DNA from: Bacillota bacterium
Lineage (GTDB): Bacteria > Bacillota > Clostridia > Peptostreptococcales > Anaerovoracaceae
NCBI GenBank assembly: GCA_041844735.1
Contig: JBGZBP010000008.1
Location: 14,133-78,132, forward strand
Reading direction: 5' to 3'
Length of the DNA stretch: 64,000 nt
Shown here: one piece after another, positions 1-64,000 of the stretch
How positions within the stretch are numbered: the first letter of the stretch is position 1
Layout of the letters: each line of letters begins with the position of its first letter
Position numbers and translations under genes: made by a program
Notes under the pieces: model-generated
Told to the model about the DNA's origin: nothing
Database searches by the model: none
The model's input: only the letters and a program-made list of their open reading frames with translations

Positions 1-2
1 AA

Positions 3-122
3 AAGGAAGTTGAAGATAATACTTTGCAAGTCAGGTCGATAAAACAGGGAGAACTGGGCAGTATAGACATAGATGACTTTATTAAAAAGCTCCTTGATGA
101 GATAAAAGCAAAGCAAGCATAG
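3..122 (+). CDS. 3' end of an upstream CDS cut by the window edge. Product is not assignable. The tail ...EVEDNTLQVRSIKQGELGSIDIDDFIKKLLDEIKAKQA* resembles C-termini of class II aminoacyl-tRNA synthetase anticodon-binding domains.
   Basis: Own translation: frame 3 is open from the first base to TAG at 120-122. No start codon lies in the window. Confidence 0.3.
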   Translation, partial: KEVEDNTLQVRSIKQGELGSIDIDDFIKKLLDEIKAKQA

Positions 123-152
123 AAATTATTGTAAGTATTGCGGGGGACAGAA

Positions 153-806
153 ATGAGTAAATTGATAGAAAAACAAAAGATTTTCTCACTTATAGAGCCT
201 TTTGCTGAAAAAGACATACTTGAGAAGGGTCAATCAATTGACAGAGTGGATAAGATGCTTCCGTTCACATATCTTGCATCCGGCACGGTAAGGGTATTTA
301 TGGAGTCGGATGATGAAGAAAAGAGATGCTGTATAGAGGTATCGGAAGGAGAGTTTTTAGGGGAAACCACTTATTATGACTGTGATTTCAAAGAAATAGT
401 GGTAATTGCTCTCAAAGAATGTCATATAATGACCGTACCGCACGAGAATCTTTTGAATTTGAAGAAAAAAGTGCCGGAGATAGAAGCTAATATATATGAA
501 TCACTGGGCAAGAAGGTGAGACATTTGGCAGCGGCGGGAAAAAGCAAGCGTATGGGAATTGTGAAGAGACTGGCTGCGGCTTTGTTGATGCTCTCGGATG
601 GATTGGAAGCACGGTATGGTGATGAAACATGGGCGATATTGAAGTGCACGAGAGAAGACGTAGCACTTATTGCAAAAACCGGAGTCAGTACCGCAACTGC
701 CGAGTTGAAACAGATGCAGGTAAACGGTATTCTTAACAGCATGTTTAAAAGGATAGAGATTAGAAATTTAAAAGCACTATACGATATACTGGAAGATAGA
801 AAGTAA
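153..806 (+). CDS. Crp/Fnr-family transcriptional regulator (cNMP-binding-like beta-barrel plus C-terminal HTH)
   Basis: Size of about 217 aa and a barrel-then-HTH layout (..REDVALIAKTGVSTATAELKQMQVNGIL..). The ATG at 153 is preceded by GGGGGA; the track's TTG at 138 is less likely. Confidence 0.65.
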   Translation: MSKLIEKQKIFSLIEPFAEKDILEKGQSIDRVDKMLPFTYLASGTVRVFMESDDEEKRCCIEVSEGEFLGETTYYDCDFKEIVVIALKECHIMTVPHENLLNLKKKVPEIEANIYESLGKKVRHLAAAGKSKRMGIVKRLAAALLMLSDGLEARYGDETWAILKCTREDVALIAKTGVSTATAELKQMQVNGILNSMFKRIEIRNLKALYDILEDRK

Positions 807-834
807 AAAGGATAAAAAAGGGGATAGGATTGAG

Positions 835-2460
835 ATGAATAAAAAAATTACAATTATGTTTTTGGCAGTTGCCATGATATTCGCAACCTTAGTCGGCGGG
901 CTTGAGGCATTTGCAGTTTCCAACATGCAGGAAAAACCGCAGCTTATGATTGACGGAAATATTGTGAATTTCCGAGAAGGATTGGGAACACCGTTTGTGG
1001 ATGCAAACTACAGGACACAGGTACCGTTGCGAGGAGCAATGGAAGCATTCGGAGCGGAAGTTTCATGGGATCAGAATGCAGCTCAGGCAGTGATAAGCAA
1101 GGGTGGAATAACTGTTATTGTACCTCTTTGGGCATCATATATATTAAAAGACGGCATGAGAATAAACAACGATACTATGTCAGTTGCTATACAGGAGAGG
1201 ATATACCTGCCTATCAGAGCTGTTTTGGAAGCATTCGGAGCGACAGTTTCTTATGATTATGTAAAAAGGACTGTTGTGGTAAGTTCAAATGATAACGGAA
1301 AAACCTCGCAGGGTTCCGCTCAAAATATTAATATCGCAAACAAAGCAAATATCGGCAGATTGCAGCCCGGTACGAATACTGAAATGAAGGCTATGTGGAT
1401 TTCATATTTGGAATTTCAGAACATGCCGAAGTCAAAAAATGCTTTTCAGGCATCGGTAGATAAAATGTTTGATGATATAAAGAGTATGAAAATGAATTCT
1501 GTGATAGTGCAGGTAAGACCGTTTGCAGATGCAATGTATCCTTCAAAATATTTTCCATGGTCGAAATATGCCGGAGGGGTTACAGGGGTAAATCCGGGAT
1601 ATGACCCTACAGAGTATATGGTTAAAGCTGCTCATGACAGAGGTTTGGAGTTTCATGCATGGATAAATCCTTACAGGATAGGTTCAAATGTTGGCGGAAG
1701 CATCATGTCGGATCCGAGATATGCAGATTGGGAATCGAGAAGATTGATCATAAAACATAATTCGTCATACTATTTTAATCCTGCAAGTGTTGAGGCAAGA
1801 AACTTAATAATATCAGGTGTTAAGGAGATAATTGAAAGCTATCCGGTGGAAGGAATACACTTTGATGACTATTTCTACCCATCCTTGGGGGGAGGCAGTT
1901 TTGATCAGACAGAATATGAACAAAGCGGTTCAAATCTGAGCCTTGCTGCATGGAGAAGAGAAAATGTCAGTGCACTGGTGTCAGGGTGTTACAGTGTTGT
2001 TAAGGCAACAAATCCGAATGTGGTGTTTGGTATAAGCCCGGCAGGGAACATAGATAATCTGAAAAGCAGTTCGTCACACTTTGTTGACATTGACAGATGG
2101 ATGTCTCAGTCAGGGTATGTTGATTATATTATGCCGCAGCTTTACTGGGGATTTGAAGCTAAAAATTCTCGGGGAAATATTGCGGGCTGGGCATACGAAA
2201 ATAATTTGAGCCGATGGATAGGATTGAAAAATAAGGGGAATGTAAAACTTTATGTTGGTCTCAGTCTGTCTTATGCGGGGAAACCTACGAGAGACGGAAA
2301 CAGCGTTTCTGAGTGGTTGAGATACAATGACATAGTGTCCAGGCAGGTAATGCATGCCAGAGGAACAGGAAGTGTATCGGGATTCGCATTTTTCAGATAT
2401 GATATATTTAAAGATTCTTTGGCAAGCAAAGAAGTGACAAATTTGATAAGTATAATTTAA
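835..2460 (+). CDS. Secreted protein: signal peptide, copper-amine-oxidase-N-like (stalk) domain, and glycosyl-hydrolase-like 10 (GHL10/DUF187, YngK-like) domain
   Basis: N-terminal hydrophobic signal. Repeated ..VPLRGAMEAFGAEVSWD.. / ..LPIRAVLEAFGATVSYD.. motifs. Then MKAMWISYLEF...HAWINPYR typical of GHL10. Confidence 0.6.
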   Translation: MNKKITIMFLAVAMIFATLVGGLEAFAVSNMQEKPQLMIDGNIVNFREGLGTPFVDANYRTQVPLRGAMEAFGAEVSWDQNAAQAVISKGGITVIVPLWASYILKDGMRINNDTMSVAIQERIYLPIRAVLEAFGATVSYDYVKRTVVVSSNDNGKTSQGSAQNINIANKANIGRLQPGTNTEMKAMWISYLEFQNMPKSKNAFQASVDKMFDDIKSMKMNSVIVQVRPFADAMYPSKYFPWSKYAGGVTGVNPGYDPTEYMVKAAHDRGLEFHAWINPYRIGSNVGGSIMSDPRYADWESRRLIIKHNSSYYFNPASVEARNLIISGVKEIIESYPVEGIHFDDYFYPSLGGGSFDQTEYEQSGSNLSLAAWRRENVSALVSGCYSVVKATNPNVVFGISPAGNIDNLKSSSSHFVDIDRWMSQSGYVDYIMPQLYWGFEAKNSRGNIAGWAYENNLSRWIGLKNKGNVKLYVGLSLSYAGKPTRDGNSVSEWLRYNDIVSRQVMHARGTGSVSGFAFFRYDIFKDSLASKEVTNLISII

Positions 2461-2487
2461 AATATTTTTAGCAGGAGGTAATCTCAT

Positions 2488-2940
2488 ATGAAATGTCCGT
2501 ATTGTCAATATGAAGATAGCAAGGTAATTGATACAAGACCCACGGAGGAAGGGCATGCTATTAGGAGAAGAAGAGAGTGTGAGAAATGTAACAGAAGGTT
2601 TACTACTTATGAAAAAGTCGATGATGTCAAGTTTATGGTAATCAAGAAGGATGGAAGACGTGAGCTTTTTGATAGAGATAAGATTTATAACGGCATAATG
2701 CGAGCGTGCGAGAAAAGACCGGTTCCTGCCGCAGAGATGGAGAAAATAGTTAATGAGATTGAGCGTGGGCTTAACAATATGATGGAAAAAGAAATTCAAA
2801 GTACCCTCATAGGAGAGGTTATACTTGAACATTTAAAGAAATTGGATGAGGTTGCATATGTAAGATTTGCATCGGTATACAGGGAATTTAAAGATGTTAA
2901 TACTTTCATAGCGGAGATAGAAAAACTGCTTGGCAAGTAA
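2488..2940 (+). CDS. nrdR: Transcriptional repressor NrdR (zinc ribbon plus ATP-cone)
   Basis: [22 protein letters not shown]...[17 protein letters not shown] is the canonical NrdR N-terminus. Length is 150 aa. Confidence 0.95.
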
Positions 2941-2958
2941 GAGAGGGGTGAAGCGGAA

Positions 2959-3633
2959 GTGCATAATACCTATGTTGTTGCTATAGACGGTCCGTCAGGG
3001 GCGGGCAAGAGCACAATAGCGAAACTGTTAGCTAAAGAGCTTGATATTGCATATATTGATACAGGGGCGATGTATAGAGCATGTGCATTTTATATACTTG
3101 ATAAGATGGGAAACAATGCAACGGACGAAGAGATTGTCGGATGTCTCGGAGATATTGATATAAAATTTGAGAATGAGAGAATTATTCTAAACGGCGAAGA
3201 TATATCGGATAAGATTCGTACCGGTGAGGTGGCGGCTATGGCTTCAAGAGTTTCCGCCCTAGGTGAAGTAAGATCTCTCCTCGTTGATATGCAAAGAAAA
3301 ATGGCGGACAGTATTAATGTCGTTATGGATGGCAGGGACATAGGCACGAATGTTTTTCCGCAGGCTGAATATAAGATTTTTTTGACAGCATCTCTTGATG
3401 AGCGGGCAAACCGCAGGTATAAAGAGCTTATTGAAAGAGGAGAGAATGTCAGCAGAGAAAAGGTGAAGAGCGATATAGAGCAGAGGGATTATAATGATAT
3501 GAATCGTACTATCAATCCTTTGAGAAAGTCTGAAGATGCTATTGAAGTAGATAGTACAGGAAAGGATATAAAAAGCGTAGTTGATGATATCCTGAGACTC
3601 ATAAAGGAAAATCAATCATTAAAAAGGAGATAA
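2959..3633 (+). CDS. cmk: Cytidylate kinase
   Basis: P-loop IDGPSGAGKSTIAK, then AYIDTGAMYRA. GTG start with upstream GAGAGGGG. Confidence 0.9.
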   Translation: MHNTYVVAIDGPSGAGKSTIAKLLAKELDIAYIDTGAMYRACAFYILDKMGNNATDEEIVGCLGDIDIKFENERIILNGEDISDKIRTGEVAAMASRVSALGEVRSLLVDMQRKMADSINVVMDGRDIGTNVFPQAEYKIFLTASLDERANRRYKELIERGENVSREKVKSDIEQRDYNDMNRTINPLRKSEDAIEVDSTGKDIKSVVDDILRLIKENQSLKRR

Positions 3634-3636
3634 AAT

Positions 3637-4884
3637 ATGGCGACGATAAGACCGTTTAAGGGAATAAGACCTGCAAAGGAATATGCTGAAAAGGTTATTT
3701 CATTACCGTATGATGTTATGAGCAGAAAAGAGGCAAAAGAATGGTGCGATGGTAATCCGTACAGTTTTTTACACATATGCAGATCAGAAATAGATTTGCC
3801 CGACAGCGTAGGAGCCTACGAACCCGAGGTTTATGAAAAAGCTAAAAGTAACATAGCAGGATATATTGAAAACAAGGTTTTTATGGTCGAGGAAAAACCG
3901 GTAATATATATATATAACCAAGTTATGGACGGCAGATCGCAGACAGGGATAGTGGCAACTGTCTCAATAGATGAGTATTTGGATAATACTATAAAGAAAC
4001 ATGAATTGACCAGGGTGGAGAAAGAACTGGACAGGATAAACCACTTTTATGTGTGCAATGCAAATACGGAGCCTGTTTTCTTAACATATAGGGACAATCT
4101 TAAAGTAAGAAGCATAGTTGACGGGGTGGTCGGAAATAATGAGCCTGAATATGATATTACTACAGGTGACGGTATAAGACACATGCTTTGGGTGCTTCCG
4201 GATGAATATGTGGATGTGCTTGTTGAGTTGTTTAAGGATATAGATGCTTTATATATTGCTGATGGGCACCATAGGTCCGCCTCAGCTGCAAAAGTGGGAA
4301 TTAAAAAGCGAGAAGAGAATAGGAGCTATACCGGAGATGAGGAGTTCAATTATTTCATGGCAGTAATTTTTCCGGATAAAGACTTGAAAATTTTTGATTA
4401 TAATAGGGTAGTGAAAGATTTAAACGGCAATACAAAAGAAGAATTCATGGAAAAGATAAAAGATGCGGGATTCTCGGTAGAAAAAAATGGAAACACAAAC
4501 AAACAGCCTACGGGAACGCATGAATTTTCAATGTTTTTAGATGATGAATGGTATACGCTTAAAGTTAAAGATGACAGTATTACGGATGTTGATGATCCTG
4601 TGAAGCTGTTGGATGTTTATATATTACAGGAAAGAATATTGGGTCCCGTTCTCGGAATTGAAGATCCGAGAACAGATAAAAGAATAGATTTTGTGGGAGG
4701 TATTAGAGGACTGAAAGAACTGGAAAAGAGGGTTAACGAAGACATGCAGGTAGCATTTGCGGTCTATCCGGTATCAACAGATGAACTTTTGGGAGTAGCG
4801 GATCAGGGAAAAATAATGCCGCCTAAGTCCACTTGGTTTGAACCTAAACTCGGAAGCGGATTGTTCTTGCATTCCTTGGATTAA
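3637..4884 (+). CDS. DUF1015 family protein
   Basis: N-terminus MATIRPFKGIRP...LPYDVMSRKEA and internal ADGHHR are typical of DUF1015. Confidence 0.7.
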   Translation: MATIRPFKGIRPAKEYAEKVISLPYDVMSRKEAKEWCDGNPYSFLHICRSEIDLPDSVGAYEPEVYEKAKSNIAGYIENKVFMVEEKPVIYIYNQVMDGRSQTGIVATVSIDEYLDNTIKKHELTRVEKELDRINHFYVCNANTEPVFLTYRDNLKVRSIVDGVVGNNEPEYDITTGDGIRHMLWVLPDEYVDVLVELFKDIDALYIADGHHRSASAAKVGIKKREENRSYTGDEEFNYFMAVIFPDKDLKIFDYNRVVKDLNGNTKEEFMEKIKDAGFSVEKNGNTNKQPTGTHEFSMFLDDEWYTLKVKDDSITDVDDPVKLLDVYILQERILGPVLGIEDPRTDKRIDFVGGIRGLKELEKRVNEDMQVAFAVYPVSTDELLGVADQGKIMPPKSTWFEPKLGSGLFLHSLD

Positions 4885-4887
4885 CAA

Positions 4888-5436
4888 ATGAAAGACTATA
4901 TAAAACTCTTTGCGGTTTTTGCGAAGATTGCGGTAACCACATTCGGTGGCGGATATGCAATGATGCCTATATTGGTTAAAGAACTCGTGGAAAACAGAAA
5001 ATGGAGTACGGTGGATGAGATATTGGATTACTATGCCGTAAGCCAGTGTACCCCCGGGATAATTGCGATTAATGTGGCGACTTTTATAGGTCACAAAAGA
5101 AAAGGTTTACCGGGAGGTGTGGTAGCTACGCTGGGAGTTATCACACCGTCTCTTATTATTATGAGCATAGCTGCGGGAGTAATTAACAGCAATATGGAAA
5201 ATGAAAACATTGAGCATGTTTTCTCCGGAATCAGACTGGTTGCCATAGCCTTAATTTTGAATACGGTGATTTTGCTTATCAGGAGAAATATGAGGGATGT
5301 TTTTTCAGTAATTGCTTTTTTGACAGCATTAGCTATTACGGTATTCTTGGGAGCATCACCTATACAGGTGGTCATAATGGCTGCTATTATGGGAATATTA
5401 CATTCTCTTTTGGTGAAAAGGAGGATGAGTAAATGA
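4888..5436 (+). CDS. Chromate transporter (CHR) short-chain family, subunit 1
   Basis: Multi-TM protein with FGGGYAMMPIL motif. ATGA-type overlap with the next half-size paralogue. Confidence 0.8.
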   Translation: MKDYIKLFAVFAKIAVTTFGGGYAMMPILVKELVENRKWSTVDEILDYYAVSQCTPGIIAINVATFIGHKRKGLPGGVVATLGVITPSLIIMSIAAGVINSNMENENIEHVFSGIRLVAIALILNTVILLIRRNMRDVFSVIAFLTALAITVFLGASPIQVVIMAAIMGILHSLLVKRRMSK

Positions 5437-6002
5437 TATATGTGGAGATATATTGGGAATTTTTCAAGATAGGTCTTTTTGCTGTCGGAGGAGGGTTTGC
5501 AACACTGCCTTTTTTAGACAGGCTTGCCATACAAAGACCGGATTGGTATTCGCATGAACAGCTGGGAAATATGTTGGCAATAGCAAATTCAGGACCGGGA
5601 CCGGTAGGTGTTAATCTTGCTACGAATATAGGAAACACCGTGGGTTTTGTTTTTGGAGGGATAGTAGCAGTATTAGGATTGATTACGGCACCTGTGATTA
5701 TTGTTACCGTCATATCCCGTGCGATAGAAAAGACGAAAGGAAACAGCCTTATAACGGGGGCAATGTCAGGACTGCGACCGGCAGTTACCGCATTGATAGT
5801 TTTTGCTATGTGGAGTATTATTACGGTTCAGTTTCCATTTATTACAGAGGGGTGTACCGCAGAAAATGTCGTTCGCTCAAAAAATCTTTGGAGTATGCTA
5901 ATGATTTTAGGTGTGAATCTGGTAATGTTTAAAAAGAAAAATATTCCGATTGCATTATATATAGTTACAGGAGGCTTGCTGGGATATTTACTGAAGTTGT
6001 AG
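5433..6002 (+). CDS. Chromate transporter (CHR) short-chain family, subunit 2
   Basis: FAVGGGFATLPFL motif. Paired half-size CHR genes, as in the Bacillus ywrA/ywrB-type arrangement. Confidence 0.8.
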   Translation: MIYVEIYWEFFKIGLFAVGGGFATLPFLDRLAIQRPDWYSHEQLGNMLAIANSGPGPVGVNLATNIGNTVGFVFGGIVAVLGLITAPVIIVTVISRAIEKTKGNSLITGAMSGLRPAVTALIVFAMWSIITVQFPFITEGCTAENVVRSKNLWSMLMILGVNLVMFKKKNIPIALYIVTGGLLGYLLKL

Positions 6003-6116
6003 ATGTATGAAATTTTTTCAAAGATAAATACGAGTGCTTGAATTGTAAATGTTTAAATGCTAAAATTATTATTAATATACAACGGAATTTGTGTGACTTT
6101 AGGATAGGAGCCTGAA

Positions 6117-6815
6117 GTGAACAAAAGATATAAAAATGTATTTATAAAAAACTTGCCGACGGAGGAAAGACCTAGGGAAAAGTTAATTGATAGAGGGGTG
6201 GAACACCTGACAACCCAAGAGCTTGTAGCCATTATACTGGGAACCGGTACCAGAGATGTTTCAGCAAAGGGATTGGCGGAAAGAGTGATGTCTCACAGTG
6301 AGGACGGCTTGAGATATTTTCTTAACTGCATGCCCGAAGAGCTGACGGAAATACCGGGTATCGGAATGGCAAAGGCGTGCAATCTGATAGCTGCATTCGA
6401 ACTTGGTAAAAGGATGGCCCTTGAGCAAAATTCCAAGAAAGACCCGATAACAGGGCCGAAAGAAGCAGCAGGATTCGTTATGGAGCAGATGCGTTATATA
6501 GCTCACGAAGAGTTTTGGATCTTGCTTTTGAAATCTGACGGCAGACCGATTTCTACAGAGAAAGTAACATCGGGTATTTTGGATGAAACGATAATACACC
6601 CTAGAGAAATATTCAATATAGCTATAAGGAAAAATGCAGCATCCATAATACTGTTCCACAATCATCCGAGCGGAAATCCCGAACCGAGTACTGCAGATAT
6701 AAATGTAACTAAGCGGATGGTGAATGTAGGGAAATTGCTTGGAATAGAAATTAGGGATCATATAATTATAGGGGATGGAGAGTTTGTCAGTTTGCGAGAG
6801 CGGCAGGAGTTTTAA
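6117..6815 (+). CDS. radC: RadC-family JAB/MPN domain protein
   Basis: HhH region (IPGIGMAKA) and JAMM motif HNHPSGNPEPSTADINVTKR. Conserved position upstream of mreB. Confidence 0.9.
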   Translation: MNKRYKNVFIKNLPTEERPREKLIDRGVEHLTTQELVAIILGTGTRDVSAKGLAERVMSHSEDGLRYFLNCMPEELTEIPGIGMAKACNLIAAFELGKRMALEQNSKKDPITGPKEAAGFVMEQMRYIAHEEFWILLLKSDGRPISTEKVTSGILDETIIHPREIFNIAIRKNAASIILFHNHPSGNPEPSTADINVTKRMVNVGKLLGIEIRDHIIIGDGEFVSLRERQEF

Positions 6816-6843
6816 ATAAAAAATTCTAGGGAGGAAACAAAAC

Positions 6844-7881
6844 ATGCTTTTTAGTAGGAACGACGTAGGTATAGACTTAGGGACAGCAAATACGCTTATT
6901 TATGTTAAAGGAAAAGGAGTGGTTGTAAATGAACCATCCGTTATTGCAGTAGATACAAAAAACAACAAGGTGGTAAATGTGGGATATGCTGCAAAAGAAA
7001 TGATAGGAAAGGCACCGGCATATCTAAGTGTTGTAAGACCTTTACAGGACGGGGTTATTTCAGATTTTGATATGACCGCAAATATGCTTAAAGAATTTTT
7101 GAATAAAGTTGTACCGGAAAGAACATTGTTTTCTTCTCTAAGAGTAGTGGTAGGTGTACCGTCGGGCGTTACCGAAGTGGAAAAAAGAGCGGTTGAGGAT
7201 GTAGTGAGGCAGATGGGTGCAAAGGAAGTTTATGTAATGGAAGAGCCGATGGCTGCGGCGATAGGAGCGGGGCTGCCTATAGACGGTTCCGAGGGATGCA
7301 TGATTGCAGATATAGGAGGAGGAACATCGGATATTGCCGTTATAGCGCTTGGAGGAATTGTAACAAGTGTTTCTTTAAGGCATGCGGGCGATAAATTGAA
7401 CGAAGCCATAATGAACTATATGAGGAAAAATTTCAACCTGATGATAGGTGAGAAAACTGCTGAAGATATTAAAATAAATATAGGAGAAGTGTCTGTTGAC
7501 GGTATAATGCCGGGTATTGAAAGGTTTGGTGCCAGGGGAAGAGATGTTTTGACGGGTCTGCCCAAAGTAGTGGATATATCCGGGCTTGATGCCAGACGTG
7601 CTCTTGACGAACCTGTAATGGTGATAGTGGACGCTATCAAGACAACACTTGAGAATACTCCGCCTGAGGTTGCGGCTGATATTGTGAGTAACGGTCTGGT
7701 GCTTTCAGGGGGCGGTGCTCTTATTAAAAACTTTGATAAGCTGATAACACAGCACACAGGATTGAGCGTTACTGTAGCGGAGAATGCGATAGAAGCGGTA
7801 GCGGAAGGCACAGGTAAAAGCCTTAAAAACATTGAAAAATTGCGTATATACACTGAGGGATCATCGGCAGGGAGATTATAA
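6844..7881 (+). CDS. mreB: Rod-shape-determining protein MreB
   Basis: DLGTANTLIYVKGKGVVVNEPSVIA, actin-fold phosphate motifs, 345 aa. Confidence 0.95.
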   Translation: MLFSRNDVGIDLGTANTLIYVKGKGVVVNEPSVIAVDTKNNKVVNVGYAAKEMIGKAPAYLSVVRPLQDGVISDFDMTANMLKEFLNKVVPERTLFSSLRVVVGVPSGVTEVEKRAVEDVVRQMGAKEVYVMEEPMAAAIGAGLPIDGSEGCMIADIGGGTSDIAVIALGGIVTSVSLRHAGDKLNEAIMNYMRKNFNLMIGEKTAEDIKINIGEVSVDGIMPGIERFGARGRDVLTGLPKVVDISGLDARRALDEPVMVIVDAIKTTLENTPPEVAADIVSNGLVLSGGGALIKNFDKLITQHTGLSVTVAENAIEAVAEGTGKSLKNIEKLRIYTEGSSAGRL

Positions 7882-8696
7882 TGCATTGGTTTAAAAAACA
7901 CAAAAAAATATCTGTTATGCTTGCCGTTATTATAGTACTTTTAGCGGTTTTTGCGGTGTCGGCGATTAAAGGTGGAGAACTGGGGATAGGAAACAGTATT
8001 TTATCAATAACGTCAAAAGTGCACAAGCCGGTATCGAATGCGGGAGATAGCGCAGGCGAATCAATTACGGGTATTTTCAGGTTCAAAGCCATATCTAAAG
8101 AAAATCAGAAATTGAAAGAAGAAATTCAGATTCTTAAAGAAGATTTAATTAAGCAGAAGCTTAAAAAGAAAGATCTGAAAGATTTGAAGAAATTATCACA
8201 GGTGTTAAACTACAAGGAGATAACGAAGAGTTATTCTTTAGTTTCGGCAAATGTGGTGGCTATAAACGGATTCAGTTGGTTTAATATTTTTACAATAGAT
8301 AGAGGAACATCGGATAATATTAAAAAAAATGACATAGTTGTATCCGGAGAAGGGCTGGTGGGCAGGATTTTAAGTGCCGGAAAGGATACGGCGAAAGTGA
8401 TCGGTATATCGGATGAATCTAACAATGTAAGTTTTATGGTGCTTAGAAATCCGGATTACCTGGGGGTGCTTCAAGGTGACGGAAAAGGCGGGCTTTCAGG
8501 ATTTATGCTTGATGACAAGGCACAGGTAATAGAGGGTGATGAACTTGTGACGTCGGGAATGGGAGTATATCCTGCAGGAATTCCTGTCGGAAAAGTGGAA
8601 TCTGTAAAAATGGACAGGAACACACTTTTGAAGACTGTTAAAATTTCACCGGCAGCCTCGTTCAGGAGCATTACAAAAGTGGTGGTGTTAACATGA
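7881..8696 (+). CDS. mreC: Rod-shape-determining protein MreC
   Basis: N-terminal TM, coiled coil (ENQKLKEEIQILKEDL), beta-rich C-terminus. TAATG overlap with mreB. Confidence 0.85.
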   Translation: MHWFKKHKKISVMLAVIIVLLAVFAVSAIKGGELGIGNSILSITSKVHKPVSNAGDSAGESITGIFRFKAISKENQKLKEEIQILKEDLIKQKLKKKDLKDLKKLSQVLNYKEITKSYSLVSANVVAINGFSWFNIFTIDRGTSDNIKKNDIVVSGEGLVGRILSAGKDTAKVIGISDESNNVSFMVLRNPDYLGVLQGDGKGGLSGFMLDDKAQVIEGDELVTSGMGVYPAGIPVGKVESVKMDRNTLLKTVKISPAASFRSITKVVVLT

Positions 8697-9226
8697 AGTA
8701 TAAATTCGCAATTCCGGTTTATCTTATATCATTTATTATAGAAACGACCATAATGCCGCATATGAGAATATTTGACATGACTGCAAATTTGACATTGGCG
8801 GTTACTGTGGTATTCGTTTATCTTTATGACAGCATGGCGGGCATAGTCTTAGGAACCGCATTCACATTTTTGAGAGATATTATTGCAGAACCTGTTGTAG
8901 GTATAGGGGCAATATGTACTTTCGCTGTTGCGATTTTAGTATATATATTTAGAGTTTATTTTAATAAGGAAAATTTTATTGCCATGCTGCTTTTTTCAGC
9001 ATGCAGCACATTTGTATACAGCTTGATGTACTGGGTATTCGTTAGAATAGCGGGATATTCAAGTGGTATTTTGTATTTGCTCGGGAAATTGCCGTTGATG
9101 ATAATACTTAATACCGCAGTGGTGACAATTATATATTTGATACTGATCAAGAGGGTCACAAGGTATAAGAGGGATGACAAATACACAGGAGGATATTCTC
9201 CTTATAGGATAATGCTAAAAAAATAA
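8693..9226 (+). CDS. mreD: Rod-shape-determining protein MreD
   Basis: Polytopic membrane protein of 177 aa in the mreBCD position. ATGA overlap with mreC. Confidence 0.7.
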   Translation: MKYKFAIPVYLISFIIETTIMPHMRIFDMTANLTLAVTVVFVYLYDSMAGIVLGTAFTFLRDIIAEPVVGIGAICTFAVAILVYIFRVYFNKENFIAMLLFSACSTFVYSLMYWVFVRIAGYSSGILYLLGKLPLMIILNTAVVTIIYLILIKRVTRYKRDDKYTGGYSPYRIMLKK

Positions 9227-9239
9227 TAAAGGGAAAAAT

Positions 9240-12008
9240 ATGGATAATCCGGATAAAAGAGCAAAACAGCTATTCATTGTTTTTGTAGCGTTGATAGTTT
9301 TAATGGCGGGAAGACTGGGAATGTTGACAGTTTTTGAAAATAATTACTGGGAAACCATGTCTGAGAACCTTAGTGTTAAGAATATAATAACACCGGCTCC
9401 AAGGGGAGAGATAAGAGACAGGCGAGGAAGATTGGTTGCAGGTAACCTTGCCAGTTTTGACGTACAAATGAGCTCGGGAGACAGGGAGAATAGCGAAGTT
9501 AATAAAATAGTATTGACAACAGTAAAAATTCTTGAAGCCAACGGTGATTCATACATAGACAACTTGCCTATAGTGATTTCAAACGGAAAATTTGCATATA
9601 AGTATGATGAGGAAATCAAGCAGTGGCTTATTTCTCAGGATATGTCGGTGAATTATACGGCAAGACAGGCATTTGACGAGCTTAGAGGAAGATTCGAGAT
9701 TGACAACAGTGTATCGGATTTTGAGGCACAAAGTATATTACAGACCAAGTATAATGTGTTTCCGCCGATTTCAGTAAGGAGCATGGAGTTTACCAAAGAG
9801 CTTGAAAAGCAGAGATTTTTGGGGAAATATCATCTTGATAAAAAAACAATAGGAAAAAATTTGACAGCGAGGCAGGCATTTTTTTCATTGAAAGAGCATT
9901 TTGAAATACCTGAGGAATATGATGATGAATTAAGCAGAAAGATAATGGTAATCAGAAACGAAACATTGGTAGGATTTCTGAACTATATGCCGGCAACTAT
10001 AGCCAAAAGAATAAGCAGCAAAAGTGTTGTCGAATTGAAAGAAAACAGCGAATTGATACAGGGTGTCAGAGTCGTTTCCGAAGCTAAAAGGTTTTACCCT
10101 TATGGAGAAATCGGAGCTCATGCTATAGGGTATCTCGGTCAGATATCTGAGAGTCAGAGAAATGAATATGTCAATAAAAAGCATTACGACCCGAACCAAT
10201 TGATAGGTAAAGACGGTCTGGAGAGAACATATGAAAGCACACTTAAGGGAAAAGACGGTGTAAAAAAGCTTCAGGTGAATGCATCCGGCAGGTTAGTCAG
10301 AGTACTCAGCGAGACGAAGCCGAGGAAAGGCAAAGATATATACATGACAATAGATATGGAACTCGAAAAAACCATGGTTGAGGCTTTGAACAATACTGTT
10401 AAGGCAATCAGATCGGGAACCGTTTTTCCTAGTGAATATGGAGCATACAAGATGAAGCAGGCGGCAAATGCCAATGTTGCTGCCGCTGTGGCTATAGACC
10501 CGAAGACCGGAGAAGTTCTGGCTATGGCATCCACACCGGCGTTTGATCCCAACTTATTTTCAGAAGGGATATCGGCAGATGTTTGGAAGAGTTTGCAGCC
10601 GGAGAATGACAGAGATTTGCTTGCTCCAAGACCTTTATTCAATGTTGCTACAATGACGGCTGTACAGCCGGGATCGACATTTAAGCCGGTAACTGCTACG
10701 GCGGCTCTTGAAAGCGGGCTGTCTCCGGAAAGAAAACTGTATGATGACGGAGCCGTTAAGATGGGAGGACGCTCTTTCGGATGTTGGCTTTGGAACACGA
10801 AACATGCTAAGCATGGATCTATTAATGTTTCACAGGCACTGGAAGTTTCATGCAATTACTTTTTTTATGATCTTGTGGCAAATAAGGATTTTGCAAAAAA
10901 CAGTTTTCTGGGACTTAACAAAGATATGGGCGTAAAGAAGGTAACCGAATATGCAAAGCAATATGGGCTTGGTGAATCTACAGGGATAGAGATACCTGAA
11001 GTGGTGACATCGGTTCCTACAGAGGAGCAGAAAAAAAATTCAATTAAGACCATATTGAAAAATACGTTATATAGTAAAGGTGAATTGTATTTCGGAGAAA
11101 AAACTTTTAAAAATTCCAAGTTAATGGATAAAAAAGTTGCGTATATCTTAGGATGGATGGAAGAAAATCCTACATTTAAAGAGGTATATGAAAGGTTGAA
11201 GAGAATAGGTGTTAAGGAGAAGTACCTTGGGGAACTGGCAAGATATGTGAAATATGATTGCTTCACTCAAGCGAAATGGACTTTGGGAGACTCGCTTAAT
11301 ATAGCTATCGGCCAGGGCGATAATTCTTTTACACCGATTCAAATGGCCAATTATGCAGCGACGATTGCAAACAAGGGAGAAAGATACAAGGTAACGCTTG
11401 TTAAGGATATACAGGGTGAAAGAACAACCGTACCTAAAGTTACAGGAAAAGTTGATGTCAAAAATGATAAGACTTATGATGCTGTCACAAAAGGTATGAT
11501 AGCTGTAGGAAAAGGATCGAAAGGAAGCTTAAAGGGCGTGTTCGGACATTTTCCTATGAAAGTAATATGTAAGACAGGAACAGCTCAAAAATCAGGAAGA
11601 ATACCTGTAAAAAATGAAGTCGAATATGTTAAGAAGAATCTTGGAAAGATAGCTCCGAAGTTATCTTGGGCTCAGATAGATAAAAAGATGAAAGAACTCA
11701 TGAAAGAGAAGCCGACGGTCTACAGAACGGAAAATTCCGCTGTAAGACAGGCTATAATAACATTGAGTGACGGTAAGGTGACAGCGGAACAGATAGACGC
11801 CTACAAGGGAACATATGATTCGTTTGCATGGGTAATAGCTGCCGCTCCGGCAGATGATCCGAAAATAGCGGTGGCAGTACTGGTATTTCAAGGCGGTACG
11901 GCGGCAAATGCAGGTCCATGTGCGAGAGAAATTATAGGAAAATACTTCGCATTAAACAGCGGTGAAAATTATACGAATTTTTCTATTATGAACAAGTCGA
12001 CTAATTAG
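9240..12008 (+). CDS. mrdA: Penicillin-binding protein 2 (class B transpeptidase), enlarged 922-aa form
   Basis: SxxK (GSTFKP), SxN (SCN) and KTG (KTGTAQ) motifs. N-terminal TM anchor. Position after mreBCD. Confidence 0.85.
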   Translation: MDNPDKRAKQLFIVFVALIVLMAGRLGMLTVFENNYWETMSENLSVKNIITPAPRGEIRDRRGRLVAGNLASFDVQMSSGDRENSEVNKIVLTTVKILEANGDSYIDNLPIVISNGKFAYKYDEEIKQWLISQDMSVNYTARQAFDELRGRFEIDNSVSDFEAQSILQTKYNVFPPISVRSMEFTKELEKQRFLGKYHLDKKTIGKNLTARQAFFSLKEHFEIPEEYDDELSRKIMVIRNETLVGFLNYMPATIAKRISSKSVVELKENSELIQGVRVVSEAKRFYPYGEIGAHAIGYLGQISESQRNEYVNKKHYDPNQLIGKDGLERTYESTLKGKDGVKKLQVNASGRLVRVLSETKPRKGKDIYMTIDMELEKTMVEALNNTVKAIRSGTVFPSEYGAYKMKQAANANVAAAVAIDPKTGEVLAMASTPAFDPNLFSEGISADVWKSLQPENDRDLLAPRPLFNVATMTAVQPGSTFKPVTATAALESGLSPERKLYDDGAVKMGGRSFGCWLWNTKHAKHGSINVSQALEVSCNYFFYDLVANKDFAKNSFLGLNKDMGVKKVTEYAKQYGLGESTGIEIPEVVTSVPTEEQKKNSIKTILKNTLYSKGELYFGEKTFKNSKLMDKKVAYILGWMEENPTFKEVYERLKRIGVKEKYLGELARYVKYDCFTQAKWTLGDSLNIAIGQGDNSFTPIQMANYAATIANKGERYKVTLVKDIQGERTTVPKVTGKVDVKNDKTYDAVTKGMIAVGKGSKGSLKGVFGHFPMKVICKTGTAQKSGRIPVKNEVEYVKKNLGKIAPKLSWAQIDKKMKELMKEKPTVYRTENSAVRQAIITLSDGKVTAEQIDAYKGTYDSFAWVIAAAPADDPKIAVAVLVFQGGTAANAGPCAREIIGKYFALNSGENYTNFSIMNKSTN

Positions 12009-12021
12009 TATGGAGGAAGAA

Positions 12022-12744
12022 ATGGGTGAAGTTATATTAGTGGCATCAGGAAAAGGAGGAGTAGGAAAGACATCTTTCGTTGCGAATTCCGGTGTCGTAT
12101 TATCACAGATGGGATATAAGGTCTTGTTGATAGATATGAATATGGGGCTTAGGAATCTTGATATTTATTTGGGAATGGAGAGCAAAGTTGTATATGATAT
12201 AGCGGATGTTCTTACAGGTGTATGCCGAATAAAGCAGGCTATAGTTAAGGATAGAAAATTTCCCAATCTATTTTTGATGTCCTCATCTCAGTATAAAGAT
12301 AAAGCTGATATTGCACCGGCTCATATGAAAGTGATTTGTGATAAGTTAAAACCGCTGTATGATTTTATAATAATTGATGCTCCGGCAGGAGTGGATGACG
12401 GATTAATATTGGCTGCTGCAGGGGCGGAAAAGGCTGTAATCATCACCGTTCCTGAAAATGCGGCAGTAAGGGATGCGGATATGCTTGACAGAGTTCTAGG
12501 CAAAATAGGTATTCCAAAAAGAACATATGTCGTAAATAAAGTCAGAGAGAATTTGATAGGGGCGGTGTTTCTACCATCACTGGAGAGTATAGCTGATGTT
12601 ATGAGAGCGGTACCGTCGGGATTTATACTTTACGATGAGAATTTTCACATAGCTGCAAATACGGGAATACCTATAGCCTCAAAAGAAGACAGCTATATCA
12701 AAGACAATATGGAAAATATCATCAAAAGAGTGATTGATTTATAG
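12022..12744 (+). CDS. minD: MinD-type septum-site-determining ATPase (ParA/MinD family)
   Basis: MGEVILVASGKGGVGKTS deviant Walker A. The ATG at 12022 is 5 nt after GGAGG, whereas the track's ATG at 12010 has no SD. Length is 240 aa. Confidence 0.75.
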   Translation: MGEVILVASGKGGVGKTSFVANSGVVLSQMGYKVLLIDMNMGLRNLDIYLGMESKVVYDIADVLTGVCRIKQAIVKDRKFPNLFLMSSSQYKDKADIAPAHMKVICDKLKPLYDFIIIDAPAGVDDGLILAAAGAEKAVIITVPENAAVRDADMLDRVLGKIGIPKRTYVVNKVRENLIGAVFLPSLESIADVMRAVPSGFILYDENFHIAANTGIPIASKEDSYIKDNMENIIKRVIDL

Positions 12745-12785
12745 AAAATAACGATATGCTTTTGTTTTACTGAGAAAGGAAAAAC

Positions 12786-15386
12786 ATGAAAAACCTTGTT
12801 GCAGGGATTTTTGCTCATGTTGATGCCGGCAAAACCACTTTGAGTGAAAGCATTTTGTTTGAAGCAGGCATTATAAAAGAGATGGGGAGAGTTGATAAAA
12901 AGAATACGTTTTTTGACACCTATGAACAGGAGAGAGCCAGAGGAATAACTATTTTTTCAAAACAGGCGACACTTAAAATAGGTGATTTTAACGTTACGCT
13001 CATTGATACACCCGGACATATTGATTTTTCATCCGAATTATGCAAGGTTATTTCTGTAATAGACTACGGTATTATCGTGATAAGCGGAACGGAAAAGCTG
13101 AAACCCCATACATTTACCATATGGAATCTACTCAAGGAAAATAATATTCCTGTTTTTATATTTGTAAACAAGATGGATTATACTCACGTGGATAGGGATT
13201 TAATTCTCATGGAACTTTCGGACAGACTCGATGAAAGAATAGTTGATTTCAGCGGATTCGATTCCGGGAACAGACATGATTTACTGGAGCATATTGCCAT
13301 GACTGATGAACTTGCGATGGACGAATTTATATCGGAAGGAACCTTGAAGGATGAAAGAATAAAAAAGTTGGTGGCAAAGAGGAAAGTATTTCCGTGTTAC
13401 TTCGGATCAGCTTTGAAATACCAAGGCATAACGACTTTCTTTGAAGGTATGGGCACTTTTTTTCAAGAAAAAAAGCCTGAAAAAAACTTTGGAGGAAGAA
13501 TTTTTAAAGTATCTCATGATGACAAGGGAAACAGACTTACCCATATGAAAATTACGGGAGGAAGTCTGAAAGTAAAGGATTTAATAAAATGTTCTTCATG
13601 GGAGGGCAAAGCGAATGAAATCAGGATATATTCGGGTGAAAAATATGTAAATGCAACGGAAGTTCGACAAGGAGAGGTGTGTGCAATTACAGGTCTTAAA
13701 GATTCAATGCCGGGAGACGGTGTAGGATTTGAAAACAAGTATCAAACTTCCGGAATTGAGCCGGTACTTTCATACAGAATGATTTTTCCGGGCGGTGAGA
13801 CTGCAAAAGAAATGTTCCCGCAACTACAAATAATCAAGGATGACTTTTCAGAGATAGATATGAGATACAGGGAGGAATCCGATGAAATAACTGTGAAGCT
13901 TATGGGTGAGGTGCAGATAGAAGTTCTTGAACAAATTATCTCAAAAAAACTGGGGGTAGGTGTGAAATTCGGGGAAGGCAGGGTTCTGTACAAAGAGACT
14001 ATAGACAATACAGTAGAGGGAGTCGGACACTTTGAGCCTTTGCGTCACTATGCCGAGGTGCATGTTATTATACGAAGAGGGGAACGTGGCTCAGGTATTG
14101 TTTTTAAAAATAAGAGCAAAGACGATATGCCGGCTAAAAATCGACAAAATTTGATAATGAATGTGCTTGAGACCTATGAGCATAAGGGAGTTTTGACAGG
14201 TGGAAAGCTTACGGATGTAGAAATAATTTTGGTTGCAGGAGCAGCGAATGTGAAGCACACGGATGGCGGAGATTTCAGAGAGGCGACGATAAGAGCTGTA
14301 AGGCAGGGATTGATGGAAGCGGAGAGCAGACTGCTTGAGCCTTATTATGAATATGAACTTGAGTTGCCGAGAAGATTGACAGGCAAGGCGGCAAACGATA
14401 TAGAAAAAATGTCAGGCAGCATGGATATCCAAGATTTGAATGATGATTTTGTTTTGATTAAGGGCAGGGCACCCATGATAAATATTCATAACTACCGAAG
14501 AGAGGTTAACAGCTATTCCTCGGGAGAGGGAAGGCTTACGACGGCTATGGCGGGGTATGACATATGCCACAATGAAGATGAAGTTTTATCCGAAGTAGCA
14601 TACAACCCTGAAGCCGACATGGAGAATCCTACGGGATCCATTTTCTGTACACACGGTGCGGGATATTATGTGCCTTATGACCAAGTGAAAGAGAAGATGC
14701 ATATAAGAAGTTTTTTATCCGAGTACATGGAAACCGGGAATGAAATTATAAACAAGTCTGCAAGAGAATTTCAGCATGCTGATGACAGAGACAATATTGA
14801 TCCGGATGAAGTAGAAAGAATTTTTTCCAAAACATTTTTCGCCAATTCTGCGGAGAAGACAAAGTGGAGAAGCAAACAGGCTATAGAAAGGGAAAAATAT
14901 AAAAACTTTTTAGCGGACAAGCCCTCAGTACAGAAAAACAGGGTGCAAAAAGATAAGATAATGATTGTTGACGGATATAATGTGATACATGATTGGCAGG
15001 AACTTTCAAAACTTTTGCCGGGAATTATTGATGGAGCCAGAAGCAAGCTCTTGGAGATATTGTCGAATTACAGTTATTCTATAGATGAAAAAATAATAGT
15101 GGTGTTTGATGCATACAGGGTCAAAAACGCCGGTGAGAAAATTGAAAAATATGATGAAATGGATGTTGTCTTTACAAAAGAGGGTGAAACGGCTGATCAA
15201 TATATTGAAAAGTTTGCATATGAAAATCGTAGCAAGTATGATATCAGAGTAGTTACATCTGATGCCATGCAGCAGCTGAGCACGAGAGTAAGCGGTGCAT
15301 ATAATATTTCTTCACGTGAGTTGTTGGAACTGGTAGAGGCGGCAGCTAAGGAATTGAGAATTAAGCATAAAATAGTTGTGGAATAA
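12786..15386 (+). CDS. Fusion protein: Tet(M)/EF-G-like five-domain translational GTPase (about aa 1-640), K/E-rich linker, and YacP/Rae1-like NYN (PIN-like) ribonuclease domain (about aa 722-866)
   Basis: G1 AHVDAGKTT, RGITI, G3 DTPGH, G4 NKMD. The C-terminus IVDGYNVIHDW...VVFDAY...ETADQYIEKF...VVTSDAMQQ is colinear with B. subtilis YacP/Rae1. The ORF is uninterrupted. Confidence 0.85.
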   Translation: MKNLVAGIFAHVDAGKTTLSESILFEAGIIKEMGRVDKKNTFFDTYEQERARGITIFSKQATLKIGDFNVTLIDTPGHIDFSSELCKVISVIDYGIIVISGTEKLKPHTFTIWNLLKENNIPVFIFVNKMDYTHVDRDLILMELSDRLDERIVDFSGFDSGNRHDLLEHIAMTDELAMDEFISEGTLKDERIKKLVAKRKVFPCYFGSALKYQGITTFFEGMGTFFQEKKPEKNFGGRIFKVSHDDKGNRLTHMKITGGSLKVKDLIKCSSWEGKANEIRIYSGEKYVNATEVRQGEVCAITGLKDSMPGDGVGFENKYQTSGIEPVLSYRMIFPGGETAKEMFPQLQIIKDDFSEIDMRYREESDEITVKLMGEVQIEVLEQIISKKLGVGVKFGEGRVLYKETIDNTVEGVGHFEPLRHYAEVHVIIRRGERGSGIVFKNKSKDDMPAKNRQNLIMNVLETYEHKGVLTGGKLTDVEIILVAGAANVKHTDGGDFREATIRAVRQGLMEAESRLLEPYYEYELELPRRLTGKAANDIEKMSGSMDIQDLNDDFVLIKGRAPMINIHNYRREVNSYSSGEGRLTTAMAGYDICHNEDEVLSEVAYNPEADMENPTGSIFCTHGAGYYVPYDQVKEKMHIRSFLSEYMETGNEIINKSAREFQHADDRDNIDPDEVERIFSKTFFANSAEKTKWRSKQAIEREKYKNFLADKPSVQKNRVQKDKIMIVDGYNVIHDWQELSKLLPGIIDGARSKLLEILSNYSYSIDEKIIVVFDAYRVKNAGEKIEKYDEMDVVFTKEGETADQYIEKFAYENRSKYDIRVVTSDAMQQLSTRVSGAYNISSRELLELVEAAAKELRIKHKIVVE

Positions 15387-15401
15387 ACAGGGGGTATATT
15401 T

Positions 15402-16271
15402 ATGAGGGATAAGAGATTGGTTATGGTGCTGTGCGTTATTTTAGCAGTAATATGTATAATGATTGCTATATGGCTTGCAAACGTAGCTCCTCACAGAGAG
15501 TTTAAATTGGGTACAGGAAACAGAGAAAATGTAGAAAAAGAAAGGATCGATGTAAAAAGAATTAAGGATCTTGCAGTTTCAGGTGCATGGGGAGTGGAGA
15601 TGAGAGAAACCGACAAAAAGCAGTTTAAGATAGAAATGATAGTTGATGAAGAATTGCTGAAAAAAGGAGATCAGAAAAATATCAAGGTGAGCTTAAAAAA
15701 AGGAAAACTCTCAGTAGACACCACAGCTTTTGATGAGAAGATGAAAAAATTTGCATCAAAAAATAATCCTGATAAAATTATTATGGTTCTTATACCTCGC
15801 AGTGCGGAACTAAGAAGTATAGCAGTAGATACCGTTTCAGGAAAATTGGAGCTGGACAATGTGACCTGTGAATACCTTAGAGCAAATATTAATTGCGGAA
15901 ATTTTGAGATGAAGCGTACGAAGATAGATGAAATAGATGCTGATATTAATTCCGGGAATATCATAGGAAGCGTGACAGTAGGAAATGTCGATATGAAGAG
16001 CAATTCGGGCAATATTGACTTGAGGTTTGAGAATCTGCCGTATCAAATGGAACTTACAGCAAATGCTGGAGATTTGACGGTGGTAATGCCGGCGGACAAA
16101 GTAAAAATACCTTTGAGTTTCGGATATATGCAGATGGCGGGAGAGAGAGAATTTACAGGACTTCCCAAGCTCATGAAAATGCTGGAAATTGAAGACAATC
16201 AGAAAGCGAAAAAAAGCTTGAAGCATTTATTGACAGTGAATGCGGGGAATCTATATGTTTCAGCCGAATAA
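15402..16271 (+). CDS. Membrane-anchored DUF4097-like beta-repeat protein (putative adhesin fold)
   Basis: N-terminal TM helix. Repeated ..SGNI.. / ..GNVDMKSNSGNIDLRF.. beta-strand repeats. Confidence 0.55.
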   Translation: MRDKRLVMVLCVILAVICIMIAIWLANVAPHREFKLGTGNRENVEKERIDVKRIKDLAVSGAWGVEMRETDKKQFKIEMIVDEELLKKGDQKNIKVSLKKGKLSVDTTAFDEKMKKFASKNNPDKIIMVLIPRSAELRSIAVDTVSGKLELDNVTCEYLRANINCGNFEMKRTKIDEIDADINSGNIIGSVTVGNVDMKSNSGNIDLRFENLPYQMELTANAGDLTVVMPADKVKIPLSFGYMQMAGEREFTGLPKLMKMLEIEDNQKAKKSLKHLLTVNAGNLYVSAE

Positions 16272-16359
16272 TCAGATTACATACAACAAAATAGTCTGGA
16301 TTTAGACTACATGGCTGTGATATAATTAACGGTAGTATTGTTGTGAGAGGAGAGGCAGA

Positions 16360-17064
16360 ATGGAACCGAAATATAGACGAGTTTTATTGAAGATAAGCGG
16401 AGAGGCACTTGCAGGTGAAAACAAATTCGGACTCAGCGAGGATATGCTTAAGGAAGTGGCGTTGCAGGTAAAGGATTTATTTGAGCTTGGCATAGAAGTG
16501 GCAGTTGTAGTTGGTGGAGGAAACTTCTGGAGAGGCAGAACGAGCAAAAGTATGGATCGAGCCACAGCGGACTATATGGGTATGATGGCTACAGTGATCA
16601 ATTCTTTGGCTTTACAGGAAGCTTTTGAAGCAAACGGAATACCTACAAGAGTACAGACAGCTATAGAAATGCGACAAATTGCAGAACCATATATCAGAAG
16701 ACGAGCTATAAGACATCTTGAAAAAAGAACAGTAGTAATATTCGGTGCCGGAACAGGAAATCCATTCTTCTCAACAGATACAACAGCGGCACTCAGAGCG
16801 GCGGAAATCGAAGCGGATGTTATATTATTAGCGAAGAACATTGATGCTGTATATTCCGATGACCCTAATGTGAACCCGAATGCAGAGAGATATTCTCACC
16901 TGACGCATGGCGAAGTTTTACAGAAGGGACTTAAAGTTATGGATTCAACAGCTGCTTCGCTTTGTATGGATAACAATATTCCGATTCATGTGTTTGGACT
17001 TTCCGAGAAGGGTAATGTACTTAAGGCTGTTATGGGTGAATCAATAGGAACTATTATAAAATAA
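16360..17064 (+). CDS. pyrH: UMP kinase
   Basis: [13 protein letters not shown]...[11 protein letters not shown], 234 aa. Confidence 0.95.
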
Positions 17065-17095
17065 GATACAGGATATAATTAGGAGGAAAAACGAT

Positions 17096-17650
17096 ATGTT
17101 TATAGATGACCTTAAATTTGAAGATAAAATGAAAAAAACCATAGAGGTATTAAAGAATGAGCTTAATACAGTGAGGGCGGGAAGAGCGAACCCGGCACTT
17201 TTGGATAAGGTTATGGTTGAGTACTACGGTACGCCGACGCCTTTAAAAAACTTGTCAAACATTTCCGTTCCTGAACCTAGAACGCTGATGATTACTCCTT
17301 TTGATGCGGGTTCAATTTCTGATATAGAAAAAGCGATTAACGTAGCGGAATTAGGTGTTAACCCGTCAAATGACGGAAAGGTAATAAGAATTTCCATACC
17401 TGCATTGACAGAGGAACGAAGAAAAGAACTCACTAAGAATGTTAAAAAAATCGGAGAAGATGCAAAAGTTGCAATTAGAAATGAGAGAAGAGAAGCAAAT
17501 GACAAGCTTAAAAAAGAGGAAAAATCCGGTGAGTTTTCAGAGGACGATTTAAAGAAGGAACTGGATGCAGTTCAAAAAATAACAGATAAATATACAAAAG
17601 AAATAGAAAGTCTTGTAGCAGCTAAAGAAGCGGAAATCATGGAGGTTTAA
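17096..17650 (+). CDS. frr: Ribosome recycling factor
   Basis: Canonical Frr sequence (LNTVRAGRANPALLD...IPALTEERRKEL), 184 aa. Confidence 0.95.
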   Translation: MFIDDLKFEDKMKKTIEVLKNELNTVRAGRANPALLDKVMVEYYGTPTPLKNLSNISVPEPRTLMITPFDAGSISDIEKAINVAELGVNPSNDGKVIRISIPALTEERRKELTKNVKKIGEDAKVAIRNERREANDKLKKEEKSGEFSEDDLKKELDAVQKITDKYTKEIESLVAAKEAEIMEV

Positions 17651-17653
17651 TCG

Positions 17654-17845
17654 TTGCTGAATAAAGAAAGACTACTCGGAATGAAGATTGAAAATGCTGT
17701 GGCCCTTCTAAATATAGAGGGGCTTGATTTTAATATTAAAGAAACATCTGCAGCACGTCCGAGGCAGGAATTATCTGAAGAGAAAATAGTGATAAGAGTT
17801 AAAGAAACGGCAGGAAAAGTGGAATTGACCTGCTGCAGGGTTTGA
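17654..17845 (+). CDS. Hypothetical 63-aa protein (TTG start)
   Basis: The ORF fills the frr-uppS gap. GGAGG lies 8 nt upstream of the TTG. I recognise no family. Confidence 0.35.
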   Translation: MLNKERLLGMKIENAVALLNIEGLDFNIKETSAARPRQELSEEKIVIRVKETAGKVELTCCRV

Positions 17846-17849
17846 AGAT

Positions 17850-18572
17850 ATGGAAGAAATTTTATTAAACAAAGAGCTGTTGCCGACACATGTGGCGATT
17901 ATTATGGACGGAAACGGGAGATGGGCACAGAAGCGGAAACTTCCAAGGCTGGCAGGACATAATGCAGGTATGCAGGCGATGACGGAAATCGTAAGAGCAT
18001 CCTCAAATATAGGCATAAAACATCTTACGGTATACGCTTTTTCAACTGAAAACTGGAAAAGGTCGGAGGAAGAAGTATCAGGTATTTTTAAACTCCTGAT
18101 AGTGTATGTTGAAAAGAAACTTAAAGAACTGTGCAAAGAGAATGTAAGGCTGACGGTAATAGGGGATTATACAGCCTTGCCTGAGGCGGCAGTTAAAAGC
18201 TTAGAAAAGGCATTGGAAGACACTAAGAATAATACAGGACTTAATTTCAATATTGCCCTGAATTACGGGTCAAGGAATGAGATTCTTAGAGCTGCAAAAG
18301 ATATGGCAAGAGATATAATGGCGGGCAAACTTGATATTGATGCGGTGACTGAAGAAGATTTTTCCGACAGGATGTTTACAAAGGGTATGCCCGACCCGGA
18401 TTTGGTGATACGAACCAGCGGTGAAGAGAGATTGTCAAACTACCTGCTTTGGCAGTCAGCATACAGCGAGTTGGTATTTTCAGATGTTCTTTGGCCGGAT
18501 TTTACTGTCAGTGAATACAAGAAAATGCTTAAAGTATATGAATCTAGAAATAGAAGATTCGGCGGCAGATAG
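17850..18572 (+). CDS. uppS: Undecaprenyl-diphosphate synthase (isoprenyl transferase)
   Basis: HVAIIMDGNGRWA...RTSGEERLSNYLLWQ motifs. Confidence 0.95.
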   Translation: MEEILLNKELLPTHVAIIMDGNGRWAQKRKLPRLAGHNAGMQAMTEIVRASSNIGIKHLTVYAFSTENWKRSEEEVSGIFKLLIVYVEKKLKELCKENVRLTVIGDYTALPEAAVKSLEKALEDTKNNTGLNFNIALNYGSRNEILRAAKDMARDIMAGKLDIDAVTEEDFSDRMFTKGMPDPDLVIRTSGEERLSNYLLWQSAYSELVFSDVLWPDFTVSEYKKMLKVYESRNRRFGGR

Positions 18573-18581
18573 GAGGATAAG

Positions 18582-19367
18582 ATGAAAACAAGGATATTAT
18601 CAGGATTGTTGATGTTGCCATTACTGTTGGTAGTCTTTTTTGGAGGAAAGGTGATTTTAGCAGGATGTTTGATTATAGGATTAATGGGAATCCGTGAGTT
18701 TTTTAAGGTGTTTGAAACATCGGGAACAAAGGCATCTTACCCTATAGCATGTGTTATGACGGCGGCGCTTTATGCAATCAATTTGTTCACGGATGATTCC
18801 AAGTATTATGTTGTATGGGTATTCGTAACAGTGTTGGTAAGCCTGTTATATATGTTTGATATAGATAACAGGAAACCCGAAGATAGTATGCTTACAGCAT
18901 TCGGACTGTTTTATGTCGTTTTTTTCTCTTTTCATGTCGCATTGGTGGAGCAGGCGGATAAGTACGGAATACTGGTATGGCTAATATTTTTAACGGCATT
19001 CGGAACGGATGTTATGGCATATTTTTCGGGATTTTTATTCGGAAAGCATAAATTATGTCCGAAAATAAGTCCTAAAAAGACTATAGAAGGAGCGATAGGC
19101 GGAGTTTTAGGCAGCGTTGTTTTGTCGGGGATATTCGGATATTTTTTTGCACGGGAAGTTTTTATTCATTGCCTTCTGATAGGTATGCTTGGAGGAATCA
19201 TATCGCAGTTCGGTGATCTTACCGCATCGATATTCAAGAGAAAACTCGGAATAAAAGATTATGGAAATTTAATTCCGGGACATGGAGGTATAATGGACAG
19301 ATTTGACAGTGTACTGTTCACTGCACCTTTGGTATATTATTATATAAGATTCCTGATAATGAATTGA
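18582..19367 (+). CDS. cdsA: Phosphatidate cytidylyltransferase
   Basis: Polytopic membrane protein with C-terminal SQFGDLTASIFKR...PGHGGIMDRFDS signature. Confidence 0.9.
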   Translation: MKTRILSGLLMLPLLLVVFFGGKVILAGCLIIGLMGIREFFKVFETSGTKASYPIACVMTAALYAINLFTDDSKYYVVWVFVTVLVSLLYMFDIDNRKPEDSMLTAFGLFYVVFFSFHVALVEQADKYGILVWLIFLTAFGTDVMAYFSGFLFGKHKLCPKISPKKTIEGAIGGVLGSVVLSGIFGYFFAREVFIHCLLIGMLGGIISQFGDLTASIFKRKLGIKDYGNLIPGHGGIMDRFDSVLFTAPLVYYYIRFLIMN

Positions 19368-19442
19368 CAGCAAATATATATAACAACAATAGATAGAGGA
19401 ATAATTTGATTTTCTGTGGGATTGAGAGGGAAATTACACAGC

Positions 19443-20579
19443 ATGAAAAAAATAGGTATTTTGGGATCTACAGGTTCTATCGGGACACAGGGTCTTGATA
19501 TTGTAAGAGAAAACCCGGATTTATTCAAAGTTACGGCATTGGCTTGCAATGAAAATATAGAATTGCTTCAAAAGCAAATAACGGAGTTTTCACCGGAAGC
19601 AGTGTGTGTTTTTAATGAAGCAAGAGCTATGGAACTCAGCAGAAACTTGCCGAGACAAGAAATTTTAGCAGGATATCAGGGACTCTGTGATATAGCAGGA
19701 GCAGTGGATTATGATTTGCTTTTAAACGGTGTCATGGGAATGATAGGACTTGAACCCACATATCGAGCTATAGATTCGGGTAAAGATGTTGCTCTGGCAA
19801 ACAAGGAAACATTGGTGGCAGCAGGTGAGATAATAATGAATGCTGCAAGATATAAGGGTGTAAACATATATCCCGTGGATAGTGAACACAGTGCTATATT
19901 TCAATGTTTGGCGGGCGAAAAAAAGGAATCCGTTAAAAATGTAATAATTACTGCATCGGGAGGCCCTTTTTTGGGTATGAAAAAGAAGCAGTTGGATAAT
20001 GTTACTGCATCGGATGCTTTAAAACACCCTAATTGGTCGATGGGAAAAAAAATCACTATAGATTCCGCAACACTAATGAACAAAGGTCTGGAGGTAATAG
20101 AGGCTAAATGGCTTTTTGATTTGGAACCGGACCGGATTAAAGTGGTGGTGCATCCTCAGAGTATTATACATTCAATGGTGGAGTTCAAGGATAATGCCGT
20201 ATTGGCACAGATGGGAGTTCCTGATATGAAAGTGCCCATATCACTGGGGCTTTCAGGATATTCAAGAATAGAGAACAAGTCTGACAGTTTGGATTTGGTA
20301 AAGATAGGCGAGCTGACATTTTTACAGCCTGATATGGATACATTTCCATGCTTGCAGTATGCTTTTGATGCATTGAAAATAGGCGGAACTGCCACATGCA
20401 CATTGAACTCGGCAAATGAAGTTTTAGTATCAAAATTTTTAAAAGGGGAAATTAAATTCTTGGATATCCCGAAAGGGATAGAAAAGATAATGTCAGAATC
20501 AGAATTTATAAAAAATCCTTCTTTGGAGGAAATTCTGGAGCTGGATAAGGAAATAAGGGGGAGAATTTTAAAATGCTAA
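19443..20579 (+). CDS. dxr: 1-deoxy-D-xylulose-5-phosphate reductoisomerase
   Basis: MKKIGILGSTGSIGTQGLDIV N-terminus. The track's GTG at 19416 adds a non-conserved extension. Confidence 0.95.
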   Translation: MKKIGILGSTGSIGTQGLDIVRENPDLFKVTALACNENIELLQKQITEFSPEAVCVFNEARAMELSRNLPRQEILAGYQGLCDIAGAVDYDLLLNGVMGMIGLEPTYRAIDSGKDVALANKETLVAAGEIIMNAARYKGVNIYPVDSEHSAIFQCLAGEKKESVKNVIITASGGPFLGMKKKQLDNVTASDALKHPNWSMGKKITIDSATLMNKGLEVIEAKWLFDLEPDRIKVVVHPQSIIHSMVEFKDNAVLAQMGVPDMKVPISLGLSGYSRIENKSDSLDLVKIGELTFLQPDMDTFPCLQYAFDALKIGGTATCTLNSANEVLVSKFLKGEIKFLDIPKGIEKIMSESEFIKNPSLEEILELDKEIRGRILKC

Positions 20580-21580
20580 CAATTATTGCAGCTATATTGA
20601 TATTTTGTGTGCTTATATTCGTACATGAACTGGGTCACTTTATCGCAGCAAAGGCATGCGGGGTAGGTGTAATCGAGTTTTCGCTGGGAATGGGGCCGAG
20701 AATAATTCATTTTAAAGGTAAAGAGACGGAGTATTCTTTGAGGATACTTCCTATAGGCGGTTTTTGCAAGATGCTTGGAGAAGATGAGGAAAATCCGGAT
20801 CCTAAAGCGTTAAATAATAAAAAAGCTTGGCAAAGGGGAATCGTATTCGGTGCAGGGGCATTTATGAACCTTGTTACTGCTGTCGTTATTATGATAGCTT
20901 TGGTGATGGCTACGGGATTCCCATCTGATGCAAATGTCATAGGCGGCTTGCAAAAAGGTATGCCGGCAGCGGTTTCGGGCTTTAAAGAGGGAGATAAGAT
21001 AGTAAAAATAGACGGCAAACAAGTCGATACATGGAATGAAGTGACATCCACGATAGCGGCATCAGAGAACCGAGAATTATCAATAGTTGTAAATAGGGAC
21101 GGTAACGAAATCAACCTCACATGTGATGTAGAGAAGGATAAAAACGGAGACAGTAAAATAGGAATAATACCGGTAATGGAAAAAGACTATACCAAGTCGG
21201 TAGGTAAAGGATTTGTTGCAACATGGAATTTAGGCAAAAACATGATTGCGGTATTGGGAAAATTAGTTACAGGTGAGGTTTCTCCAAGAAATTTAACGGG
21301 GCCTGTAGGTATAGTTGTGATGGTTGGAGACAGCGTAAAGACCGGGATATCAAACATAGCATTTTTAACTGCATTGATAAGCTTGAACCTGGCAATATTT
21401 AATTTGCTTCCATTCCCGGCTTTGGATGGCGGCAGAATATTGTTTTTGATTATCAGAAGTATTACCAAAAAGGAAATACCGGACTCGGTAGAAGGTAAGA
21501 TACACATGGTAGGATTGCTGCTTTTGTTCGGATTAATGATAGTTGTTACCATACAGGATGTTTGGAGGTTTATCCTATGA
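20573..21580 (+). CDS. rseP: RIP metalloprotease RseP (site-2 protease with PDZ domain)
   Basis: HELGHF zinc motif, central PDZ (GFKEGDKIVKIDG), C-terminal NLLPFPALDGG. Confidence 0.9.
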   Translation: MLTIIAAILIFCVLIFVHELGHFIAAKACGVGVIEFSLGMGPRIIHFKGKETEYSLRILPIGGFCKMLGEDEENPDPKALNNKKAWQRGIVFGAGAFMNLVTAVVIMIALVMATGFPSDANVIGGLQKGMPAAVSGFKEGDKIVKIDGKQVDTWNEVTSTIAASENRELSIVVNRDGNEINLTCDVEKDKNGDSKIGIIPVMEKDYTKSVGKGFVATWNLGKNMIAVLGKLVTGEVSPRNLTGPVGIVVMVGDSVKTGISNIAFLTALISLNLAIFNLLPFPALDGGRILFLIIRSITKKEIPDSVEGKIHMVGLLLLFGLMIVVTIQDVWRFIL

Positions 21581-22659
21581 CGGTAAAGGTTATGGTGGGG
21601 GACGTTGCTATAGGCGGAGGAGCTCCTGTTTCAATACAGTCTATGTGTAATACGGATACAAGGGATGTAAAATCCACGTTACAGCAGATACAAAGATTGA
21701 ATGAAGCAGGCTGTGATATAGTGCGGCTTGCAGTGCCGGATAAGGAAGCGGCTGAGGCGATAGCGGAGATAAAGAAGCGCAGTCCTTTACCTATAGTTGC
21801 AGATATTCATTTCGACTATCGTTTGGCACTTTTGTCCTTGGATAACGGGGCTGATAAACTCCGTATAAATCCCGGAAACATAGGCGGCAAGGATAAACTG
21901 CTTGAAGTAGTGAACAAGGCTAAAGAAAAAAAAGTACCTATAAGAGTGGGTGTGAATGCGGGCTCATTGGAAAAAGCCTTGCTTGAAAAATATGGAGGCA
22001 TAACACCCGAAGCATTGTGTGAAAGTGCAGAAAACACTTTGGAATATATGTATGCTGCCGGATTTTATGATGTTGTCCTATCAATTAAAGCCTCTGATGT
22101 AAGGCTTAATTATGATAGCCACTTATTGATAAAAGAAAAATTGGATGTACCTCTTCACATAGGAATCACAGAAGCAGGAACAGGAAGCAGCGGAATCATT
22201 AAATCGGCAGTCGGGATAGGGGCACTTTTACTTAACGGCATAGGTGATACAATAAGGGTGTCGCTCACAGGGGATCCGGTGCAGGAAGTGCATACGGCGA
22301 AAGAAATATTGAGGTCCATAGGATTACAAGATAACTATATAAATTTGATTTCTTGCCCCACATGCGGAAGGTGTCAGATAGATTTAAAAAGAATTACCGA
22401 CGATGTGCAGGAGATGATAAGGAAAATTGAACCGGAAATTCAGAGAAGGAAGATCGGTAAAATAGATGTTGCGGTAATGGGTTGCTCGGTAAATGGTCCC
22501 GGAGAGGCTAAGAATGCTGATATAGGAATAGCAGGAGGCAAGAAAAACGGACTGCTTATAAGCAAAGGAGAGATAATAGCCAGGGTACCCGAGAAAGAAT
22601 TAAAGGAAGTACTCTATAAAGAGATTCAAAAAAGATATCTTGGAGAGATTGATGATTGA
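21577..22659 (+). CDS. ispG: 4-hydroxy-3-methylbut-2-en-1-yl diphosphate synthase
   Basis: GGGAPVSIQSMCNT..., CPTCGRC and GCSVNGPGE cluster ligands. ATGA overlap with the rseP stop. Confidence 0.95.
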   Translation: MTVKVMVGDVAIGGGAPVSIQSMCNTDTRDVKSTLQQIQRLNEAGCDIVRLAVPDKEAAEAIAEIKKRSPLPIVADIHFDYRLALLSLDNGADKLRINPGNIGGKDKLLEVVNKAKEKKVPIRVGVNAGSLEKALLEKYGGITPEALCESAENTLEYMYAAGFYDVVLSIKASDVRLNYDSHLLIKEKLDVPLHIGITEAGTGSSGIIKSAVGIGALLLNGIGDTIRVSLTGDPVQEVHTAKEILRSIGLQDNYINLISCPTCGRCQIDLKRITDDVQEMIRKIEPEIQRRKIGKIDVAVMGCSVNGPGEAKNADIGIAGGKKNGLLISKGEIIARVPEKELKEVLYKEIQKRYLGEIDD

Positions 22660-25600
22660 GATTTTTGAAAAAAATATTCCATGGGAAAAAATAAACATTG
22701 ATAAAAGTCAGTGCAAAATAGAAATTTTAAAAGGTACCGTTTCCAGAGAAACAGGTGCTTTTACATTGCATGTCCTTTTGGATTTCATCATACCATATGA
22801 AAACCATTTGGACATAATAGATGAGCTTAAGAAAAAAATAGGCAGTGAAACATCTGTTTATATTGAGTATGTGTATGAAAAAGGTGTACGGAATATACAC
22901 GCCGTTCCTGAATTGTTGACACCGTATGCAATAAATGCCGTTTTCGATAAGGCGAGGTATATTGCCAGCAGCATTGATATTTCAGGGATATCCGTCGAGG
23001 ATAATAAGGTGTTGATACCTGTGCTGGGTAAAGCCGTCGAGGAAAATCTGAATGCAGGAGCGAAAAATTCAATCGAAAAATACATTAAAGAAAAAACAGG
23101 AACAGAGGTTGATGTAATATTTGTAAATAATCAAAAGTCGTGCGAAGACAGAAAAGAGCAGGCAAGAGCTGTTGACAACAAGGAAATGGCAGAGATGGAA
23201 AGAGAGATTTCCAAGCAGAAGAAAATTAATGTTTCCAACAAGAATAAGGCTAATTCAGATAAATCGGACGGTAAGAAATATAGCAGAGGTGAGACGGAAG
23301 TTGTAGGTAATTTAATTTATGGTAAAAAAATTTCCATTCAGCCGGTTGCACTGTCAGGCATAGGAAAAGACAGCGGGAATGTTGCAGTCGAGGGAACTGT
23401 ATTTAAACTTGACAGTAGGGATACAAAAAATGGAAATAAGATTGCGATGATTTATATTACAGACGAAAACACATCGATATACATAAAATGTTTTATGTCG
23501 CATAAAAAATGGGAAGATTTAAATGATCATATACAGATAGGTTCCAATGTTAGAATTCAGGGAGAGGCGGAGTTCGATCCATTTGAAAGATGCGTTGCAA
23601 TAAACGGAAGAGCTATAGAAAAGACAGCGGAGAAAAAAGTAAGACAGGACAATTCCGAGATTAAAAGAGTAGAACTTCATACGCACACTAAGATGAGTGC
23701 CATGGACGGACTGAGCGAGCCGAAAGAAATGGTGAAATTGGCAGCAGAATTTGGACATAAGGCGGTGGCGGTCACGGATCACGGTGTGGTGCAGGCATTT
23801 CCGGACTGTGCAGGTGCCGCAAAAAAAGCCGGGATTAAGATGATATATGGCGTGGAAGGGTATTTAGTTGAGGAAATATCGGATGCTAAGGGCAATATAG
23901 ACTATAAATCAAACAAGACGAATCACATTATACTTTTGGCAAAAGATAATGTGGGGCTTAAAAATTTGTATAAAATAGTTTCACTTTCTCATATAAAATA
24001 TTTTTACAGAAAACCGAGAATAACAAGAGCATTACTTGAAGAATACAGAGAGGGTATCATAGTAGGCGGAGCTTGTGAGGCGGGTGAAATATATCAGGCT
24101 TTTTTGAGAGGTAAAACCGAAGCCGAGAAATTATCAATAGCCGAACGTTATGATTATTTTGAAATACAGCCACTATGCAATAATAAATTTCTTATAGATA
24201 ACGGTTCGGTTGCTTCCGAAGAAGAACTGAAAAATATAAACAAGGAAATAATTGAATTTGGTAAAAAATTGGGCAAGCTTACAGTGGCGACATGCGATGC
24301 ACACTATTTGGAGGAAAAGCACGACATATACAGGACGATATTGCAGGCGGGTCAGGGCTATCAAGATATTGAGGGTAATAAGGGACTATATTTCAGAACC
24401 ACGGAAGAGATGCTCAGTGAGTTTGAGTATTTAGGAGAAGATTTGGCATATGAGGTAGTAGTAAAGAATACCAATATAATCGCAGACATGATTGAAGAGA
24501 TTAAGCCGGTACCTGACGGAAAGTTTCCTCCAAAGATAGAAGGAGCGGACGAGAGACTGAGAGATACCTGCATGAAAAGAGTACATGCCATATACGGTGA
24601 AACTTTACCGGATATAGTAAAAGAAAGGCTTGATAAGGAATTAAACTCCATCATAAGCAACGGATATGCGGTGATGTATGTTTCAGCAGAAAAATTGGTG
24701 CAAAAATCCATAAAGGACGGATATTTGGTCGGGTCAAGAGGATCCGTGGGATCATCATTTGCAGCCACGATGGGAGGGATTACAGAAGTTAATCCTTTAC
24801 CTGCTCATTATGTTTGTCCGGATTGCTGCCATTCGGAGTTTCCTGCCGGATATGATTGCGGTGTTGATATGCCGGACAAAAATTGCCCGATTTGCGGCTC
24901 CAAATATAAAAAAGACGGATTTAATATACCGTTTGAAGTCTTCTTGGGCTTTGAGGGTGATAAAGAGCCGGATATAGATTTGAACTTTGCAGGTGAATAC
25001 CAGCCGGTGGCACATAGGTATGTAGAAGAAATGTTCGGTAAGGACAATGTTTTTAGAGCCGGAACTATAGGAACCATCGCACAGAAGACAGCGTTCGGAT
25101 TTGTAGCGAAGTACTGTGAGGAGTCGAATCGTGTACTTAACAGATTTGAAATGGAAAGGATAGCGGGATGTTGTGTGGGTGTAAGGAGAACAACGGGACA
25201 GCATCCGGGGGGCATAATAATAGTTCCGGACGGACATGAGATTTATGAATTCTGCCCTATACAAAGACCTGCAAATGACAGCAGCACGGATATTATTACC
25301 ACACATTTTGATTATCATTCTATAGATCAAAATCTTTTAAAACTGGATATTCTGGGGCACGACGTGCCGTCCATGATAAGACATTTACAGGATCTTACCG
25401 ATATTGATCCATTAAGTGTTCCGTTGAGTGATGATAGGGTGACGAGCATATTCAACGGCATTTCAGGATTGGATATCAAGGATAAAGACTATAAATTCAA
25501 GCATGGTAGTTACGGAATACCCGAATTCGGTACTAAGTTTGTAAGACAGATGCTGGATGATACCAAACCTCAAAATTTTGCGGATTTAATCAGAATATCG

Positions 25601-26389
25601 GGGTTTTCACACGGGACGGATGTGTGGCTTAACAATGCTCAGGAATTTTTGAAAAACGAAACGGCTACCATGAAGGAAGTTATTTCTACGAGGGATGATA
25701 TAATGCTTTACTTAATTGATAAGCATGTTCCGAACAAGCAAGCATTTAAGATAATGGAGTCCGTGAGAAAGGGAAAGGGGCTTACCGAAGAACAGGAGGC
25801 CGAGATGAGATCCCATGATGTTCCGGAGTGGTACATAGAGTCATGCAAAAGGATTCAATACATGTTTCCGAAAGCTCATGCGGTTGCTTACGTAATGATG
25901 GCTTACAGAATAGCCTATTATAAAGTTTACTATCCTGTGGAGTTTTATGCGGTTATATTTACAACCAAGATTGCATCCTTTGATACGGAAACTATTTTGA
26001 AAGGTCAAAAAGCGGTGGAAGATAAACTCTATGAGTTGGAAAATTATCCGGAAAAACTGACGCAAAAGCAGGTTGATCAGGTGGTTGTATATGAACTTGC
26101 ATATGAAATGTATGCGAGGGGATTTGAGTTTATGCCTCCTGACATAGACATATCCGAGGCTATGAGATTCACAAAAAGGGACGGAAAAGTTCTGCTGCCT
26201 CTGGGAGCATTGGAGGGAGTCGGCGAAAATGCAGCTAAAGCCATAAAGGAGGAATTAAACAAGAGAGAGTTTTGCTCCGTGGAAGATATGAGAATAAGGT
26301 GCAAGCTTAACAAAAATGCCATAGAGGCTCTGATGGAGAGCAATGCGGCAGGAGGATTGCCGACTACAAACCAGATAAGTATGTTTTAG
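22652..26389 (+). CDS. polC: PolC-type DNA polymerase III alpha subunit lacking the internal DEDDh 3'-5' exonuclease domain (about 1245 aa)
   Basis: OB fold. PHP motifs (ELHTHTKMSAMDG, VTDHG, GVEGY, NHIILL, CDAHY). GSRGSVGSSFAATM, Zn module CPDCCHSEF...CPICG, PGGIIIVP, LKLDILGHD, KAHAVAYV. Only about 15 aa lie where the exonuclease normally sits. Confidence 0.9.
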   Translation: MIEIFEKNIPWEKINIDKSQCKIEILKGTVSRETGAFTLHVLLDFIIPYENHLDIIDELKKKIGSETSVYIEYVYEKGVRNIHAVPELLTPYAINAVFDKARYIASSIDISGISVEDNKVLIPVLGKAVEENLNAGAKNSIEKYIKEKTGTEVDVIFVNNQKSCEDRKEQARAVDNKEMAEMEREISKQKKINVSNKNKANSDKSDGKKYSRGETEVVGNLIYGKKISIQPVALSGIGKDSGNVAVEGTVFKLDSRDTKNGNKIAMIYITDENTSIYIKCFMSHKKWEDLNDHIQIGSNVRIQGEAEFDPFERCVAINGRAIEKTAEKKVRQDNSEIKRVELHTHTKMSAMDGLSEPKEMVKLAAEFGHKAVAVTDHGVVQAFPDCAGAAKKAGIKMIYGVEGYLVEEISDAKGNIDYKSNKTNHIILLAKDNVGLKNLYKIVSLSHIKYFYRKPRITRALLEEYREGIIVGGACEAGEIYQAFLRGKTEAEKLSIAERYDYFEIQPLCNNKFLIDNGSVASEEELKNINKEIIEFGKKLGKLTVATCDAHYLEEKHDIYRTILQAGQGYQDIEGNKGLYFRTTEEMLSEFEYLGEDLAYEVVVKNTNIIADMIEEIKPVPDGKFPPKIEGADERLRDTCMKRVHAIYGETLPDIVKERLDKELNSIISNGYAVMYVSAEKLVQKSIKDGYLVGSRGSVGSSFAATMGGITEVNPLPAHYVCPDCCHSEFPAGYDCGVDMPDKNCPICGSKYKKDGFNIPFEVFLGFEGDKEPDIDLNFAGEYQPVAHRYVEEMFGKDNVFRAGTIGTIAQKTAFGFVAKYCEESNRVLNRFEMERIAGCCVGVRRTTGQHPGGIIIVPDGHEIYEFCPIQRPANDSSTDIITTHFDYHSIDQNLLKLDILGHDVPSMIRHLQDLTDIDPLSVPLSDDRVTSIFNGISGLDIKDKDYKFKHGSYGIPEFGTKFVRQMLDDTKPQNFADLIRISGFSHGTDVWLNNAQEFLKNETATMKEVISTRDDIMLYLIDKHVPNKQAFKIMESVRKGKGLTEEQEAEMRSHDVPEWYIESCKRIQYMFPKAHAVAYVMMAYRIAYYKVYYPVEFYAVIFTTKIASFDTETILKGQKAVEDKLYELENYPEKLTQKQVDQVVVYELAYEMYARGFEFMPPDIDISEAMRFTKRDGKVLLPLGALEGVGENAAKAIKEELNKREFCSVEDMRIRCKLNKNAIEALMESNAAGGLPTTNQISMF

Positions 26390-26402
26390 TTGGTTAAAGC
26401 TG

Positions 26403-26432
26403 TTGTTTATACCATTGTTTATCGGGTATAAT
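26403..26432 (+). promoter_or_regulatory. Candidate sigma-A promoter for the superoxide reductase gene (TTGTTT, 18 nt, TATAAT)
   Basis: -35-like element at 26403-26408 and perfect -10 at 26427-26432, upstream of the gene starting at 26498. Confidence 0.3.
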
Positions 26433-26452
26433 ATAAATATGCTGAATAAATG

Positions 26453-26467
26453 TGATTATTATTGTTA
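26453..26467. promoter_or_regulatory. Fur/PerR-like box candidate (TGATTATTATTGTTA)
   Basis: Matches 11 of the 14 defined positions of the TGATAATNATTATCA consensus. It lies between the putative promoter and the SOR start codon. Confidence 0.25.
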
Positions 26468-26497
26468 AATATAATATGTGAAAGAGAGGAAAGTATC

Positions 26498-26881
26498 ATG
26501 AAAGAACCTAAATTTTTTATTTGTAAACACTGTGGAAACATTATAGGAATGGTAGTAGATAAAGGTGTTCCTATGGTTTGTTGTGGCGAGAAAATGCATG
26601 AGTTGGTGCCTAACACTGAAGATGCGGCAACAGAAAAGCATGTACCTGTAGTTTCACAGGAAGGCAATTTGGTTAAAGTAAGTGTAGGTAGCGTGGAACA
26701 TCCTATGATGGACGAACATTATATTCAATATATTTACTTGCTAACTAAGCAGGGTGGACAGAGAAAACCGTTGAAGCCGGGTGAAAAACCGGAGGTACAG
26801 TTCGCACTTGCTCCCGGAGATGAAGCGGTGGCAGCTTACGAATATTGCAACCTTCACGGATTGTGGAAGAAAGAAATATAA
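26498..26881 (+). CDS. dfx: Desulfoferrodoxin-type (2Fe) superoxide reductase
   Basis: N-terminal centre I CxxC...CC (CKHCGN...VCCGE). Centre II ligands EKHVPV, HPMMDEH, CNLHG. ATG at 26498 follows AGAGAGGA. Confidence 0.85.
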   Translation: MKEPKFFICKHCGNIIGMVVDKGVPMVCCGEKMHELVPNTEDAATEKHVPVVSQEGNLVKVSVGSVEHPMMDEHYIQYIYLLTKQGGQRKPLKPGEKPEVQFALAPGDEAVAAYEYCNLHGLWKKEI

Positions 26882-26936
26882 TCGATTTAAACATTTTAGT
26901 TGAGAAGTCGAATTGTATTAATATAATTTAATCTGC

Positions 26937-26983
26937 AAAAAATCTCCCGCTTGGGTTATCCAAGTGGGAGATTTTTGATTTTT
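26937..26983. terminator. Strong bidirectional Rho-independent terminator
   Basis: AAAAAATCTCCCGCTTGG-GTTAT-CCAAGTGGGAGATTTTT is a 12-bp GC-rich stem (one G-U) with A-run and T-run flanks. It overlaps the track's TTG start at 26951. Confidence 0.75.
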
Positions 26984-27037
26984 CAACGTGTTTGTGGTAA
27001 AATACTAGAAAATATATTTTTGATCCGGCAGGTGAAT

Positions 27038-27727
27038 ATGGAGAGTATTTCAGACAGAACAGAGCTGCTTATAGGCAGTGAATCAATAGAAAAAATAAAG
27101 AATTTAAAAGTGCTGATTTTCGGGGTAGGCGGTGTCGGATCTTATGTTGTCGAGACACTTTGTCGACTCGGTGTAGGTAAAATAGGGATATGTGATAAAG
27201 ATAAGGTTTCCATAAGCAATATAAACAGGCAGATACCTGCGCTTCACAGCACGGTGGGTATGGCAAAAGTGGATGTAATGGAAAAAAGGATGAAGGATAT
27301 AAATCCCGATATAATCGTGGAAAAGTATGAATTTTTTTATGGGGAAGATTCATCCTGTGATATAGAATTGAAGGAATATGATTATATAGTTGATGCAATA
27401 GACAGTATAAAATCAAAGCTTTTTCTTATAAAAAAAGCTGATGAATACGGGATACGAATAATATCATCTATGGGTGCGGGAAATAAATTCAATCCCGGAG
27501 GCTTTATGGTAGATGATATATACAATACACAGGTAGACCCTATTGCAAAAATAATGAGACGAGAACTTAAGAAAATGGGGATTAAAAGCTTGAAGGTTGT
27601 TTATTCAAGGGAAAACCCTGTAGGAAACGATTCCGGGGTGATAGGAAGCATGCCGTTTGTACCGGGAGCATGCGGACTCGTTATAGCCGGTGAGGTTTTT
27701 AAGGAACTCGTGCTGGAGAAGGAGTAG
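27038..27727 (+). CDS. tcdA: tRNA threonylcarbamoyladenosine dehydratase (ThiF/MoeB-fold, TcdA/CsdL-like)
   Basis: IFGVGGVGSYVVETLCRLGVGKIGICDKDKVSISNINRQ. The start is reassigned to MESISD because the upstream extension lies inside the terminator hairpin. Confidence 0.75.
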   Translation: MESISDRTELLIGSESIEKIKNLKVLIFGVGGVGSYVVETLCRLGVGKIGICDKDKVSISNINRQIPALHSTVGMAKVDVMEKRMKDINPDIIVEKYEFFYGEDSSCDIELKEYDYIVDAIDSIKSKLFLIKKADEYGIRIISSMGAGNKFNPGGFMVDDIYNTQVDPIAKIMRRELKKMGIKSLKVVYSRENPVGNDSGVIGSMPFVPGACGLVIAGEVFKELVLEKE

Positions 27728-27732
27728 AAGTT

Positions 27733-28662
27733 ATGAGTAAAATATATGAAAATATCACGGAATTGGTTGGAAATACACCGCTATTTCGTGCAAAAAATTT
27801 AGAAAAAAAATTGGGATTGGATGCTAAGATTTTCTTGAAATTGGAGTACTTTAATCCGACAGGAAGCGTTAAGGACAGGGCAGCTAGAGAAATTATTGAG
27901 GATGCGGAGAAAAAGGGCAGATTGACCGCAGGTGCAACGATTATAGAGCCGACAAGCGGAAATACGGGAATAGGTCTTGCTGCAATAGGCGTTGCAAAGG
28001 GATATGAAGTTGTGATAGTAATGCCGGATACTATGTCAAAGGAGAGAATAAAGATTATGTCTGCACTTGGTGCAAAGGTGATATTGACAGACGGCAAATT
28101 GGGCATGAAGGGTGCTATTGCAAAGGCTGAGGAGATGAACGCCGAAATCGACGGAAGCATAGTTGCAGGTCAATTTACAAATCAGGCGAATCCGGATGCA
28201 CATTACCGTACAACAGGCCCCGAGATATATGAGGATATGGACGGAAAAGTCGATGTTTTGGTAGCAGGTATCGGTACAGGAGGAACGGTTACAGGTACAG
28301 GTAAATACTTAAAGGAGAAAATTAAAGAGTTAAAGATAGTTGCAGTAGAGCCTGAGAATTCCCCGGTGCTTTCAAAAGGAACTGCGGGAAAGCATGCTAT
28401 TCAAGGTATAGGGGCAGGATTCATTCCGGAAATTCTTGATACAAAAGTCTTTGATGAGATTTTTACTGTCAGCGATGAAGCAGCTGTAGACACGGCAAGG
28501 GAACTGGCGGCTACGGAAGGTATTTTAACAGGAATATCGTCGGGGGCGGCACTTAATGCGGCACTTGCGGAGGCAGGAAAGAAAGAGAATGCAGGCAAAA
28601 ATATAGTTTGCGTATTGCCTGATTCGGCAGATAGATATTTCTCTACTGCGCTTTTTGAGTAA
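27733..28662 (+). CDS. cysK: Cysteine synthase A (O-acetylserine sulfhydrylase)
   Basis: PLP-lysine motif NPTGSVKDRAA, GTGGTVTG loop, 309 aa. Confidence 0.9.
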   Translation: MSKIYENITELVGNTPLFRAKNLEKKLGLDAKIFLKLEYFNPTGSVKDRAAREIIEDAEKKGRLTAGATIIEPTSGNTGIGLAAIGVAKGYEVVIVMPDTMSKERIKIMSALGAKVILTDGKLGMKGAIAKAEEMNAEIDGSIVAGQFTNQANPDAHYRTTGPEIYEDMDGKVDVLVAGIGTGGTVTGTGKYLKEKIKELKIVAVEPENSPVLSKGTAGKHAIQGIGAGFIPEILDTKVFDEIFTVSDEAAVDTARELAATEGILTGISSGAALNAALAEAGKKENAGKNIVCVLPDSADRYFSTALFE

Positions 28663-28698
28663 ATATAAAAAATAATATAAATTAAAAGGATACAGTGT

Positions 28699-29406
28699 AT
28701 GTACAGAATAATAATCACATCCGGCGGTACAAGAGAACCGATAGATGATGTACGAGCGATTACGAACGGATCTACGGGTACCCTCGGCAGCAAAATTGCA
28801 GACAGATTTTTATCGGATTTTGAATCCGAAATATCGGAGTTGGTATACATTCATGGGATAGGAGCAAAAATACCGTCCGTTAAGAGTATGAAACTACGTA
28901 AAGTAGAGATAGAAAGTGCTTTAGATTTGCTTGAAACACTTAAACTTGAGATGAATAAAAAAACCGACATTGTAATACAGGCGATGGCGGTAAGCGATTA
29001 TAGAGTGGACAGCATATTGAAAAAACATGAGGATGGTTTTGTTAAGATTGATAATCAAAAAAAGATAAGTTCGGAAATAGAAGAGATGGCTGTAGTGCTG
29101 AAAAAGAATCCTAAAGTGATATCGGAGATAAAAAAAATCAGTCCGGGAACTGCCCTTGTAGGATTTAAGTTGCTGAGCCATGTTGCGAGAGAAGAACTTT
29201 TCAGAGTTGCATTAGAAATCGGAACTAAAAATGACTGTGACTTTGTTTTTGCAAATGATTTAAGAGATATAGACGGAAATAAACACATCGGATTCCTTAT
29301 GGACAGAGAAGGAAATCATATGGAATATCACAGCAAAGATGAAATTGCACAGGGGATATCACAGGAATGTATGAATCTTTTGAGGAGAAAAAATGAAGGA
29401 AAATAA
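28699..29406 (+). CDS. coaB: Phosphopantothenate-cysteine ligase (stand-alone CoaB)
   Basis: ITSGGTREPIDDVRAITNGSTGTLG and AMAVSDY motifs. Length is 235 aa. Confidence 0.8.
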   Translation: MYRIIITSGGTREPIDDVRAITNGSTGTLGSKIADRFLSDFESEISELVYIHGIGAKIPSVKSMKLRKVEIESALDLLETLKLEMNKKTDIVIQAMAVSDYRVDSILKKHEDGFVKIDNQKKISSEIEEMAVVLKKNPKVISEIKKISPGTALVGFKLLSHVAREELFRVALEIGTKNDCDFVFANDLRDIDGNKHIGFLMDREGNHMEYHSKDEIAQGISQECMNLLRRKNEGK

Positions 29407-29950
29407 ACAGATAATACTGGGTGTTACGGGCAGTATTTCATGCTATAAGGCATGCGATATTGCGAATCAGCTTACAAAACAGGGGCACAAGGTAGATGTA
29501 ATAATGACAAAGTCGGCACAGGAATTTGTCACAGCTTTGACGTTTCAGACATTAACAAAAAGAAAGGTGCATGTTGACATGTTTGAAGAATACGAGCCTG
29601 CGAAAGTTGAACACATATCTTTGGCAAAAGGAGCGGATTTGATGGTTATAGCACCCGCTACAGCAAATATTATAGCAAAACTGGCAAATGGAATTGCGGA
29701 TGACATGCTTTCATCAGTAGCTTTGGCTTGGGGACAGAAGCCTACAATAATATGCCCTGCTATGAACACCGCCATGTACGAAAATACTATTACACAGGAG
29801 AATATAGACAGGCTGAAAAAACGTGGAGTGAGATTTGTCGATCCTAAAGAAACATTATTGGCATGCGGTGATGTAGGAAAAGGCGGTCTTGCAGATATAG
29901 ATGTGATTTTGGCAGCAATAGACGATGCCCCGGAGGGAAAAAATGAGTAG
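29393..29950 (+). CDS. coaC: Phosphopantothenoylcysteine decarboxylase (stand-alone flavoprotein CoaC)
   Basis: ILGVTGSISCYKA...APATANIIAKLANGIADD...PAMN motifs. Confidence 0.85.
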   Translation: MKENKQIILGVTGSISCYKACDIANQLTKQGHKVDVIMTKSAQEFVTALTFQTLTKRKVHVDMFEEYEPAKVEHISLAKGADLMVIAPATANIIAKLANGIADDMLSSVALAWGQKPTIICPAMNTAMYENTITQENIDRLKKRGVRFVDPKETLLACGDVGKGGLADIDVILAAIDDAPEGKNE

Positions 29951-31013
29951 GGTATTGTTGGGCATGAGCGGCGGTGTCGACAGTTCGGTAGCTTTGTCGA
30001 TGCTTTTGGAGCAGGGATATGATGTTGAGGGGCTGACGATGAGCCTGTTTGACAAAAAAAAAATATTCGGAATTATGTCTGAAGAGGAGGCTGCCAAGGA
30101 AATTGAATGTGCAAGGAAAGTGGCGGAACATTTCGGAGTGAGACATAGAGTAATGGATTTCAGTAGGGAATTTTCCTGTGATGTTATGGAACCTTTTATG
30201 GAAATATACCATGAGGGAAAAACTCCTAATCCTTGTGTTACTTGCAACAAAAAAATTAAATTCGGAACGTTTCTGGAGTATGCCTTAGAAAACGGGTTTG
30301 ATTATGTGGCAACCGGACACTATGTAAATCGTATATACAATGAAGAAAATGACAGATATCTGCTAAAAAGAGCCTTCGATGAGAAAAAAGATCAGTCATA
30401 CTTTTTATACGGGCTTAAACAACATCAAATAAAACATTCTTTGTTTCCGCTTGGGGGTATTGCAAAGGAAGAAGTAAGAAAAATTGCTGCGGAAAAAGGA
30501 ATTCAGGTAGCAGAAAAAAAAGACAGTCAGGATATCTGTTTTATAAAAAACGGTGAATATGGGGAGTTTATTCGCAAGCACTCTACAAGACCTGTCAAAG
30601 CCGGAAACTTTGTAAAAAAAGACGGTACGATAGTAGGAAAACATTCAGGGCTGATAAACTATACTATAGGTCAGAGAAAGGGGCTGGGTATAGCATTGGG
30701 AAAACCGATGTTTGTCATAGATAAGGATGTTGAAAAAAATCGAGTCATAATTGGAGAAAACAAGGATTTATTCAGTAGAGAATTGTCTGTATCGGATTTA
30801 AACTGGGTCATATCCGATGTTATGGGTGAAAGAGAGAAAATCCTCTGCAAAATAAGATCGACGCAAAATCCCCAGCCGGCAACTCTAATAAATCAAGGCG
30901 AAGGAAAGGCTAAGGTGGTATTTGACGAACCGCAGAGAGCTTTTTCGCCGGGACAGTCGGCTGTTTTTTATAGAGGTGATATTTTAGCAGGTGGAGGAAT
31001 TATTTTAAAATAG
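29943..31013 (+). CDS. mnmA: tRNA 2-thiouridine(34) synthase
   Basis: PP-loop LLGMSGGVDSSVA, conserved CNKKIKF and DQSYFL motifs. Confidence 0.95.
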   Translation: MSRVLLGMSGGVDSSVALSMLLEQGYDVEGLTMSLFDKKKIFGIMSEEEAAKEIECARKVAEHFGVRHRVMDFSREFSCDVMEPFMEIYHEGKTPNPCVTCNKKIKFGTFLEYALENGFDYVATGHYVNRIYNEENDRYLLKRAFDEKKDQSYFLYGLKQHQIKHSLFPLGGIAKEEVRKIAAEKGIQVAEKKDSQDICFIKNGEYGEFIRKHSTRPVKAGNFVKKDGTIVGKHSGLINYTIGQRKGLGIALGKPMFVIDKDVEKNRVIIGENKDLFSRELSVSDLNWVISDVMGEREKILCKIRSTQNPQPATLINQGEGKAKVVFDEPQRAFSPGQSAVFYRGDILAGGGIILK

Positions 31014-31064
31014 TGTACAAAGTTTTTAATTGCTTTTACAATCAAGAAAGAAGAGGGACAAGTT

Positions 31065-32090
31065 ATGATTATTGCAATCGACGGCATGGGCGGAGATAAT
31101 GCACCGCTGGAAATAGTTAAGGGTGCAGTGCTTGCCGGCAGAGAAGTTGAAAATCACAAAATTTGTATTGTAGGTCCGGAGGAGACAATAAGAAAAGAGC
31201 TGGATAAGTACGAATATGATAAGGAAAAAATTATCATAAGAAATGCAACAGAGGTAATAGAAAATTGCGATGCCCCCGTTAAGGCAATCAGAACCAAGAA
31301 AGATTCATCCATGGTGTCGGGTATAAGGATGGTAAAGGATAAAGAAGCTGATATTTTTATATCTGCCGGAAATACAGGAGCACTTATGGCAGGAAGTCTC
31401 TTGATATTGGACAGGATAAAAGGCATTGAAAGACCGGCTATTGCCAGTTCATATCCTATTTTAGATACTAAAAATCCCGGAGTCTCACTGATGGTTGATT
31501 CGGGTGCAAATTCGGAATGCAAAGCAACAAACTTTTTGGAATTTGCAATCATGGGGAGCATTTATATGGAAAAAGTTCTGGGAATCAATGAACCAAGAGT
31601 GGGCCTTGTAAACATAGGATCCGAGGAAATAAAGGGAACAGCTGTCATTAAAGAAGCGCATCAACTTTTAAAGGAGAGCAAACTTAATTTTTTGGGAAAT
31701 GTGGAAGCGAGGGATGTCCCACATGGAGCGGTAGATGTCGTTGTGTGTGACGGATTCGTAGGAAATGTCATATTGAAATTGACAGAGGGTTTGGCAAAGC
31801 AAATATCAAGTCTCATAAAATCTAAATTTACAGAGGGATTTATTGCCAAACTTGGTGCAGCATTGCTGTACGGAAAGATGAAGGACATAAAGAAAATGTT
31901 TGATTACTCCGAATACGGCGGTGCTCCCATTTTGGGTGTAAGGGGTGCCGTTGTAAAAACTCACGGTTCTGCAAATGCGAATGCAGTGAAAAATACTATT
32001 TTAAAAGGCATAGTGTATGCAGAGAAAGATGTAGTATCATTGATAGAAGAGTCGGCGGAAAAATTGGGGGATATAAAGACAGGTGTTTAG
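31065..32090 (+). CDS. plsX: Phosphate acyltransferase PlsX
   Basis: IAIDGMGGDNAP N-terminus, 341 aa. Confidence 0.95.
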   Translation: MIIAIDGMGGDNAPLEIVKGAVLAGREVENHKICIVGPEETIRKELDKYEYDKEKIIIRNATEVIENCDAPVKAIRTKKDSSMVSGIRMVKDKEADIFISAGNTGALMAGSLLILDRIKGIERPAIASSYPILDTKNPGVSLMVDSGANSECKATNFLEFAIMGSIYMEKVLGINEPRVGLVNIGSEEIKGTAVIKEAHQLLKESKLNFLGNVEARDVPHGAVDVVVCDGFVGNVILKLTEGLAKQISSLIKSKFTEGFIAKLGAALLYGKMKDIKKMFDYSEYGGAPILGVRGAVVKTHGSANANAVKNTILKGIVYAEKDVVSLIEESAEKLGDIKTGV

Positions 32091-32766
32091 AACAGAGCTA
32101 CTAGAAGAAAAATTGAAATATAAATTCCAAAATCCCGTTTATTTGACCGAGGCCCTTACACACAGTTCATATGTAGGTAGCACTAACAATGAAAGGTTGG
32201 AATTTCTTGGAGATGCAGTTTTGGATATCATTGTCAGTGAGTATATTTTTCGTAAAAAAAATCTTGACGAAGGCAAGTTGACAAAAATAAGGGCATTGGT
32301 GGTCTGCGAAGAATCCTTGGCGAATGTGGGGAACAGTATTCAATTGGGCAAATTCTTAAAAATGGGAGCCGGAGAAGAAAAGAGCGGAGGCAGACACAAA
32401 AAATCCATCATTGCCGATGCTATGGAAGCCGTTATAGGAGCTGTTTTTATTGATGCAGATCTTGAGACTGCAAGATCGGTTGTTTTAGATTTGTTTGAGA
32501 AAAGGATACAGCAGGTGATTGACGGTAAGGTTTATTCCGATTACAAATCGAGGCTTCAGGAACTTGTGCAGGAAAAGAACCCTGCGGGAGGACTGCCGAT
32601 GTATTCTGTAGAAAAAGAAGACGGCCCCGACCACGATAAGGTTTTTCATGTGATAGTAAGATATGCAGGCAAGACAATAGGACGGGGAAAGGGAGCAAAT
32701 AAAAAATCTGCGGAGCAGGATGCGGCAAAAAACGCATTAATTTTAGGAGGTACAGATGTATTTTGA
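32083..32766 (+). CDS. rnc: Ribonuclease III
   Basis: ERLEFLGDAVLD catalytic signature and C-terminal dsRBD. GTG start overlaps the plsX stop. Confidence 0.9.
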   Translation: MFRTELLEEKLKYKFQNPVYLTEALTHSSYVGSTNNERLEFLGDAVLDIIVSEYIFRKKNLDEGKLTKIRALVVCEESLANVGNSIQLGKFLKMGAGEEKSGGRHKKSIIADAMEAVIGAVFIDADLETARSVVLDLFEKRIQQVIDGKVYSDYKSRLQELVQEKNPAGGLPMYSVEKEDGPDHDKVFHVIVRYAGKTIGRGKGANKKSAEQDAAKNALILGGTDVF

Positions 32767-35700
32767 GAAAATATATATGCATGGATTCAAGTCATTTGCA
32801 GATCCTGTAACTATAGATTTTAATGAGGGGATCACTTGTATTGTGGGGCCGAACGGCAGCGGAAAGAGCAATATAAGCGATGCCATCAGATGGGTTTTGG
32901 GGGAGCAGAGCCCCAAGATGCTGCGAGGCGGAAAAATGGAAGAGGTCATTTTTGCAGGTACGGAGACAAGGAAATCCAGAGGAATGGCGGAAGTGACTCT
33001 TGTTATAGATAATACTACCGGTATACTACCGATCGACTATCAAAAAGTTGCCATTACGAGAAGAATGTATCGTTCGGGTGAGGGAGAGTATTTTATAAAT
33101 GGAAACCACTGTAGACTCAGAGATATAAGAGAGCTGATAATGGATACAGGAATAGGTGTGGATGGATATTCTCTTATAGGACAGGGGAAAATTTCCGATA
33201 TTGTTTCCAGTAAGCCTGAATCCAGACGAGAAATATTTGAGGAAGCTGCCGGTATAGTCAAATATAGAACAAAGAAATATGATGCAGAGCGAAAATTGGA
33301 TAATTCCATGCAAAATATGGACAGAGTTACCGATATAATAAATGAAATTGAGGGGAGAATCGGTGGACTTAAGACGGATAGTGAAAAAGCTAAGGAATAT
33401 TTGGAGCTTAAAAACAGATACGATAAACTGGAAATAAATATTACATTAAAGACGATAGAAGATACAGACATAAAAAACGAATATTTAAAAGATGATATAC
33501 TTCAGTTGTCCGGTAGGCTGTCGCAAGCCAGGGAAGATAAGGATGAACTGAATCATGACCTTTTGAAGGCAAAGGATAAGAATTTTGAAACGGAAAGTCT
33601 CATAAGTGAAAACAATGTAAAATCAATCGCTGCCAGAGATACATTGGCTAATTTAGTCAAGGATAGCGAGTTGACGAGAGAAAAAATTGAGGGGTTTTCG
33701 AGGCAGAAGTCAGGTATTGAAAAGCAGACGGAGTCTTATAGAGAAAAACTTTCTAAGGAGGAAACTGATGAAAAATCTTTAATGGAGAGATTGGAGGTTT
33801 ATACTTTAGAAAAGGAGAAACTGGATAAGGAACTAAATGACAGTATAACTGAATACGAACTGAAAAATCAGACGGCGAATGATGCAATTATTTCTATTGA
33901 TGACAGTAGAAATAAGATTTTTGAGTTGCAAACCGGAATAAGCTCGAAAAAGAGTGAGATTTCAGGCATTCAGAACATGAAAGAAAGCCTTGTAGCCAGA
34001 CGGAAGGAACTTGAAGAGGAAATAACATCTCAAGAAGAAAATTTGAACTTGAAAGAGTTTGAGAATATAAAAGAATTGAAAAAAAATCACGACGAAGAGA
34101 TTCAAAAATTGAATCAGGAGATCGAACATTTTGAGTCGAACAAGAGATTGATAGAAAATGACATTTTTAAATTGGAACAGAAACAGAGGGAGAACTCTAT
34201 TGTAATTGAGGGGGCAAAATCAAGAAAGAGAACATTGGAAGAACTGGAACAATCATATGAAGGTTACGGCCACGGGGTCAAATTTATAATGTCGGCAGGA
34301 ATCTCGGGAGTTTACGGTACGGTCGCCGATGTGATATCTGTTGATAAGGATAAGCAGTTGGCAGTGGAAACGGCACTGGGATATGGGCTACAGAATATAG
34401 TATGTGAAAATGATTCCGTTGCAAAATCATCAATAAAAATATTGAAAGAAAAAAGAGCGGGCAGGCTGACGTTCTTACCTCTTAAAAGCATGAAGGGATC
34501 ACCTGTTTCCGAGAATGTATCGATGCAGAGCGGGTTCATAGGGGTAGGTAGTGATTGTGTAAAATTTGAAGAGAAATATAGACCTGTTATAGAATATCTG
34601 CTTGGGAAAGTTGCTATAGTAAATGATATTGATACAGCTGTCAAAATGAGTAAAAAATATAGAGGTTTTTCGAGATTTGTAACTCTGGACGGTGAAGTGG
34701 TAAGCTCGTCGGGTGCTATGACAGGAGGAAATCTTAAGACAAACAAGGGAGGTTTGCTGACACGAAAAGCGGAGCTTTCAGAGTTGACTCATAAGATTTC
34801 AGAGAAAGAAAGAGAAAATAAGGAGCTGTTTTCAAGGCTTGAAGGGCGGAGAAAAGAGTTTCAGGAAACGGTTCTAAAGAGCGAAAAAGCTGTAGATGAA
34901 AGACGGAATCTTGAAGAAAATATTGAACAGGTTAACAGAGACTTGCTGATTATAGAGACAAGGAACAAGGAACTCGAAATTTCCTATGAGAAGAAGAAGT
35001 CCGAAATAGAGAAAATAATTCATCAGCTGAACGAATCTGACGGTATGATAGCCGAGATAGAAAAAGAAGTGGTTTCTCGTGAATCTGAAATGAAAATATT
35101 ACTTGAGGAAGCGGAAAACAGACAGATTGAAAATGAGAAAATAAAAGATGATTTAAGAGAATTTGCTGAGGTTATTACTCGCAGAAGAGTTGCACTTTCC
35201 AAGATAACTGCAGAATATGAAGCTGTTAATACTTCTTTGAGGGCGGTAAGGGATCGTATAGAAGAGTATACAAAAGAAATAGAAATCAACGAAGATGTGC
35301 TTTGTTCAATTAATGAAAATGAGAAATTGATGTCGGATCAAGTCAGGGAACTTTCGATGAAAATAAGTATGTCGGAGTTGGAAATCGAGAATATCTGTAA
35401 ATATGAAGAAGAGCTTGTAGAAGAACGGGCGGAAACCAGAGATTTAATTGAAAAGCTTGAACAGAAGATTTCATTGCTCGAAAATGATATCAACGGGTTC
35501 AGCGGTCAAAAATATGAGCTGGAAATAAAGCAGGCAAAGCAGGAAACCGTGCTTGAGAATTTAAAAAACAAGCTTTGGGAAGAATTTGAAATTTCATATG
35601 TACAGGCTGTAGAATATAAAGACAGGCAGATTGATTTGAAGGAGGCACAAAAAGAAGTAAAGCATCTGAAATCCAGGTTGAAAGCGATAGGAAATGTCAA

Positions 35701-36292
35701 TCTCGGATCAATAGAAGAATATGAAGATGTCAGGAAAAGATATGATTTTCTTGTTGCTCAGAGAGACGATTTGGAAAATGCAATGAAGAGCTTGAAAGAT
35801 ATAATATCTCAGATGGACAGGAATATTAAGAAAAATTTCAGTGAAAGTTTTGCAAGTATACAGAAGAACTTTGATGAGACATTCAGTGAACTTTTCGGAG
35901 GAGGAGTCGCAAAATTGACATTGGAGGATGAATCCAGACCGTTGGAATGTAATATTGAAATCACGGCACAGCCACCGGGTAAAAAACTTCAAAATATAAA
36001 TTTGATGTCGGGAGGAGAAAAAACGATGACTGCAATAGCTTTGATGTTTGCAGTGCTCAAGTCAAAACCGACACCGTTTTGTGTTTTGGATGAGGTGGAG
36101 GCAGCTCTTGATGATGCCAACATCGAGCGATTTGCCAAGTATTTAAAAACATTTAAGGATATACAATTTGCCTTGGTAACACACCAAAAAGTGACCATGG
36201 AGCATGGAGATTCGTTGTTCGGAGTGACCATGCCGGAGCATGGTATATCCAAGGTGTTATCGCTTAAATTGGGTGATGAGTTTGAAATCTGA
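32756..36292 (+). CDS. smc: Chromosome segregation protein SMC
   Basis: GPNGSGKSNISDAIRWVLGEQS Walker A, long coiled coils, hinge, LSGGEKT signature and Walker B (FCVLDEVEAALD). Confidence 0.95.
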   Translation: MYFEKIYMHGFKSFADPVTIDFNEGITCIVGPNGSGKSNISDAIRWVLGEQSPKMLRGGKMEEVIFAGTETRKSRGMAEVTLVIDNTTGILPIDYQKVAITRRMYRSGEGEYFINGNHCRLRDIRELIMDTGIGVDGYSLIGQGKISDIVSSKPESRREIFEEAAGIVKYRTKKYDAERKLDNSMQNMDRVTDIINEIEGRIGGLKTDSEKAKEYLELKNRYDKLEINITLKTIEDTDIKNEYLKDDILQLSGRLSQAREDKDELNHDLLKAKDKNFETESLISENNVKSIAARDTLANLVKDSELTREKIEGFSRQKSGIEKQTESYREKLSKEETDEKSLMERLEVYTLEKEKLDKELNDSITEYELKNQTANDAIISIDDSRNKIFELQTGISSKKSEISGIQNMKESLVARRKELEEEITSQEENLNLKEFENIKELKKNHDEEIQKLNQEIEHFESNKRLIENDIFKLEQKQRENSIVIEGAKSRKRTLEELEQSYEGYGHGVKFIMSAGISGVYGTVADVISVDKDKQLAVETALGYGLQNIVCENDSVAKSSIKILKEKRAGRLTFLPLKSMKGSPVSENVSMQSGFIGVGSDCVKFEEKYRPVIEYLLGKVAIVNDIDTAVKMSKKYRGFSRFVTLDGEVVSSSGAMTGGNLKTNKGGLLTRKAELSELTHKISEKERENKELFSRLEGRRKEFQETVLKSEKAVDERRNLEENIEQVNRDLLIIETRNKELEISYEKKKSEIEKIIHQLNESDGMIAEIEKEVVSRESEMKILLEEAENRQIENEKIKDDLREFAEVITRRRVALSKITAEYEAVNTSLRAVRDRIEEYTKEIEINEDVLCSINENEKLMSDQVRELSMKISMSELEIENICKYEEELVEERAETRDLIEKLEQKISLLENDINGFSGQKYELEIKQAKQETVLENLKNKLWEEFEISYVQAVEYKDRQIDLKEAQKEVKHLKSRLKAIGNVNLGSIEEYEDVRKRYDFLVAQRDDLENAMKSLKDIISQMDRNIKKNFSESFASIQKNFDETFSELFGGGVAKLTLEDESRPLECNIEITAQPPGKKLQNINLMSGGEKTMTAIALMFAVLKSKPTPFCVLDEVEAALDDANIERFAKYLKTFKDIQFALVTHQKVTMEHGDSLFGVTMPEHGISKVLSLKLGDEFEI

Positions 36293-36311
36293 TAATGAGG
36301 AGTGAACAAAT

Positions 36312-37214
36312 ATGGGATTTTTAGATAGAGAAAAAAAATCTTTTTTCGGGAAGCTTCAGGAAAAAATACAAGATGTTATTCTAATGCGTCCTGAAATAGA
36401 TGAAAACACATTGGATGAACTGGAAGAAGTTTTGATTACATCGGACATAGGTATGGATACCACAATGAAGATAACGGATACCTTAAGGCATGATATTAAA
36501 AAAATGAGGCTTACGGGTGTGGATGAAGTACAAAACAGAATGAAAGAAATTATTAAAGATTTAATAAATAAAGGCGAAGGAAAACACAAACTGTCCGACA
36601 GTTATCCTCTGATAATCCTTATGGTGGGAGTAAACGGCGGCGGCAAGACCACTACAATTGCCAAATTGACGGGAAGATACCTTAAGGAAGGGAAAACTGT
36701 TTTGTTGGCGGCGGCAGATACATTTAGGGCAGCAGCAGCGGAGCAGTTAAAGGTATGGGGAGACAGAGCAGGCGTTAATGTAATAAAACATCAGGAAGGG
36801 GCGGATCCGGCTGCAGTTATATATGATGCGGTTCAGGCGGCAAAAGCCAGGAATATTGATGTTCTGATATGTGACACGGCAGGACGACTTCAAAACAAAA
36901 AAAACCTCATGCTTGAACTGGAAAAAATGAGCAAAATAATAACCAATGAATTCCCCGAGGCTACGAGAGAAACTCTTTTAGTGTTGGATGCCACTACCGG
37001 CAAAAACGCGGTTTCACAGGCGGAGGAGTTCGGAAGCATTGCGGAAATAACAGGGATAGTAATCACAAAGCTTGACGGCACTGCAAAAGGAGGCATAGCT
37101 ATTACTATTTCGGATGAATATGAACTGCCGATTAAATTGATAGGCGTTGGTGAAAAAATGGAAGATTTAAAAGACTTTGATCCTGTTGAATTCGCTGACA
37201 GTATTTTTGAATAA
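36312..37214 (+). CDS. ftsY: Signal recognition particle receptor FtsY
   Basis: NG domain: MVGVNGGGKTTTIAKL, DTAGRL, TKLDGTAKGG. Confidence 0.95.
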   Translation: MGFLDREKKSFFGKLQEKIQDVILMRPEIDENTLDELEEVLITSDIGMDTTMKITDTLRHDIKKMRLTGVDEVQNRMKEIIKDLINKGEGKHKLSDSYPLIILMVGVNGGGKTTTIAKLTGRYLKEGKTVLLAAADTFRAAAAEQLKVWGDRAGVNVIKHQEGADPAAVIYDAVQAAKARNIDVLICDTAGRLQNKKNLMLELEKMSKIITNEFPEATRETLLVLDATTGKNAVSQAEEFGSIAEITGIVITKLDGTAKGGIAITISDEYELPIKLIGVGEKMEDLKDFDPVEFADSIFE

Positions 37215-37227
37215 GGAGGAATGCAAC

Positions 37228-38550
37228 ATGGCAAAGCCGATTGTCGCTGTAGTGGGCAGACCTAATGTAGGCAAATCCACATTTTTTAATAAGATTGTAG
37301 GCAGAAGGGTTTCGATAGTTGAAGATACCCCGGGAGTAACAAGAGATAGGATATATGCGGAGGCGGAGTGGAAAGGCATTACTTTCGCTCTGGTCGATAC
37401 CGGAGGAATAGAGCCTGATTCGGATGACGTGATACTGTCACAGATGAGGGAACAGGCGCAGCTGGCAATGGAAATGGCGGATGTGATACTTTTCATGCTG
37501 GACGGAAGAGACGGTATTACAAATTCCGACAGGGAAGTTGCAAACATGCTGATGAGAACGGGGAAAGATGTTATTCCTGTGGTGAACAAGGTGGATTCAC
37601 CCAATTTGCATGACGTGATATATGATTTTTACGAACTTGGGCTTGGTGAACCCATTTGCATATCCGCAGCCAATATGTTAAACCTGGGTGACGTTCTGGA
37701 TAGAGTAGTTGAAAATTTCATCGGTGTGCCTATGGATGACGATGATGATATAACAAAAATTGCGGTAATTGGAAAACCTAATGTCGGTAAAAGCTCTTTA
37801 GTAAATGCATTGGTCGGAGAGAAAAGGGTAATAGTGAGTAACATTGCAGGAACAACAAGGGATTCTATAGATACGCCTTTCAGGTGGAATAATGAAGACT
37901 ATATTCTGATAGATACGGCAGGTATAAGACGTAGAAGCAAGGTGTACGGGGATATAGAAAGATACAGTGTTATAAGGGCAATCGCCGCAATCGAAAGATG
38001 TGATGTTTGCCTTTTGATGATTGATGCAACAGAGGGCGTTACAGACCAGGACAAAAAAATAGCAGGACTGGCACATGAAGCAGGCAAGGGTATTGTAGTC
38101 GTGGTAAATAAGTGGGATTTACTGACAAAGGAAACCAATACCATGGCAGAGTTTAAAAAAAGAGTCCAAAATGAACTCATTTTTATGAATTATGCCCCGA
38201 TAATATTCATATCCGTACTGACCAAGCAAAGAATAGGACAGGTAATGGAGAATGCTGAATATGTAGCACAGAGCAGGAGTTTGCGTGTTTCGACCGGACA
38301 GCTGAACGGACTGATAGAAGATGCTATAATGATGAATCCGCCACCTAGTGATAAGGGTAAGAGATTGAAAATATATTATGTGAGTCAGGTAGGAATAAAG
38401 CCGCCTCTATTTTCATTCAAAGTCAATTCAAGGGATCTTGTACATTTTTCATATTCAAGGTATCTTGAGAATAAAATCAGAGATGCATTCGGATTTGACG
38501 GCACATCGGTTAAATTTGTATTTAGAGAAAAAAATGAGAAGCAGGTGTAA
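37228..38550 (+). CDS. der: Ribosome-biogenesis GTPase Der (EngA)
   Basis: Two tandem G domains (VVGRPNVGKST; VIGKPNVGKSS) plus a KH-like C-terminus. ATG follows AAGGAGGA. Confidence 0.95.
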   Translation: MAKPIVAVVGRPNVGKSTFFNKIVGRRVSIVEDTPGVTRDRIYAEAEWKGITFALVDTGGIEPDSDDVILSQMREQAQLAMEMADVILFMLDGRDGITNSDREVANMLMRTGKDVIPVVNKVDSPNLHDVIYDFYELGLGEPICISAANMLNLGDVLDRVVENFIGVPMDDDDDITKIAVIGKPNVGKSSLVNALVGEKRVIVSNIAGTTRDSIDTPFRWNNEDYILIDTAGIRRRSKVYGDIERYSVIRAIAAIERCDVCLLMIDATEGVTDQDKKIAGLAHEAGKGIVVVVNKWDLLTKETNTMAEFKKRVQNELIFMNYAPIIFISVLTKQRIGQVMENAEYVAQSRSLRVSTGQLNGLIEDAIMMNPPPSDKGKRLKIYYVSQVGIKPPLFSFKVNSRDLVHFSYSRYLENKIRDAFGFDGTSVKFVFREKNEKQV

Positions 38551-38552
38551 TT

Positions 38553-39164
38553 ATGTGTTATTTAAATGCATGTGGTATTCAGTGGTATGTAGCAGTACTG
38601 GCAGCGTTATGCGGGTATGCAATGGGCAATATTTCTCCTGCCACTATACTGGGCAAAATTAAGAATGTAGATATAAGAAAAGAGGGAAGCGGAAATCCCG
38701 GAACAACCAATGTTTTGAGAGTACTTGGGAAAAAATATGCTGTAATAACACTGCTTGTTGATATTTTAAAAGGTGTGGTTGCTGTCATTTTGGGAAAACT
38801 TCTATTTGGCGACATTGTCGGAATGATTGCGGGTTTGTTCGCGTTTATTGGGCATGTATTTCCTGTGATCTTCAAATTCAAAGGTGGAAAGGGAGTAGCT
38901 ACAGCTCTTGGGATTGTTTTAACCGTAAGCTGGCAAATCGGACTTGCGGTTTTAGGTATAGCGTTGTTCTTTATGATTATCACAAGGACGGTCTCGGCAG
39001 GATCTGTTGCAGGAGCGATTGTATTTCCTGTAATAATTTATTTCAATCATCCGGAGCTTACAGTGTGGGCTGTACTGATGGCACTTATAGTTTTGGTGAG
39101 GCATAGGGAAAATATAAAGAGGTTGATGTCGGGGACAGAATCCAAAATCAGTTTTAAAAAATGA
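38553..39164 (+). CDS. plsY: Glycerol-3-phosphate acyltransferase PlsY
   Basis: GSGNPGTTNV and FKGGKGVAT motifs. Polytopic, 203 aa. Confidence 0.9.
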   Translation: MCYLNACGIQWYVAVLAALCGYAMGNISPATILGKIKNVDIRKEGSGNPGTTNVLRVLGKKYAVITLLVDILKGVVAVILGKLLFGDIVGMIAGLFAFIGHVFPVIFKFKGGKGVATALGIVLTVSWQIGLAVLGIALFFMIITRTVSAGSVAGAIVFPVIIYFNHPELTVWAVLMALIVLVRHRENIKRLMSGTESKISFKK

Positions 39165-39236
39165 CGGTATGATTAAAATCATGAAGCTGACACGATTCAT
39201 GGAAATATACAGGAAGTTGAGAGGAGATTTCGTCTA

Positions 39237-40229
39237 ATGAAAAAGATTGCTTTTATAGGAGCAGGAAGTTGGGGGACGGCATTGGCAATAAGCCTGAGTA
39301 ATAAAGGCCATTCGGTTTCCATGTGGGATATTGATGAAGAGCATGTTAAGGATATGCAGCAAAACAGGGAGAACAGAAAATATTTACCGGAAATAAAATT
39401 CGGAGATAATTTAAAAGTATTTAAGGATATTCCTGAGGCTGTATCGGGAGCGGAGATTGTGGTTTTCGCAGCTCCGGCACAAAGATTCAGAACTGCTTTA
39501 CAATCCACAGTGAAATACATATCAAGTGAAGCAACGATAGTAAATGTAGCAAAAGGAATAGAGCAGAAAACTTTGATGAGAATGTCGGAAATAGCAAAAG
39601 AAGTAATGCCGGCAATAAAATATGTCGTGCTTTCGGGACCTTCGCATGCCGAAGAGGTTGGAAGAAGACTTCCCACTACCGTGGTATGTGCGTCTGAGGA
39701 CATGCAGCTTGCAAAGGAAATGCAGGACGTATTTATGACAGACAGCCTGAGAGTTTATACGAACGATGATGTCGTGGGAGTGGAACTTGGGGGAGCACTT
39801 AAGAATATAATAGCATTGGGTGCCGGAATATCTGATGGAATGGGATATGGAGATAACGCAAAGGCAGCTTTGATGACACGAGGGATGGCTGAAATGAGCA
39901 GGCTGGGCGAGAAGCTCGGTGCAAAGGAAGAAACCTTTGCCGGACTTACGGGCATGGGAGATTTGATAGTAACATGTACCAGTATGCATAGCCGAAACAG
40001 AAGATGCGGCATTATGATAGGTGAAGGCATCTCTCCGGATGAAGCCGTGAAAAAGGTGGGCATGGTGGTAGAAGGCATGTTTACAGCCCAGGCGGCATAT
40101 GAACTGGCTAAACAGGTTAATGTCGAAATGCCTATAACCGAAGCTATATTTGAGATGATAAACGGCAATATAGATCCGAGAAAAGCGGTACACGACCTTA
40201 TGACAAGAAGCAAAAAAAATGAGAATTGA
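39237..40229 (+). CDS. gpsA: NAD(P)H-dependent glycerol-3-phosphate dehydrogenase
   Basis: IGAGSWGTALA Rossmann motif, GALKNIIALGAG, 330 aa. Confidence 0.95.
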   Translation: MKKIAFIGAGSWGTALAISLSNKGHSVSMWDIDEEHVKDMQQNRENRKYLPEIKFGDNLKVFKDIPEAVSGAEIVVFAAPAQRFRTALQSTVKYISSEATIVNVAKGIEQKTLMRMSEIAKEVMPAIKYVVLSGPSHAEEVGRRLPTTVVCASEDMQLAKEMQDVFMTDSLRVYTNDDVVGVELGGALKNIIALGAGISDGMGYGDNAKAALMTRGMAEMSRLGEKLGAKEETFAGLTGMGDLIVTCTSMHSRNRRCGIMIGEGISPDEAVKKVGMVVEGMFTAQAAYELAKQVNVEMPITEAIFEMINGNIDPRKAVHDLMTRSKKNEN

Positions 40230-40271
40230 ATTATAACACATGAGCAATAGGGATTGCAAAACGAGAAAAAG

Positions 40272-40340
40272 AAAAGACATCCGGTCAATTTGTTCTGCTA
40301 AAAGAGCAACAAATAGGGATGTCCTTTTATTTTTATTTTT
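40272..40340. terminator. Convergent (bidirectional) terminator between gpsA and the minus-strand antiporter gene
   Basis: GACATCC (40276-40282) pairs with GGATGTC (40317-40323), enclosing a smaller hairpin. A-rich on the 5' side and T-run (CTTTTATTTTTATTTTTT) on the 3' side. Confidence 0.5.
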
Positions 40341-41625
40341 TGTTTAAAGATTCAGTTCGCCTGAATGCCATAAACAGTACTGCAGATATGAACATCAAAA
40401 TCGGATAATACAGGTTAGGTATGATATCAAACGGTGTCAATTTGACCAATGTCGCTGCGGAAAGCAGCTGTGCACCGTATGGGATGAGCCCCTGACCGAC
40501 AGAAGCGAAAATATCCAATATGGAAGCAACTCTTTTTGAATCCAATTTAAATTCGTCTCCTATTTCTTTTGCGATAGGACCTGCCATAACTATGGCAACT
40601 GTATTATTTGCCGTGCATATATCAACTAATAGAGTCAATATGGCAATTCCGAATTCAGCACCCTTTTTTCCTTTGATACGTTTTCTGATAAAGTTGATAA
40701 TGAGTTCAATACCTCCATTTTCTTTGACAAGAGATACGATACAAGCTACTATTAGCGATATAAGGGCAATTTCAAAAAGACCGTTCATACCTTCGCCGAT
40801 ATGTGAAAAACTTTCTATGAGTGTAAACTTGCCATAAGTAACTCCTACTATAGTGGAAAGAACTATTCCAAGTACCAGCACCAAGAATACGTTAAGCCCT
40901 AGAAGGGCAGTAATTAAAACAAATAAATATGGAATAATCTGCGGAAGATGATACGTCAAATCTCCGTCGACACCATCTGTGGATATTCCCTTGGTACGAA
41001 AATAAAATAAAAAAACAGTTATTATTGCGGCAGGTAAGACAATAAGGAAATTCTGTCTGAATTTATCTTTCATTTCACAACCTTGTGTTCTTACAGCTGC
41101 AATAGTAGTATCTGAAATCATGGATAGGTTATCTCCGAACATTGCTCCCGAAACTACAGCTCCTATGCATATAGCGATGGAAAACTCGGTTTTCTCGGCA
41201 ACTCCCATGGCAATAGGTGCAAGAGCGGCAATAGTGCCCATTGAAGTTCCCATTGAAATAGATATAAAGCATCCTATTATGAACAGACCGACAACCATCA
41301 TATTAGCAGGAATGATTGACAGTCCGAAGTTTACTGTGCTCGCAGCTCCGCCGGCAGCAGATACGACACCCGAGAAAGCTCCTGCTAAAAGGAATATCAG
41401 GACCATAGTTATGATGTTAACATCTCCTGCACCTTTAGATATGATTGCCAATTTTTCATTGAATGAAAGCTTTCTGTTCTGAAGCAAGCCGACAAGTAAA
41501 GCTGATAAAAAAGCGACAATTGCAGGCATACTGTAAAAATTGTTGCTGATAATACCAACTCCTGCAAATAATGCAAGAAAAACAAAAATCGGCAACAAAG
41601 ATGAAATTCGATATTTTTTCTCCAT
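40333..41625 (-). CDS. Na+/H+ antiporter, NhaC-like polytopic membrane protein
   Basis: About 430 aa, 11-12 TM, composition and length like the NhaC family. Start taken at MEKKYRISS, preceded by GAGGAG. This is the only minus-strand gene in the window. Confidence 0.6.
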   Translation of the reverse strand: MEKKYRISSLLPIFVFLALFAGVGIISNNFYSMPAIVAFLSALLVGLLQNRKLSFNEKLAIISKGAGDVNIITMVLIFLLAGAFSGVVSAAGGAASTVNFGLSIIPANMMVVGLFIIGCFISISMGTSMGTIAALAPIAMGVAEKTEFSIAICIGAVVSGAMFGDNLSMISDTTIAAVRTQGCEMKDKFRQNFLIVLPAAIITVFLFYFRTKGISTDGVDGDLTYHLPQIIPYLFVLITALLGLNVFLVLVLGIVLSTIVGVTYGKFTLIESFSHIGEGMNGLFEIALISLIVACIVSLVKENGGIELIINFIRKRIKGKKGAEFGIAILTLLVDICTANNTVAIVMAGPIAKEIGDEFKLDSKRVASILDIFASVGQGLIPYGAQLLSAATLVKLTPFDIIPNLYYPILMFISAVLFMAFRRTESLNKK

Positions 41626-41799
41626 AATCTTCAACTCCTCATAAAATATATGTAACAAACAGTATTATATTTCAACGAACAGATTTAAATCAAGTAAAAA
41701 ATGTAGAAACTCCTGTTTTTATGTGTTCTTGTTTACTAAAGATTGATTTTAGAGTATACTTATTATGTGGTAATATATAAAAATTCAGTGAGGTGTTCT

Positions 41800-42258
41800 A
41801 TGTCACAATTTAGCGATAAAGAAAGAAAAGAGCTTAAAAAACTGATAGAAAAATTTTATCAGGATGTATTGGATCCATACAAGGAGTTTGAGAGAACCGT
41901 TATGAGAGAGTCAAGATTGAGTACCATGTTTAAACGAGTGGACTATGCAGGCAGACTCAAAGAACTTGATAAAATCAAAAAAATAAATAACAGTATAAAA
42001 CCGGACAAAATAACGATTTCCGACGAGGATAAGGACGGAAGGTCACTCAGCACTACTTTGGCGGCAGCACAGAAAGTATTGAATGAAGTCATAGACAGAC
42101 AGGCAGATTTCAATGAGTTGCTGTATAAAAAAAGCAAGGGTGAAAAAGCCGGATTCCTTGAGTCAAAAAAAGCACATAAAGCCATAAAAGAAGCCATTTT
42201 ACAATCAAGAGAACCTCTAAAGACACTTGATGTTGATTTTTCTCTGATGTTTTATTAA
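41800..42258 (+). CDS. Hypothetical charged/helical protein (152 aa)
   Basis: ATG at 41800 follows GTGAGGTG. The gene ends a few nt before the LtaS-family gene. I recognise no family. Confidence 0.45.
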   Translation: MSQFSDKERKELKKLIEKFYQDVLDPYKEFERTVMRESRLSTMFKRVDYAGRLKELDKIKKINNSIKPDKITISDEDKDGRSLSTTLAAAQKVLNEVIDRQADFNELLYKKSKGEKAGFLESKKAHKAIKEAILQSREPLKTLDVDFSLMFY

Positions 42259-42262
42259 GGAG

Positions 42263-44251
42263 ATGGCAATGAAAGAAACCGGAAGTGTTCTACATATTTT
42301 AGGTCTGGATAGATTCAAAATAACGGATTTGATTTTCATACCGTTTTTTGTGGCAATGTATTACAAAATGGAATTTTTTTATCAAAGCATGAAGATAATA
42401 AGAAATGTGGAGATTATAATTCCATTATCCTGTGTAATAATGGCATTGATATTAATAGGAATAAAAAACAGGTTTGTAGCTTGGGTATATTATTTGGCAT
42501 TATCGGCACTTATGTTTGCCGACGTGGCGTACAATAATTATTATTTCAGATATTTATCAGTAGGGATGCTTAGGGCGGTGAAGTTTTTATTCAGTGTCAG
42601 AACGAGCGTTGATTCTGCCGTAAAGTCGGAATTTTATTGGATGTTTGCCGATGCGGGAATTCTTTTGATTTTGGTGATAGCGGATTTTGTAATAAGGCGA
42701 ATTACAGCTCGCAGAAAGAAGCTCGAAAACGATTCTATAATCAGCTGTGATAATAGTGATTATCACGAAACGACTGTCCTGAAAAAAATAGCTGTTTTCT
42801 TCACATCAAGATTTTCGATCTTGTTAGCCATGGTTTTGATTTTTGTTATAGTGATAAACCCGATGGGCAATACAACGCTTAAATCAGTAGCAAATCAGGA
42901 ATTCATGTCTTATCATACAAAAGATGTTTTAGAAGCAACAGGAATATACAAGGATATAGAGTGGAAAAATGAACTGAATGGCAGCATAATGAAGTACGAA
43001 GAGGAAAAAAATGTACCGTTGTTCGGTGTGGCAAAAGGAAGAAACCTTATCGTTATACAGATAGAATCATTCATGAACTTTCTTATTAATCAAAAATATA
43101 ATGGACAGGAGTTGACCCCCAACATAAACAGATTGCTTAAGGATGATACAATTTATTTTGATAATTACTATCAGGAAGTGTCTGCAGGTAATACCAGTGA
43201 TTCGGAATTTGCCACCAATAATTCTATATATGGAACAATAAACAGTTTCACATATGAGATTTATCAAGACAATCACTATAAAGGGCTGCCGTGGATATTG
43301 AGGGAACATGGATATGAAACCGCCGTGTTTCACGCATACAAAAAGGATTTTTGGAATAGAGATAAGGCATATCCGAACCTGGGATTTCAGAGATATGACA
43401 GTCGAGGGGACTTTAAAAAGGGTGAGAAAATAGGAATGGGATTGTCCGATGAGGACATGTTTGATCAGGTGATTGAAAAAATGAAACATCAGAGAGAACC
43501 TTTCTATGATTTTATAATTACGCTCACAAACCATTATCCGTACTATATGCCTTATGATAAATATAATATAGAGTTGAAAAAGGTTGATAAAAACACCACA
43601 TTCGGACATTATCTGAACAGTGCTCATTATACGGATTATTGTATCGGTAAATTTATAAAAAAATTAAAAAAGGAAAAGCTTTATAAAAACAGTATTATTG
43701 CAATGTATGGAGATCACACAGGGTTGACGAAGGCGGATTTGCTTATTAAAAAGTCAATGGACAGGTATCTGCAGCACGAGTATGACTATGATGTAATGCT
43801 TAATATCCCGTTGATGATACACATTCCGGATAAGAAAAGAAATTTAGAACAGAAGATTAATACAACAGGCGGGAATTTGGATTTTATGCCTACGATTGCG
43901 GCATTGATGGGGATAGATAAGCTGGACACATTTTATTTAGGGCATAATCTTTTATATGTTAAAGATAACCTGGTTGCAAATCAGTATTACATGCCTAAAG
44001 GCTCATTCATAAAAGGAGACATAATTTATGTTATGTCAAGAGATGGGGTTTTTGAGCATGGCAGAGCATTTGATAAAAATACACGTGAAAAGATACCTTT
44101 GGAACAATGTAGAGACTATTATAAAAAATCAACAGCCATAATCAATGCGTCGGAGGAGATTTTGGAGAAAGATAAACTTCGGGGTAAATATGAGCATTAT
44201 TTGTATTCGGCATTTGATTCTCCAGGTTCGGATACTGTTAAAAAACATTGA
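42263..44251 (+). CDS. LTA synthase family protein (polytopic N-terminus plus extracellular sulfatase/phosphoglycerol-transferase domain)
   Basis: Five N-terminal TM helices, then a sulfatase-fold domain (QIESFMNF..., GNTSDSEF, YGDH). The second ATG at 42269 has better SD spacing. Confidence 0.8.
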   Translation: MAMKETGSVLHILGLDRFKITDLIFIPFFVAMYYKMEFFYQSMKIIRNVEIIIPLSCVIMALILIGIKNRFVAWVYYLALSALMFADVAYNNYYFRYLSVGMLRAVKFLFSVRTSVDSAVKSEFYWMFADAGILLILVIADFVIRRITARRKKLENDSIISCDNSDYHETTVLKKIAVFFTSRFSILLAMVLIFVIVINPMGNTTLKSVANQEFMSYHTKDVLEATGIYKDIEWKNELNGSIMKYEEEKNVPLFGVAKGRNLIVIQIESFMNFLINQKYNGQELTPNINRLLKDDTIYFDNYYQEVSAGNTSDSEFATNNSIYGTINSFTYEIYQDNHYKGLPWILREHGYETAVFHAYKKDFWNRDKAYPNLGFQRYDSRGDFKKGEKIGMGLSDEDMFDQVIEKMKHQREPFYDFIITLTNHYPYYMPYDKYNIELKKVDKNTTFGHYLNSAHYTDYCIGKFIKKLKKEKLYKNSIIAMYGDHTGLTKADLLIKKSMDRYLQHEYDYDVMLNIPLMIHIPDKKRNLEQKINTTGGNLDFMPTIAALMGIDKLDTFYLGHNLLYVKDNLVANQYYMPKGSFIKGDIIYVMSRDGVFEHGRAFDKNTREKIPLEQCRDYYKKSTAIINASEEILEKDKLRGKYEHYLYSAFDSPGSDTVKKH

Positions 44252-44288
44252 ATCTTTATGGGGAAAATTTAATCAAGGGGAGACGATT

Positions 44289-45431
44289 ATGGAAAAATTT
44301 TTTATACCTGTGCTACTGTTGCTTGCAGCTATAATAATATTGCTGATATTCATGCTTGTCGGCAACAGAAATAGAAAAGACGATTTTAAAAGAGAAGTGT
44401 CAGATGAGATTAATGCGAAAATTGAATTGATGACAAGCACAATTTCTCAAGCCAACATGCAGATAAACAGTTTGCAGGATGTTAGAATAAAAGAATTATC
44501 CGAAAGTGTATATCGAAGCAACGAGATGATGAGGAAAATCGTTTCAGAAAACTTGGAGCACGTGAGGAGTACGGTCGATGAAAAGCTGGATAAAACTTTA
44601 AACACAAGATTGTCTGAGTCCTTTGATTCGGTAAATCGCAGACTGGCAGAGGTTCATAAAGGGCTTGGGCAGATGCAAAGCCTAGCTGAAGGAGTGGGTG
44701 ATCTAAAGAAAGTTCTATCGAATGTAAAGACAAGAGGAATTGTCGGTGAACTGCAGCTTGGAGCGTTACTTGGGGATGTTTTGGCTCCGGGACAGTATTT
44801 GGAAAATACTCCTACCGTACCTAACAGTTCGGATAGAGTAGAGTTTGCCATCAAATTTCCGGGATTGGATGAAAATCATGTTTTACTCCCTGTCGATTCA
44901 AAATTTCCACAGGATATTTATGAAAGATTATTATCCGCACAGAAAGATGCGGATAAGGATGCGGTTTTGTCGGCTGAAAAAGAAATGGTAAAGACAATAA
45001 AAGTTTTTGCAAAGACTATAAGGGACAAATATGTCAAGCCGCCTTTCACGACTGATTTTGCAATCATGTTTTTGCCGTTTGAGGGGCTTTATGCAGAAGT
45101 GATCAGACTTGGTATGGTACAAACGTTGCAAAATGAGTATAAAATTTGTATTGCAGGACCTACAACTATGGCGGTTCTGCTTAACAGCCTGAATATGGGA
45201 TTTAAGAGTGTCGCTATACAGAAAAGGTCGGGAGAAGTTTGGCAAATATTAGCTAATGTCAAGACTGAATTTGAGAATTTTGCCAATGTACTTGAAAAAA
45301 CTCAGCAAAGATTAAATCAAGCAAACAGTGAGCTTGATGCATTGGTAGGGGTGAGAACAAGGAAGATTCAAAAGACTTTGAGCAAGATAGAAATGATAGA
45401 AGATAACGGGCAAATAAAGGACGAAGAATAA
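44289..45431 (+). CDS. rmuC: DNA recombination protein RmuC
   Basis: N-terminal TM, coiled coil and a nuclease-like C-terminus (VEFAIKFPG...LLPVDSKFP). The track's upstream extension overlaps the LtaS gene and is probably spurious. Confidence 0.8.
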   Translation: MEKFFIPVLLLLAAIIILLIFMLVGNRNRKDDFKREVSDEINAKIELMTSTISQANMQINSLQDVRIKELSESVYRSNEMMRKIVSENLEHVRSTVDEKLDKTLNTRLSESFDSVNRRLAEVHKGLGQMQSLAEGVGDLKKVLSNVKTRGIVGELQLGALLGDVLAPGQYLENTPTVPNSSDRVEFAIKFPGLDENHVLLPVDSKFPQDIYERLLSAQKDADKDAVLSAEKEMVKTIKVFAKTIRDKYVKPPFTTDFAIMFLPFEGLYAEVIRLGMVQTLQNEYKICIAGPTTMAVLLNSLNMGFKSVAIQKRSGEVWQILANVKTEFENFANVLEKTQQRLNQANSELDALVGVRTRKIQKTLSKIEMIEDNGQIKDEE

Positions 45432-45454
45432 TATAAAAATGATGGGGAAAATAT

Positions 45455-46150
45455 ATGAGAATGTACGCTATTGCTGATTTACACCTGTCTTTTTCGTCTC
45501 CTGATAAGGCAATGGATATATTTGGGGGACAATGGATAGAACATTGGAAAAAAGTGATGAAAAACTGGGACAGGATTGTGGAGCCGGACGATTTGGTCAT
45601 AATACCGGGAGACATATCTTGGGCATTAAAGTTTGAAGATGCACTTGAAGATATAAAATGGATACATGAAAGACCGGGTAAAAAAATACTGGTAAAAGGA
45701 AACCATGACTTGTGGTGGACATCAATCAGCAAACTTAATGCCCTATATTCAGATGTTTTTTTCTTACAAAATAATTTTGCAGGATGTGGTAACGGATGGG
45801 CTGTCTGTGGCACCAGGGGCTGGGTTTGTCCCGGAGACAGGGAGTTTTCGGAGCACGATGAAAAGATTTATAAGAGAGAAATTTTGAGATTGGAATCCTC
45901 TTTATTACAAGCTAAAGAAAATGGATACGAAAAAATAATAGGTGTGCTTCATTACCCGCCGACGAACGAAAAGCATGAAGAGTCAGGGTTTACCGAGCTT
46001 TTTTCAAAATATAATGTCGCTAATGTGGTATATGGGCATTTACATGGTCCGGATGTTTGTATCAAAGGACTTCAGGGTGTTCACAACGGTGTTAACTATA
46101 TCTTAACATCGCTTGATCATGTTAGGGCAATTCCGAAACTGATAGTTTAG
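45455..46150 (+). CDS. Metallophosphoesterase
   Basis: MYAIADLHL, PGDISW, GNHDLWW and HYPP motifs of the calcineurin-like phosphoesterase fold. Confidence 0.75.
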   Translation: MRMYAIADLHLSFSSPDKAMDIFGGQWIEHWKKVMKNWDRIVEPDDLVIIPGDISWALKFEDALEDIKWIHERPGKKILVKGNHDLWWTSISKLNALYSDVFFLQNNFAGCGNGWAVCGTRGWVCPGDREFSEHDEKIYKREILRLESSLLQAKENGYEKIIGVLHYPPTNEKHEESGFTELFSKYNVANVVYGHLHGPDVCIKGLQGVHNGVNYILTSLDHVRAIPKLIV

Positions 46151-46168
46151 AAAATTAGAGGGAAAGTT

Positions 46169-47377
46169 ATGAAGAGAGTTATTCTTATAGTTATGGACAG
46201 CCTCGGTGTTGGAGCAATGCCTGATGCCGAGCAGTATAAAGATGAGGGAAGCCATACTTTAGGTCACATAATGCATGCATATCCGGAACTTTATGTTCCA
46301 AACTTAGCAGGCATGGGGATTTTCAAAATTGACGGCATGGAAAACTACTCGGAGCATTTAAAAAATAGAGACAAACACCTCAAACAAAATATAATAGGCA
46401 GTTATGGAAGATTGAAAGAAAAGTCAAAGGGCAAGGATACCATAACAGGGCATTGGGAAATTGCAGGCATTATAACGGATAATCCGTTCAATACATTTGA
46501 GAGATTTCCCGATAAATTTATAGATGAATTTGAAAAGCGAACAGGTAGAAAAACAATAGGTAATTATCCTGCATCCGGAACAGAAATCATTGATAAGCTG
46601 GGTGAAGAACACGAGAGGACAGGAGCTGTCATAGTTTACACATCGGCTGACAGCGTATTTCAAATAGCGGCAAACACTGCAGTGGTTCCGCTGAAAGAGC
46701 TTTATAATATTTGTGAAGTTGCAAGGGAACTACTCATAGGAGATTTACAGGTAGGCAGGGTCATTGCAAGACCATACATTAAAGATGAATACGGCAAAAG
46801 GAAGAGAACTGCAGATAGAAAAGACTATGCAATAAGTCCGCCGGGTGATACAATGCTGTCAAACATAAAAAAATCCGGTCAAAGAGTTGTGGCAGTAGGA
46901 AAAATAGGAGATATATATAACGGCAAAGGAGTATCGGACTCATATCATACGGATGATAATACAGCAGGTGTTGACAAAACTGTAGAAATGATGAAGTTGG
47001 ATTTTTCAGGGCTGATTTTCACAAACTTGGTTGATTTTGATTCAAAGTTCGGGCATAGGCGAGATGCTTGTGGTTATGGAAAAGCCTTGGAGGAATTTGA
47101 CGAAAGATTAAGCGGCATAACGGGAGCAATGAGAGAAGATGATATTTTGATTCTTTGTGCAGATCATGGGAACGACCCCCTGGCAGAGGGATGGGATCAT
47201 ACAAGGGAAACGGTACCTGTTCTTGTATCGGGGAAATGTGTTAAAACGGATATAAACCTGGGCACGAGAGAAAGCTTTGCAGATATCGGTGCGACCGTGT
47301 GCGAATATCTCGGTGTTGAAAACAGCCTTGCCGGAGAAAGTTTCCTCCACAAGATAATTATTGAAGAAGAAAAGTAA
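46169..47377 (+). CDS. deoB: Phosphopentomutase
   Basis: MKRVILIVMDSLGVGAMPDA N-terminus and ...CADHGNDP motif, 402 aa. Confidence 0.95.
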   Translation: MKRVILIVMDSLGVGAMPDAEQYKDEGSHTLGHIMHAYPELYVPNLAGMGIFKIDGMENYSEHLKNRDKHLKQNIIGSYGRLKEKSKGKDTITGHWEIAGIITDNPFNTFERFPDKFIDEFEKRTGRKTIGNYPASGTEIIDKLGEEHERTGAVIVYTSADSVFQIAANTAVVPLKELYNICEVARELLIGDLQVGRVIARPYIKDEYGKRKRTADRKDYAISPPGDTMLSNIKKSGQRVVAVGKIGDIYNGKGVSDSYHTDDNTAGVDKTVEMMKLDFSGLIFTNLVDFDSKFGHRRDACGYGKALEEFDERLSGITGAMREDDILILCADHGNDPLAEGWDHTRETVPVLVSGKCVKTDINLGTRESFADIGATVCEYLGVENSLAGESFLHKIIIEEEK

Positions 47378-47393
47378 ATATGGAGAAACAGGA

Positions 47394-48197
47394 ATGAATA
47401 TAAATGAATTTTATGAAGGTTTGGATGAACTTTTCGGGAATACGAACCATGAGGAGATAGAGGAATATTTAGTGAGGAGTCTGGCACAGGCAAAAGGTGC
47501 CGGAGATTTGAGCTTGGAGATTGCTGTCAGAAACGAGCTTGGAGGATTTTATAGAGCTTCGGGCAGAGTGGAAAGCGCTGTCGAAAATTACGATATGGTC
47601 TTAAAGACGTTTGAGAACATGGGTATGACGAATACGGAAAATTATGCCACCACTCTTATTAATGCAGGAGATGTTTACATCATCATAGGGGATTATGACA
47701 GAGCATTAAATATGTTTTTGTCCGCAAAAGAAATACTTATTGCTTTGGGCTTTGAAAAGGATTATAGAATGGCTGCGTTATCAAACAATATAAGTGCTGT
47801 TTACAGAATGCTTAGCGACTTTAATAATGCTGAAAAGTCACTGATGACAGCGTTTGAGATTATATCAGGTATTCCTGAGGCAAAGAGTGAACTTGCGGTA
47901 ACTTATGTGAATTTGGCACAGCTGCAGATAAAGCAAGGTAAAACGACAGAGGCTAAAGAAAATTTGGGGATGGCGGTAAATATCTTTGAAAATGATTTTC
48001 AAGGAAGAGATGTGCATTACTCACAAGCTATGGCAGCTTTCGGAGAGGCATATTACTATGAGGGCAACTATAAGGATTCTATTGCCTGTTATGAGAAGGC
48101 GATGGAGTTGGTGAAAAGGGACTTTGGAGAAAATATCAATTATAATAAATTGAAGGATACCGTGGAGCATATTAAAAAGTTGGAGGTGGCAAGATGA
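47394..48197 (+). CDS. Tetratricopeptide-repeat protein
   Basis: Several TPR-like helix pairs (..AGDVYIIIGDYDRALNMF.., ..GEAYYYEGNYKDSIACYEKAME..). ATG at 47394 follows GGAGAAACAGGA. Confidence 0.6.
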   Translation: MNINEFYEGLDELFGNTNHEEIEEYLVRSLAQAKGAGDLSLEIAVRNELGGFYRASGRVESAVENYDMVLKTFENMGMTNTENYATTLINAGDVYIIIGDYDRALNMFLSAKEILIALGFEKDYRMAALSNNISAVYRMLSDFNNAEKSLMTAFEIISGIPEAKSELAVTYVNLAQLQIKQGKTTEAKENLGMAVNIFENDFQGRDVHYSQAMAAFGEAYYYEGNYKDSIACYEKAMELVKRDFGENINYNKLKDTVEHIKKLEVAR

Positions 48198-49129
48198 AAG
48201 GGATGGAGCTTTCAAAAAAATATTTTGAGGAATATGGCTTGCCTATGCTTCAAAACGAGTTCCCGGAGGATATGAAGCAAGTAGCTGTGGGACTTGTGGG
48301 AGAGGGATCGGAATGTTTCGGGTATGATGACGAGATATCTAAGGACCACGACTTCGGGCCGGGGTTTTGTATATGGATTCCCATTGAAACATATAGTGCT
48401 GTAGGAGAAAAGATGCAGGAAGCATATGACAGGTTACCTGCTGTCTTTATGGGGCATGAAAGAATATCGACTTCCATGTCGGATAAGAGAGTCGGAGTGA
48501 TACCGCTTGAAACTTTTTACTCAAGATACACTAACTGCGGTCCTTTTCCGACGGATAATGTTAATTGGATGAACATACCCGAAAGTTATCTTGCGACCGT
48601 CACAAACGGAGAGATATTCATGGATAATTACGGGGTATTTACAAAGGCGAGGGAGCATATCCTAAAATTTTATCCTGAAGATGTGTTAAGAAAAAAACTT
48701 GCAAACAGGGTAGCCGTGATGGCACAATCAGGACAATATAACTATGTAAGGTCTTCAAAAAGAGGAGATTACGGATCGGCATATTTGGCATGTGCAGAGT
48801 TCGTGAAAGCAGCATTGTCATGCATATTTTTGCTTAACAGGCAATATGCTCCGTTTTATAAGTGGATATTTAGAGCGGCAAGACAACTGCCTAAGATGAA
48901 AGAGACTGTTTCAAGTTTGGAAAGACTGATTAAAATAGCAGATGATGCAAATACCGTTCATATAAAGCAGGATATGATAGAGAATATATGCTCGGATGTT
49001 GCAGACGAGTTGAGAGCGACAGGATTTACGAAAGAGAAAGATAACTTTTTACAGCTTCATATAAAGGAGCTTATGGCAGGTATAGAGGATGTAAGAATCA
49101 GAAGTATGCATGTTATGGAGGACTGTTAA
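48194..49129 (+). CDS. DUF4037-like protein with a minimal nucleotidyltransferase-type N-terminal motif
   Basis: GLVGEGSECFGYDDEISKDHDFGPG resembles the G[GS]x9-13D.D NTase signature seen with DUF4037. ATGA overlap with the TPR gene. Confidence 0.55.
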   Translation: MKGMELSKKYFEEYGLPMLQNEFPEDMKQVAVGLVGEGSECFGYDDEISKDHDFGPGFCIWIPIETYSAVGEKMQEAYDRLPAVFMGHERISTSMSDKRVGVIPLETFYSRYTNCGPFPTDNVNWMNIPESYLATVTNGEIFMDNYGVFTKAREHILKFYPEDVLRKKLANRVAVMAQSGQYNYVRSSKRGDYGSAYLACAEFVKAALSCIFLLNRQYAPFYKWIFRAARQLPKMKETVSSLERLIKIADDANTVHIKQDMIENICSDVADELRATGFTKEKDNFLQLHIKELMAGIEDVRIRSMHVMEDC

Positions 49130-49765
49130 ATGAATATAGATATATTGAGAAAGAATACTCCTAAAGACAATATGATTAATGAAATAATCGATATTGAGTG
49201 GGAAATGTTTCAACATGTATCCGGACTTACAGGAAGAGCGCCGTGCCAGGATGATATGAAAACGTTTTATATTATGAGATATTCACAGCATTCCGCATTT
49301 CAAGTTACAACACTTTTCAGCTATAAAAATGACCTTATGAATGCCAAGGAAAATTCGAGAAATCTCATTGCGGAAAAATATGCGTATATGATGGAATACA
49401 GTGATCCCGAGCTCTATAAAAAAGATATTGAAGATAAAGTACCGGAAATATCCGCAATAAAGATGGAACTTATTTATAAGATAATGTCAATGATGGATGC
49501 CGATAAAAAAATTGTTCAGGCAAGGTATCCTAATATAGACAAGTATTCACGACCTGAAACGGACGGAGAAGCGGGAACTTCAAGTAAAGCATACAATATA
49601 GGTGAGCTCAAAACATATTCGTTTAAAACGCTGAAAAAAATGGAAGAAGATATTCTGGAAGCACATTCAAGGGGAGAAAATATTGTTGAAACCATTTATA
49701 CCAACACTATGGAGTTTTACGGATTTGCAGATCTTGACAGGGCGGAGCAGGTTTACTCAAAATAA
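49130..49765 (+). CDS. DUF4125-like protein
   Basis: IEWEMFQHV...GRAPCQDD...TFYIMRYSQ motif, which I associate with DUF4125. It starts immediately after the preceding stop codon. Confidence 0.5.
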   Translation: MNIDILRKNTPKDNMINEIIDIEWEMFQHVSGLTGRAPCQDDMKTFYIMRYSQHSAFQVTTLFSYKNDLMNAKENSRNLIAEKYAYMMEYSDPELYKKDIEDKVPEISAIKMELIYKIMSMMDADKKIVQARYPNIDKYSRPETDGEAGTSSKAYNIGELKTYSFKTLKKMEEDILEAHSRGENIVETIYTNTMEFYGFADLDRAEQVYSK

Positions 49766-49778
49766 GGAGGGGTGAGTC

Positions 49779-50609
49779 ATGCGAGATAAGAAACATTATT
49801 CGATAGGTGAAGTGAGTGAAATATGCAATGTTACCAGAAAGGCATTGAGATTTTACGATAAAATCGGCATGATTGTGCCGGATGAGGTTGGAGAAAACAA
49901 CTACAGATATTATTCAAGACAAACCCTTTTGGAAGTTCCTATAATTAAATATTATAAACAAATGGGATTCAGGCTGGAAGAAATGAAAAAACTCATAAGC
50001 GGAAGTGATTATGAGGAATTGGAACGCAGCTTCAGAAGCAAAATGGATGAACTGAACGAGCTTGAAAAAGAAATATTGATACAAAAGACATCTGTTAGAG
50101 ACTGGTACAATCTAATCCTTGAGGCCGAGGGGGTAATAAAGCATAGGGTAACGGAGGTTTCAATAAAATACGTGGAACCTGTTAAGTGCTGTGCCATGGA
50201 TTATGATTTTAATTATTCTTATATGGAGGCGATTATCAATATAGATTTTACCAATTTTGTTGAAAAGATCAATAATGCTATAACAGGACCTGTAATGATG
50301 GTTTTTCCAAACCTGGCGGAGCATATGAACGGAAAAGCAAAGAAAGTAAAGGTTATACAAAAAACATTGGAGCCTGCGAGTGAAGATGTGACACATACTA
50401 TCGAGGGAGGTATGTATGCAAGTTGTTACCATATAGGGACGCATAAGAATATTAATGAAACATATGATAAAATTATTACATGGCTGTTGCAGAACAACTA
50501 CGAATATGAAAATTGCTCCATAGAGAGATATGTTACTGATTTTTGGAGCACGAGATTTGAGGAAAACTTCGTTACGGAGATTTTTCTCAAAGTATCAAGA
50601 AATAAATAA
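49779..50609 (+). CDS. MerR-family transcriptional regulator with C-terminal GyrI-like (BmrR/effector-binding) domain
   Basis: YSIGEVSEICNVTRKALRFYDKIG HTH, coiled-coil dimerisation helix, and a C-terminal domain of about 150 aa ending ..TEIFLKV. Confidence 0.85.
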   Translation: MRDKKHYSIGEVSEICNVTRKALRFYDKIGMIVPDEVGENNYRYYSRQTLLEVPIIKYYKQMGFRLEEMKKLISGSDYEELERSFRSKMDELNELEKEILIQKTSVRDWYNLILEAEGVIKHRVTEVSIKYVEPVKCCAMDYDFNYSYMEAIINIDFTNFVEKINNAITGPVMMVFPNLAEHMNGKAKKVKVIQKTLEPASEDVTHTIEGGMYASCYHIGTHKNINETYDKIITWLLQNNYEYENCSIERYVTDFWSTRFEENFVTEIFLKVSRNK

Positions 50610-50755
50610 GATTACCATAGAGGTAAAGTTTTCGCATACGGAAAAAAAGTTCGAGATAAACGGGTGCGATGTATACGAAATTGACCATAAATGTTGCAAA
50701 TAGTGGAGTTTGCAGAGAAAAAACAGATATAAAAACAATTTATATTTTGTGTATT

Positions 50756-50779
50756 GGGGCTGAAAAAGCCTCTTTTTTT
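50756..50779 (+). terminator. Rho-independent terminator after the MerR-family gene
   Basis: GGGGCT-GAAAA-AGCCTC is a 6-bp stem with one G-U, followed by a TTTTTTT run. Confidence 0.5.
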
Positions 50780-50816
50780 ATTGCGTTAACTTGAAAAATA
50801 GGGCGAAAAAAAGCTG

Positions 50817-50847
50817 TTGACATTGACCATAGCAGTAAATCTATAAT
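50817..50847 (+). promoter_or_regulatory. Promoter-like element P1: TTGACA, 19 nt, TATAAT
   Basis: Perfect -35 (50817-50822) and -10 (50842-50847) hexamers with an over-long 19-bp spacer. Confidence 0.4.
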
Positions 50848-51228
50848 GTAGATTAAGGAAGAGAATGACAGCAAAATATTTTTGTGCAATATTTTTTTGA
50901 TTTATTTCTAAATCCTTCATAAAAACTTTCTACATAAAAAGTAAAAGTAAAGTAGTTCAGGTTTAAATTATACAGACGCAAAAATAACGTTCCCCTAACG
51001 GCAATGTTGTTCAGACGAATTATAACTTTCAGTGTTAAAATTTCATGAATATCTTATGTTAAATTTGTGTGACAGCCATAAACGTTGAAAACACTGGAGA
51101 AATACGTTCTGAATTTTGCGTCAATTTAAACAAAATTGTGTGAAAAAAGCGTTTTTTGGAAAAAAATATCAACCTCAAAAAGACAAAAAAATTAGCTTGA
51201 ATAACAAAAAAGCACCTGAAATAAGATG

Positions 51229-51260
51229 TTGACATTACCCTCAAGGTTAATATGTATAAT
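51229..51260 (+). promoter_or_regulatory. Promoter-like element P2: TTGACA, 20 nt, TATAAT (TG dinucleotide directly abutting the -10 hexamer)
   Basis: Perfect -35 (51229-51234) and -10 (51255-51260) hexamers with a 20-bp spacer, about 45 nt upstream of the permease start codon. Confidence 0.35.
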
Positions 51261-51305
51261 ATATATGAACTATTTTATATTAATTTTATTATGGAGGGTT
51301 TAGAA

Positions 51306-52376
51306 ATGAATCAAGAAAAGACAGCTTTACAGGCTAAAGCGAAACTTCAGAGCAGTTTCTTGAAAAAGGGTGTAACAGTTGCAATCCTTTCAGGAATGTG
51401 TTACGGAATGTATTCGGCATTTCTATATGTCGGTACATCAAAAGGAATTTGGGCTGATTGGTATTCAGGAGCAATAGCTTTACCGGCAGCGGCAACAGTG
51501 TACTTATTGGGTTCAATGGGTAGTGCTATCAACGACACTGCATCAGGTATATGGTGTCTTATTATTGCAGCAATCAAAGGTAAATTGGGTGACTATTTCA
51601 GAACATTGAAGACAAAACCGGGTCACATTATGATTTTTGCCGCATTGGTTGGAGGTCCGGTAGCATCCACTGCATATGTAGTTGCATTCAAAATGGCAGG
51701 ATCCATCATTATTCCTATTACCGCTCTTTGTCCGGCTATAGGAGCTATACTTGGAAGAATATTGTATAAGCAGCGTTTGAATGTAAGAATGCTTATAGGT
51801 ATAGCTGTCTGCATAGGTTCAAGTATTCTTATCGGAAGCCAGAGTATAGGTGCGGATAACGGAGATGATATCATGCTTGGATGTCTTATCGCATTGATTG
51901 CAGCTTTCGGTTGGGGATTTGAAGGATGTGTAGCAGGTCACGGTACTATGCTTATTGATTATGAAATCGGTATTACAATCCGTCAGATTACATCCGGTCT
52001 TTCAAATTTAATTATTCTTGTTCCTATTTTCGGTATGCTTACAGGAGTGGGTGCAGGAGCAGCTTTCGGATTGGTAGGAGATGCTATCACTTCAAGTGCT
52101 ATTATTTATTTCATAATTTCAGGTTTCTTTGCAGTATATGCTTACAGTCTATGGTACAAAGGAAATTCAATGTGCGGAGCGGCATTGGGTATGGCTTGTA
52201 ACGGAATGTACTCTTTCTGGGGTCCGTTATTCACATGGATAGTTGGAGGTCTTGCATTCGGTATAGACGGATTGAACCTTGCAACAAGATCATGGGTAGG
52301 AGCTGTGACTATGGCTATCGGTATCTTTATTATCGCAGTTAATCCGGCAGAATTTTTCAAGAAAAAGGAGGCATAA
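51306..52376 (+). CDS. Polytopic (about 10 TM) permease with an internal two-fold repeat, DMT/EamA-like (tentative); candidate substrate importer for the cut microcompartment
   Basis: Start at the ATG 7 nt after GGAGGG. About 10 hydrophobic segments with similar halves. It is the first gene of the BMC locus. Confidence 0.65.
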   Translation: MNQEKTALQAKAKLQSSFLKKGVTVAILSGMCYGMYSAFLYVGTSKGIWADWYSGAIALPAAATVYLLGSMGSAINDTASGIWCLIIAAIKGKLGDYFRTLKTKPGHIMIFAALVGGPVASTAYVVAFKMAGSIIIPITALCPAIGAILGRILYKQRLNVRMLIGIAVCIGSSILIGSQSIGADNGDDIMLGCLIALIAAFGWGFEGCVAGHGTMLIDYEIGITIRQITSGLSNLIILVPIFGMLTGVGAGAAFGLVGDAITSSAIIYFIISGFFAVYAYSLWYKGNSMCGAALGMACNGMYSFWGPLFTWIVGGLAFGIDGLNLATRSWVGAVTMAIGIFIIAVNPAEFFKKKEA

Positions 52377-52379
52377 AAA

Positions 52380-52646
52380 ATGAAACAGCCATTAAATTAT
52401 GCAATTTTAAAATATTTTACTCAGGTTGAAGAGGCTTGTGCTGATGATGTTATTAATGCACTTAAAAATGATTATGGTCACTACAGACCGTTTAAAAAAG
52501 CGGCAGTTGTAGAAGCTCTTATGACAGCTGAAAGTAATGCTGTGCTTCATGAAACGAGATTTGACCTTGATGATAACGGTGACATTAGAGTTTATTATGG
52601 GGCGAGCGAAGAAGAGAGAGCAACAATAAATTATTATATCAAATAG
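52380..52646 (+). CDS. Hypothetical 88-aa soluble protein, coupled to the permease gene
   Basis: ATG lies 3 nt after the permease stop. Acidic and non-membrane. I recognise no family. Confidence 0.5.
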   Translation: MKQPLNYAILKYFTQVEEACADDVINALKNDYGHYRPFKKAAVVEALMTAESNAVLHETRFDLDDNGDIRVYYGASEEERATINYYIK

Positions 52647-52696
52647 ATTATTTTAAGTTATAGTTGAATTTTAAAGAAAGAAATGGAGGTCATGAG

Positions 52697-52993
52697 ATGA
52701 GGTATTATGGCGAAGAGGCTCTTGGGCTTGTTGAAACCATAGGTATGGTTCCGGCACTTGAGGCTTGTGACAAAATGCTTAAGGCCGCAGATGTGGAGTT
52801 GATTTCGTACGAGAATATCGGATCGACTTTGGTAACAATCATGGTCAAAGGTGATGTGGCAGCTGTAAAATCATCTGTGAAAGCAGGTGCTGAAGCAGCG
52901 GCAGCTATAGGTACTTTGACCGCATCAAATGTAATGCCACGTCCGATTGCCGGAGTAGGCGATATAGTATCGGTACATGATATTGATGCTTAA
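52697..52993 (+). CDS. BMC-H shell protein (PduA/EutM-like hexamer)
   Basis: EALGLVETIGMVPALEACDKMLKAADVEL...GDVAAVKSSVKAG is a canonical Pfam00936-type BMC domain. ATG follows GGAGG. Confidence 0.9.
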   Translation: MRYYGEEALGLVETIGMVPALEACDKMLKAADVELISYENIGSTLVTIMVKGDVAAVKSSVKAGAEAAAAIGTLTASNVMPRPIAGVGDIVSVHDIDA

Positions 52994-53017
52994 TTAATCA
53001 AAAGAGAGGAACAAACT

Positions 53018-53326
53018 ATGAGCAGAGTAAGTAGCGAAGCGCTTGGATTAATCGAAACCTTTGGTCTGGTATTTGTACTTGAAGCTTGCGATGCCATGTG
53101 CAAAGCAGCGGATGTTGAGTTGGTAGGCTATGAGAATGTTGCTTCAGGATACATTTCGGTACTGGTAAGAGGGGACGTAGGTGCATGTAAGACAGCAGTA
53201 AATGCAGGTGTAGCAGCAGTAGAGGCTATGGGCGCAACAGTGTACAGTCATGTAGTTATTGCAAGACCTCATGCTGATTTAGAAAAAATCACGGACAGAT
53301 ATACACTTGACAAGTTGCTGCCTTAA
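53018..53326 (+). CDS. BMC-H shell protein (second paralogue)
   Basis: EALGLIETFGLVFVLEACDAMCKAADVELVGYE...GDVGACKTAVNAG. Confidence 0.9.
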   Translation: MSRVSSEALGLIETFGLVFVLEACDAMCKAADVELVGYENVASGYISVLVRGDVGACKTAVNAGVAAVEAMGATVYSHVVIARPHADLEKITDRYTLDKLLP

Positions 53327-53354
53327 AGACTAAAGAAAGATGAGGAGATGCTAA

Positions 53355-54716
53355 ATGAATATTATTGATAATGATTTGCTCTCCGTACAGGAAGCCAGAA
53401 TACTGGCAGAAAACGCACGGGAGGCTCAGAAAATTTTGGCTGATTTTTCTCAAGCAAGACTTGATAAAATCGTTGATGCTGTCGCCGATGAGATGAGCAG
53501 TAAAGCCCGTGAGCTTGCAGTGATGTCCTTTGAAGAGACCGATTACGGCAGATGGGAAGACAAGTGCGTGAAGAACAAATTCGCCAGCGAGTTTTTAAAA
53601 AATAAGTTAAGGGGAATGAAGTGTGTCGGAATTATAAATGAAGACAGAGAAAACAGCACGTGGGATGTCGGGGTACCCAGGGGAATGATAGTTTCCGTGG
53701 TGCCGTCCACCAGCCCGGTTTCCACAACTATATACAACACATTGATCTCTATTAAGTCGGGTAATGCCATTGTTTTTTCACCCAATGTAAGGGCTGTGAA
53801 ATCAGTGGCATATGCCCTTGATTTAATGATAGAGGTAGGGGAAAGATTCGGGTTGCCGCAGGGAGCCATATCCTATTTAAAAACGGTAACGAAGGCCGGC
53901 ACGGTGGAACTGATGAACCACTCGGCTTGCGGTCTGATAATGATAACAGGTGTACCCGGAATACTGGAAGATGCATATAGGACACAAAAGCCTGTGATTT
54001 ATGGAGGAACGGGTAACGGACCTGCATTCATCGAAAGAACAGCAAATATACAGCAGGCAGTGAGGGATATTGTTGACAGCAAGAGCTTTGATTATGGCAT
54101 AGTGCCATCGGCCGAACATTCTATTGTGGTGGAAGGCTGTATATTGGAGCAAGTGAAAAAAGCTCTTATCGGTGAAGGATGTTACTTTATGACGTCCGAT
54201 GAGGCTCAGAGCTTAGGAAAACTTTTCTACAATCCGGATAATACTCCGAACATTGAAATGATAGGAAAGTCACCACAAGTATTAGCAAGAAGGGCAGGGT
54301 TTACGGTTGGAGATAATATAAGACTTCTTATTGCGGAAGAAAAATATGTTTCCATATATAACCCATATTCTAAAGAAAAATTGGGTCCGGTATTGTCTTT
54401 ATATATTGAAGACGACTGGCAACATGCTTGTGAAAAGTGCATAGAATTATTGGTAACAGAGAAGAATGGGCATACTATGACTGTTCATTCAAATGATAAG
54501 GAAGTCATAAGACAGTTTGCATTGAAAAAACCGGTGGGAAGGGTTTTGGTAAATACACCGGCTGCATTCGGCAGTGTCGGTTGGACTACGAATCTGTTCC
54601 CGGCTCTGACATTGGGTAGCGGTTCTTCCGGGAGAGGAATGACTTCCGATAATGTATCACCGGAAAATCTGATTTATATAAGAAAAGTAGGCTTCGGTGT
54701 GAGAGACCTTATTTAA
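53355..54716 (+). CDS. cutB: AdhE-N/EutE-type aldehyde dehydrogenase paralogue lacking the catalytic cysteine (CutB-like position upstream of cutC)
   Basis: Colinear with the AdhE N-terminal ALDH domain (DKCVKNKFASEF, VPSTSPVST, FSPNVRAV, GTGNGPAFIERTAN, TLGSGSSG). The nucleophile motif FDNGxxCASEQS reads FDYGIVPSAEHS. Confidence 0.8.
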   Translation: MNIIDNDLLSVQEARILAENAREAQKILADFSQARLDKIVDAVADEMSSKARELAVMSFEETDYGRWEDKCVKNKFASEFLKNKLRGMKCVGIINEDRENSTWDVGVPRGMIVSVVPSTSPVSTTIYNTLISIKSGNAIVFSPNVRAVKSVAYALDLMIEVGERFGLPQGAISYLKTVTKAGTVELMNHSACGLIMITGVPGILEDAYRTQKPVIYGGTGNGPAFIERTANIQQAVRDIVDSKSFDYGIVPSAEHSIVVEGCILEQVKKALIGEGCYFMTSDEAQSLGKLFYNPDNTPNIEMIGKSPQVLARRAGFTVGDNIRLLIAEEKYVSIYNPYSKEKLGPVLSLYIEDDWQHACEKCIELLVTEKNGHTMTVHSNDKEVIRQFALKKPVGRVLVNTPAAFGSVGWTTNLFPALTLGSGSSGRGMTSDNVSPENLIYIRKVGFGVRDLI

Positions 54717-54782
54717 AGCACTAAGGAACAAACAAATAATTCGTTATCGCTAATGTTATTTCATGATTGAGAGGTAAGTATT

Positions 54783-57341
54783 TTGGATATTCGTGAATTT
54801 TCAAACAAACTTGCAGAGGCATCTAAGAACATGTCTGAAGAGGAACGTCAGGCACTGGGAAAGATGTTTGAAACTGTAACAAAGGGAATGTCAAACGACG
54901 GACAGACATTTAACACTCCTGTGGCACCGGCTGACAATGTTGCTGCCGAAGGCACAGATATTCCTGAGGGAATAACACAGAGATTATATAATCTGAAACA
55001 GAACTTCTTAAAACAGGTTCCAACTATTACAACACACCGTGCAAGAGCAATTACTAAAATCGCTCAGGAAAATCCGGGAATGCCGAAGATTATTTTGAGA
55101 GCTAAGTGCTTTAAGTATTGCTGTGAAACTGCACCGCTTGTAATTCAGGATGATGAGCTTATTGTAGGAGCACCTTGCGGAGCACCTAGAGCAGGAGCTT
55201 TTTCACCGGATATTGCTTGGAAATGGATGGTGGACGAGCTTGATACTATAGGTACAAGACCGCAGGATCCGTTCTTTATCTCGGACGAAGATAAAAGAAT
55301 AATGAGAGAGGAATTATTTCCATACTGGGCAGGTAAGTCGGTAGACGAATATTGTGAAGACCAGTATAAAGAAGCCGGAGTTTGGGAACTTTCAGGAGAA
55401 TCATTCGTTTCCGATTGTTCGTACCACGCACAAAACGGTGGTGGTGACTCAAATCCGGGATATGGCGTGATTTTGATGGAAAAGGGTATGTTGGATATCC
55501 AGAATGAAGCTAAGGAGCATTTGGCTCAGTTGGATTATGAAAACCCTGAAGATATAGATAAGATTTATTTTTACAAAGCAGTAATTGATACTACAGAGGG
55601 TGTAATGATTTACTCTCAGAGAATGGCAAACTATGCTTTAGAGTTGGCTGCAAAGGAAATGAATCCTAAGAGAAAAGCTGAACTACAGCAGATTGCTGAA
55701 AACTGTGCATGGGCACCGGCTCATAAACCGAGAACATTCTGGGAAGCAGTGCAGGCGGTATTTACAATAGAGTCTTTGCTTGTAGTTGAGGAAAATCAGA
55801 CAGGAATGTCAATAGGAAGAGTGGACCAGTATATGTACCCGTTCTTCAAGGCTGATTTGGAGTCGGGCAGAATGAACAACTTCCAGGCTTTTGAAATCGC
55901 AGGATGTATGTTGATTAAGATGTCTGAAATGATGTGGGTAACAAGTGAGGGAGCATCAAAGTTCTTCGCAGGTTACCAGCCGTTTGTAAACATGTGTATA
56001 GGTGGTGTTACAAGAGAGGGTAGAGATGCTACAAATGATTTGACGTATCTGTTAATGGATGCTGTTAGACATGTCAGAATCTATCAGCCTTCACTTGCTT
56101 GTAGAATACACAATAAATCACCACAGAAATATATGAAGAAAATCGTTGATGTTGTACGTTCAGGTATGGGATTCCCTGCTTGTCACTTTGATGATACACA
56201 CATAAAAATGATGTTGGCTAAGGGTGTATCTGTTGAAGATGCAAGAGACTATTGTTTGATGGGTTGCGTAGAGCCTCAGGTAGCCGGAAAAATGTATCAG
56301 TGGACGTCAACTGCATATACACAGTGGCCGATTGCCATTGAATTGACACTTAACCGCGGAGTGCCTCTATGGTATGGTAAGCAGGTAACACCTGATATGG
56401 GAGATCTTTCAAGCTTCAAGACATTTGAGCAGTTTGAAAAGGCGGTAAAAGATCAGATTTACTACATAACAAAGTGGACATCGGTTGCAACAGTAATATC
56501 TCAGAGAGTACACAGAGAATTGGCACCTAAGCCTTTGATGTCAATCATGTATAAGGGATGTATGGAAAACGGTAGAGGTGTTGAGTCCGGCGGAGCTATG
56601 TATAACTATGGACCGGGTGTTGTTTGGTCAGGTCTTGCTACATATGCCGATTCTATGGCGGCAATTAAAAAGTTGGTATTCGATGATAAGAAATATACTT
56701 TAGAACAGCTGAACGAGGGTCTTAAAGCGGATTTCGTGGGATATGAACAGATGAAAGCAGACTGCTTGAATGCTCCTAAGTTCGGTAATGATGATGACTA
56801 TGCGGATGATATCGCAGCGGATATTATCCAGTACACAGAGCATATTCATAGAGAATTTAAGACATTATATTCAAGATTGTGCCACGGTACACTTTCAATC
56901 TCAAACAATACACCGTTCGGTCAGCTGACAGGAGCAAGTGCCAACGGAAGAGCTGCATGGTCTCCATTATCAGACGGTATCAGTCCTACTCAGGGTGCGG
57001 ATTTCAAGGGTCCTACAGCTATCATCAAGTCGATATCGAAACTTTCAAATGATAACATGAACTTGGGTATGGTACATAACTTTAAGCTTATGAGCGGACT
57101 TCTTGATACGCCTGAAGGAGAGAACGGTCTTATCACTCTTCTAAGAACAGCTTGTCTGTACGGAAACGGTGAGATGCAGTTTAACTACCTTGATAACAAC
57201 ACTCTTCTTGAAGCTCAGAAGCATCCTGAACAGTATAAGGATCTGGTAGTTCGTGTAGCGGGATACAGTGCATTCTTCGTAGAACTTTGTGAAGATGTAC
57301 AGAACGAAATAATCAGTAGAACGATGTTAACCAAATTCTAA
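54783..57341 (+). CDS. cutC: Choline trimethylamine-lyase (glycyl radical enzyme) with N-terminal BMC-targeting extension
   Basis: Glycyl radical motif [10 protein letters not shown] (G827), thiyl loop MGCVEPQ (C495/E497), FAGYQPF, and the D222/Y214/F401/T508/Y512 set matching CutC choline-site residues. TTG start lies 8 nt after GAGAGG. Confidence 0.88.
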
Positions 57342-57398
57342 TTGCGTTAGTGATTAATAAGAAAACATTGTGAAAGATATAGGTAAAGAAGGGACATT

Positions 57399-58349
57399 AT
57401 GACAAATAAAAATTCAGATATCTTGCAGAGAAAAGCATTAATCTTTAATGTCCAGAAATATAATACTTTTGACGGACCGGGTGTTAGAACTTTAGTGTTT
57501 TTTAAAGGGTGTCCACTGAGATGTAAATGGTGTGCAAACCCGGAAGGACTGGAAAGAAAATATCAGGTCATGTTTAAAACTAACAATTGTATCAACTGCG
57601 GTGCATGCGTGGCTGTTTGTCCTGTAGGAATTCATAAGATGGATGAGGAAGGAAACCACGTCATCAATAGACAGATTAACTGCATAGGATGTAGAGAATG
57701 TCAGGAAGCCTGTCTTACGAATGCACTTAATATCATGGGTGAAGAGAAGACTATTTCCGAAATCCTTGATATTATAGAAGAGGATAGAGAGTTTTATGAT
57801 GTATCAGGCGGCGGAGTAACTCTTGGGGGAGGAGAAGTGCTGGCACAGCACGATGCAGCCAAGAGTTTGCTTATGGCATGCAAACAAGCAGGAATCAACA
57901 CGGCTATAGAAACATCAGGCTATACTAAAAAAGAAAATATTTTGGAAATTGCCGATTATGTAGATTTATTCCTGTTTGATATAAAGCACATGAACCCTGA
58001 AAGACATATAGAACTTACAGGAGTTAATAATGAGGTGATACTCGAGAATCTCAAGACTCTGTTGTCAAAAAGATATAACGTGCATATCAGAATGCCTATG
58101 CTGAAAGGTATTAATGACAGTGATGAAGAGTTGGAGGCGGTTGTTAAGTTTTTGATGCCGTTTAAGGATTACAAGAATTTTAAAGGTATAGACTTGTTGC
58201 CTTATCATAAAATGGGTGTAGGTAAATATGTCCAGCTTGATAAGGAATACCCTATCGAAGGAGATCCCAGCCTGTCCGAGGAGGATTTATCAAGGATAGA
58301 GGGTATTGTTAAAAGTTATGATTTCCCTGTAAATGTGGTCAGACATTAG
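57399..58349 (+). CDS. cutD: Glycyl-radical enzyme activating enzyme (radical SAM) for CutC
   Basis: CPLRCKWCANPE radical-SAM CX3CX2C plus two ferredoxin-like motifs (CINCGACVAVCP, CIGCRECQEAC). It lies directly downstream of the GRE gene. Confidence 0.9.
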   Translation: MTNKNSDILQRKALIFNVQKYNTFDGPGVRTLVFFKGCPLRCKWCANPEGLERKYQVMFKTNNCINCGACVAVCPVGIHKMDEEGNHVINRQINCIGCRECQEACLTNALNIMGEEKTISEILDIIEEDREFYDVSGGGVTLGGGEVLAQHDAAKSLLMACKQAGINTAIETSGYTKKENILEIADYVDLFLFDIKHMNPERHIELTGVNNEVILENLKTLLSKRYNVHIRMPMLKGINDSDEELEAVVKFLMPFKDYKNFKGIDLLPYHKMGVGKYVQLDKEYPIEGDPSLSEEDLSRIEGIVKSYDFPVNVVRH

Positions 58350-58361
58350 TATGGAGTGTAG

Positions 58362-58724
58362 GTGGTAAAAATGGGAATATTACATGAAGAAGCAACAGGA
58401 AGAATAATACAGGAATCGGTGCCCGGAAAGCAGGTCACCATTGCACATGTGATAGCGGCTCCGACACACGATATCTATGAGAGATTGGGTATTGATGACA
58501 AGGGAGCTATAGGGATTTTGACACTTTCTCCTTATGAAACGGCTATTATAGCAGCGGATATTGCAACCAAGGCAGCGGAAGTTCAAGTAGGATTCTTGGA
58601 TCGTTTCACAGGTTCCGTGGTAATAACCGGTGATGTTCAAAGTGTGGAAACCGCTTTGACGCAGGTTACAGAGAAGCTCTGTGATATTTTAGGATTTGCA
58701 ACATCGGAAATTACAAGAACATGA
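58362..58724 (+). CDS. Circularly permuted BMC shell protein (PduU/EutS-like)
   Basis: [21 protein letters not shown]...[24 protein letters not shown]...[20 protein letters not shown]. The start is either GTG 58362 or ATG 58371. Confidence 0.85.
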
Positions 58725-59164
58725 GAAAGAAGAGAATTATGATAATAGGTCCAAGCGGTTCAGGAAAAACCACCATAGCAAATATGCTTAATGATTATGA
58801 TGGACCTTTAAGAAAAACACAGGATACGATATATGGGGAACGGACATTGGACGTACCGAGCTCATATCTGGAAATTCCATGGATGTACATGCACATGATT
58901 TCTTTGGCACAGGATGCATCTCACTTGCTAATCCTTGTGGATCAGTCAAGATGTGTAGACAAATATTCACCGAATTTGGCGAAAGCATTCAGAATACCGG
59001 TAATAGGGGTAATAACGAAATGTGATTTAAATCCTGAAAATGAGCAGAAATGTATAGATACTTTAAAAAGAATCGGTGTGGACGAACCATATATCAAATT
59101 GAGTATACCTAACGGTATAGGAATAGAGGAGCTTAAGGCTCGTTTATTCGGGGAAAATCTCTAA
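58721..59164 (+). CDS. EutP/PduV-family small GTPase
   Basis: [13 protein letters not shown]-loop, ...ITKCDL. Length 147 aa. ATGA overlap with the preceding gene. Confidence 0.85.
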
Positions 59165-59181
59165 AAGTAAAGGGGGATAAC

Positions 59182-59847
59182 ATGAAGTTTATAACAGAAG
59201 ATGAGTTGAGAACTTGTTACCGAAAAGAACCTTTTACCAGCTATCAGTTAGATGACGGGGTAAAACTTACTCCGGGCGCCAGACAGTTCTTGCAGGATAG
59301 AGGCATACTTATGTTTCAGGGAAGCAAGAGCAGTATATCAAATAAGGTGTCATCATCCCCAGAAGGAACTACTGTTAAGGAATCGGAATGCGACATTTTA
59401 AAGAAAAAGCTTTTCATTAAAGTAAAATATGTTGAACTGAAATTTCTTCAAGCAACCGGACAATTATTGAAAAGTGATGTTAAAGCAGCAGAATCACTGA
59501 GTGATTTGAGGAGAAAATTGTCTGAAATTAAAGAGGTGGCTGTGAAGGATGATGTGGCATTTGAAGCTAAATTAAGCACGCATGGAAGTGTGAGTGGAGA
59601 GAAATCTCAGGAGCTTGATATAACGGAATTGCATATTCAGTTAGAGAAAGGCGAACAAATACTTCTGTTTAGCGAATTGAAGCTTTTATTGGAAGAATTA
59701 TTAATAAGTGTTCCATGCTATTTTGGAGAAGATGCAGCAGAACAGAAAAGATGCTCGAAAGTTTCCGCCGTAATAGAGCAGATCATGAATGAGCTTTCAG
59801 GAATGATTTTTGCAGCATATGGAGGTAATGTATGTCAGAGAAAGTAG
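59182..59847 (+). CDS. BMC-locus protein of uncertain function; it resembles the Firmicute 'EutT/cobalamin adenosyltransferase-like' helical-bundle proteins
   Basis: The N-terminal MKFITEDELRTCYRKEPFTSYQLDDGVKLTPGARQFLQDRGI module recurs in eut/pdu-locus proteins. The C-terminal half is helical. Assignment is from memory only. Confidence 0.35.
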   Translation: MKFITEDELRTCYRKEPFTSYQLDDGVKLTPGARQFLQDRGILMFQGSKSSISNKVSSSPEGTTVKESECDILKKKLFIKVKYVELKFLQATGQLLKSDVKAAESLSDLRRKLSEIKEVAVKDDVAFEAKLSTHGSVSGEKSQELDITELHIQLEKGEQILLFSELKLLLEELLISVPCYFGEDAAEQKRCSKVSAVIEQIMNELSGMIFAAYGGNVCQRK

Positions 59848-60674
59848 TAGATTTCAGCTATTGTGACAAATTGGTTGAAGACTTTGAAAAAGTTATAAAA
59901 GACCCGATAGTAGAGAAGTCAAAGCAATACTATACAGGTGTCGACCTGGGTACAGCATGTGTAGTATTGGCAGTTCTTGATGACAACAAAAGACCTGTAG
60001 CAGGTGCTTACAGATATGCAGATGTAGTTAAAGACGGAATGGTAGTTGACTACATAGGTGCGGTAAACATTGTTAGAGAGCTTAAAGAGCAAATTGAAGA
60101 AAAGCTGGGTGTGGAGTTGGAATTGGCAGCAGCAGCTATCCCGCCGGGAACAGATGAACTGGATTCCGGAGCGATAAAGAATGTTGTTCAAGGTGCAGGA
60201 TTCATGTTGACAAACCTTTTGGATGAACCGACTGCAGCAAATGAGGTTCTTAAGATTAAGAACGGTGCAGTGGTTGATATAGGAGGAGGCACGACAGGAA
60301 TATCAATATTAAAAGATGGTGAAGTAATCTTTGTTGATGACGAACCGACAGGCGGTACGCATTTTTCACTTGTTGTATCCGGAGCTTATAAAATGCCTTT
60401 TAATGAGGCGGAGCTGTACAAGAGAAATGAGGATAACCACAAGGAACTTTTGCCGGTATTGAAACCGGTAATAGAAAAGGTTGCGGCTATTATCAAGAAT
60501 AGTGCCGAAGGATATAATGTTGATGCTATTTCACTTGTAGGCGGTACGGCATGCCTTACAGGTATAGAGGGTATTATTGAAAAATGGACAGGATTTCCGA
60601 CATATAAGCCGATAAATCCTATGTTCGTTACACCTCTGGGCATCGCATTAAGTTGTAAAGATGAAGAAATGTAG
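59832..60674 (+). CDS. eutJ: EutJ-like actin/Hsp70-fold chaperone
   Basis: YTGVDLGTACVVLAVLD, VVDIGGGTTGISIL, SLVGGTACLTG ATPase-fold motifs. Length 280 aa. Confidence 0.85.
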   Translation: MSEKVVDFSYCDKLVEDFEKVIKDPIVEKSKQYYTGVDLGTACVVLAVLDDNKRPVAGAYRYADVVKDGMVVDYIGAVNIVRELKEQIEEKLGVELELAAAAIPPGTDELDSGAIKNVVQGAGFMLTNLLDEPTAANEVLKIKNGAVVDIGGGTTGISILKDGEVIFVDDEPTGGTHFSLVVSGAYKMPFNEAELYKRNEDNHKELLPVLKPVIEKVAAIIKNSAEGYNVDAISLVGGTACLTGIEGIIEKWTGFPTYKPINPMFVTPLGIALSCKDEEM

Positions 60675-60686
60675 AGGGTGGTAATT

Positions 60687-60983
60687 ATGGATTTTAGAAT
60701 TATAAAATCTCCATCACGGGGAACCATAGATATACTTGCCAGGAGAAAAGGTTCCGGCAAATCAATGGACATTGACTGCATCGACGCAATCGGCTTAGTT
60801 CAAGGAAAAATGATAGAAATGGTGGTAGCAGCGGATATTGCGGAAAAAGCAGTGGGAGTGACAGTTGAAGACATAAGAGGAAGCTGTCCTCAAAATATGA
60901 TTCTTTTAGCGATATTCGGTGATACAGCCTCTGTAGAATCGGCTATCAAAGAGATTAAACAGAAAATTAGGGAGGAAATTTAA
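60687..60983 (+). CDS. Permuted BMC shell protein with a pore-loop cysteine (GrpU-like candidate Fe-S shell protein)
   Basis: RIIKSPSRGTIDIL...AIGLVQGKMIEMVVAADIAEKA...IRGSCPQNMILLAIFGDTASVESAI parallels the PduU/EutS order but carries a GSCPQ loop. ATG at 60687 follows GAGGGTGG. Confidence 0.6.
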   Translation: MDFRIIKSPSRGTIDILARRKGSGKSMDIDCIDAIGLVQGKMIEMVVAADIAEKAVGVTVEDIRGSCPQNMILLAIFGDTASVESAIKEIKQKIREEI

Positions 60984-60984
60984 A

Positions 60985-61248
60985 ATGTTAACGGCTAGAA
61001 TAATTGATAATATATGGTCAACACGAAAAGTTGAAGCCCTAAACGGAATGAAGTTGATGCTTGCAGAGGTGATAGGAGGAGCCAATGCCGGAGAGAGAAT
61101 TGTGGCGGTTGACACAATAAGTGCCGGACGAGGCGACAGGGTGATTGTATGTACAGGTTCTTCAGCTAGAAGAATGCTTATGGATGATACCTTGCCGGTA
61201 GACGCAGTGGTAGTCGGGATTATAGATGAGGACTGCGAAATAGTTTAG
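60985..61248 (+). CDS. eutN: BMC-P pentameric vertex protein (EutN/PduN/CcmL family)
   Basis: MLTARIIDNIWSTRKVEALNGMKLMLAEVI...VAVDTISAGRGDRVIV. Length 87 aa. Confidence 0.9.
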   Translation: MLTARIIDNIWSTRKVEALNGMKLMLAEVIGGANAGERIVAVDTISAGRGDRVIVCTGSSARRMLMDDTLPVDAVVVGIIDEDCEIV

Positions 61249-61268
61249 AAAATCAGGAGGTAAGAAAT

Positions 61269-62597
61269 ATGCAGCTTCTGGATCAAATAAAAGAAGGTGG
61301 TATTATCGGTGCCGGCGGAGCAGGATTTCCAACCCATGCAAAACTGGCAGGCGAAGCGGAGTTCATTTTGATGAACGGTGCTGAGTGCGAACCACTGTTA
61401 AGAGTTGACCAGCAGTTAATGGAATTTATGCCTGATGAAATTATCCAAGGCTTCGCAGCTGCAGGAAAGATTGTTAAGGCTAAACGTGCCATTATCGGAA
61501 TAAAGAAAAAACATGGCAGAGTTATAGAAATATTACGTGAAAGAATTAATGCATTAGGATATGGAGATTTCGTTTCGGTAGGTGAGCTGCCTGATATTTA
61601 TCCGGCAGGAGACGAACAGGTGTTGGTGTATGAACTTACAGGAAGAGTGGTGCCTGAGACAGGCATTCCTATAATGGTGGGATGTGTTGTGGTTAACAGT
61701 GAAACATCGTTGAACATATACAGAGCTATGAATGGAAAACCTGTAACTGAAACATATGTAACACTCGCAGGTGATATACCTAACAGAGTAACCTTTAAAG
61801 TGCCTGTAGGGACACCTATAATAGATGTTTTGAAACAAAGCGGTGTTGATAATTTGGAAGACTATGCGGTGATTGACGGCGGTCCTATGATGGGACCTGT
61901 AATGCCTGAGATTGGCGGATATATGACAAAAAAGCAGAAGGGCTTTGTGCTTTTGAAGAAGAATCACCCGTTGATTAAGAAGAAGACTGCAACCATGCAG
62001 CAGGCTGTAAGGGTAAACAGAGGTGCATGTGAACAATGCAGAATGTGTACGGATCTTTGTCCAAGATACTTACTGGGACATGATATGCAGCCGCATAAAA
62101 TGATGAGGGCTATGACATATAATTTTGGTGACAGTGAGGGGCAGAGAATAGCACAGCTTTGTTGCCAATGTGGATTATGTGAATTTTTCTCATGTCCTGC
62201 AGGACTTTTTCCGAAGCAAGCAAATATGTTCTTTAAGGCAAAACAGATGGAAAATGGTGAAAAGTACCAAAAAAAATATGAAGTTTTCGAGGCAAGAAGC
62301 GCCAGAGAATATAGACTGGTTCCAAGCAAGAGACTTATTGTAAGACTGGGACTTAAAGACTTTGACAAGCCGGCTCCCATGGAGGCTATAGAGTTGAGAC
62401 CCGATGTTGTAAAAATCAGGCTCAGTCAACATGTTGGAGCACCTGCTGAACCTATAGTGTCAGTGGGAAGCATGGTGACGGAGGGTCAAATGATAGGCAA
62501 GATTCCCGAGGGGGCACTTGGAGCACCTATACATGCAAGTATATCAGGAAGAGTTGAAGAGGTCGCAGACGGCTATATCACAATAAGGAGGAACTAG
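61269..62597 (+). CDS. pduS: PduS/RnfC-like flavin and Fe-S oxidoreductase
   Basis: GIIGAGGAGFPTHAKL nucleotide-binding motif, SLBB region, and two 4Fe-4S motifs (CEQCRMCTDLCP, CCQCGLCEFFSCP). Confidence 0.8.
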   Translation: MQLLDQIKEGGIIGAGGAGFPTHAKLAGEAEFILMNGAECEPLLRVDQQLMEFMPDEIIQGFAAAGKIVKAKRAIIGIKKKHGRVIEILRERINALGYGDFVSVGELPDIYPAGDEQVLVYELTGRVVPETGIPIMVGCVVVNSETSLNIYRAMNGKPVTETYVTLAGDIPNRVTFKVPVGTPIIDVLKQSGVDNLEDYAVIDGGPMMGPVMPEIGGYMTKKQKGFVLLKKNHPLIKKKTATMQQAVRVNRGACEQCRMCTDLCPRYLLGHDMQPHKMMRAMTYNFGDSEGQRIAQLCCQCGLCEFFSCPAGLFPKQANMFFKAKQMENGEKYQKKYEVFEARSAREYRLVPSKRLIVRLGLKDFDKPAPMEAIELRPDVVKIRLSQHVGAPAEPIVSVGSMVTEGQMIGKIPEGALGAPIHASISGRVEEVADGYITIRRN

Positions 62598-62598
62598 T

Positions 62599-63147
62599 AT
62601 GGCTAAGGCAATAGGAATGGTTGAATTTGTGAGCATTGCTCGTGGCATATATGTTGCCGACCAGATGGTGAAAATCGCAGATGTTGAAATCGTAACATCT
62701 ACATCAACTTGCCCCGGTAAATATATTACTATAGTGCATGGTGATGTGGCAGCTGTTGAGACATCAGTGGCAATGGGCGAGAAGCTTGCAGGTGAATATT
62801 TTGTTGATTCTATAGTTATTGCAAATGTACATCCGGGAGTCTTTCCGGCAATTACGGGATCGTGTATACCGGACAGCATACAGGCAATAGGTGTTGTAGA
62901 GTCATTTGCAATGTCGACTATGATAATAGCGGCTGATGCGATATTAAAGGCAGCAGAGCTTGAATCAATAGAATTAAGACTGGGTAACGGTTTGGGTGGA
63001 AAGGCTTTCTTCGTTTTCACGGGAGATGTTGCGGCGGTTGAAACCGGAGTGGAAGCAGGAAAGAAAATAGCCGTGGAGAAAGGATTGTTGGTAGATACTG
63101 AGGTGATTCCTTCTCCGTCAGAGCTTGTAATTCCATCTTTATTATAA
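62599..63147 (+). CDS. pduT: BMC-T tandem-domain shell protein (PduT-like, pore Cys38)
   Basis: Two BMC domains in 182 aa. The first carries TSTSTCPGKY, with Cys at residue 38 as in the PduT 4Fe-4S pore site. Confidence 0.85.
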   Translation: MAKAIGMVEFVSIARGIYVADQMVKIADVEIVTSTSTCPGKYITIVHGDVAAVETSVAMGEKLAGEYFVDSIVIANVHPGVFPAITGSCIPDSIQAIGVVESFAMSTMIIAADAILKAAELESIELRLGNGLGGKAFFVFTGDVAAVETGVEAGKKIAVEKGLLVDTEVIPSPSELVIPSLL

Positions 63148-63196
63148 AAAGTAATAGTATAAGTTATTGTATCCGTTTGAAAGGAGGTGAATACGC

Positions 63197-63892
63197 ATGA
63201 AGAGATTGATTTGTGCGAAAGAAGTTGAAGAAGCTTGCAAAAGTGGGAAAAAGTCAATTTACATTGATGCTGATACGTTAATTACACCGTCTGCAAAGGA
63301 TGAGGCGGCAAGTTTGGGCGTAGAATTTGTTGAAGGTGATTGTTGTTGCCAGGGTAACACGGTGCAAAATACGGCTACAACTCCGTCAGCAGCGTGTTCT
63401 TCAGGAGATAACAAGGGTTTGGACAGCGACATGATATATAAGGCTTTACAGGCTATGCTTGCAAAGGGTCTTATTGACGGATCCAGCTTTGAAGGAGGAT
63501 GTGCAGTATCAGGAGATGCACCTTATGCAGCTGATTCACATTGCAACGGATTGAAAGTGGTTAAGGGCGGCAGTGTTAGAATGGATGAGTTTGATACAGG
63601 CAATCCTAATGCTAAAGTCAGCTATCAGGAGTTGGTTCACAAAGAGGAAAGCCAGATGAGTGCAGGGTTCCTTGTGATAGACAATTCATCGTTTGAATGG
63701 GGACTTACATATGACGAAATCGACTATGTAATAGAAGGAACCGTTGTAGTAACAATTGACGGAAAACCTTACACAGCTAAGGCAGGGGACGTACTGTTCG
63801 TACCTAAGGGATCAAACGTTGTTTGGGGCTCTCCGGATAAGGCTAGGATATTCTATACAACTTATCCTGCTAACTGGCCGGATTTATTATAA
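63197..63892 (+). CDS. eutQ: EutQ-like cupin protein with N-terminal LITPSAKD module and Cys-rich linker
   Basis: C-terminal cupin (IDYVIEGTVVVTIDGKPYTAKAGDVLFVPKGSNVVW). N-terminal ..DADTLITPSAKDEAASLGVEF. Confidence 0.7.
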   Translation: MKRLICAKEVEEACKSGKKSIYIDADTLITPSAKDEAASLGVEFVEGDCCCQGNTVQNTATTPSAACSSGDNKGLDSDMIYKALQAMLAKGLIDGSSFEGGCAVSGDAPYAADSHCNGLKVVKGGSVRMDEFDTGNPNAKVSYQELVHKEESQMSAGFLVIDNSSFEWGLTYDEIDYVIEGTVVVTIDGKPYTAKAGDVLFVPKGSNVVWGSPDKARIFYTTYPANWPDLL

Positions 63893-63910
63893 CCTAAGGA
63901 GGGTTAAAAA

Positions 63911-64000
63911 ATGCAGGCAATAGGAATGGTAGAAACAAAAGGTTTGGTAGCAGCTATTGAAACTTCGGATGCGATGCTTAAGGCGGCAGATGTTACACTG
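63911..64000 (+). CDS. BMC-H shell protein (PduA/PduJ-like), 5' fragment truncated by the window end
   Basis: MQAIGMVETKGLVAAIETSDAMLKAADVTL after AAGGAGGG. The locus continues beyond the window. Confidence 0.85.
   Translation, partial: MQAIGMVETKGLVAAIETSDAMLKAADVTL

Follow-up and report, generated by a model that had tools for sequence, protein, structure and literature searches.

Rae1 (YacP) is a ribosome-dependent mRNA endonuclease that acts at stalled or collided ribosomes (PMC12407103, PMC13622287), and its biology has been tied to stalling induced by antibiotics (PMC13622287). The model in which Rae1 cleaves in the ribosomal A site was withdrawn in 2025 by the laboratory that originated it; the enzyme is now described as acting on collided ribosomes, feeding trans-translation (PMC13622287), and its cut is placed at position −12 relative to the A site, on the side where the mRNA exits (PMC12407103). 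Two earlier papers reported proteins of Clostridia in which a TetM-like GTPase is fused to an NYN_YacP domain, and both called the function of these fusions unclear (Atkinson 2015, BMC Genomics, PMC4342817; Matelska 2017, NAR, PMC5499597). Our literature search found no functional study of a TetM-like/NYN_YacP fusion. Here, we describe a fusion gene of this kind in a 64-kb window (the whole 64,000-nt stretch of DNA analysed); on the evidence of its full-length alignment, it is a divergent new member of the known clostridial fusion family. A preliminary description had stated that no characterised example of the architecture was known. The lack of characterisation stands, whereas the architecture itself had already appeared in both papers.

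The fusion is encoded by a single, uninterrupted 866-codon ORF plus stop on the plus strand, as first described, and every GTPase and NYN motif quoted in that description was located in the translation. The proposed profile search also had the expected outcome, with GTP_EFTU, the EF-G domains and NYN_YacP all recovered by Pfam. The gene and its parts are as follows.

12774..12780, + strand: Shine-Dalgarno-like GAAAGGA, with the ATG 5 nt downstream (read from sequence)
12786..15386 including the stop, + strand: whole gene, Tet/EF-G-like GTPase plus Rae1-type NYN nuclease, 866 aa (ORF, Pfam, NCBIfam, homologues)
12786..13460, + strand: G domain, residues 1–225 (Pfam GTP_EFTU, residues 6–224, E 9e-44)
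13461..13976, + strand: domains II and III, residues 226–397 (weak Pfam EF-G_D2 and EFG_III matches; AF2)
13977..14324, + strand: domain IV, A-site-probing, residues 398–513 (Pfam EFG_IV, 398–512)
14325..14555, + strand: domain V, residues 514–590 (Pfam EFG_C, 515–597, E 7.4e-16)
14556..14711, + strand: module A, family-specific, residues 591–642 (conservation; AF2 pLDDT ~96)
14712..14951, + strand: flexible charged tether, residues 643–722, ~80 aa (AF2, family alignment)
14952..15383, + strand: YacP/Rae1-type NYN endoribonuclease domain, residues 723–866 (Pfam NYN_YacP)
14970–14972, + strand: predicted catalytic D729, aligned to Rae1 D7
15108–15110, + strand: predicted catalytic D775, aligned to Rae1 D53
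15195–15197, + strand: predicted catalytic D804, aligned to Rae1 D81
15261–15263, + strand: predicted catalytic D826, aligned to Rae1 D104

The gene starts 41 nt downstream of a MinD/ParA-like ORF, and 16 nt separate its stop codon from the start of the next gene. Its GC content is 39.4%, against 39.5% for the window; at the base composition of the window, an open run of 866 codons has a probability of about 2e-30. Scans for promoters (20 promoter-like sites versus 16.6 ± 4.0 in shuffled controls) and terminators (2 terminator-like sites versus 2.6 ± 1.6) gave no excess over chance.

Full-length homologues of the protein match with E about 1e-273 and query coverage of 98–100%, and the nearest member among 5.8 billion proteins searched is only 47–49% identical. 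All of the best 120 homologues are 874–911 aa long and carry PF05991 with the same domain set. The same colinear architecture recurs across many clostridial families: clustering at 50% identity leaves at least 100 protein clusters that have it, and so do the 84 genomic loci that were fetched, of which 80 come from species-representative genomes. The alignments of the best 80 loci all run from query residue 1 to about 858. Nearly all relatives that carry a name are Clostridia or unclassified Bacillota; two metagenome-assembled genomes are labelled Bacteroides. Fusions of this family abound in gut and cellulolytic Clostridia, Lachnospiraceae and Acetivibrio thermocellus among them, and complete genomes that encode one include A. 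thermocellus CP013828, Aminipila terrae CP047591 and Sellimonas caecigallum CP173660. NCBI names members of the family 'translation factor GTPase family protein'. For alignment, 100 cluster representatives (50% identity) were picked from the best 150; these are full-length, single-stretch matches, and conservation was computed on 110 diverse family sequences. Like the known fusions, the protein has the Pfam order GTP_EFTU, EF-G domains II–V and C-terminal NYN_YacP; it aligns colinearly over its full length, including the domain IV motifs GVGHFEPLRHYAEVH and KHTxGGDFR and the module A motif SVFC.HG, and it has the residues that are invariant in the GTPase, domain IV and NYN parts of the family. 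A tree of the NYN domains gave no resolution between single and multiple fusion events.

These data bear on the possibility that two separate genes only seem to be joined here, through an assembly or frameshift error or in a decaying pseudogene, which we consider vanishingly improbable. What could be read in its favour is the low-complexity, poorly conserved tether, which is 15% identical to homologues; against it, the same colinear, in-frame fusion recurs in the 120 best homologues, the 100 aligned clusters and the 84 genomic loci, the catalytic residues of both the GTPase and the NYN domain are invariant, and the neighbouring gene begins 16 nt past the stop codon. Because the fusion recurs in homologues, always in frame, we rejected the artefact explanation; the frameshift question raised at the outset is settled for practical purposes, and the initial view that the GTPase–NYN fusion is real holds. 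Neither the GTPase catalytic residues nor the four NYN aspartates vary among 110 sequences with a mean column identity of 37%, and the fusion architecture is real and under selection.

The gene is chromosomal, in a gene order typical of Bacillota, and lies within an mreBCD-PBP2-minD...pyrH-frr array, unlike other fusion loci. The proximity to frr and pyrH is not conserved in other genomes. Clustering of three genes on each side of the fusion at the 84 loci yielded no conserved neighbour; the sole recurrent neighbours are generic ABC ATPases (present at 11 of the 84 loci, in no fixed position), and in three named genomes the fusion contexts are unrelated. As conserved neighbours are absent across these loci, the surroundings lend no support to any particular pathway. 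We found no second NYN gene in the window or within 8 kb on either side at the 84 loci, and no PADLOC anti-phage defence family matches the fusion protein. Apparent associations with mobile replicons were rejected: the 'Bacteriophage sp.' contig MT835514 is a fragment of a bacterial chromosome, and the 'plasmid' matches are large chromosome-like records.

The Tet/EF-G-like GTPase comprises five domains spanning residues 1–590. The preliminary description had extended this part to about residue 640; the five domains are present as claimed, but domain V ends at 590. The G domain contains AHVDAGKTT (10–18, G1), RGITI (52) with the switch-I residue T55, DTPGH (74–78, G3) with the catalytic His78, NKMD (128–131, G4) and SAL (208–210, G5). 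No substitution occurs at D13, G15, K16, T55, D74–H78, K129 or D131 among 110 diverse members; the hallmarks of an active translational GTPase, G1–G5 together with the DxxGH catalytic histidine, are thus present and invariant or nearly so, and the GTPase half looks catalytically competent. Domains II and III are predicted with pLDDT > 90 and match the fold of EF-G, EF2 and TetM. Within the family, conservation is highest in domain IV (mean identity 54%, versus 45% for the G domain). The domain IV tip bears two family-specific motifs, GVGHFEPLRHYAEVH (412–426) and KHTDGGDFR (490–498), in which H415, E417, P418, L419 and D496 are invariant across the 110 sequences, and its KH..GG loop falls opposite the diphthamide loop when aligned with archaeal EF2.

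Structure prediction with AF2 from the 110-sequence alignment gave the final model (pLDDT 92, pTM 0.77; with a 26-sequence alignment, pLDDT 67), which adopts an EF-G/EF2/TetM fold and confines disorder to three short tether segments. In this model, the overall fold resembles EF-G and archaeal and eukaryotic EF2 (Foldseek E 1e-45 to 1e-51), and the best TM-scores are to archaeal EF2–GMPPCP. Unlike EF-G, the protein stays below the curated NCBIfam EF-G cut-offs (245.6 versus 583 and 212.9 versus 659.4 bits), each match falling in two stretches, and unlike the EF-G and EF2 translocases it has a nuclease appended. A translocase role is not expected.

The GTPase half is more similar to ribosomal-protection proteins (RPPs), with which it shares the five-domain EF-G-like organization and a reduced G′ region. 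The claim that its C-terminal part is colinear with these proteins proved correct: the alignment with TetM and TetO holds as far as TetM residue 616. The protein might accordingly be an RPP for tetracycline or another A-site antibiotic, its GTPase dislodging the drug as Tet(M) does and its RNase aiding resistance, a reading suggested for the fusions by Atkinson 2015 (PMC4342817). Its best NCBIfam match is tet_protect (360 bits, end to end, 7–591 versus 4–614 of 614) and its best PDB matches are RPPs (TetO, E 2e-62; TetM, E 5e-57), in both cases outscoring EF-G; some members are also named TetM/W/O/S family by NCBI. TetM loop III aligns without a gap to a loop of equal length, and the TetM triple mutant S508A/P509A/V510A is active (PMC4750697), so that loop conformation may count for more than which residues the loop contains. 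The connection of Rae1 with antibiotic-induced stalling (PMC13622287) points the same way. Nevertheless, the protein falls below every curated RPP cut-off (360.5 versus 775, 256 versus 1100, 255 versus 900, 204 versus 1425 and 194 versus 1420), and TetM L505-Y506-Y507-S508-P509-V510 is replaced by AANVKH here and by RAHxKH in the family consensus. The family has invariant domain IV tip motifs of its own, unlike TetM, and a profile of module A did not retrieve the TetM C-terminal extension. Compared with Tet(M) and Tet(O), which are about 640 aa long and end in a short C-terminal extension and helix, the fusion is 866 aa long and carries about 270 extra residues; unlike them, it is not on mobile elements: it is chromosomal across many clostridial families, with GC content as in its surroundings, neighbours that vary and are non-mobile, and nothing transposon-like or conjugative around the gene, and the supposed plasmid and phage copies turned out to be chromosome fragments. 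Given a score of 360 bits against a cut-off of 775, a different loop III and a chromosomal setting without conserved neighbours, the fusion is, by these sequence measures, not a bona fide tetracycline RPP, in line with the initial argument against a mobile tetracycline-resistance gene, and we regard a role in drug protection as quite improbable.

Between domain V and the NYN domain lie two distinct segments. The first, which we denote module A, is predicted to fold as an EF-G-like C-terminal helix followed by a β-hairpin and a second helix. It contains the motif SVFC.HG, with S618 invariant and Y591, C594, Y606, D611, F620, C621, G624, V629 and H639 about 90% conserved. Past its first ~28 residues, module A has no Pfam or PDB match (Pfam gave sub-threshold noise only); the resemblance of helix 597–604 to the helix at the C-terminus of mitochondrial EF-G is weak (E 0.23). 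We rejected homology to the TetM C-terminal extension, as a profile of residues 575–645 found no TetM or TetO chain in the PDB at E up to 10. A Cys/His zinc site was likewise not supported: C594 and C621 are lost independently, and H595 and H623 are variable. The second segment is the charged tether (39% K/R/E/D), which contains three predicted helices between low-confidence segments (pLDDT < 50 at 660–672, 688–699 and 708–718) and ends in a basic stretch of 32 residues with a net charge of +8. From residue 598 to 722, the length varies from 100 to 156 aa across the family, in frame without exception, and the segment preceding the NYN domain is net positive in 91% of members. The K/E-rich linker of about 80 aa proposed earlier thus corresponds to 643–722, but residues 591–642, which also lie between domain V and the NYN domain, are not linker: they are conserved and predicted with high confidence to fold.

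The NYN domain matches Pfam NYN_YacP over residues 726–859 (E 3.8e-42; 144.5 bits versus a cut-off of 24.6; model positions 1–136 of 166) and B. subtilis Rae1 (PDB 5MQ8) with E 1.9e-20; to the latter (5MQ8/5MQ9) it is 41% identical over ~130 residues. Its motifs IVDGYN (727), VVFDAY (772), ETADQY (801) and VVTSD (822) supply four aspartates that align with Rae1 D7, D53, D81 and D104, confirming that all four acidic NYN/PIN motifs are retained. The published catalytic mutant that inactivates Rae1 is D7N/D81N (PMC10351889). All four aspartates are invariant in the 110 sequences, and the NYN domain looks catalytically competent, as was surmised. Fused NYN domains are 43% identical to stand-alone Rae1, and B. 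subtilis and C. difficile Rae1 are 42% identical to each other; these similar values suggest comparable constraint on the whole domain, fused or stand-alone. The match is not end to end, as had been stated, because the alignment covers only Rae1 residues 3–136; the C-terminal tail of Rae1 is absent from this copy, in which what follows the NYN core is short, as in about 43% of diverse members. Unlike the fusion, Rae1 stands alone, with a length of about 170–175 aa, and its gene occupies a different locus, which in C. difficile is the operon gltX-cysS-mrnC-(thyX)-rlmB-yacP-sigH. A search with C. difficile Rae1 as the query gave matches limited to close Peptostreptococcaceae.

The most reasonable reading of the fusion is a ribosome-targeted nuclease, in which, unlike in Rae1, the NYN domain is covalently tethered to a GTPase predicted to bind the factor site. 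More specifically, we give about even weight to a scheme in which the GTPase delivers the Rae1-type endonuclease to ribosomes that have stalled. In its GTP form, the GTPase body would dock at the ribosomal factor-binding site like EF-G or Tet(M), with domain IV directed toward the decoding centre. Docking would be confined to ribosomes whose A site or factor site has long been free, and such ribosomes would therefore be the stalled ones. The tethered NYN domain would then cut RNA, most likely mRNA as with Rae1, on the docked ribosome or on a neighbouring collided one; GTP hydrolysis at the sarcin-ricin loop would release the factor, and the truncated mRNA would hand the ribosome over to trans-translation. 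The GTPase would stand in for whatever brings stand-alone Rae1 to ribosomes. Of the GTP-gated delivery first proposed, the ribosome-targeted nuclease is retained, but the argument that both halves dock at one A site fails because A-site cleavage by Rae1 has been withdrawn. The −12 exit-side cut lies far from the EF-G-like docking site, so the geometry of the fusion would differ from that of Rae1: its reach would come from the tether, or else it would act across a disome, and its cut may fall elsewhere than −12.

A different substrate is also conceivable, as the NYN domain could act on rRNA or tRNA instead of mRNA. The fusion might then be a factor for ribosome biogenesis, quality control or decommissioning, whose body binds immature or idle ribosomes while the NYN domain cleaves tRNA or rRNA, the latter to trim precursors or to inactivate ribosomes, a role we think unlikely, although less so than drug protection. 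EF-G-family GTPases participate in ribosome assembly (Efl1, LepA, BipA), and eukaryotes would offer a parallel, in that their PIN nuclease Nob1 is coupled to a translation-like GTPase cycle. Processing of rRNA or tRNA by YacP was reportedly the original proposal of Anantharaman and Aravind. The extreme conservation of the domain IV tip and the alignment of its KH..GG loop with the EF2 diphthamide loop are compatible with rRNA recognition, and rsmH and gltX adjoin the fusion at one related locus. Stand-alone yacP, moreover, lies in an rRNA/tRNA-processing operon, as described by Matelska 2017 (PMC5499597) and as we observed in C. difficile. By contrast, no rRNA-processing role has been reported for Rae1 (PMC12407103, PMC10351889), and no gene for rRNA or for ribosome biogenesis is a conserved neighbour of the fusion at the 84 loci.

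Returning to delivery of an mRNA nuclease to stalled ribosomes, we tentatively extend it, with less confidence than the general scheme: the family may represent the first translational GTPases with their own RNase, acting as GTP-proofread cutters of mRNA on stalled clostridial ribosomes. The invariant domain IV tip would sense a long-vacant A or factor site, the cut would not be made where stand-alone Rae1 makes it but, for instance, at the A site, 3′ of it or across a disome, and cleavage would open the way to tmRNA rescue. If so, the fusion would be a bacterial single-polypeptide counterpart of Hbs1–Dom34 combined with Cue2. MutS2, SmrB and Cue2 offer a parallel by functional analogy only, in that a ribosome-recognition or NTPase module is coupled to an endonuclease for stalled-ribosome rescue; their ABC-type ATPase and SMR folds are unrelated to the translational GTPase and NYN folds of the fusion, and they bind the 30S disome interface rather than the factor-binding site.

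The Rae1 cleavage model was overturned as recently as 2025, and the fusion family bears on the way in which nucleases of this type find ribosomes and engage them. We know of no ribosome-bound Rae1 structure. In the fusion, a Rae1-type domain is tethered to a GTPase with a well-understood ribosomal docking site, and because the tie is covalent, recruitment is effectively hard-wired. Structural and biochemical studies thereby gain a good entry point, as GDPNP together with active-site D→N mutants should trap the protein on ribosomes; if the fusion does cut mRNA, it would be a natural experiment in the engagement of ribosomes by nucleases of the Rae1 type. Given the abundance of the family in gut and cellulolytic Clostridia, any part that it plays in ribosome rescue or antibiotic tolerance would be broadly relevant. 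Many members are automatically annotated as Tet(M), Tet(W), Tet(O) or Tet(S) resistance proteins despite scores far short of the curated thresholds, which can inflate resistome estimates.

The fusion gene occupies window positions 12786–15386 on the + strand as one ORF of 866 codons plus a stop. Given the base composition of the window, a stop is expected every 13 or so codons, so 866 open codons are improbable by chance (probability about 2e-30); the GC content of the gene (39.4%) equals that of the window. All motifs quoted for this ORF in the preliminary description were found where it placed them, and its reading of a GTPase and a NYN_YacP domain in a single ORF is borne out by the uninterrupted frame and by the Pfam matches.

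5 nt upstream of the ATG, + strand: ribosome-binding site GAAAGGA (from sequence)
Residues 6–224: GTP_EFTU (Pfam, E 9e-44)
Window protein: EF-G_D2 and EFG_III (Pfam, both weak)
Residues 398–512: EFG_IV (Pfam)
Residues 515–597: EFG_C (Pfam)
Residues 726–859: NYN_YacP (Pfam, E 3.8e-42; 144.5 bits against a cut-off of 24.6)

The fusion is widespread. The best 120 matches in 5.8 billion proteins are all 874–911 amino acids long, cover 97–100% of the query at 47–49% identity and share its Pfam set, PF05991 included. When 50%-identity cluster representatives were searched with HMMER, the best 150 were mostly of 830–1000 amino acids and matched in one stretch from query residue 1 to about 855. A scan of species-representative genomes gave at least 80 loci, every one spanning residues 1 to about 858, in Lachnospiraceae, Peptostreptococcaceae, Fusibacter, Desulfitobacterium/Desulfosporosinus, Clostridium, Oscillospiraceae, Limnochordia, Epulonipiscium and others. 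In 84 of 84 loci examined there is exactly one NYN match, within the fusion gene, and the inter-domain region (100–156 amino acids in the family) is in frame every time. A frameshift artefact, against which the preliminary description advised a check, is thus extremely improbable, the fusion being conserved in frame across homologues, cluster representatives and loci. Rare architectural variants occur: P0204 (746 amino acids) keeps the NYN domain without domain V and the piece that follows it, and P0269 (719 amino acids) ends past the tether helix. P0240 (642 amino acids) and P0250 (651 amino acids) stop just past that piece, as unfused forms or truncated gene calls.

We aligned 110 sequences, adding 100 cluster representatives and nine relatives from the first protein search (mean column identity 37%). 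An AlphaFold2 model built from this alignment reached a mean pLDDT of 92.1 and a pTM of 0.77 (pLDDT only 67.5 from 26 sequences), and its body resembles EF-G, EF-G2, archaeal EF2 and TetM (Foldseek E 1e-44 to 1e-51). In the G domain, D13, G15 and K16 (G1), switch-I T55, DTPGH including the catalytic His78, and NKxD (K129, D131) are invariant across all 110 sequences. Domain IV (residues 398–513; window 13977–14324) is the best conserved region: the window protein shares on average 54% identity with its 109 relatives there, compared with 45% in the G domain, 43% in NYN and 15% in the tether. At its tip H415, E417, P418, L419 and D496 are invariant, and the motifs GVGHFEPLRHYAEVH and KHTxGGDFR are nearly so; the latter (the KH..GG loop) aligns to the archaeal EF2 diphthamide loop rather than to loop III of TetM. 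Directly after domain V, a family-specific piece (module A, residues 591–642) is predicted to fold at a pLDDT of about 96; S618 does not vary, and conservation is about 90% at Y591, C594, Y606, D611, F620, C621, G624, V629 and H639. Its first helix weakly resembles the C-terminal helix region of mitochondrial EF-G (E 0.23), and beyond that helix no match was found in PDB or Pfam. The tether (643–722; 39% K/R/E/D) comprises three predicted helices and three low-confidence segments; its NYN-proximal part is basic, with a net charge of +8 in the window protein and a positive one in 91% of family members.

Residues 723–866 match residues 3–136 of Bacillus subtilis Rae1 (PDB 5MQ8) at 41% identity (E 1.9e-20). 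Counted in the alignment, D729, D775, D804 and D826 line up with Rae1 D7, D53, D81 and D104; Rae1 D7N/D81N is a published catalytically dead mutant (PMC10351889). Neither these aspartates nor Y731, N732 and T797 vary within the family. The four acidic residues described earlier do match Rae1, but the alignment is not end to end: the Rae1 C-terminal tail is absent from the window protein, and about 43% of diverse family members likewise end soon after the NYN core. The fused NYN shares 43% identity with stand-alone Rae1, and two Rae1 orthologues share 42% with each other. The catalytic residues of both enzymatic halves are kept under strong purifying selection.

The window protein is nearer to ribosomal protection proteins (RPPs) than to EF-G. 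NCBIfam tet_protect aligns end to end at 360.5 bits and TetO matches at E 2e-62; EF-G models score 213–246 bits. This likeness fits an antibiotic ribosome protection factor with an accessory nuclease, a reading we consider quite unlikely: none of the curated RPP cut-offs (775, 900, 1100, 1420 and 1425) is reached, and Tet(M) loop III, L505-Y506-Y507-S508-P509-V510, is replaced without gaps by A-A-N-V-K-H (family consensus RAHxKH). Loop III has been described as functionally the most important element of Tet(M), and its conformation may outweigh its sequence (PMC4750697). P0064, P0066 and an Agathobacter rectalis record (NZ_CP143948.1) bear the NCBI name 'TetM/TetW/TetO/TetS family tetracycline resistance ribosomal protection protein'; with the window protein at 256–360 bits against cut-offs of 775–1100, such names may produce false positives in resistome surveys.

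Domain IV, which probes the A site, is the most constrained region of the fusion, and the halves are always joined by a tether. A GTPase-docked, tethered NYN nuclease cutting on stalled ribosomes is a reading to which we give roughly even chances, drawing on general knowledge of EF-G and RPP binding. In its GTP form the fusion would occupy the factor-binding site and point domain IV at the decoding centre; docking would need a factor site that stays free, hence a stalled ribosome. The EF-G C-terminal helix folds back to domain IV, so the tether would probably exit near the A-site side rather than the stalk base. Its roughly 80 residues could span to mRNA close to the A site or the entry channel, or else to inter-ribosome mRNA within a disome. 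The NYN domain would then cut, at a position that may differ from that of Rae1, GTP hydrolysis would free the factor and trans-translation could rescue the ribosome. Processing of rRNA or tRNA, or ribosome decommissioning, by the fusion seems unlikely to us, though less so than antibiotic protection.

Atkinson (2015; PMC4342817) described clostridial TetM-like/NYN_YacP fusions. A TetM–NYN_YacP fusion in some Clostridia was also noted by Matelska et al. (2017; PMC5499597), its role being called unclear, and full-text literature searches, seen as titles and abstracts, revealed no apparent functional study. The architecture, for which the preliminary description knew of no characterized example, is thus already reported; it is a known, uncharacterized family of which the window copy is a divergent new member. 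Its existence will not surprise specialists in translational GTPases or Rae1. The premise that Rae1 cleaves in the ribosomal A site is out of date: the same laboratory revised it in 2025, placing the cut on the mRNA exit side, at −12 from the A site (PMC12407103). According to a 2026 preprint, tmRNA tagging that follows ribosome collisions depends on Rae1, and there is no structure of Rae1 bound to the ribosome (PMC13622287). The 2025–2026 work on Rae1 makes the family timely, and it should be a good entry point to the way in which nucleases of the Rae1 type engage ribosomes.

The flanking genes confirm the chromosomal, housekeeping setting described earlier: mreB, mreC, PBP2 and a MinD/ParA-like ATPase precede the fusion, and DUF4097, pyrH, frr, uppS and cdsA follow it.

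8693–9226, + strand: 177-aa ORF between mreC and the PBP2-type transpeptidase
12010–12744, + strand: MinD/ParA-type P-loop ATPase, ending 41 nt upstream of the fusion
15402–16271, + strand: DUF4097 'toastrack' protein, starting 16 nt downstream of the fusion stop

The tight spacing (41 and 16 nt) suggests that the fusion is co-transcribed with its immediate neighbours in this genome. Neither neighbour recurs beside the fusion in other genomes; those in A. thermocellus, Anaerostipes faecalis and Aminipila terrae are unrelated, no recurrent partner emerged when the three genes on either side were clustered over 84 loci, and PADLOC gave no match for the fusion protein.

Two 'phage' matches and the 'plasmid' matches were rejected as mobile-element homes, the records being chromosome-like. 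MT835514.1 ('UNVERIFIED: Bacteriophage sp.') encodes an 869-aa GTPase–NYN fusion at 15204–17813, flanked by rsmH and gltX; it also encodes AddB/AddA, CspB protease, FeoB, glycerol kinase and a radical-SAM protein, has no phage functions among its ten largest ORFs, and is a bacterial chromosome fragment. NZ_CP149721.1 (44827–53183) and 11 similar C. difficile PLSDB records, labelled 96–114 kb plasmids, carry the core chromosomal array gltX-cysS-mrnC-thyX-rlmB-yacP/rae1 (175 aa)-sigH-tuf-rpmG-secE-nusG-rplK-rplA and look like chromosome pieces deposited as plasmids; the array displays the canonical stand-alone rae1 locus in one member of the Clostridia.

Across the 64-kb window no Rfam family at gathering score, tRNA gene or tmRNA gene was found. 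The 177-aa ORF, with no Pfam match at E up to 1e-4, is probably mreD, judging by its position. Nearly all long ORFs of the window lie on the + strand.

Follow-up and report, generated by a model that had tools for sequence, protein, structure and literature searches.

Gene content of the locus

The window (the whole 64-kb stretch of DNA that was analysed) carries a polC gene on the + strand, located immediately behind a pyrH-frr-uppS-cdsA-dxr-rseP-ispG gene array. The following features were recognized:

16360–22659, + strand: pyrH-frr-uppS-cdsA-dxr-rseP-ispG, upstream of polC (Pfam)
22652–26389, + strand: polC, 1245 aa plus stop (ORF, NCBIfam PolC equivalog, 3f2b alignment, AF2 model)
22652–23344, + strand: PolC N-terminal domain, aa 1–231 (hhalign)
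23381–23584, + strand: OB fold, aa 244–311 (Pfam PF01336, E 1.4e-6, 28.6 bits vs cutoff 27; beta-strands in the model)
23654–23875, + strand: PHP domain, N-terminal part, aa 335–408, with ligands H343, H345, D352, H377, and E402 (Pfam PHP, E 2.4e-35)
23876–23920, + strand: 15-residue linker ISDAKGNIDYKSNKT, aa 409–423 (junction alignment; a loop with pLDDT 62–69 in the model)
23921–24511, + strand: PHP domain, C-terminal part, aa 424 to about 620, with ligands H425, C475, D549, and H551 (Pfam, alignments, motif positions)
24554–25363, + strand: polymerase palm/thumb (Pfam PF07733, DNA_pol3_alpha, E 4e-58)
24815–24907, + strand: Zn module CPDC...CPIC inside the palm/thumb (motif located in the sequence)
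24968–24988, + strand: catalytic aspartates, PDIDLNF (motif invariant in the family alignment)
25340–25363, + strand: catalytic aspartates, KLDILGHD (motif invariant in the family alignment)
25367–25804, + strand: fingers domain, aa 906–1051 (Pfam PF17657, E 4.5e-24)
26120–26356, + strand: tandem helix-hairpin-helix (HhH; HHH_6), aa 1157–1235 (Pfam PF14579, E 3.7e-13)
26372–26386, + strand: C-terminal beta-clamp-binding motif QISMF, consensus QxxLF (sequence; the family consensus ends QLSLF)

Firmicutes depend on PolC as their essential replicase, and drugs such as ibezapolstat are directed against it. In the textbook view, its fidelity resides in an inserted DEDDh exonuclease. PolCs that possess or lack this domain are referred to below as exo-containing and exo-less, respectively.

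The ORF of about 1245 aa named in the original prediction was borne out: an ATG at 22652 is followed by uninterrupted codons up to the stop at 26389. The mechanically called ORF opens slightly upstream, at TTG 22640. A public-database protein of 1245 aa (P0001) is 100% identical to the window PolC. The group of P0001 shares only about 70% identity with the closest relatives in the database and about 58% with named Anaerovoracaceae; the nearest named homologues belong to Anaerovoracaceae and Clostridiales. Homologues, together with clostridial synteny and composition, place the host in Clostridia/Negativicutes.

The start of polC is overlapped by the stop of ispG. The same upstream gene order precedes exo-containing polC in loci L005, L006, and L008 and exo-less polC in loci L001 and L002; the copy in L001 is 69% identical to that of the window. 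Downstream, rimP-nusA-infB directly follow polC both in Sinanaerobacter sp. ZZT-01 (exo-containing) and in Anoxybacterium hadale (exo-less). Because the pyrH-to-ispG synteny is conserved, the window gene is assigned to the orthologous polC locus. Neither dnaE nor a second polC was present within the 64-kb window, and Rfam and tRNA scans of it revealed no RNA genes. GC skew in the window is very strong (0.19–0.35), and the co-orientation of genes is almost complete.

Domain organization of the window PolC

The identity of the protein as a PolC without exonuclease, the core of the original prediction, was upheld. Its score against the PolC equivalog NF001688 (NCBIfam) is 1478.9 bits (cutoff 873), and TIGR01405 is also passed (1343.5 bits; cutoff 1043). 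The NF001688 match consists of two stretches, the second of which aligns query residues 409–1245 with profile positions 599–1444. The AF2 model (pLDDT 86.1) superimposes on 3f2b, a Geobacillus PolC construct devoid of Exo, with TM scores of 0.90/0.92, and the sequence match to that construct is contiguous over query residues 234–1245.

All other PolC modules had been predicted to be intact. This is correct for the N-terminal domain, the OB fold, the PHP domain, the polymerase core, the Zn module, and HhH, but the predicted C-terminal HhH/OB region was misplaced in part, since the OB fold is N-terminal. It precedes the PHP domain, which starts at aa 335 and whose Pfam match spans aa 341–497, in the order typical of PolC. 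The C-terminus is made up of HhH and the clamp-binding motif (as defined in PMC12926913 and PMC3919608), with no C-terminal OB fold. Profile comparison of the family N-termini by hhalign gave 97.1% probability (E 6.5e-11) with the N-termini of Bacilli PolCs and 98.1% (E 9.3e-14) with those of clostridial exo-containing PolCs. The palm is Pol-beta-like and has three catalytic aspartates. Strong purifying selection acts across the protein: several hundred columns are invariant among 41 sequences, including the catalytic aspartates, the Zn module, and the Q of QxxLF. The window ORF is a genuine, intact PolC in which all of the other modules are present.

Absence of the DEDDh exonuclease

The DEDDh insertion, the hallmark of canonical PolC, is missing. 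Between alignment columns Y404 and N424, which enclose the insertion site, the window PolC has 20 residues vs 209–214 in exo-containing PolCs. The two PHP segments are separated by 15 residues, as originally stated, with the linker, which closes the PHP barrel, at nt 23876–23920 rather than at about 23872–23920. Full-length PolC 9qpc is matched in two separate stretches (query 234–451 to chain 256–475; query 417–1245 to chain 633–1471), leaving between them an unmatched block of very roughly 150–200 chain residues, in contrast to the contiguous match with 3f2b. In the junction alignment, the IDYK segment of the linker corresponds by homology to the sequence that flanks the insertion on its C-terminal side in exo-containing relatives. 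The DNA of the junction is clean, in frame, and free of N.

The claim that no Exo motif occurs anywhere in the protein also held. The Exo I motif D-x-E-[TS]-[TSN]-G is absent from its whole length, and no RNase_T/PF00929 match was obtained with Pfam even at E<=1, so that the profile search that could have overturned the prediction left it standing. A search of six frames of the whole 64-kb window with an HMM of 26 PolC exo domains (positive control L057, 6e-92) gave no match; the best E of 4.3 is noise. The DEDDh domain has been cleanly excised, with a short loop in its place and the other modules kept, in agreement with the excision expected from alignment to other PolC sequences and structures.

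Of the 120 best database homologues, 112 have the same deletion, for which a survey of relatives had been proposed. These exo-less proteins are 1073–1326 aa long and are encoded in many different assemblies, some of them with Mb-scale contigs. Independent assemblies, complete genomes among them, yielded more than 110 homologues with this architecture, which is represented by isolates, MAGs, and read-level assemblies. The linker sequences of exo-less homologues are homologous to one another.

PHP metal site

All nine PHP ligands, from H343 to H551, occupy the expected alignment columns, as had been predicted. The window PolC has the complete ligand set of M. tuberculosis DnaE1-type proofreaders. 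The complete motif HHDHEHCDH (definition HHDHEH[C/H]DH; PMC12926913) is present in the window PolC and in 115/115 of its close exo-less relatives. The full motif is also kept by clostridial PolCs that have Exo (19/19), so its conservation does not by itself mark exo loss.

A wider comparison was made with representatives of 50%-identity clusters, a sample biased towards relatives of the query. The complete motif was found in 26/30 exo-less vs 69/114 exo-containing PolCs (Fisher p = 0.009, phylogeny ignored); with exo-less proteins limited to those of at least 1100 aa, it was found in 22/23 (p = 0.0006, phylogeny likewise ignored). Four exo-less representatives (P0213, P0238, P0256, and P0258) have a degenerate motif.

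Comparison with known polymerases

The novelty implied in the original prediction was overstated, since exo-less PolCs had already been reported by Timinskas et al. (2014; NAR, PMC3919608). In that study, 6% of PolCs were without the Exo insertion, and almost all of these were from Clostridia/Negativicutes. The exo-less enzyme was the sole PolC and was paired with a complete DnaE1 in 12/12 genomes (Table S2), and these proteins were retained in the PolC group. They share with the window PolC the NTD-OB-PHP-Pol3-HhH2 organization, an uninterrupted PHP domain, a clostridial host, a normal locus, and a conserved PHP site; the window PolC differs from them in nothing of kind. Since enzymes of this kind have been on record from 2013 onwards, the window adds one example and comparative statistics and is no discovery.

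The G. kaustophilus construct used for crystallization (PDB 3F2B/3F2C) likewise lacks Exo and shows about 49% identity to the window PolC in a structural alignment. It has a short linker at the same point, engineered as ...RRLGSGSGPFH vs the natural ...KGNIDYKSNKTNH. Besides Exo, this artificial construct is missing the N-terminal domain, and its parent enzyme has Exo. In Geobacillus PolC, the eighth PHP ligand is N, not D (GNVHY vs CDAHY in the window PolC).

Canonical PolCs (B. subtilis, S. aureus, and E. faecium 9QPC) have in common with the window PolC all non-Exo modules, the syntenic locus, and the C-terminal clamp motif, but possess the DEDDh exonuclease of about 210 aa. The partner of canonical PolC in Bacilli is DnaE3, and the PHP site of these Bacilli enzymes is often imperfect (HHDHEHCNH in L013, L016, and L025).

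M. tuberculosis DnaE1 (PDB 5LEW and 7PU7) and Thermus Pol III alpha resemble the window PolC in having a complete nine-ligand PHP site and no DEDDh domain. They are, however, DnaE-type enzymes (about 21% identity and TM about 0.6 to the window PolC) with a C-terminal OB fold and an internal clamp motif. Their PHP exonuclease has been demonstrated; for the window PolC such an activity is suggested by the ligand set.

Probable mode of proofreading by exo-less PolC

With a probability of roughly 0.6, we consider the window polC to be the organism's orthologous, functional replicase, from which the DEDDh domain was deleted in a clostridial clade related to Anaerovoracaceae and in which the PHP site proofreads. 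PHP-based proofreading is the best-supported candidate mechanism for exo-less PolC, given the invariance of the ligands in 115/115 relatives and the commoner occurrence of the full motif in exo-less PolCs. The trinuclear metal site of the PHP domain would carry out 3'-5' proofreading of the DNA that its own polypeptide makes; the models for this are M. tuberculosis DnaE1, which proofreads via its PHP domain (PMC5636811), and Thermus Pol III. Three 'active' proofreaders are usual in Clostridia (PMC12926913). In clostridial PolC+DnaE1 replisomes, the PHP domains of PolC and DnaE1 may be redundant with each other and with the DnaQ domain of PolC, and because of this redundancy the DEDDh module could be lost. 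Indirect support for a PHP-dependent exonuclease comes from C. thermocellum, where the C669Y substitution in PolC is a mutator; destabilization of the protein or an effect on the adjacent Exo domain could be other routes to this phenotype. No paper measuring the exonuclease activity of any exo-less PolC was found in the literature.

It is also conceivable, though unlikely, that PolC has no dedicated proofreader and a reduced or specialized role, while DnaE1, with its own PHP proofreader, replicates the bulk of the chromosome and PolC-made DNA is left to mismatch repair or to lower fidelity. Timinskas et al. raised a reduced role of PolC in PolC+DnaE1 Clostridia, citing the exo-less PolCs, and some Clostridia have DnaE1 only (PMC3919608); the degenerate PHP sites of P0213, P0238, P0256, and P0258 point in the same direction. 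The selection pattern argues otherwise: the catalytic aspartates, the Zn module, and the clamp-motif Q are invariant in the 41 sequences, as are the PHP ligands in the 115 relatives. Moreover, exo-less polC stays in its canonical locus, and the GC skew and gene co-orientation of the window are typical of PolC-driven replication.

Slightly less probable still is proofreading in trans, in which a separately encoded DnaQ-like (DEDDh) exonuclease would bind PolC or the clamp and correct PolC errors, in the manner of epsilon with E. coli DnaE, and the PHP domain would have a structural or other role, e.g. as a pyrophosphatase. Stand-alone DnaQ homologues are common, with an average of more than three per proteome, and the DnaQ domain of B. 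subtilis PolC can act in trans on DnaE3 (both PMC12926913). Retention of the full PHP motif alongside Exo would also fit another function of this motif. Yet no DnaQ-like/DEDDh ORF was detected in any frame of the 64-kb window, and in L001, L002, L003, and L059 the roughly 10 kb on either side of exo-less polC contained no DEDDh-like ORF. PolC is not known to have an epsilon-type partner. PHP decay occurs mostly in exo-containing PolCs, and the PHP domain therefore appears to matter more where Exo is missing.

An artefact or gene decay, i.e. a collapsed or misassembled segment of about 600 bp at the junction, against which the original prediction had itself cautioned, or a pseudogene, is ruled out by the 1245 uninterrupted codons, the clean junction, the same architecture and homologous linkers in more than 110 homologues from independent genomes, the syntenic copy in L001, and the absence of an exo remnant in any frame.

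As natural exo-less PolCs show, some clostridial lineages can do without the DEDDh module. With such enzymes it can be asked cleanly whether PHP proofreading by a PolC-type polymerase is real, how the clostridial PolC+DnaE1 replisome divides its work between the two polymerases, and what lies behind the repeated loss of the DEDDh module. More generally, and at slightly under even odds, the PHP site may be the principal PolC proofreader in PolC+DnaE1 Clostridia and the DEDDh domain an expendable accessory discarded many times independently. The window PolC would then be a natural minimal PolC for a clean test of PolC-type PHP proofreading.

Apparent recurrence of exonuclease loss

Loss of the exonuclease looks recurrent across Firmicutes. 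In NJ trees built from cluster representatives, exo-less PolCs are spread over 17–26 separate groups; linker length varies from 9 to 59 residues, and at least three clearly separate exo-less lineages occur among the fetched loci. The survey for substitutions common to independent exo-less lineages, as marks of a functional shift, found none; positions 274, 575, and 840 are family-specific only.

Within the Anaerovoracaceae-like family, eight exo-containing PolCs are nested among exo-less ones in 300/300 NJ bootstraps. Monophyly of the exo-less members of the family was recovered in 0/300 bootstraps, and a model without regain gives 2–10 losses. The loss may have been reversed once inside this family. 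Except for a single shared indel of 2 residues, discrete shared-derived sites within the family are balanced (2:2:1 and 2:3:2). A sliding-window identity scan of the eight exo-containing members, in which an exchange of the domain only might go unnoticed, gave no evidence for regain of Exo by recombination: no foreign tract was detected beside the insertion, and divergence from outgroups was similar for the exo domain (0.46–0.51) and for the flanking PHP segments (0.49–0.58).

Domain architecture of PolC

The PolC product is identical to a 1245-aa protein in public databases (P0001) and is encoded by one uninterrupted reading frame:

22652-26389, + strand: polC, 1245 aa, with ATG at 22652
23876-23920, within polC: linker ISDAKGNIDYKSNKT (aa 409-423)

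In canonical PolC, a DnaQ-like DEDDh (RNase_T) exonuclease (Exo) is inserted within the PHP domain. Pfam matches in this protein included the OB fold, PHP, DNA_pol3_alpha, finger, and HHH_6, but no RNase_T was found even at E ≤ 1. The NCBIfam PolC equivalog profile scored 1478.9 bits (cutoff 873), with the match split in two; the second piece aligned residues 409-1245 to profile positions 599-1444. The alignment with full-length PolC of E. faecium (9qpc) was also interrupted there, and very roughly 150-200 residues of its chain had no counterpart. With 3f2b, a Geobacillus construct engineered to lack the N-terminal and Exo domains, the alignment was contiguous over aa 234-1245. The columns of Y404 and N424 are 20 residues apart in this protein versus 209-214 in Exo-containing PolCs (141-sequence alignment), and the DNA at the linker is clean. 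A regular-expression search of the protein yielded no Exo I motif. We built an HMM from 26 PolC Exo domains (positive control, 6e-92); the whole window, translated in all six frames, gave no match to it. The original prediction of an ORF of only about 1245 aa, with PHP segments 15 residues apart and no Exo motif, was thus borne out: the gap is confined to the Exo site, and neither Pfam nor the Exo HMM detected a DEDDh domain in the ORF.

The other modules were predicted to be intact, and this proved correct. Homology to PolC N-terminal domains extends over the first 231 residues (hhalign, 97-98% probability). Also present are the catalytic aspartates (PDIDLNF, KLDILGHD), a Zn module with four cysteines, and the clamp motif QISMF at the C-terminus; the first two are invariant in the family alignment, and in the clamp motif the glutamine alone is. 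An AlphaFold2 model of aa 226-1245 (mean pLDDT 86.1, pTM 0.75) superposed on 3f2b with TM 0.90/0.92 and displayed the linker as a lower-confidence loop joining two PHP strands. The overall description, a PolC without Exo and otherwise intact, is accurate.

Homologues and genomic locus

A survey of related taxa revealed the same deletion in 112 of the 120 best database homologues (1073-1326 aa). Their sources were isolates (Anaerovorax odorimutans, Sinanaerobacter chloroacetimidivorans, and Anoxybacterium hadale), MAGs, and read-level assemblies, a spread that rules out an artefact; several lie on Mb-scale contigs. The linker is homologous across the exo-less proteins. In Exo-containing relatives, the counterpart of its IDYK segment flanks the insertion on the C-terminal side. 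The excision was, therefore, clean at the domain boundaries.

In the window, polC closes the gene run pyrH-frr-uppS-cdsA-dxr-rseP-ispG. Among loci fetched for comparison, this order also precedes both Exo-containing (L005, L006, L008) and exo-less (L001, L002) polC. Genes rimP-nusA-infB lie directly downstream of polC in Sinanaerobacter sp. ZZT-01 (Exo-containing) and A. hadale (exo-less). The two forms thus occupy one locus as orthologues and are not paralogues. The architecture and orthology of the examined PolC are near certain.

The usual downstream operon, rimP-nusA-ylxR-infB, is absent from the window. Its place (26462-28662) is taken by a desulfoferrodoxin-like gene, a ThiF-family gene, and a cysK-like PALP enzyme. 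In a comparison with L001, L057, and L059, this arrangement was also present in L001, a MAG with a 69%-identical PolC.

PolCs lacking the Exo insertion account for 6% in an earlier catalogue; except for one from Thermotogae, all belong to Clostridia and Negativicutes, whose PolC is paired with DnaE1 (Timinskas et al., NAR 2014, PMC3919608). According to Table S2 of that study, a PolC of architecture NTD-OB-PHP-Pol3-HhH2 is the sole PolC of 12 genomes, each of which also has a complete DnaE1. Our literature search yielded no experimental study of an exo-less PolC. The PolC studied here thus extends a variant that is already known and does not represent a new kind.

Recurrent loss of the exonuclease

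Among the loci fetched, exo-less PolCs clearly belong to different lineages: the Anaerovoracaceae-like family of the examined PolC; L002 (Ruminococcus-like MAG; 37-residue linker), sister to Exo-containing L008; and L003 (Anaerovibrio, a Negativicute; 12-residue linker). Exo-less cluster representatives, with linkers of 9-59 residues, fell into 17-26 groups in neighbour-joining bootstraps, a count inflated by poor deep resolution. Exo loss is clearly recurrent. The independent exo-less PolC of L002 (3633-7448; MAG 'uncultured Ruminococcus sp.' RUG14826) has an unusually long linker at the former Exo site, with a C-E-N-C motif (..GEDVICENCAMLSMEELKRKP..).

The eight Exo-containing PolCs of the Anaerovoracaceae-like family (P0041, P0054, P0062, P0064, P0069, P0079, P0096, and P0108) are monophyletic. 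They fell outside the exo-less ones in 0/300 neighbour-joining bootstraps, and the exo-less members were monophyletic in 0/300. One such nested locus is that of Sinanaerobacter sp. ZZT-01 (L057, CP141728.1, 10001-14365). A two-residue indel is common to these eight and most exo-less members and is missing from the examined protein's subgroup and the outgroups; discrete shared-derived sites are balanced within the family. No recombination tract was found at the insertion of the Exo-containing members. This apparent nesting implies either several losses or one regain.

PHP site and proofreading

All nine PHP ligands (H343, H345, D352, H377, E402, H425, C475, D549, and H551) are present, as originally proposed, and the set is complete in 115/115 exo-less sequences of the first alignment. 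Clostridial Exo-containing PolCs likewise keep the full set, and in Bacilli the eighth residue is often N. A recent survey defined the 'active' site as HHDHEH[C/H]DH and reported that Clostridia usually possess three active proofreaders: PolC PHP, DnaE1 PHP, and the PolC DnaQ domain (2026; PMC12926913).

A broader search of a 50%-identity representative library gave 2937 proteins at E ≤ 1e-30. The 146 top sequences covering the PHP domain (145 representatives plus our PolC) included 30 exo-less and 114 Exo-containing representatives. The full motif occurred in 26/30 versus 69/114 of these (Fisher p = 0.009, phylogeny ignored), and in 22/23 exo-less proteins of at least 1100 aa (p = 0.0006, phylogeny ignored). 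PHP decay among cluster representatives is thus largely confined to PolCs still carrying DEDDh, as expected if PHP takes over proofreading once DEDDh is gone. Independent experimental support for PHP proofreading comes from C. thermocellum PolC C669Y, an approximately 30-fold mutator in which the substituted residue is the metal cysteine of PHP, the counterpart of C475 (bioRxiv 10.1101/2021.07.30.454558), and from M. tuberculosis DnaE1, where such proofreading is established (PMC5636811).

The motif association, the mutator, and the DnaE1 precedent together favour proofreading in cis. We assign a probability of roughly 0.6 to the whole reading, in which an orthologous, intact PolC has cleanly lost DEDDh and its PHP site would proofread in its stead. 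It is unlikely that this PolC lacks a proofreader altogether and plays a lesser part next to DnaE1; Timinskas et al. discuss their pattern as a sign that DnaE1 might be the principal replicase of such genomes (PMC3919608). Less likely still is a separately encoded DEDDh protein that would edit PolC errors in trans: the PolC-Exo HMM found none in the window, nor within ~10 kb of the exo-less polC genes of four other genomes. The original guess of PHP or a trans-acting exonuclease was reasonable. This PolC offers a natural test case for PHP proofreading in a PolC-type replicase.

One exo-less representative, P0213 (1178 aa), stands for a cluster of nine members on contigs of up to 134 kb. Its linker is 10 residues long, without DEDDh insertion, and its PHP motif reads HRSLENTDQ in place of HHDHEHCDH; hence it lacks any recognisable proofreader. 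The motifs of three shorter exo-less representatives (P0238, P0256, and P0258) are also degenerate.

Other features of the window

12786-15386, + strand: 866-aa fusion of a Tet(M)/EF-G-like translational GTPase to a C-terminal YacP/Rae1-type NYN ribonuclease domain
28699-29406: DFP/CoaB-like gene
29393-29950: flavoprotein/CoaC-like gene
40333-41658, minus strand: NhaC-like antiporter

The GTPase part of the fusion (aa 7-591) scored 360 bits on NCBIfam tet_protect, far under the cutoff of 775, and the NYN domain (PF05991) matched aa 726-859 (E 3.8e-42). A ribosome-binding GTPase bearing an A-site-type endoribonuclease would merit separate study. No tRNA genes or Rfam matches were found in the 64 kb. 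CoaBC is split into two genes that overlap slightly, and their order is opposite to that of the usual CoaC-CoaB fusion. Nearly every gene is on the + strand, and GC skew across 1-64000 is very strong and uniform (0.19-0.35); it drops only at 40-42 kb (to 0.03), the site of the single minus-strand gene.

Follow-up and report, generated by a model that had tools for sequence, protein, structure and literature searches.

What does an aldehyde dehydrogenase (ALDH) paralogue do once it has lost its catalytic cysteine, when its gene is still kept directly upstream of cutC? Choline microcompartments make trimethylamine, a disease-linked product of gut and oral microbes, and CutB, the protein in this position, is among their most conserved components, with a putative role. 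The window analysed here is the whole stretch of DNA, 64,000 nucleotides long; the source of its cutB gene is an oral-metagenome MAG. Judged from sequence, the 453-residue product (P0001) is very probably CutB, the catalytically dead second ALDH of type I cut / GRM1 choline-utilisation microcompartment loci.

A Cys-less ALDH in such a locus is not a discovery, since the interpretation has been in print since 2014-2015. Axen et al. 2014 (PMC4207490) and Sutter et al. 2021 (PMC8217296) describe a Cys-to-Ser/Pro "putatively inactive second AldDH" in GRM1 loci, and Martinez-del Campo et al. 2015 (PMC4453576) name the same protein class CutB; all three regard the class as likely non-functional and suggest a role as scaffold or regulator. 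As described there, CutB is only inferred to be non-functional, and the enzyme assayed is CutF, not CutB. Neither biochemical nor genetic tests of what CutB does turned up in the literature searched. The Cys-less CutB observation is already known and repeats the published one, so it has little discovery value; the tail-less allele described below is the only new point beyond the known CutB picture.

An ALDH homologue in the cutB slot

The sequence-only reading took the intact open reading frame for a homologue of the EutE/AdhE-type ALDHs, and this holds. The frame is open throughout, and P0001 matches Pfam Aldedh (E 1e-20) and aligns over residues 1-452 with 3K9D from Listeria (phmmer, E 3e-131, 48% identity); alignments to 5J78 and AdhE agree. 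It is homologous over its full length to the type I (EutE/AdhE-like) acylating ALDHs, including those of bacterial microcompartments (EUT2/GRM1 type, TIGR02518 / IPR013357; 3K9D, Geobacillus 5J78 and CutF). Its score against TIGR02518 (EutH_ACDH), 534.1 bits, lies under the curated NCBIfam equivalog cut-off of 620.1. P0001 and CutF of the same genome are paralogues with 39% identity. The AlphaFold2 model, built on an alignment of 43 sequences, is poor (pLDDT 68.5, pTM 0.53, the last 60 residues near 25), and Foldseek with this model ranks 3K9D at the top with a TM of only 0.49; the residue-level arguments below are made without it.

The order BMC-H, BMC-H, CutB, CutC, CutD (Table 1) is found in nearly all of 80 loci. 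The claim that the slot directly upstream of cutC is conserved is confirmed by all 77 testable loci, in which cutC follows cutB in the same orientation, in 66 cases with no more than 171 nt between them. The cutC product is 92% identical to its syntenic orthologue. A second, Cys-bearing AldDH is present in the same locus: CutF, encoded about 10 kb downstream of cutB, has its own C-terminal encapsulation peptide, LNQLQDMVNELVKALKGE, and is followed by the gene for the PduL phosphotransacylase, just past the window end. The arrangement is that of the type I cut clusters (PMC4453576), where an active CutF co-occurs in a locus of about 20 genes with shell genes, cutD and an EutP-like GTPase. CutB of these clusters (Desulfovibrio desulfuricans / D. 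alaskensis G20) is likewise an ALDH paralogue that adjoins cutC and lacks the catalytic Cys. P0001 differs from it in having Pro and in lacking a C-terminal encapsulation peptide. No homologue found is more than 84% identical to P0001, and genome-derived relatives (e.g. Desulfovibrio-type loci) reach 48-68%. Relative to the second AldDh of GRM1A/GRM1B loci (PMC4207490, PMC8217296), P0001 belongs to the same class and shows no difference in kind.

Table 1. Features of the cutB locus and of the cutB gene (positions in the window unless another sequence is named)
Feature	Position	Strand	Remarks
MerR/GyrI-like regulator	49779-50609	+	common to syntenic relatives
EamA-like permease	51252-52376	+	common to syntenic relatives
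conserved 88-aa ORF	52380-52646	+	common to syntenic relatives
two BMC-H shell genes	52664-52993 and 53018-53326	+	directly upstream of cutB
cutB (P0001), 453-aa ALDH-fold paralogue without catalytic Cys	53355-54716	+	C-terminus truncated relative to orthologues of ~496 aa
codon 120, Ser for Asn of TNPT motif	53712-53714	+	probable oxyanion-hole Asn, from spacing to Cys
residues 197-204, ITGVPGIL for ATGGPGMV glycine-rich loop	53943-53966	+	probable dinucleotide-binding loop
codon 251, CCA = Pro, at nucleophilic-Cys position	54105-54107	+	phmmer alignment; codon also covered by X2 contig
Glu341, retained	54375-54377	+	from spacing, probable nicotinamide-ribose-binding Glu of PduP-type enzymes
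Cys359-Glu-Lys-Cys362	54429-54440	+	in clade-specific conserved stretch E352, W355, C359, K361, C362
His373-Thr374, retained	54471-54476	+	from spacing, probable general-base His-Thr pair of acylating ALDHs
deletion scar	54708-54739	+	~109 nt of linker and encapsulation peptide gone relative to syntenic orthologues (DNA alignment A1)
cutC, choline trimethylamine-lyase-type glycyl radical enzyme	54783-57341	+	TTG start, 852 aa; PFL-like E 4e-239 and Gly_radical
cutD, glycyl-radical activating enzyme	57399-58349	+	radical SAM, ferredoxin-like insert
BMC shell gene	58362-58724	+	
PduV/EutP GTPase	58721-59164	+	
221-aa ORF of no assigned family	59182-59847	+	
EutJ-like	59832-60674	+	
GrpU-type BMC-H	60678-60983	+	GSCPQN motif (definition PMC6325248)
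EutN BMC-P	60985-61248	+	
PduS-like	61269-62597	+	
PduT-like BMC-T	62599-63147	+	CPGKY motif (definition PMC6325248)
EutQ	63197-63892	+	
CutF, Cys-bearing ALDH, 577 aa	L002 1501-3234		~0.5 kb past window end; carries FDNGTICASEQS, TLGCG

Residue 251 and the former active site

Pro251 occupies the position of the nucleophile, as the sequence-only reading had claimed. The phmmer alignments to 3K9D, 5J78 and AdhE (8UHW) set it under the catalytic Cys, the motif pair at this site being FDNGTICASEQS versus FDYGIVPSAEHS, and no alternative Cys aligns with the nucleophile position in the alignments to the solved enzymes. The Cys of the F-D-N-G-x-x-C-x-x-E-Q motif, a mark of a functional acetaldehyde dehydrogenase, is missing from P0001; all 80 rows of the active comparison set have it, a set that was picked for carrying Cys at this site. 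The entire stretch is recovered with 0 differences, at a depth of 12, in an independent Logan assembly of run X1. In a second sample, X2, a contig spanning the Pro codon departs from it by three changes only, all synonymous; these two rule out the Pro codon as a sequencing error.

The orthologues are Cys-less too. Residue 251 is Ser in 110, Pro in 5 and Ala in 5 of the 120 closest homologues, while the 80 loci from other genomes have Ser (54), Pro (14), Thr (4), Ala (4) and Cys (4), every one of the 76 non-Cys codons being of the form NCN. The suspected clade-wide loss is borne out by a FastTree phylogeny of representatives clustered at 50% identity, in which P0001 branches, apart from the active enzymes, within a clade of 33 representatives that are all non-Cys (support 100, SH-like only and without bootstrap). 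Pro is the majority state at 251 in this deep clade, and Ala, Thr and Val are also tolerated, so a side-chain nucleophile is dispensable there.

The changes extend beyond residue 251. Position 120 is Asn in 94% of the Cys-bearing representatives, whereas 113 of the 120 close CutB homologues have Ser there. In the glycine-rich loop, A197, T198, G200 and V204, which reach 94-100% conservation in the active group, are altered in the Cys-less clade. Val200 takes the place of a loop Gly that 94% of the active enzymes retain; it does not vary within the sub-clade of P0001. Relative to the type I microcompartment ALDHs, therefore, P0001 lacks the Cys nucleophile, the TNPT Asn (Ser120) and the ATGG loop (ITGVPGIL), and has Ser in place of the TLGCG Cys. 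Since the thiol nucleophile and the TNPT Asn are missing and the loop is altered, CutF is the candidate for the acetaldehyde-to-acetyl-CoA step. The ribose-binding Glu and the His-Thr pair of a functional acetaldehyde dehydrogenase, whose roles are taken from work on PduP-type enzymes (PMC5311937), are present in P0001 as E341, H373 and T374.

Four motifs had been read as degenerate, and the readings STSPVST, SPNVRAV, ITGVPGIL and GTGNGPAFIERTAN all occur in P0001. Degeneracy is not borne out for GTGNGPAFIERTAN, at which the Cys-bearing 3K9D has GPGNGPAFIERSAN. SPNVRAV (H144N, P145V) is present but confined to P0001, P0002 and P0003, the SPHPR form being kept by 116-117 of the 120 closest CutB homologues.

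Conservation of the former pocket depends on the depth at which it is viewed. Within the sub-clade of P0001, K70, K73, N74, T119, P121, T124, T198, G199, V200, N221, D246, E254, E341, H373 and T374 are almost invariant; almost all residues of the former pocket reach 94-100% conservation across the 120 closest homologues, 251 being the most variable of these residues. In the deep Cys-less clade, A197, T198, G200, V204, A207, Y208 and K73/N74 are changed, and E341 and H373 are retained in only 67% and 76%. The option that CutB still binds NAD or CoA accordingly has a mixed outcome: the glycine-rich loop has decayed across the deep clade, while the pocket is almost invariant in the sub-clade of P0001. 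Among representatives of the Cys-less clade, C359 and C362 show 94-100% conservation.

The missing C-terminal tail

Compared with its orthologues P0001 is missing about 44 residues, a point overlooked in the sequence-only reading. It stops three residues past alignment position 450, from which the orthologues continue as tails of 30-80 residues with an amphipathic helix at the end; such a tail is present in 28 of 33 clade representatives and, where the gene is complete (79 loci), in 76. The C-terminal linker and encapsulation peptide, through which CutB is normally directed into the microcompartment, are absent because of a deletion of about 109 nt. Beyond the TAA stop, in another reading frame, part of the peptide survives as LFKALRN, where the orthologue has LYKLLKD. 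The encapsulation peptide of the type I microcompartment ALDHs is C-terminal; it is typical of the family and stands outside the published definition of CutB.

The same TAA and flanks recur in related short contigs from two other studies (runs X11 and X14); these contigs show only 30-41 nt upstream of the stop, and the junction of body and scar is confirmed only in X1, probably the source sample. A scan of metagenome contigs for the junction pattern gave only two chance matches, in unrelated sequence. An assembly artefact as the cause of the short C-terminus is rejected as unlikely on the X1 assembly and the X11/X14 stop context. A programmed +1 frameshift at CTT-ATT-TAA into the peptide remnant is also rejected, because the X11/X14 allele has a TAG after five codons in that frame; a good slippery or Shine-Dalgarno context is lacking as well.

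The predicted purifying selection is found. Between cutB and its 83%-identical syntenic orthologue pN is 0.106 and pS 0.79, similar to the neighbouring genes (0.082 and 0.825 for CutD); pN and pS are given instead of dN/dS because dS is saturated. Relaxed constraint after the loss of the tail, looked for as an excess of private changes in P0001 at conserved columns, is not seen (5, against 3-4 in full-length sisters). Since the encapsulation peptide is lost and the constraint on the body is not relaxed, the peptide is not indispensable, and a simple multivalent peptide-scaffold model is weakened. That cutB is a decaying pseudogene, or that its Pro codon or short C-terminus is an assembly error, is scarcely credible. 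Even though the C-terminal deletion is out of frame and P0001 is the sole member of its 90%-identity protein cluster, the open reading frame is intact, pN lies far under pS, strain differences are synonymous and private changes are about as few as in the sisters; in addition, the independent assembly agrees and the stop context recurs in runs of two other studies.

Possible roles of a dead ALDH

The absence of an alternative Cys, the Cys-less orthologues and the purifying selection support the earlier view of CutB as a retained pseudoenzyme. In the core of the microcompartment, CutB could well act as a structural or adaptor subunit without catalytic activity, a proposal to which we give not quite an even chance. 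As an ALDH-type oligomer, CutB would normally have several C-terminal encapsulation peptides on display, and the oligomer may bridge the shell and the cargo (CutC and/or CutF) through clade-specific conserved residues. In the tail-less strain CutB, if it is still packaged, would have to bind a partner with its own peptide; otherwise part of the role would be lost.

A purely structural role explains the almost invariant pocket of the sub-clade no better than retained ligand binding does. CutB might be a non-catalytic binder of CoA, acetyl-CoA, NAD(H) or acetaldehyde in the former pocket, and may then serve CutC/CutF as sensor or allosteric partner, or buffer cofactors within the shell. Conservation of the pocket among the 120 closest homologues and the retained Glu341 and His373-Thr374, cofactor-acting in PduP-type enzymes, speak for such a binder; the changed loop and K73/N74 of the deep clade, its incomplete retention of E341 and H373, and Val200 at a loop Gly position speak against it. 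Since the pocket lies at the domain interface, its conservation may also serve folding alone, and we regard this role as a minority prospect. The formation of mixed oligomers with CutF, tuning its activity or packaging, is rather unlikely. CutB and CutF belong as paralogues to a single oligomeric family and invariably occur in the same type of locus, and a tail-less CutB could still be packaged through the encapsulation peptide of CutF, but the gene to which cutB is linked in 77 of 77 loci is cutC, not cutF.

It is very improbable that CutB is still an enzyme, working through another nucleophile or by direct transfer; hydride transfer from a CoA hemithioacetal formed in solution and Ser-dependent acyl transfer may be imagined. 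Ser251 in most close homologues, the retained His373 and the conserved C359 and C362 would suit such chemistry. However, the range of residues tolerated at 251, with Pro as the deep-clade majority, and the altered or decayed dinucleotide loop argue against it, and the C359/C362 helix, about 110 residues downstream, would lie outside the active site by analogy with other ALDH structures.

A further variant, which we consider unlikely, is that CutB is a partner-docking or ligand/redox-sensing subunit whose own peptide is dispensable and which enters the microcompartment bound to CutC or CutF. The working surface would then consist of E352, W355, C359, K361, C362 and K392 together with the remodelled sub-clade pocket, and the natural tail-less allele would give a first indication that targeting can be uncoupled from function.

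The picture of the GRM1A/GRM1B AldDh is extended by the Thr/Ala/Val variants, the all-NCN codons, the mixed conservation of the pocket and the natural tail-less allele. These modest additions, namely Pro as the majority state in the deep clade, the NCN codons, the conserved sub-clade pocket and the allele without an encapsulation peptide, may guide experiments on what CutB binds and whether assembly needs it. Analogues are found in the gamma-carbonic-anhydrase-like domain of CcmM in beta-carboxysomes and in the inactive N-terminal GRE-like extension of GRM2 CutC (PMC4207490, PMC6325248). Although their folds are unrelated to that of CutB and its assembly role is putative, in each case the dead fold of a cargo enzyme is retained as a proposed (for CcmM, shown) organiser of cargo.

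CutB without its catalytic cysteine, and its locus

The cutB ORF is open throughout, and its product (P0001, here CutB) matches Pfam Aldedh. The top NCBIfam model, TIGR02518 (acetaldehyde dehydrogenase (acetylating)), scores 534 bits, below its curated cut-off of 620. In a phmmer search against PDB sequences, CutB aligns over its full length with Listeria 3K9D (E 3e-131), Geobacillus 5J78 and Clostridium thermocellum AdhE 8UHW, in agreement with the sequence-only reading of an intact ORF colinear with aldehyde dehydrogenases (AldDHs). The catalytic Cys of all three solved homologues stands over Pro251 (FDNGTICASEQS against FDYGIVPSAEHS), and the proposed Cys-to-Pro replacement holds. The remaining motifs cited as altered are all found in the sequence, but two of the comparisons have to be corrected: GTGNGPAFIERTAN is normal for the subfamily, Cys-bearing 3K9D having GPGNGPAFIERSAN, and SPNVRAV is confined to the lineage of P0001 and its nearest sisters, P0002 and P0003; SPHPR is the reading in almost every other CutB homologue. 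The loss does not come from a sequencing error. The independent Logan assembly of run X1, an oral metagenome, covers 53355-54900 with no differences at a depth of 12, and contigs from a second sample (X2) span the Pro codon, their only differences being three synonymous third-position changes.

The GRM1 (type I cut) locus that houses the gene is complete. When the window's own genome, a 1.25-Mb MAG, was searched, it yielded the Cys-bearing paralogue CutF, which has 39% identity to CutB, carries the motifs FDNGTICASEQS, TNPTST, ATGGPGMV and TLGCG, and ends in a long linker followed by an amphipathic encapsulation peptide, LNQLQDMVNELVKALKGE. Given these motifs, this peptide and the neighbouring PduL gene, the locus has CutF for the acetaldehyde-to-acetyl-CoA step, for which it is apparently competent.

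Features of the cut locus, in gene order
Feature	Position	Remarks
MerR/GyrI-like regulator		
EamA-like permease		
88-aa ORF	52380-52646	no Pfam match
Two BMC-H shell genes		
cutB	53355-54716 (+)	453 aa
Codon 251 of cutB	54105-54107	CCA (Pro)
Site of cutB tail loss	54708-54739	
cutC		PFL-like + Gly_radical, 852 aa
cutD		
BMC shell gene		
PduV/EutP		
221-aa ORF	59182-59847	no Pfam match
EutJ-like		
GrpU-type BMC-H	60678-60983	GSCPQN
EutN		
PduS-like flavoprotein, then PduT-like BMC-T	61269-63147	CPGKY in BMC-T
EutQ (EutQ-like)	63197	
cutF	begins ~0.5 kb beyond window end	577 aa
PduL		phosphotransacylase

Distribution of the Cys loss and remodelling of the pocket

Among the 120 closest homologues (63-84% identity), residue 251 is Ser in 110, Pro in five, Ala in five and Cys in none. 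An exhaustive search among representatives clustered at 50% identity gives Pro in 37 and Cys in 98 of 152 aligned rows. In a FastTree phylogeny of 119 full-length rows, from which site 251 itself was left out, CutB falls in a clade of 33 rows, all non-Cys, with SH-like support of 100, and CutF groups among the Cys-bearing rows. The closest homologues and this clade show the loss to be clade-wide, the question raised by the sequence-only reading. Across 80 loci from species-representative genomes (L008-L087), the residue is Ser in 54 (TCN), Pro in 14 (CCN), Thr in four (ACN), Ala in four (GCN) and Cys in four. All 76 non-Cys codons are NCN, with no AGY Ser codon, which suggests a single ancestral TGY-to-TCY step followed by first-position drift among small residues. 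In L074 (Helcococcus), L076 and L078 (Veillonella) and L087 (Serratia), the AldDH upstream of cutC is long-tailed and retains the catalytic Cys (FDNG..C..EQS); the dead paralogue therefore does not always fill this slot.

In 80 Cys-bearing representatives, 72 columns are at least 85% conserved; of these, 22 are kept, 29 relaxed and 21 changed in the Cys-less clade. The changed positions include K73/N74, the glycine-rich loop (A197, T198, G200, V204, A207, Y208), G216/V217 and Cys422 of TLGCG, and the relaxed ones include Asn120 of TNPT (58%), Glu341 (67%) and His373 (76%). Pro251 (91%) and Glu254 (100%) are conserved in the clade. Judging from the spacing to the Cys, the Glu and the His-Thr pair of CutB probably correspond to the residues whose roles come from a PduP study (PMC5311937). 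Residues that are (near-)invariant and specific to the clade are F225, E227, Y331, E352, W355, C359, E360, K361, C362, K392 and V394. In the 120-member sub-clade of CutB, the pocket is near-invariant at K70, K73, N74, T119, S120, P121, T124, T198, G199, V200, N221, D246, G248, E254, E341, H373, T374 and S422, and residue 251 is its most variable position. Therefore, in this sub-clade the nucleophile is dispensable while the remodelled pocket is not free to drift.

Constraint and the missing C-terminal tail

L006 holds a syntenic orthologue whose product is 83% identical to CutB. Between the two genes pN is 0.106 and pS 0.79 (saturated), as expected under purifying selection; CutD (0.082/0.825) and the MerR regulator (0.114/0.83), neighbours of cutB, give similar values. 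In all 77 loci with enough sequence, cutC is found downstream of cutB on the same strand, at a distance of at most 171 nt in 66, which confirms that the slot upstream of cutC is conserved. In the other 11 (L021, L026, L028, L029, L044-L047, L050, L074 and L081) the gap is about 1.2-1.4 kb, filled in all three examined (L021, L044, L074) by a gene for an iron-type alcohol dehydrogenase (CutO-like).

Orthologues of CutB are about 496 aa long; past ...VG(Y/F)GVR, about 25-30 linker residues lead into an amphipathic helix, e.g. IQMLHSILKKAIEAIQ. This tail, which agrees with the encapsulation peptide at the C-terminus of type I BMC AldDHs, is present in the closest relatives (P0002, 83% identity; three contigs of identical gene order). 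CutB of the window terminates three residues past the same point. In the DNA alignment with the syntenic relatives L005-L007, the window shows two gaps, about 98 nt and about 11 nt long, and about 109 nt of linker and encapsulation-peptide coding sequence are gone; an out-of-frame remnant, TTATTTAAAGCACTAAGGAAC, reads LFKALRN against LYKLLKD in the orthologue. Just two others of the 80 loci, L016 (a Vallitalea MAG) and L060, lack the tail, with 5 and 12 residues past alignment position 450, so tail loss is rare but recurrent.

Short contigs from X11 and X14, runs of two other studies, carry the same TAA just upstream of cutC with 17 of 19 flanking bases identical. This suggests that the short form is a genuine natural allele, its junction with the gene body being seen in X1 alone. 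The full-tail form, ending in ...LQETLKEQK and a stop, is also present in runs X11, X21 and X22, and both forms occur in public oral-type metagenomes. Private changes at columns at least 95% conserved number five in CutB and three to four in its full-length sisters, and do not point to decay following the tail loss. Either a partner may carry the tail-less CutB into the microcompartment, or the strain may tolerate a partial loss of the protein's role.

Role of CutB and minor features of the locus

A scaffold or regulator role has been put forward for the probably inactive second AldDH of GRM1 (Axen et al. 2014, PMC4207490), the name cutB was given by Martinez-del Campo et al. 2015 (PMC4453576), and GRM1A and GRM1B are marked with a "putatively inactive second copy" (Sutter et al. 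2021, PMC8217296). The Cys-less class is thus already described; the present protein adds one member, with the loss of the encapsulation peptide as one minor new feature. No experimental work on CutB function was found in the literature searched, which runs to 2026.

Residual catalysis is unlikely in a protein whose thiol nucleophile is absent and whose oxyanion and dinucleotide-loop motifs are altered. Decay of cutB as a pseudogene is also unlikely, the gene being under strong constraint. It is tightly linked to cutC, and almost all of its orthologues bear an encapsulation peptide. Taken together, we infer that CutB serves the choline microcompartment core as a non-catalytic subunit; the clade-wide absence of Cys, purifying selection and cutC linkage, all read from sequence, support the earlier interpretation of a retained, probably non-catalytic ALDH-fold protein. 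Within that core, CutB is most likely an adaptor or organiser, a reading we favour with slightly less than even confidence, and would connect the shell with its cargo (CutC and/or CutF). Pocket conservation in the sub-clade is compatible with a purely structural as well as with a ligand-binding reading, and a regulatory role through a bound ligand seems rather unlikely. A role in a hetero-oligomer with the Cys-bearing CutF is more doubtful still.

The GrpU-type BMC-H coexists here with the PduS-like flavoprotein and the PduT-like BMC-T; PduS/PduT are found in just about a quarter of GRM1 loci (2019 review). The 88-aa ORF has 86% identity in syntenic relatives, with a pN of 0.069 and a pS of 0.77, and appears to be under purifying selection. 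The 221-aa ORF keeps its position in relatives (217 aa in L005), and its N-terminus is similar to the N-terminal segment of the EutQ-like protein (…ITPSAKD/LTPGARQ…).
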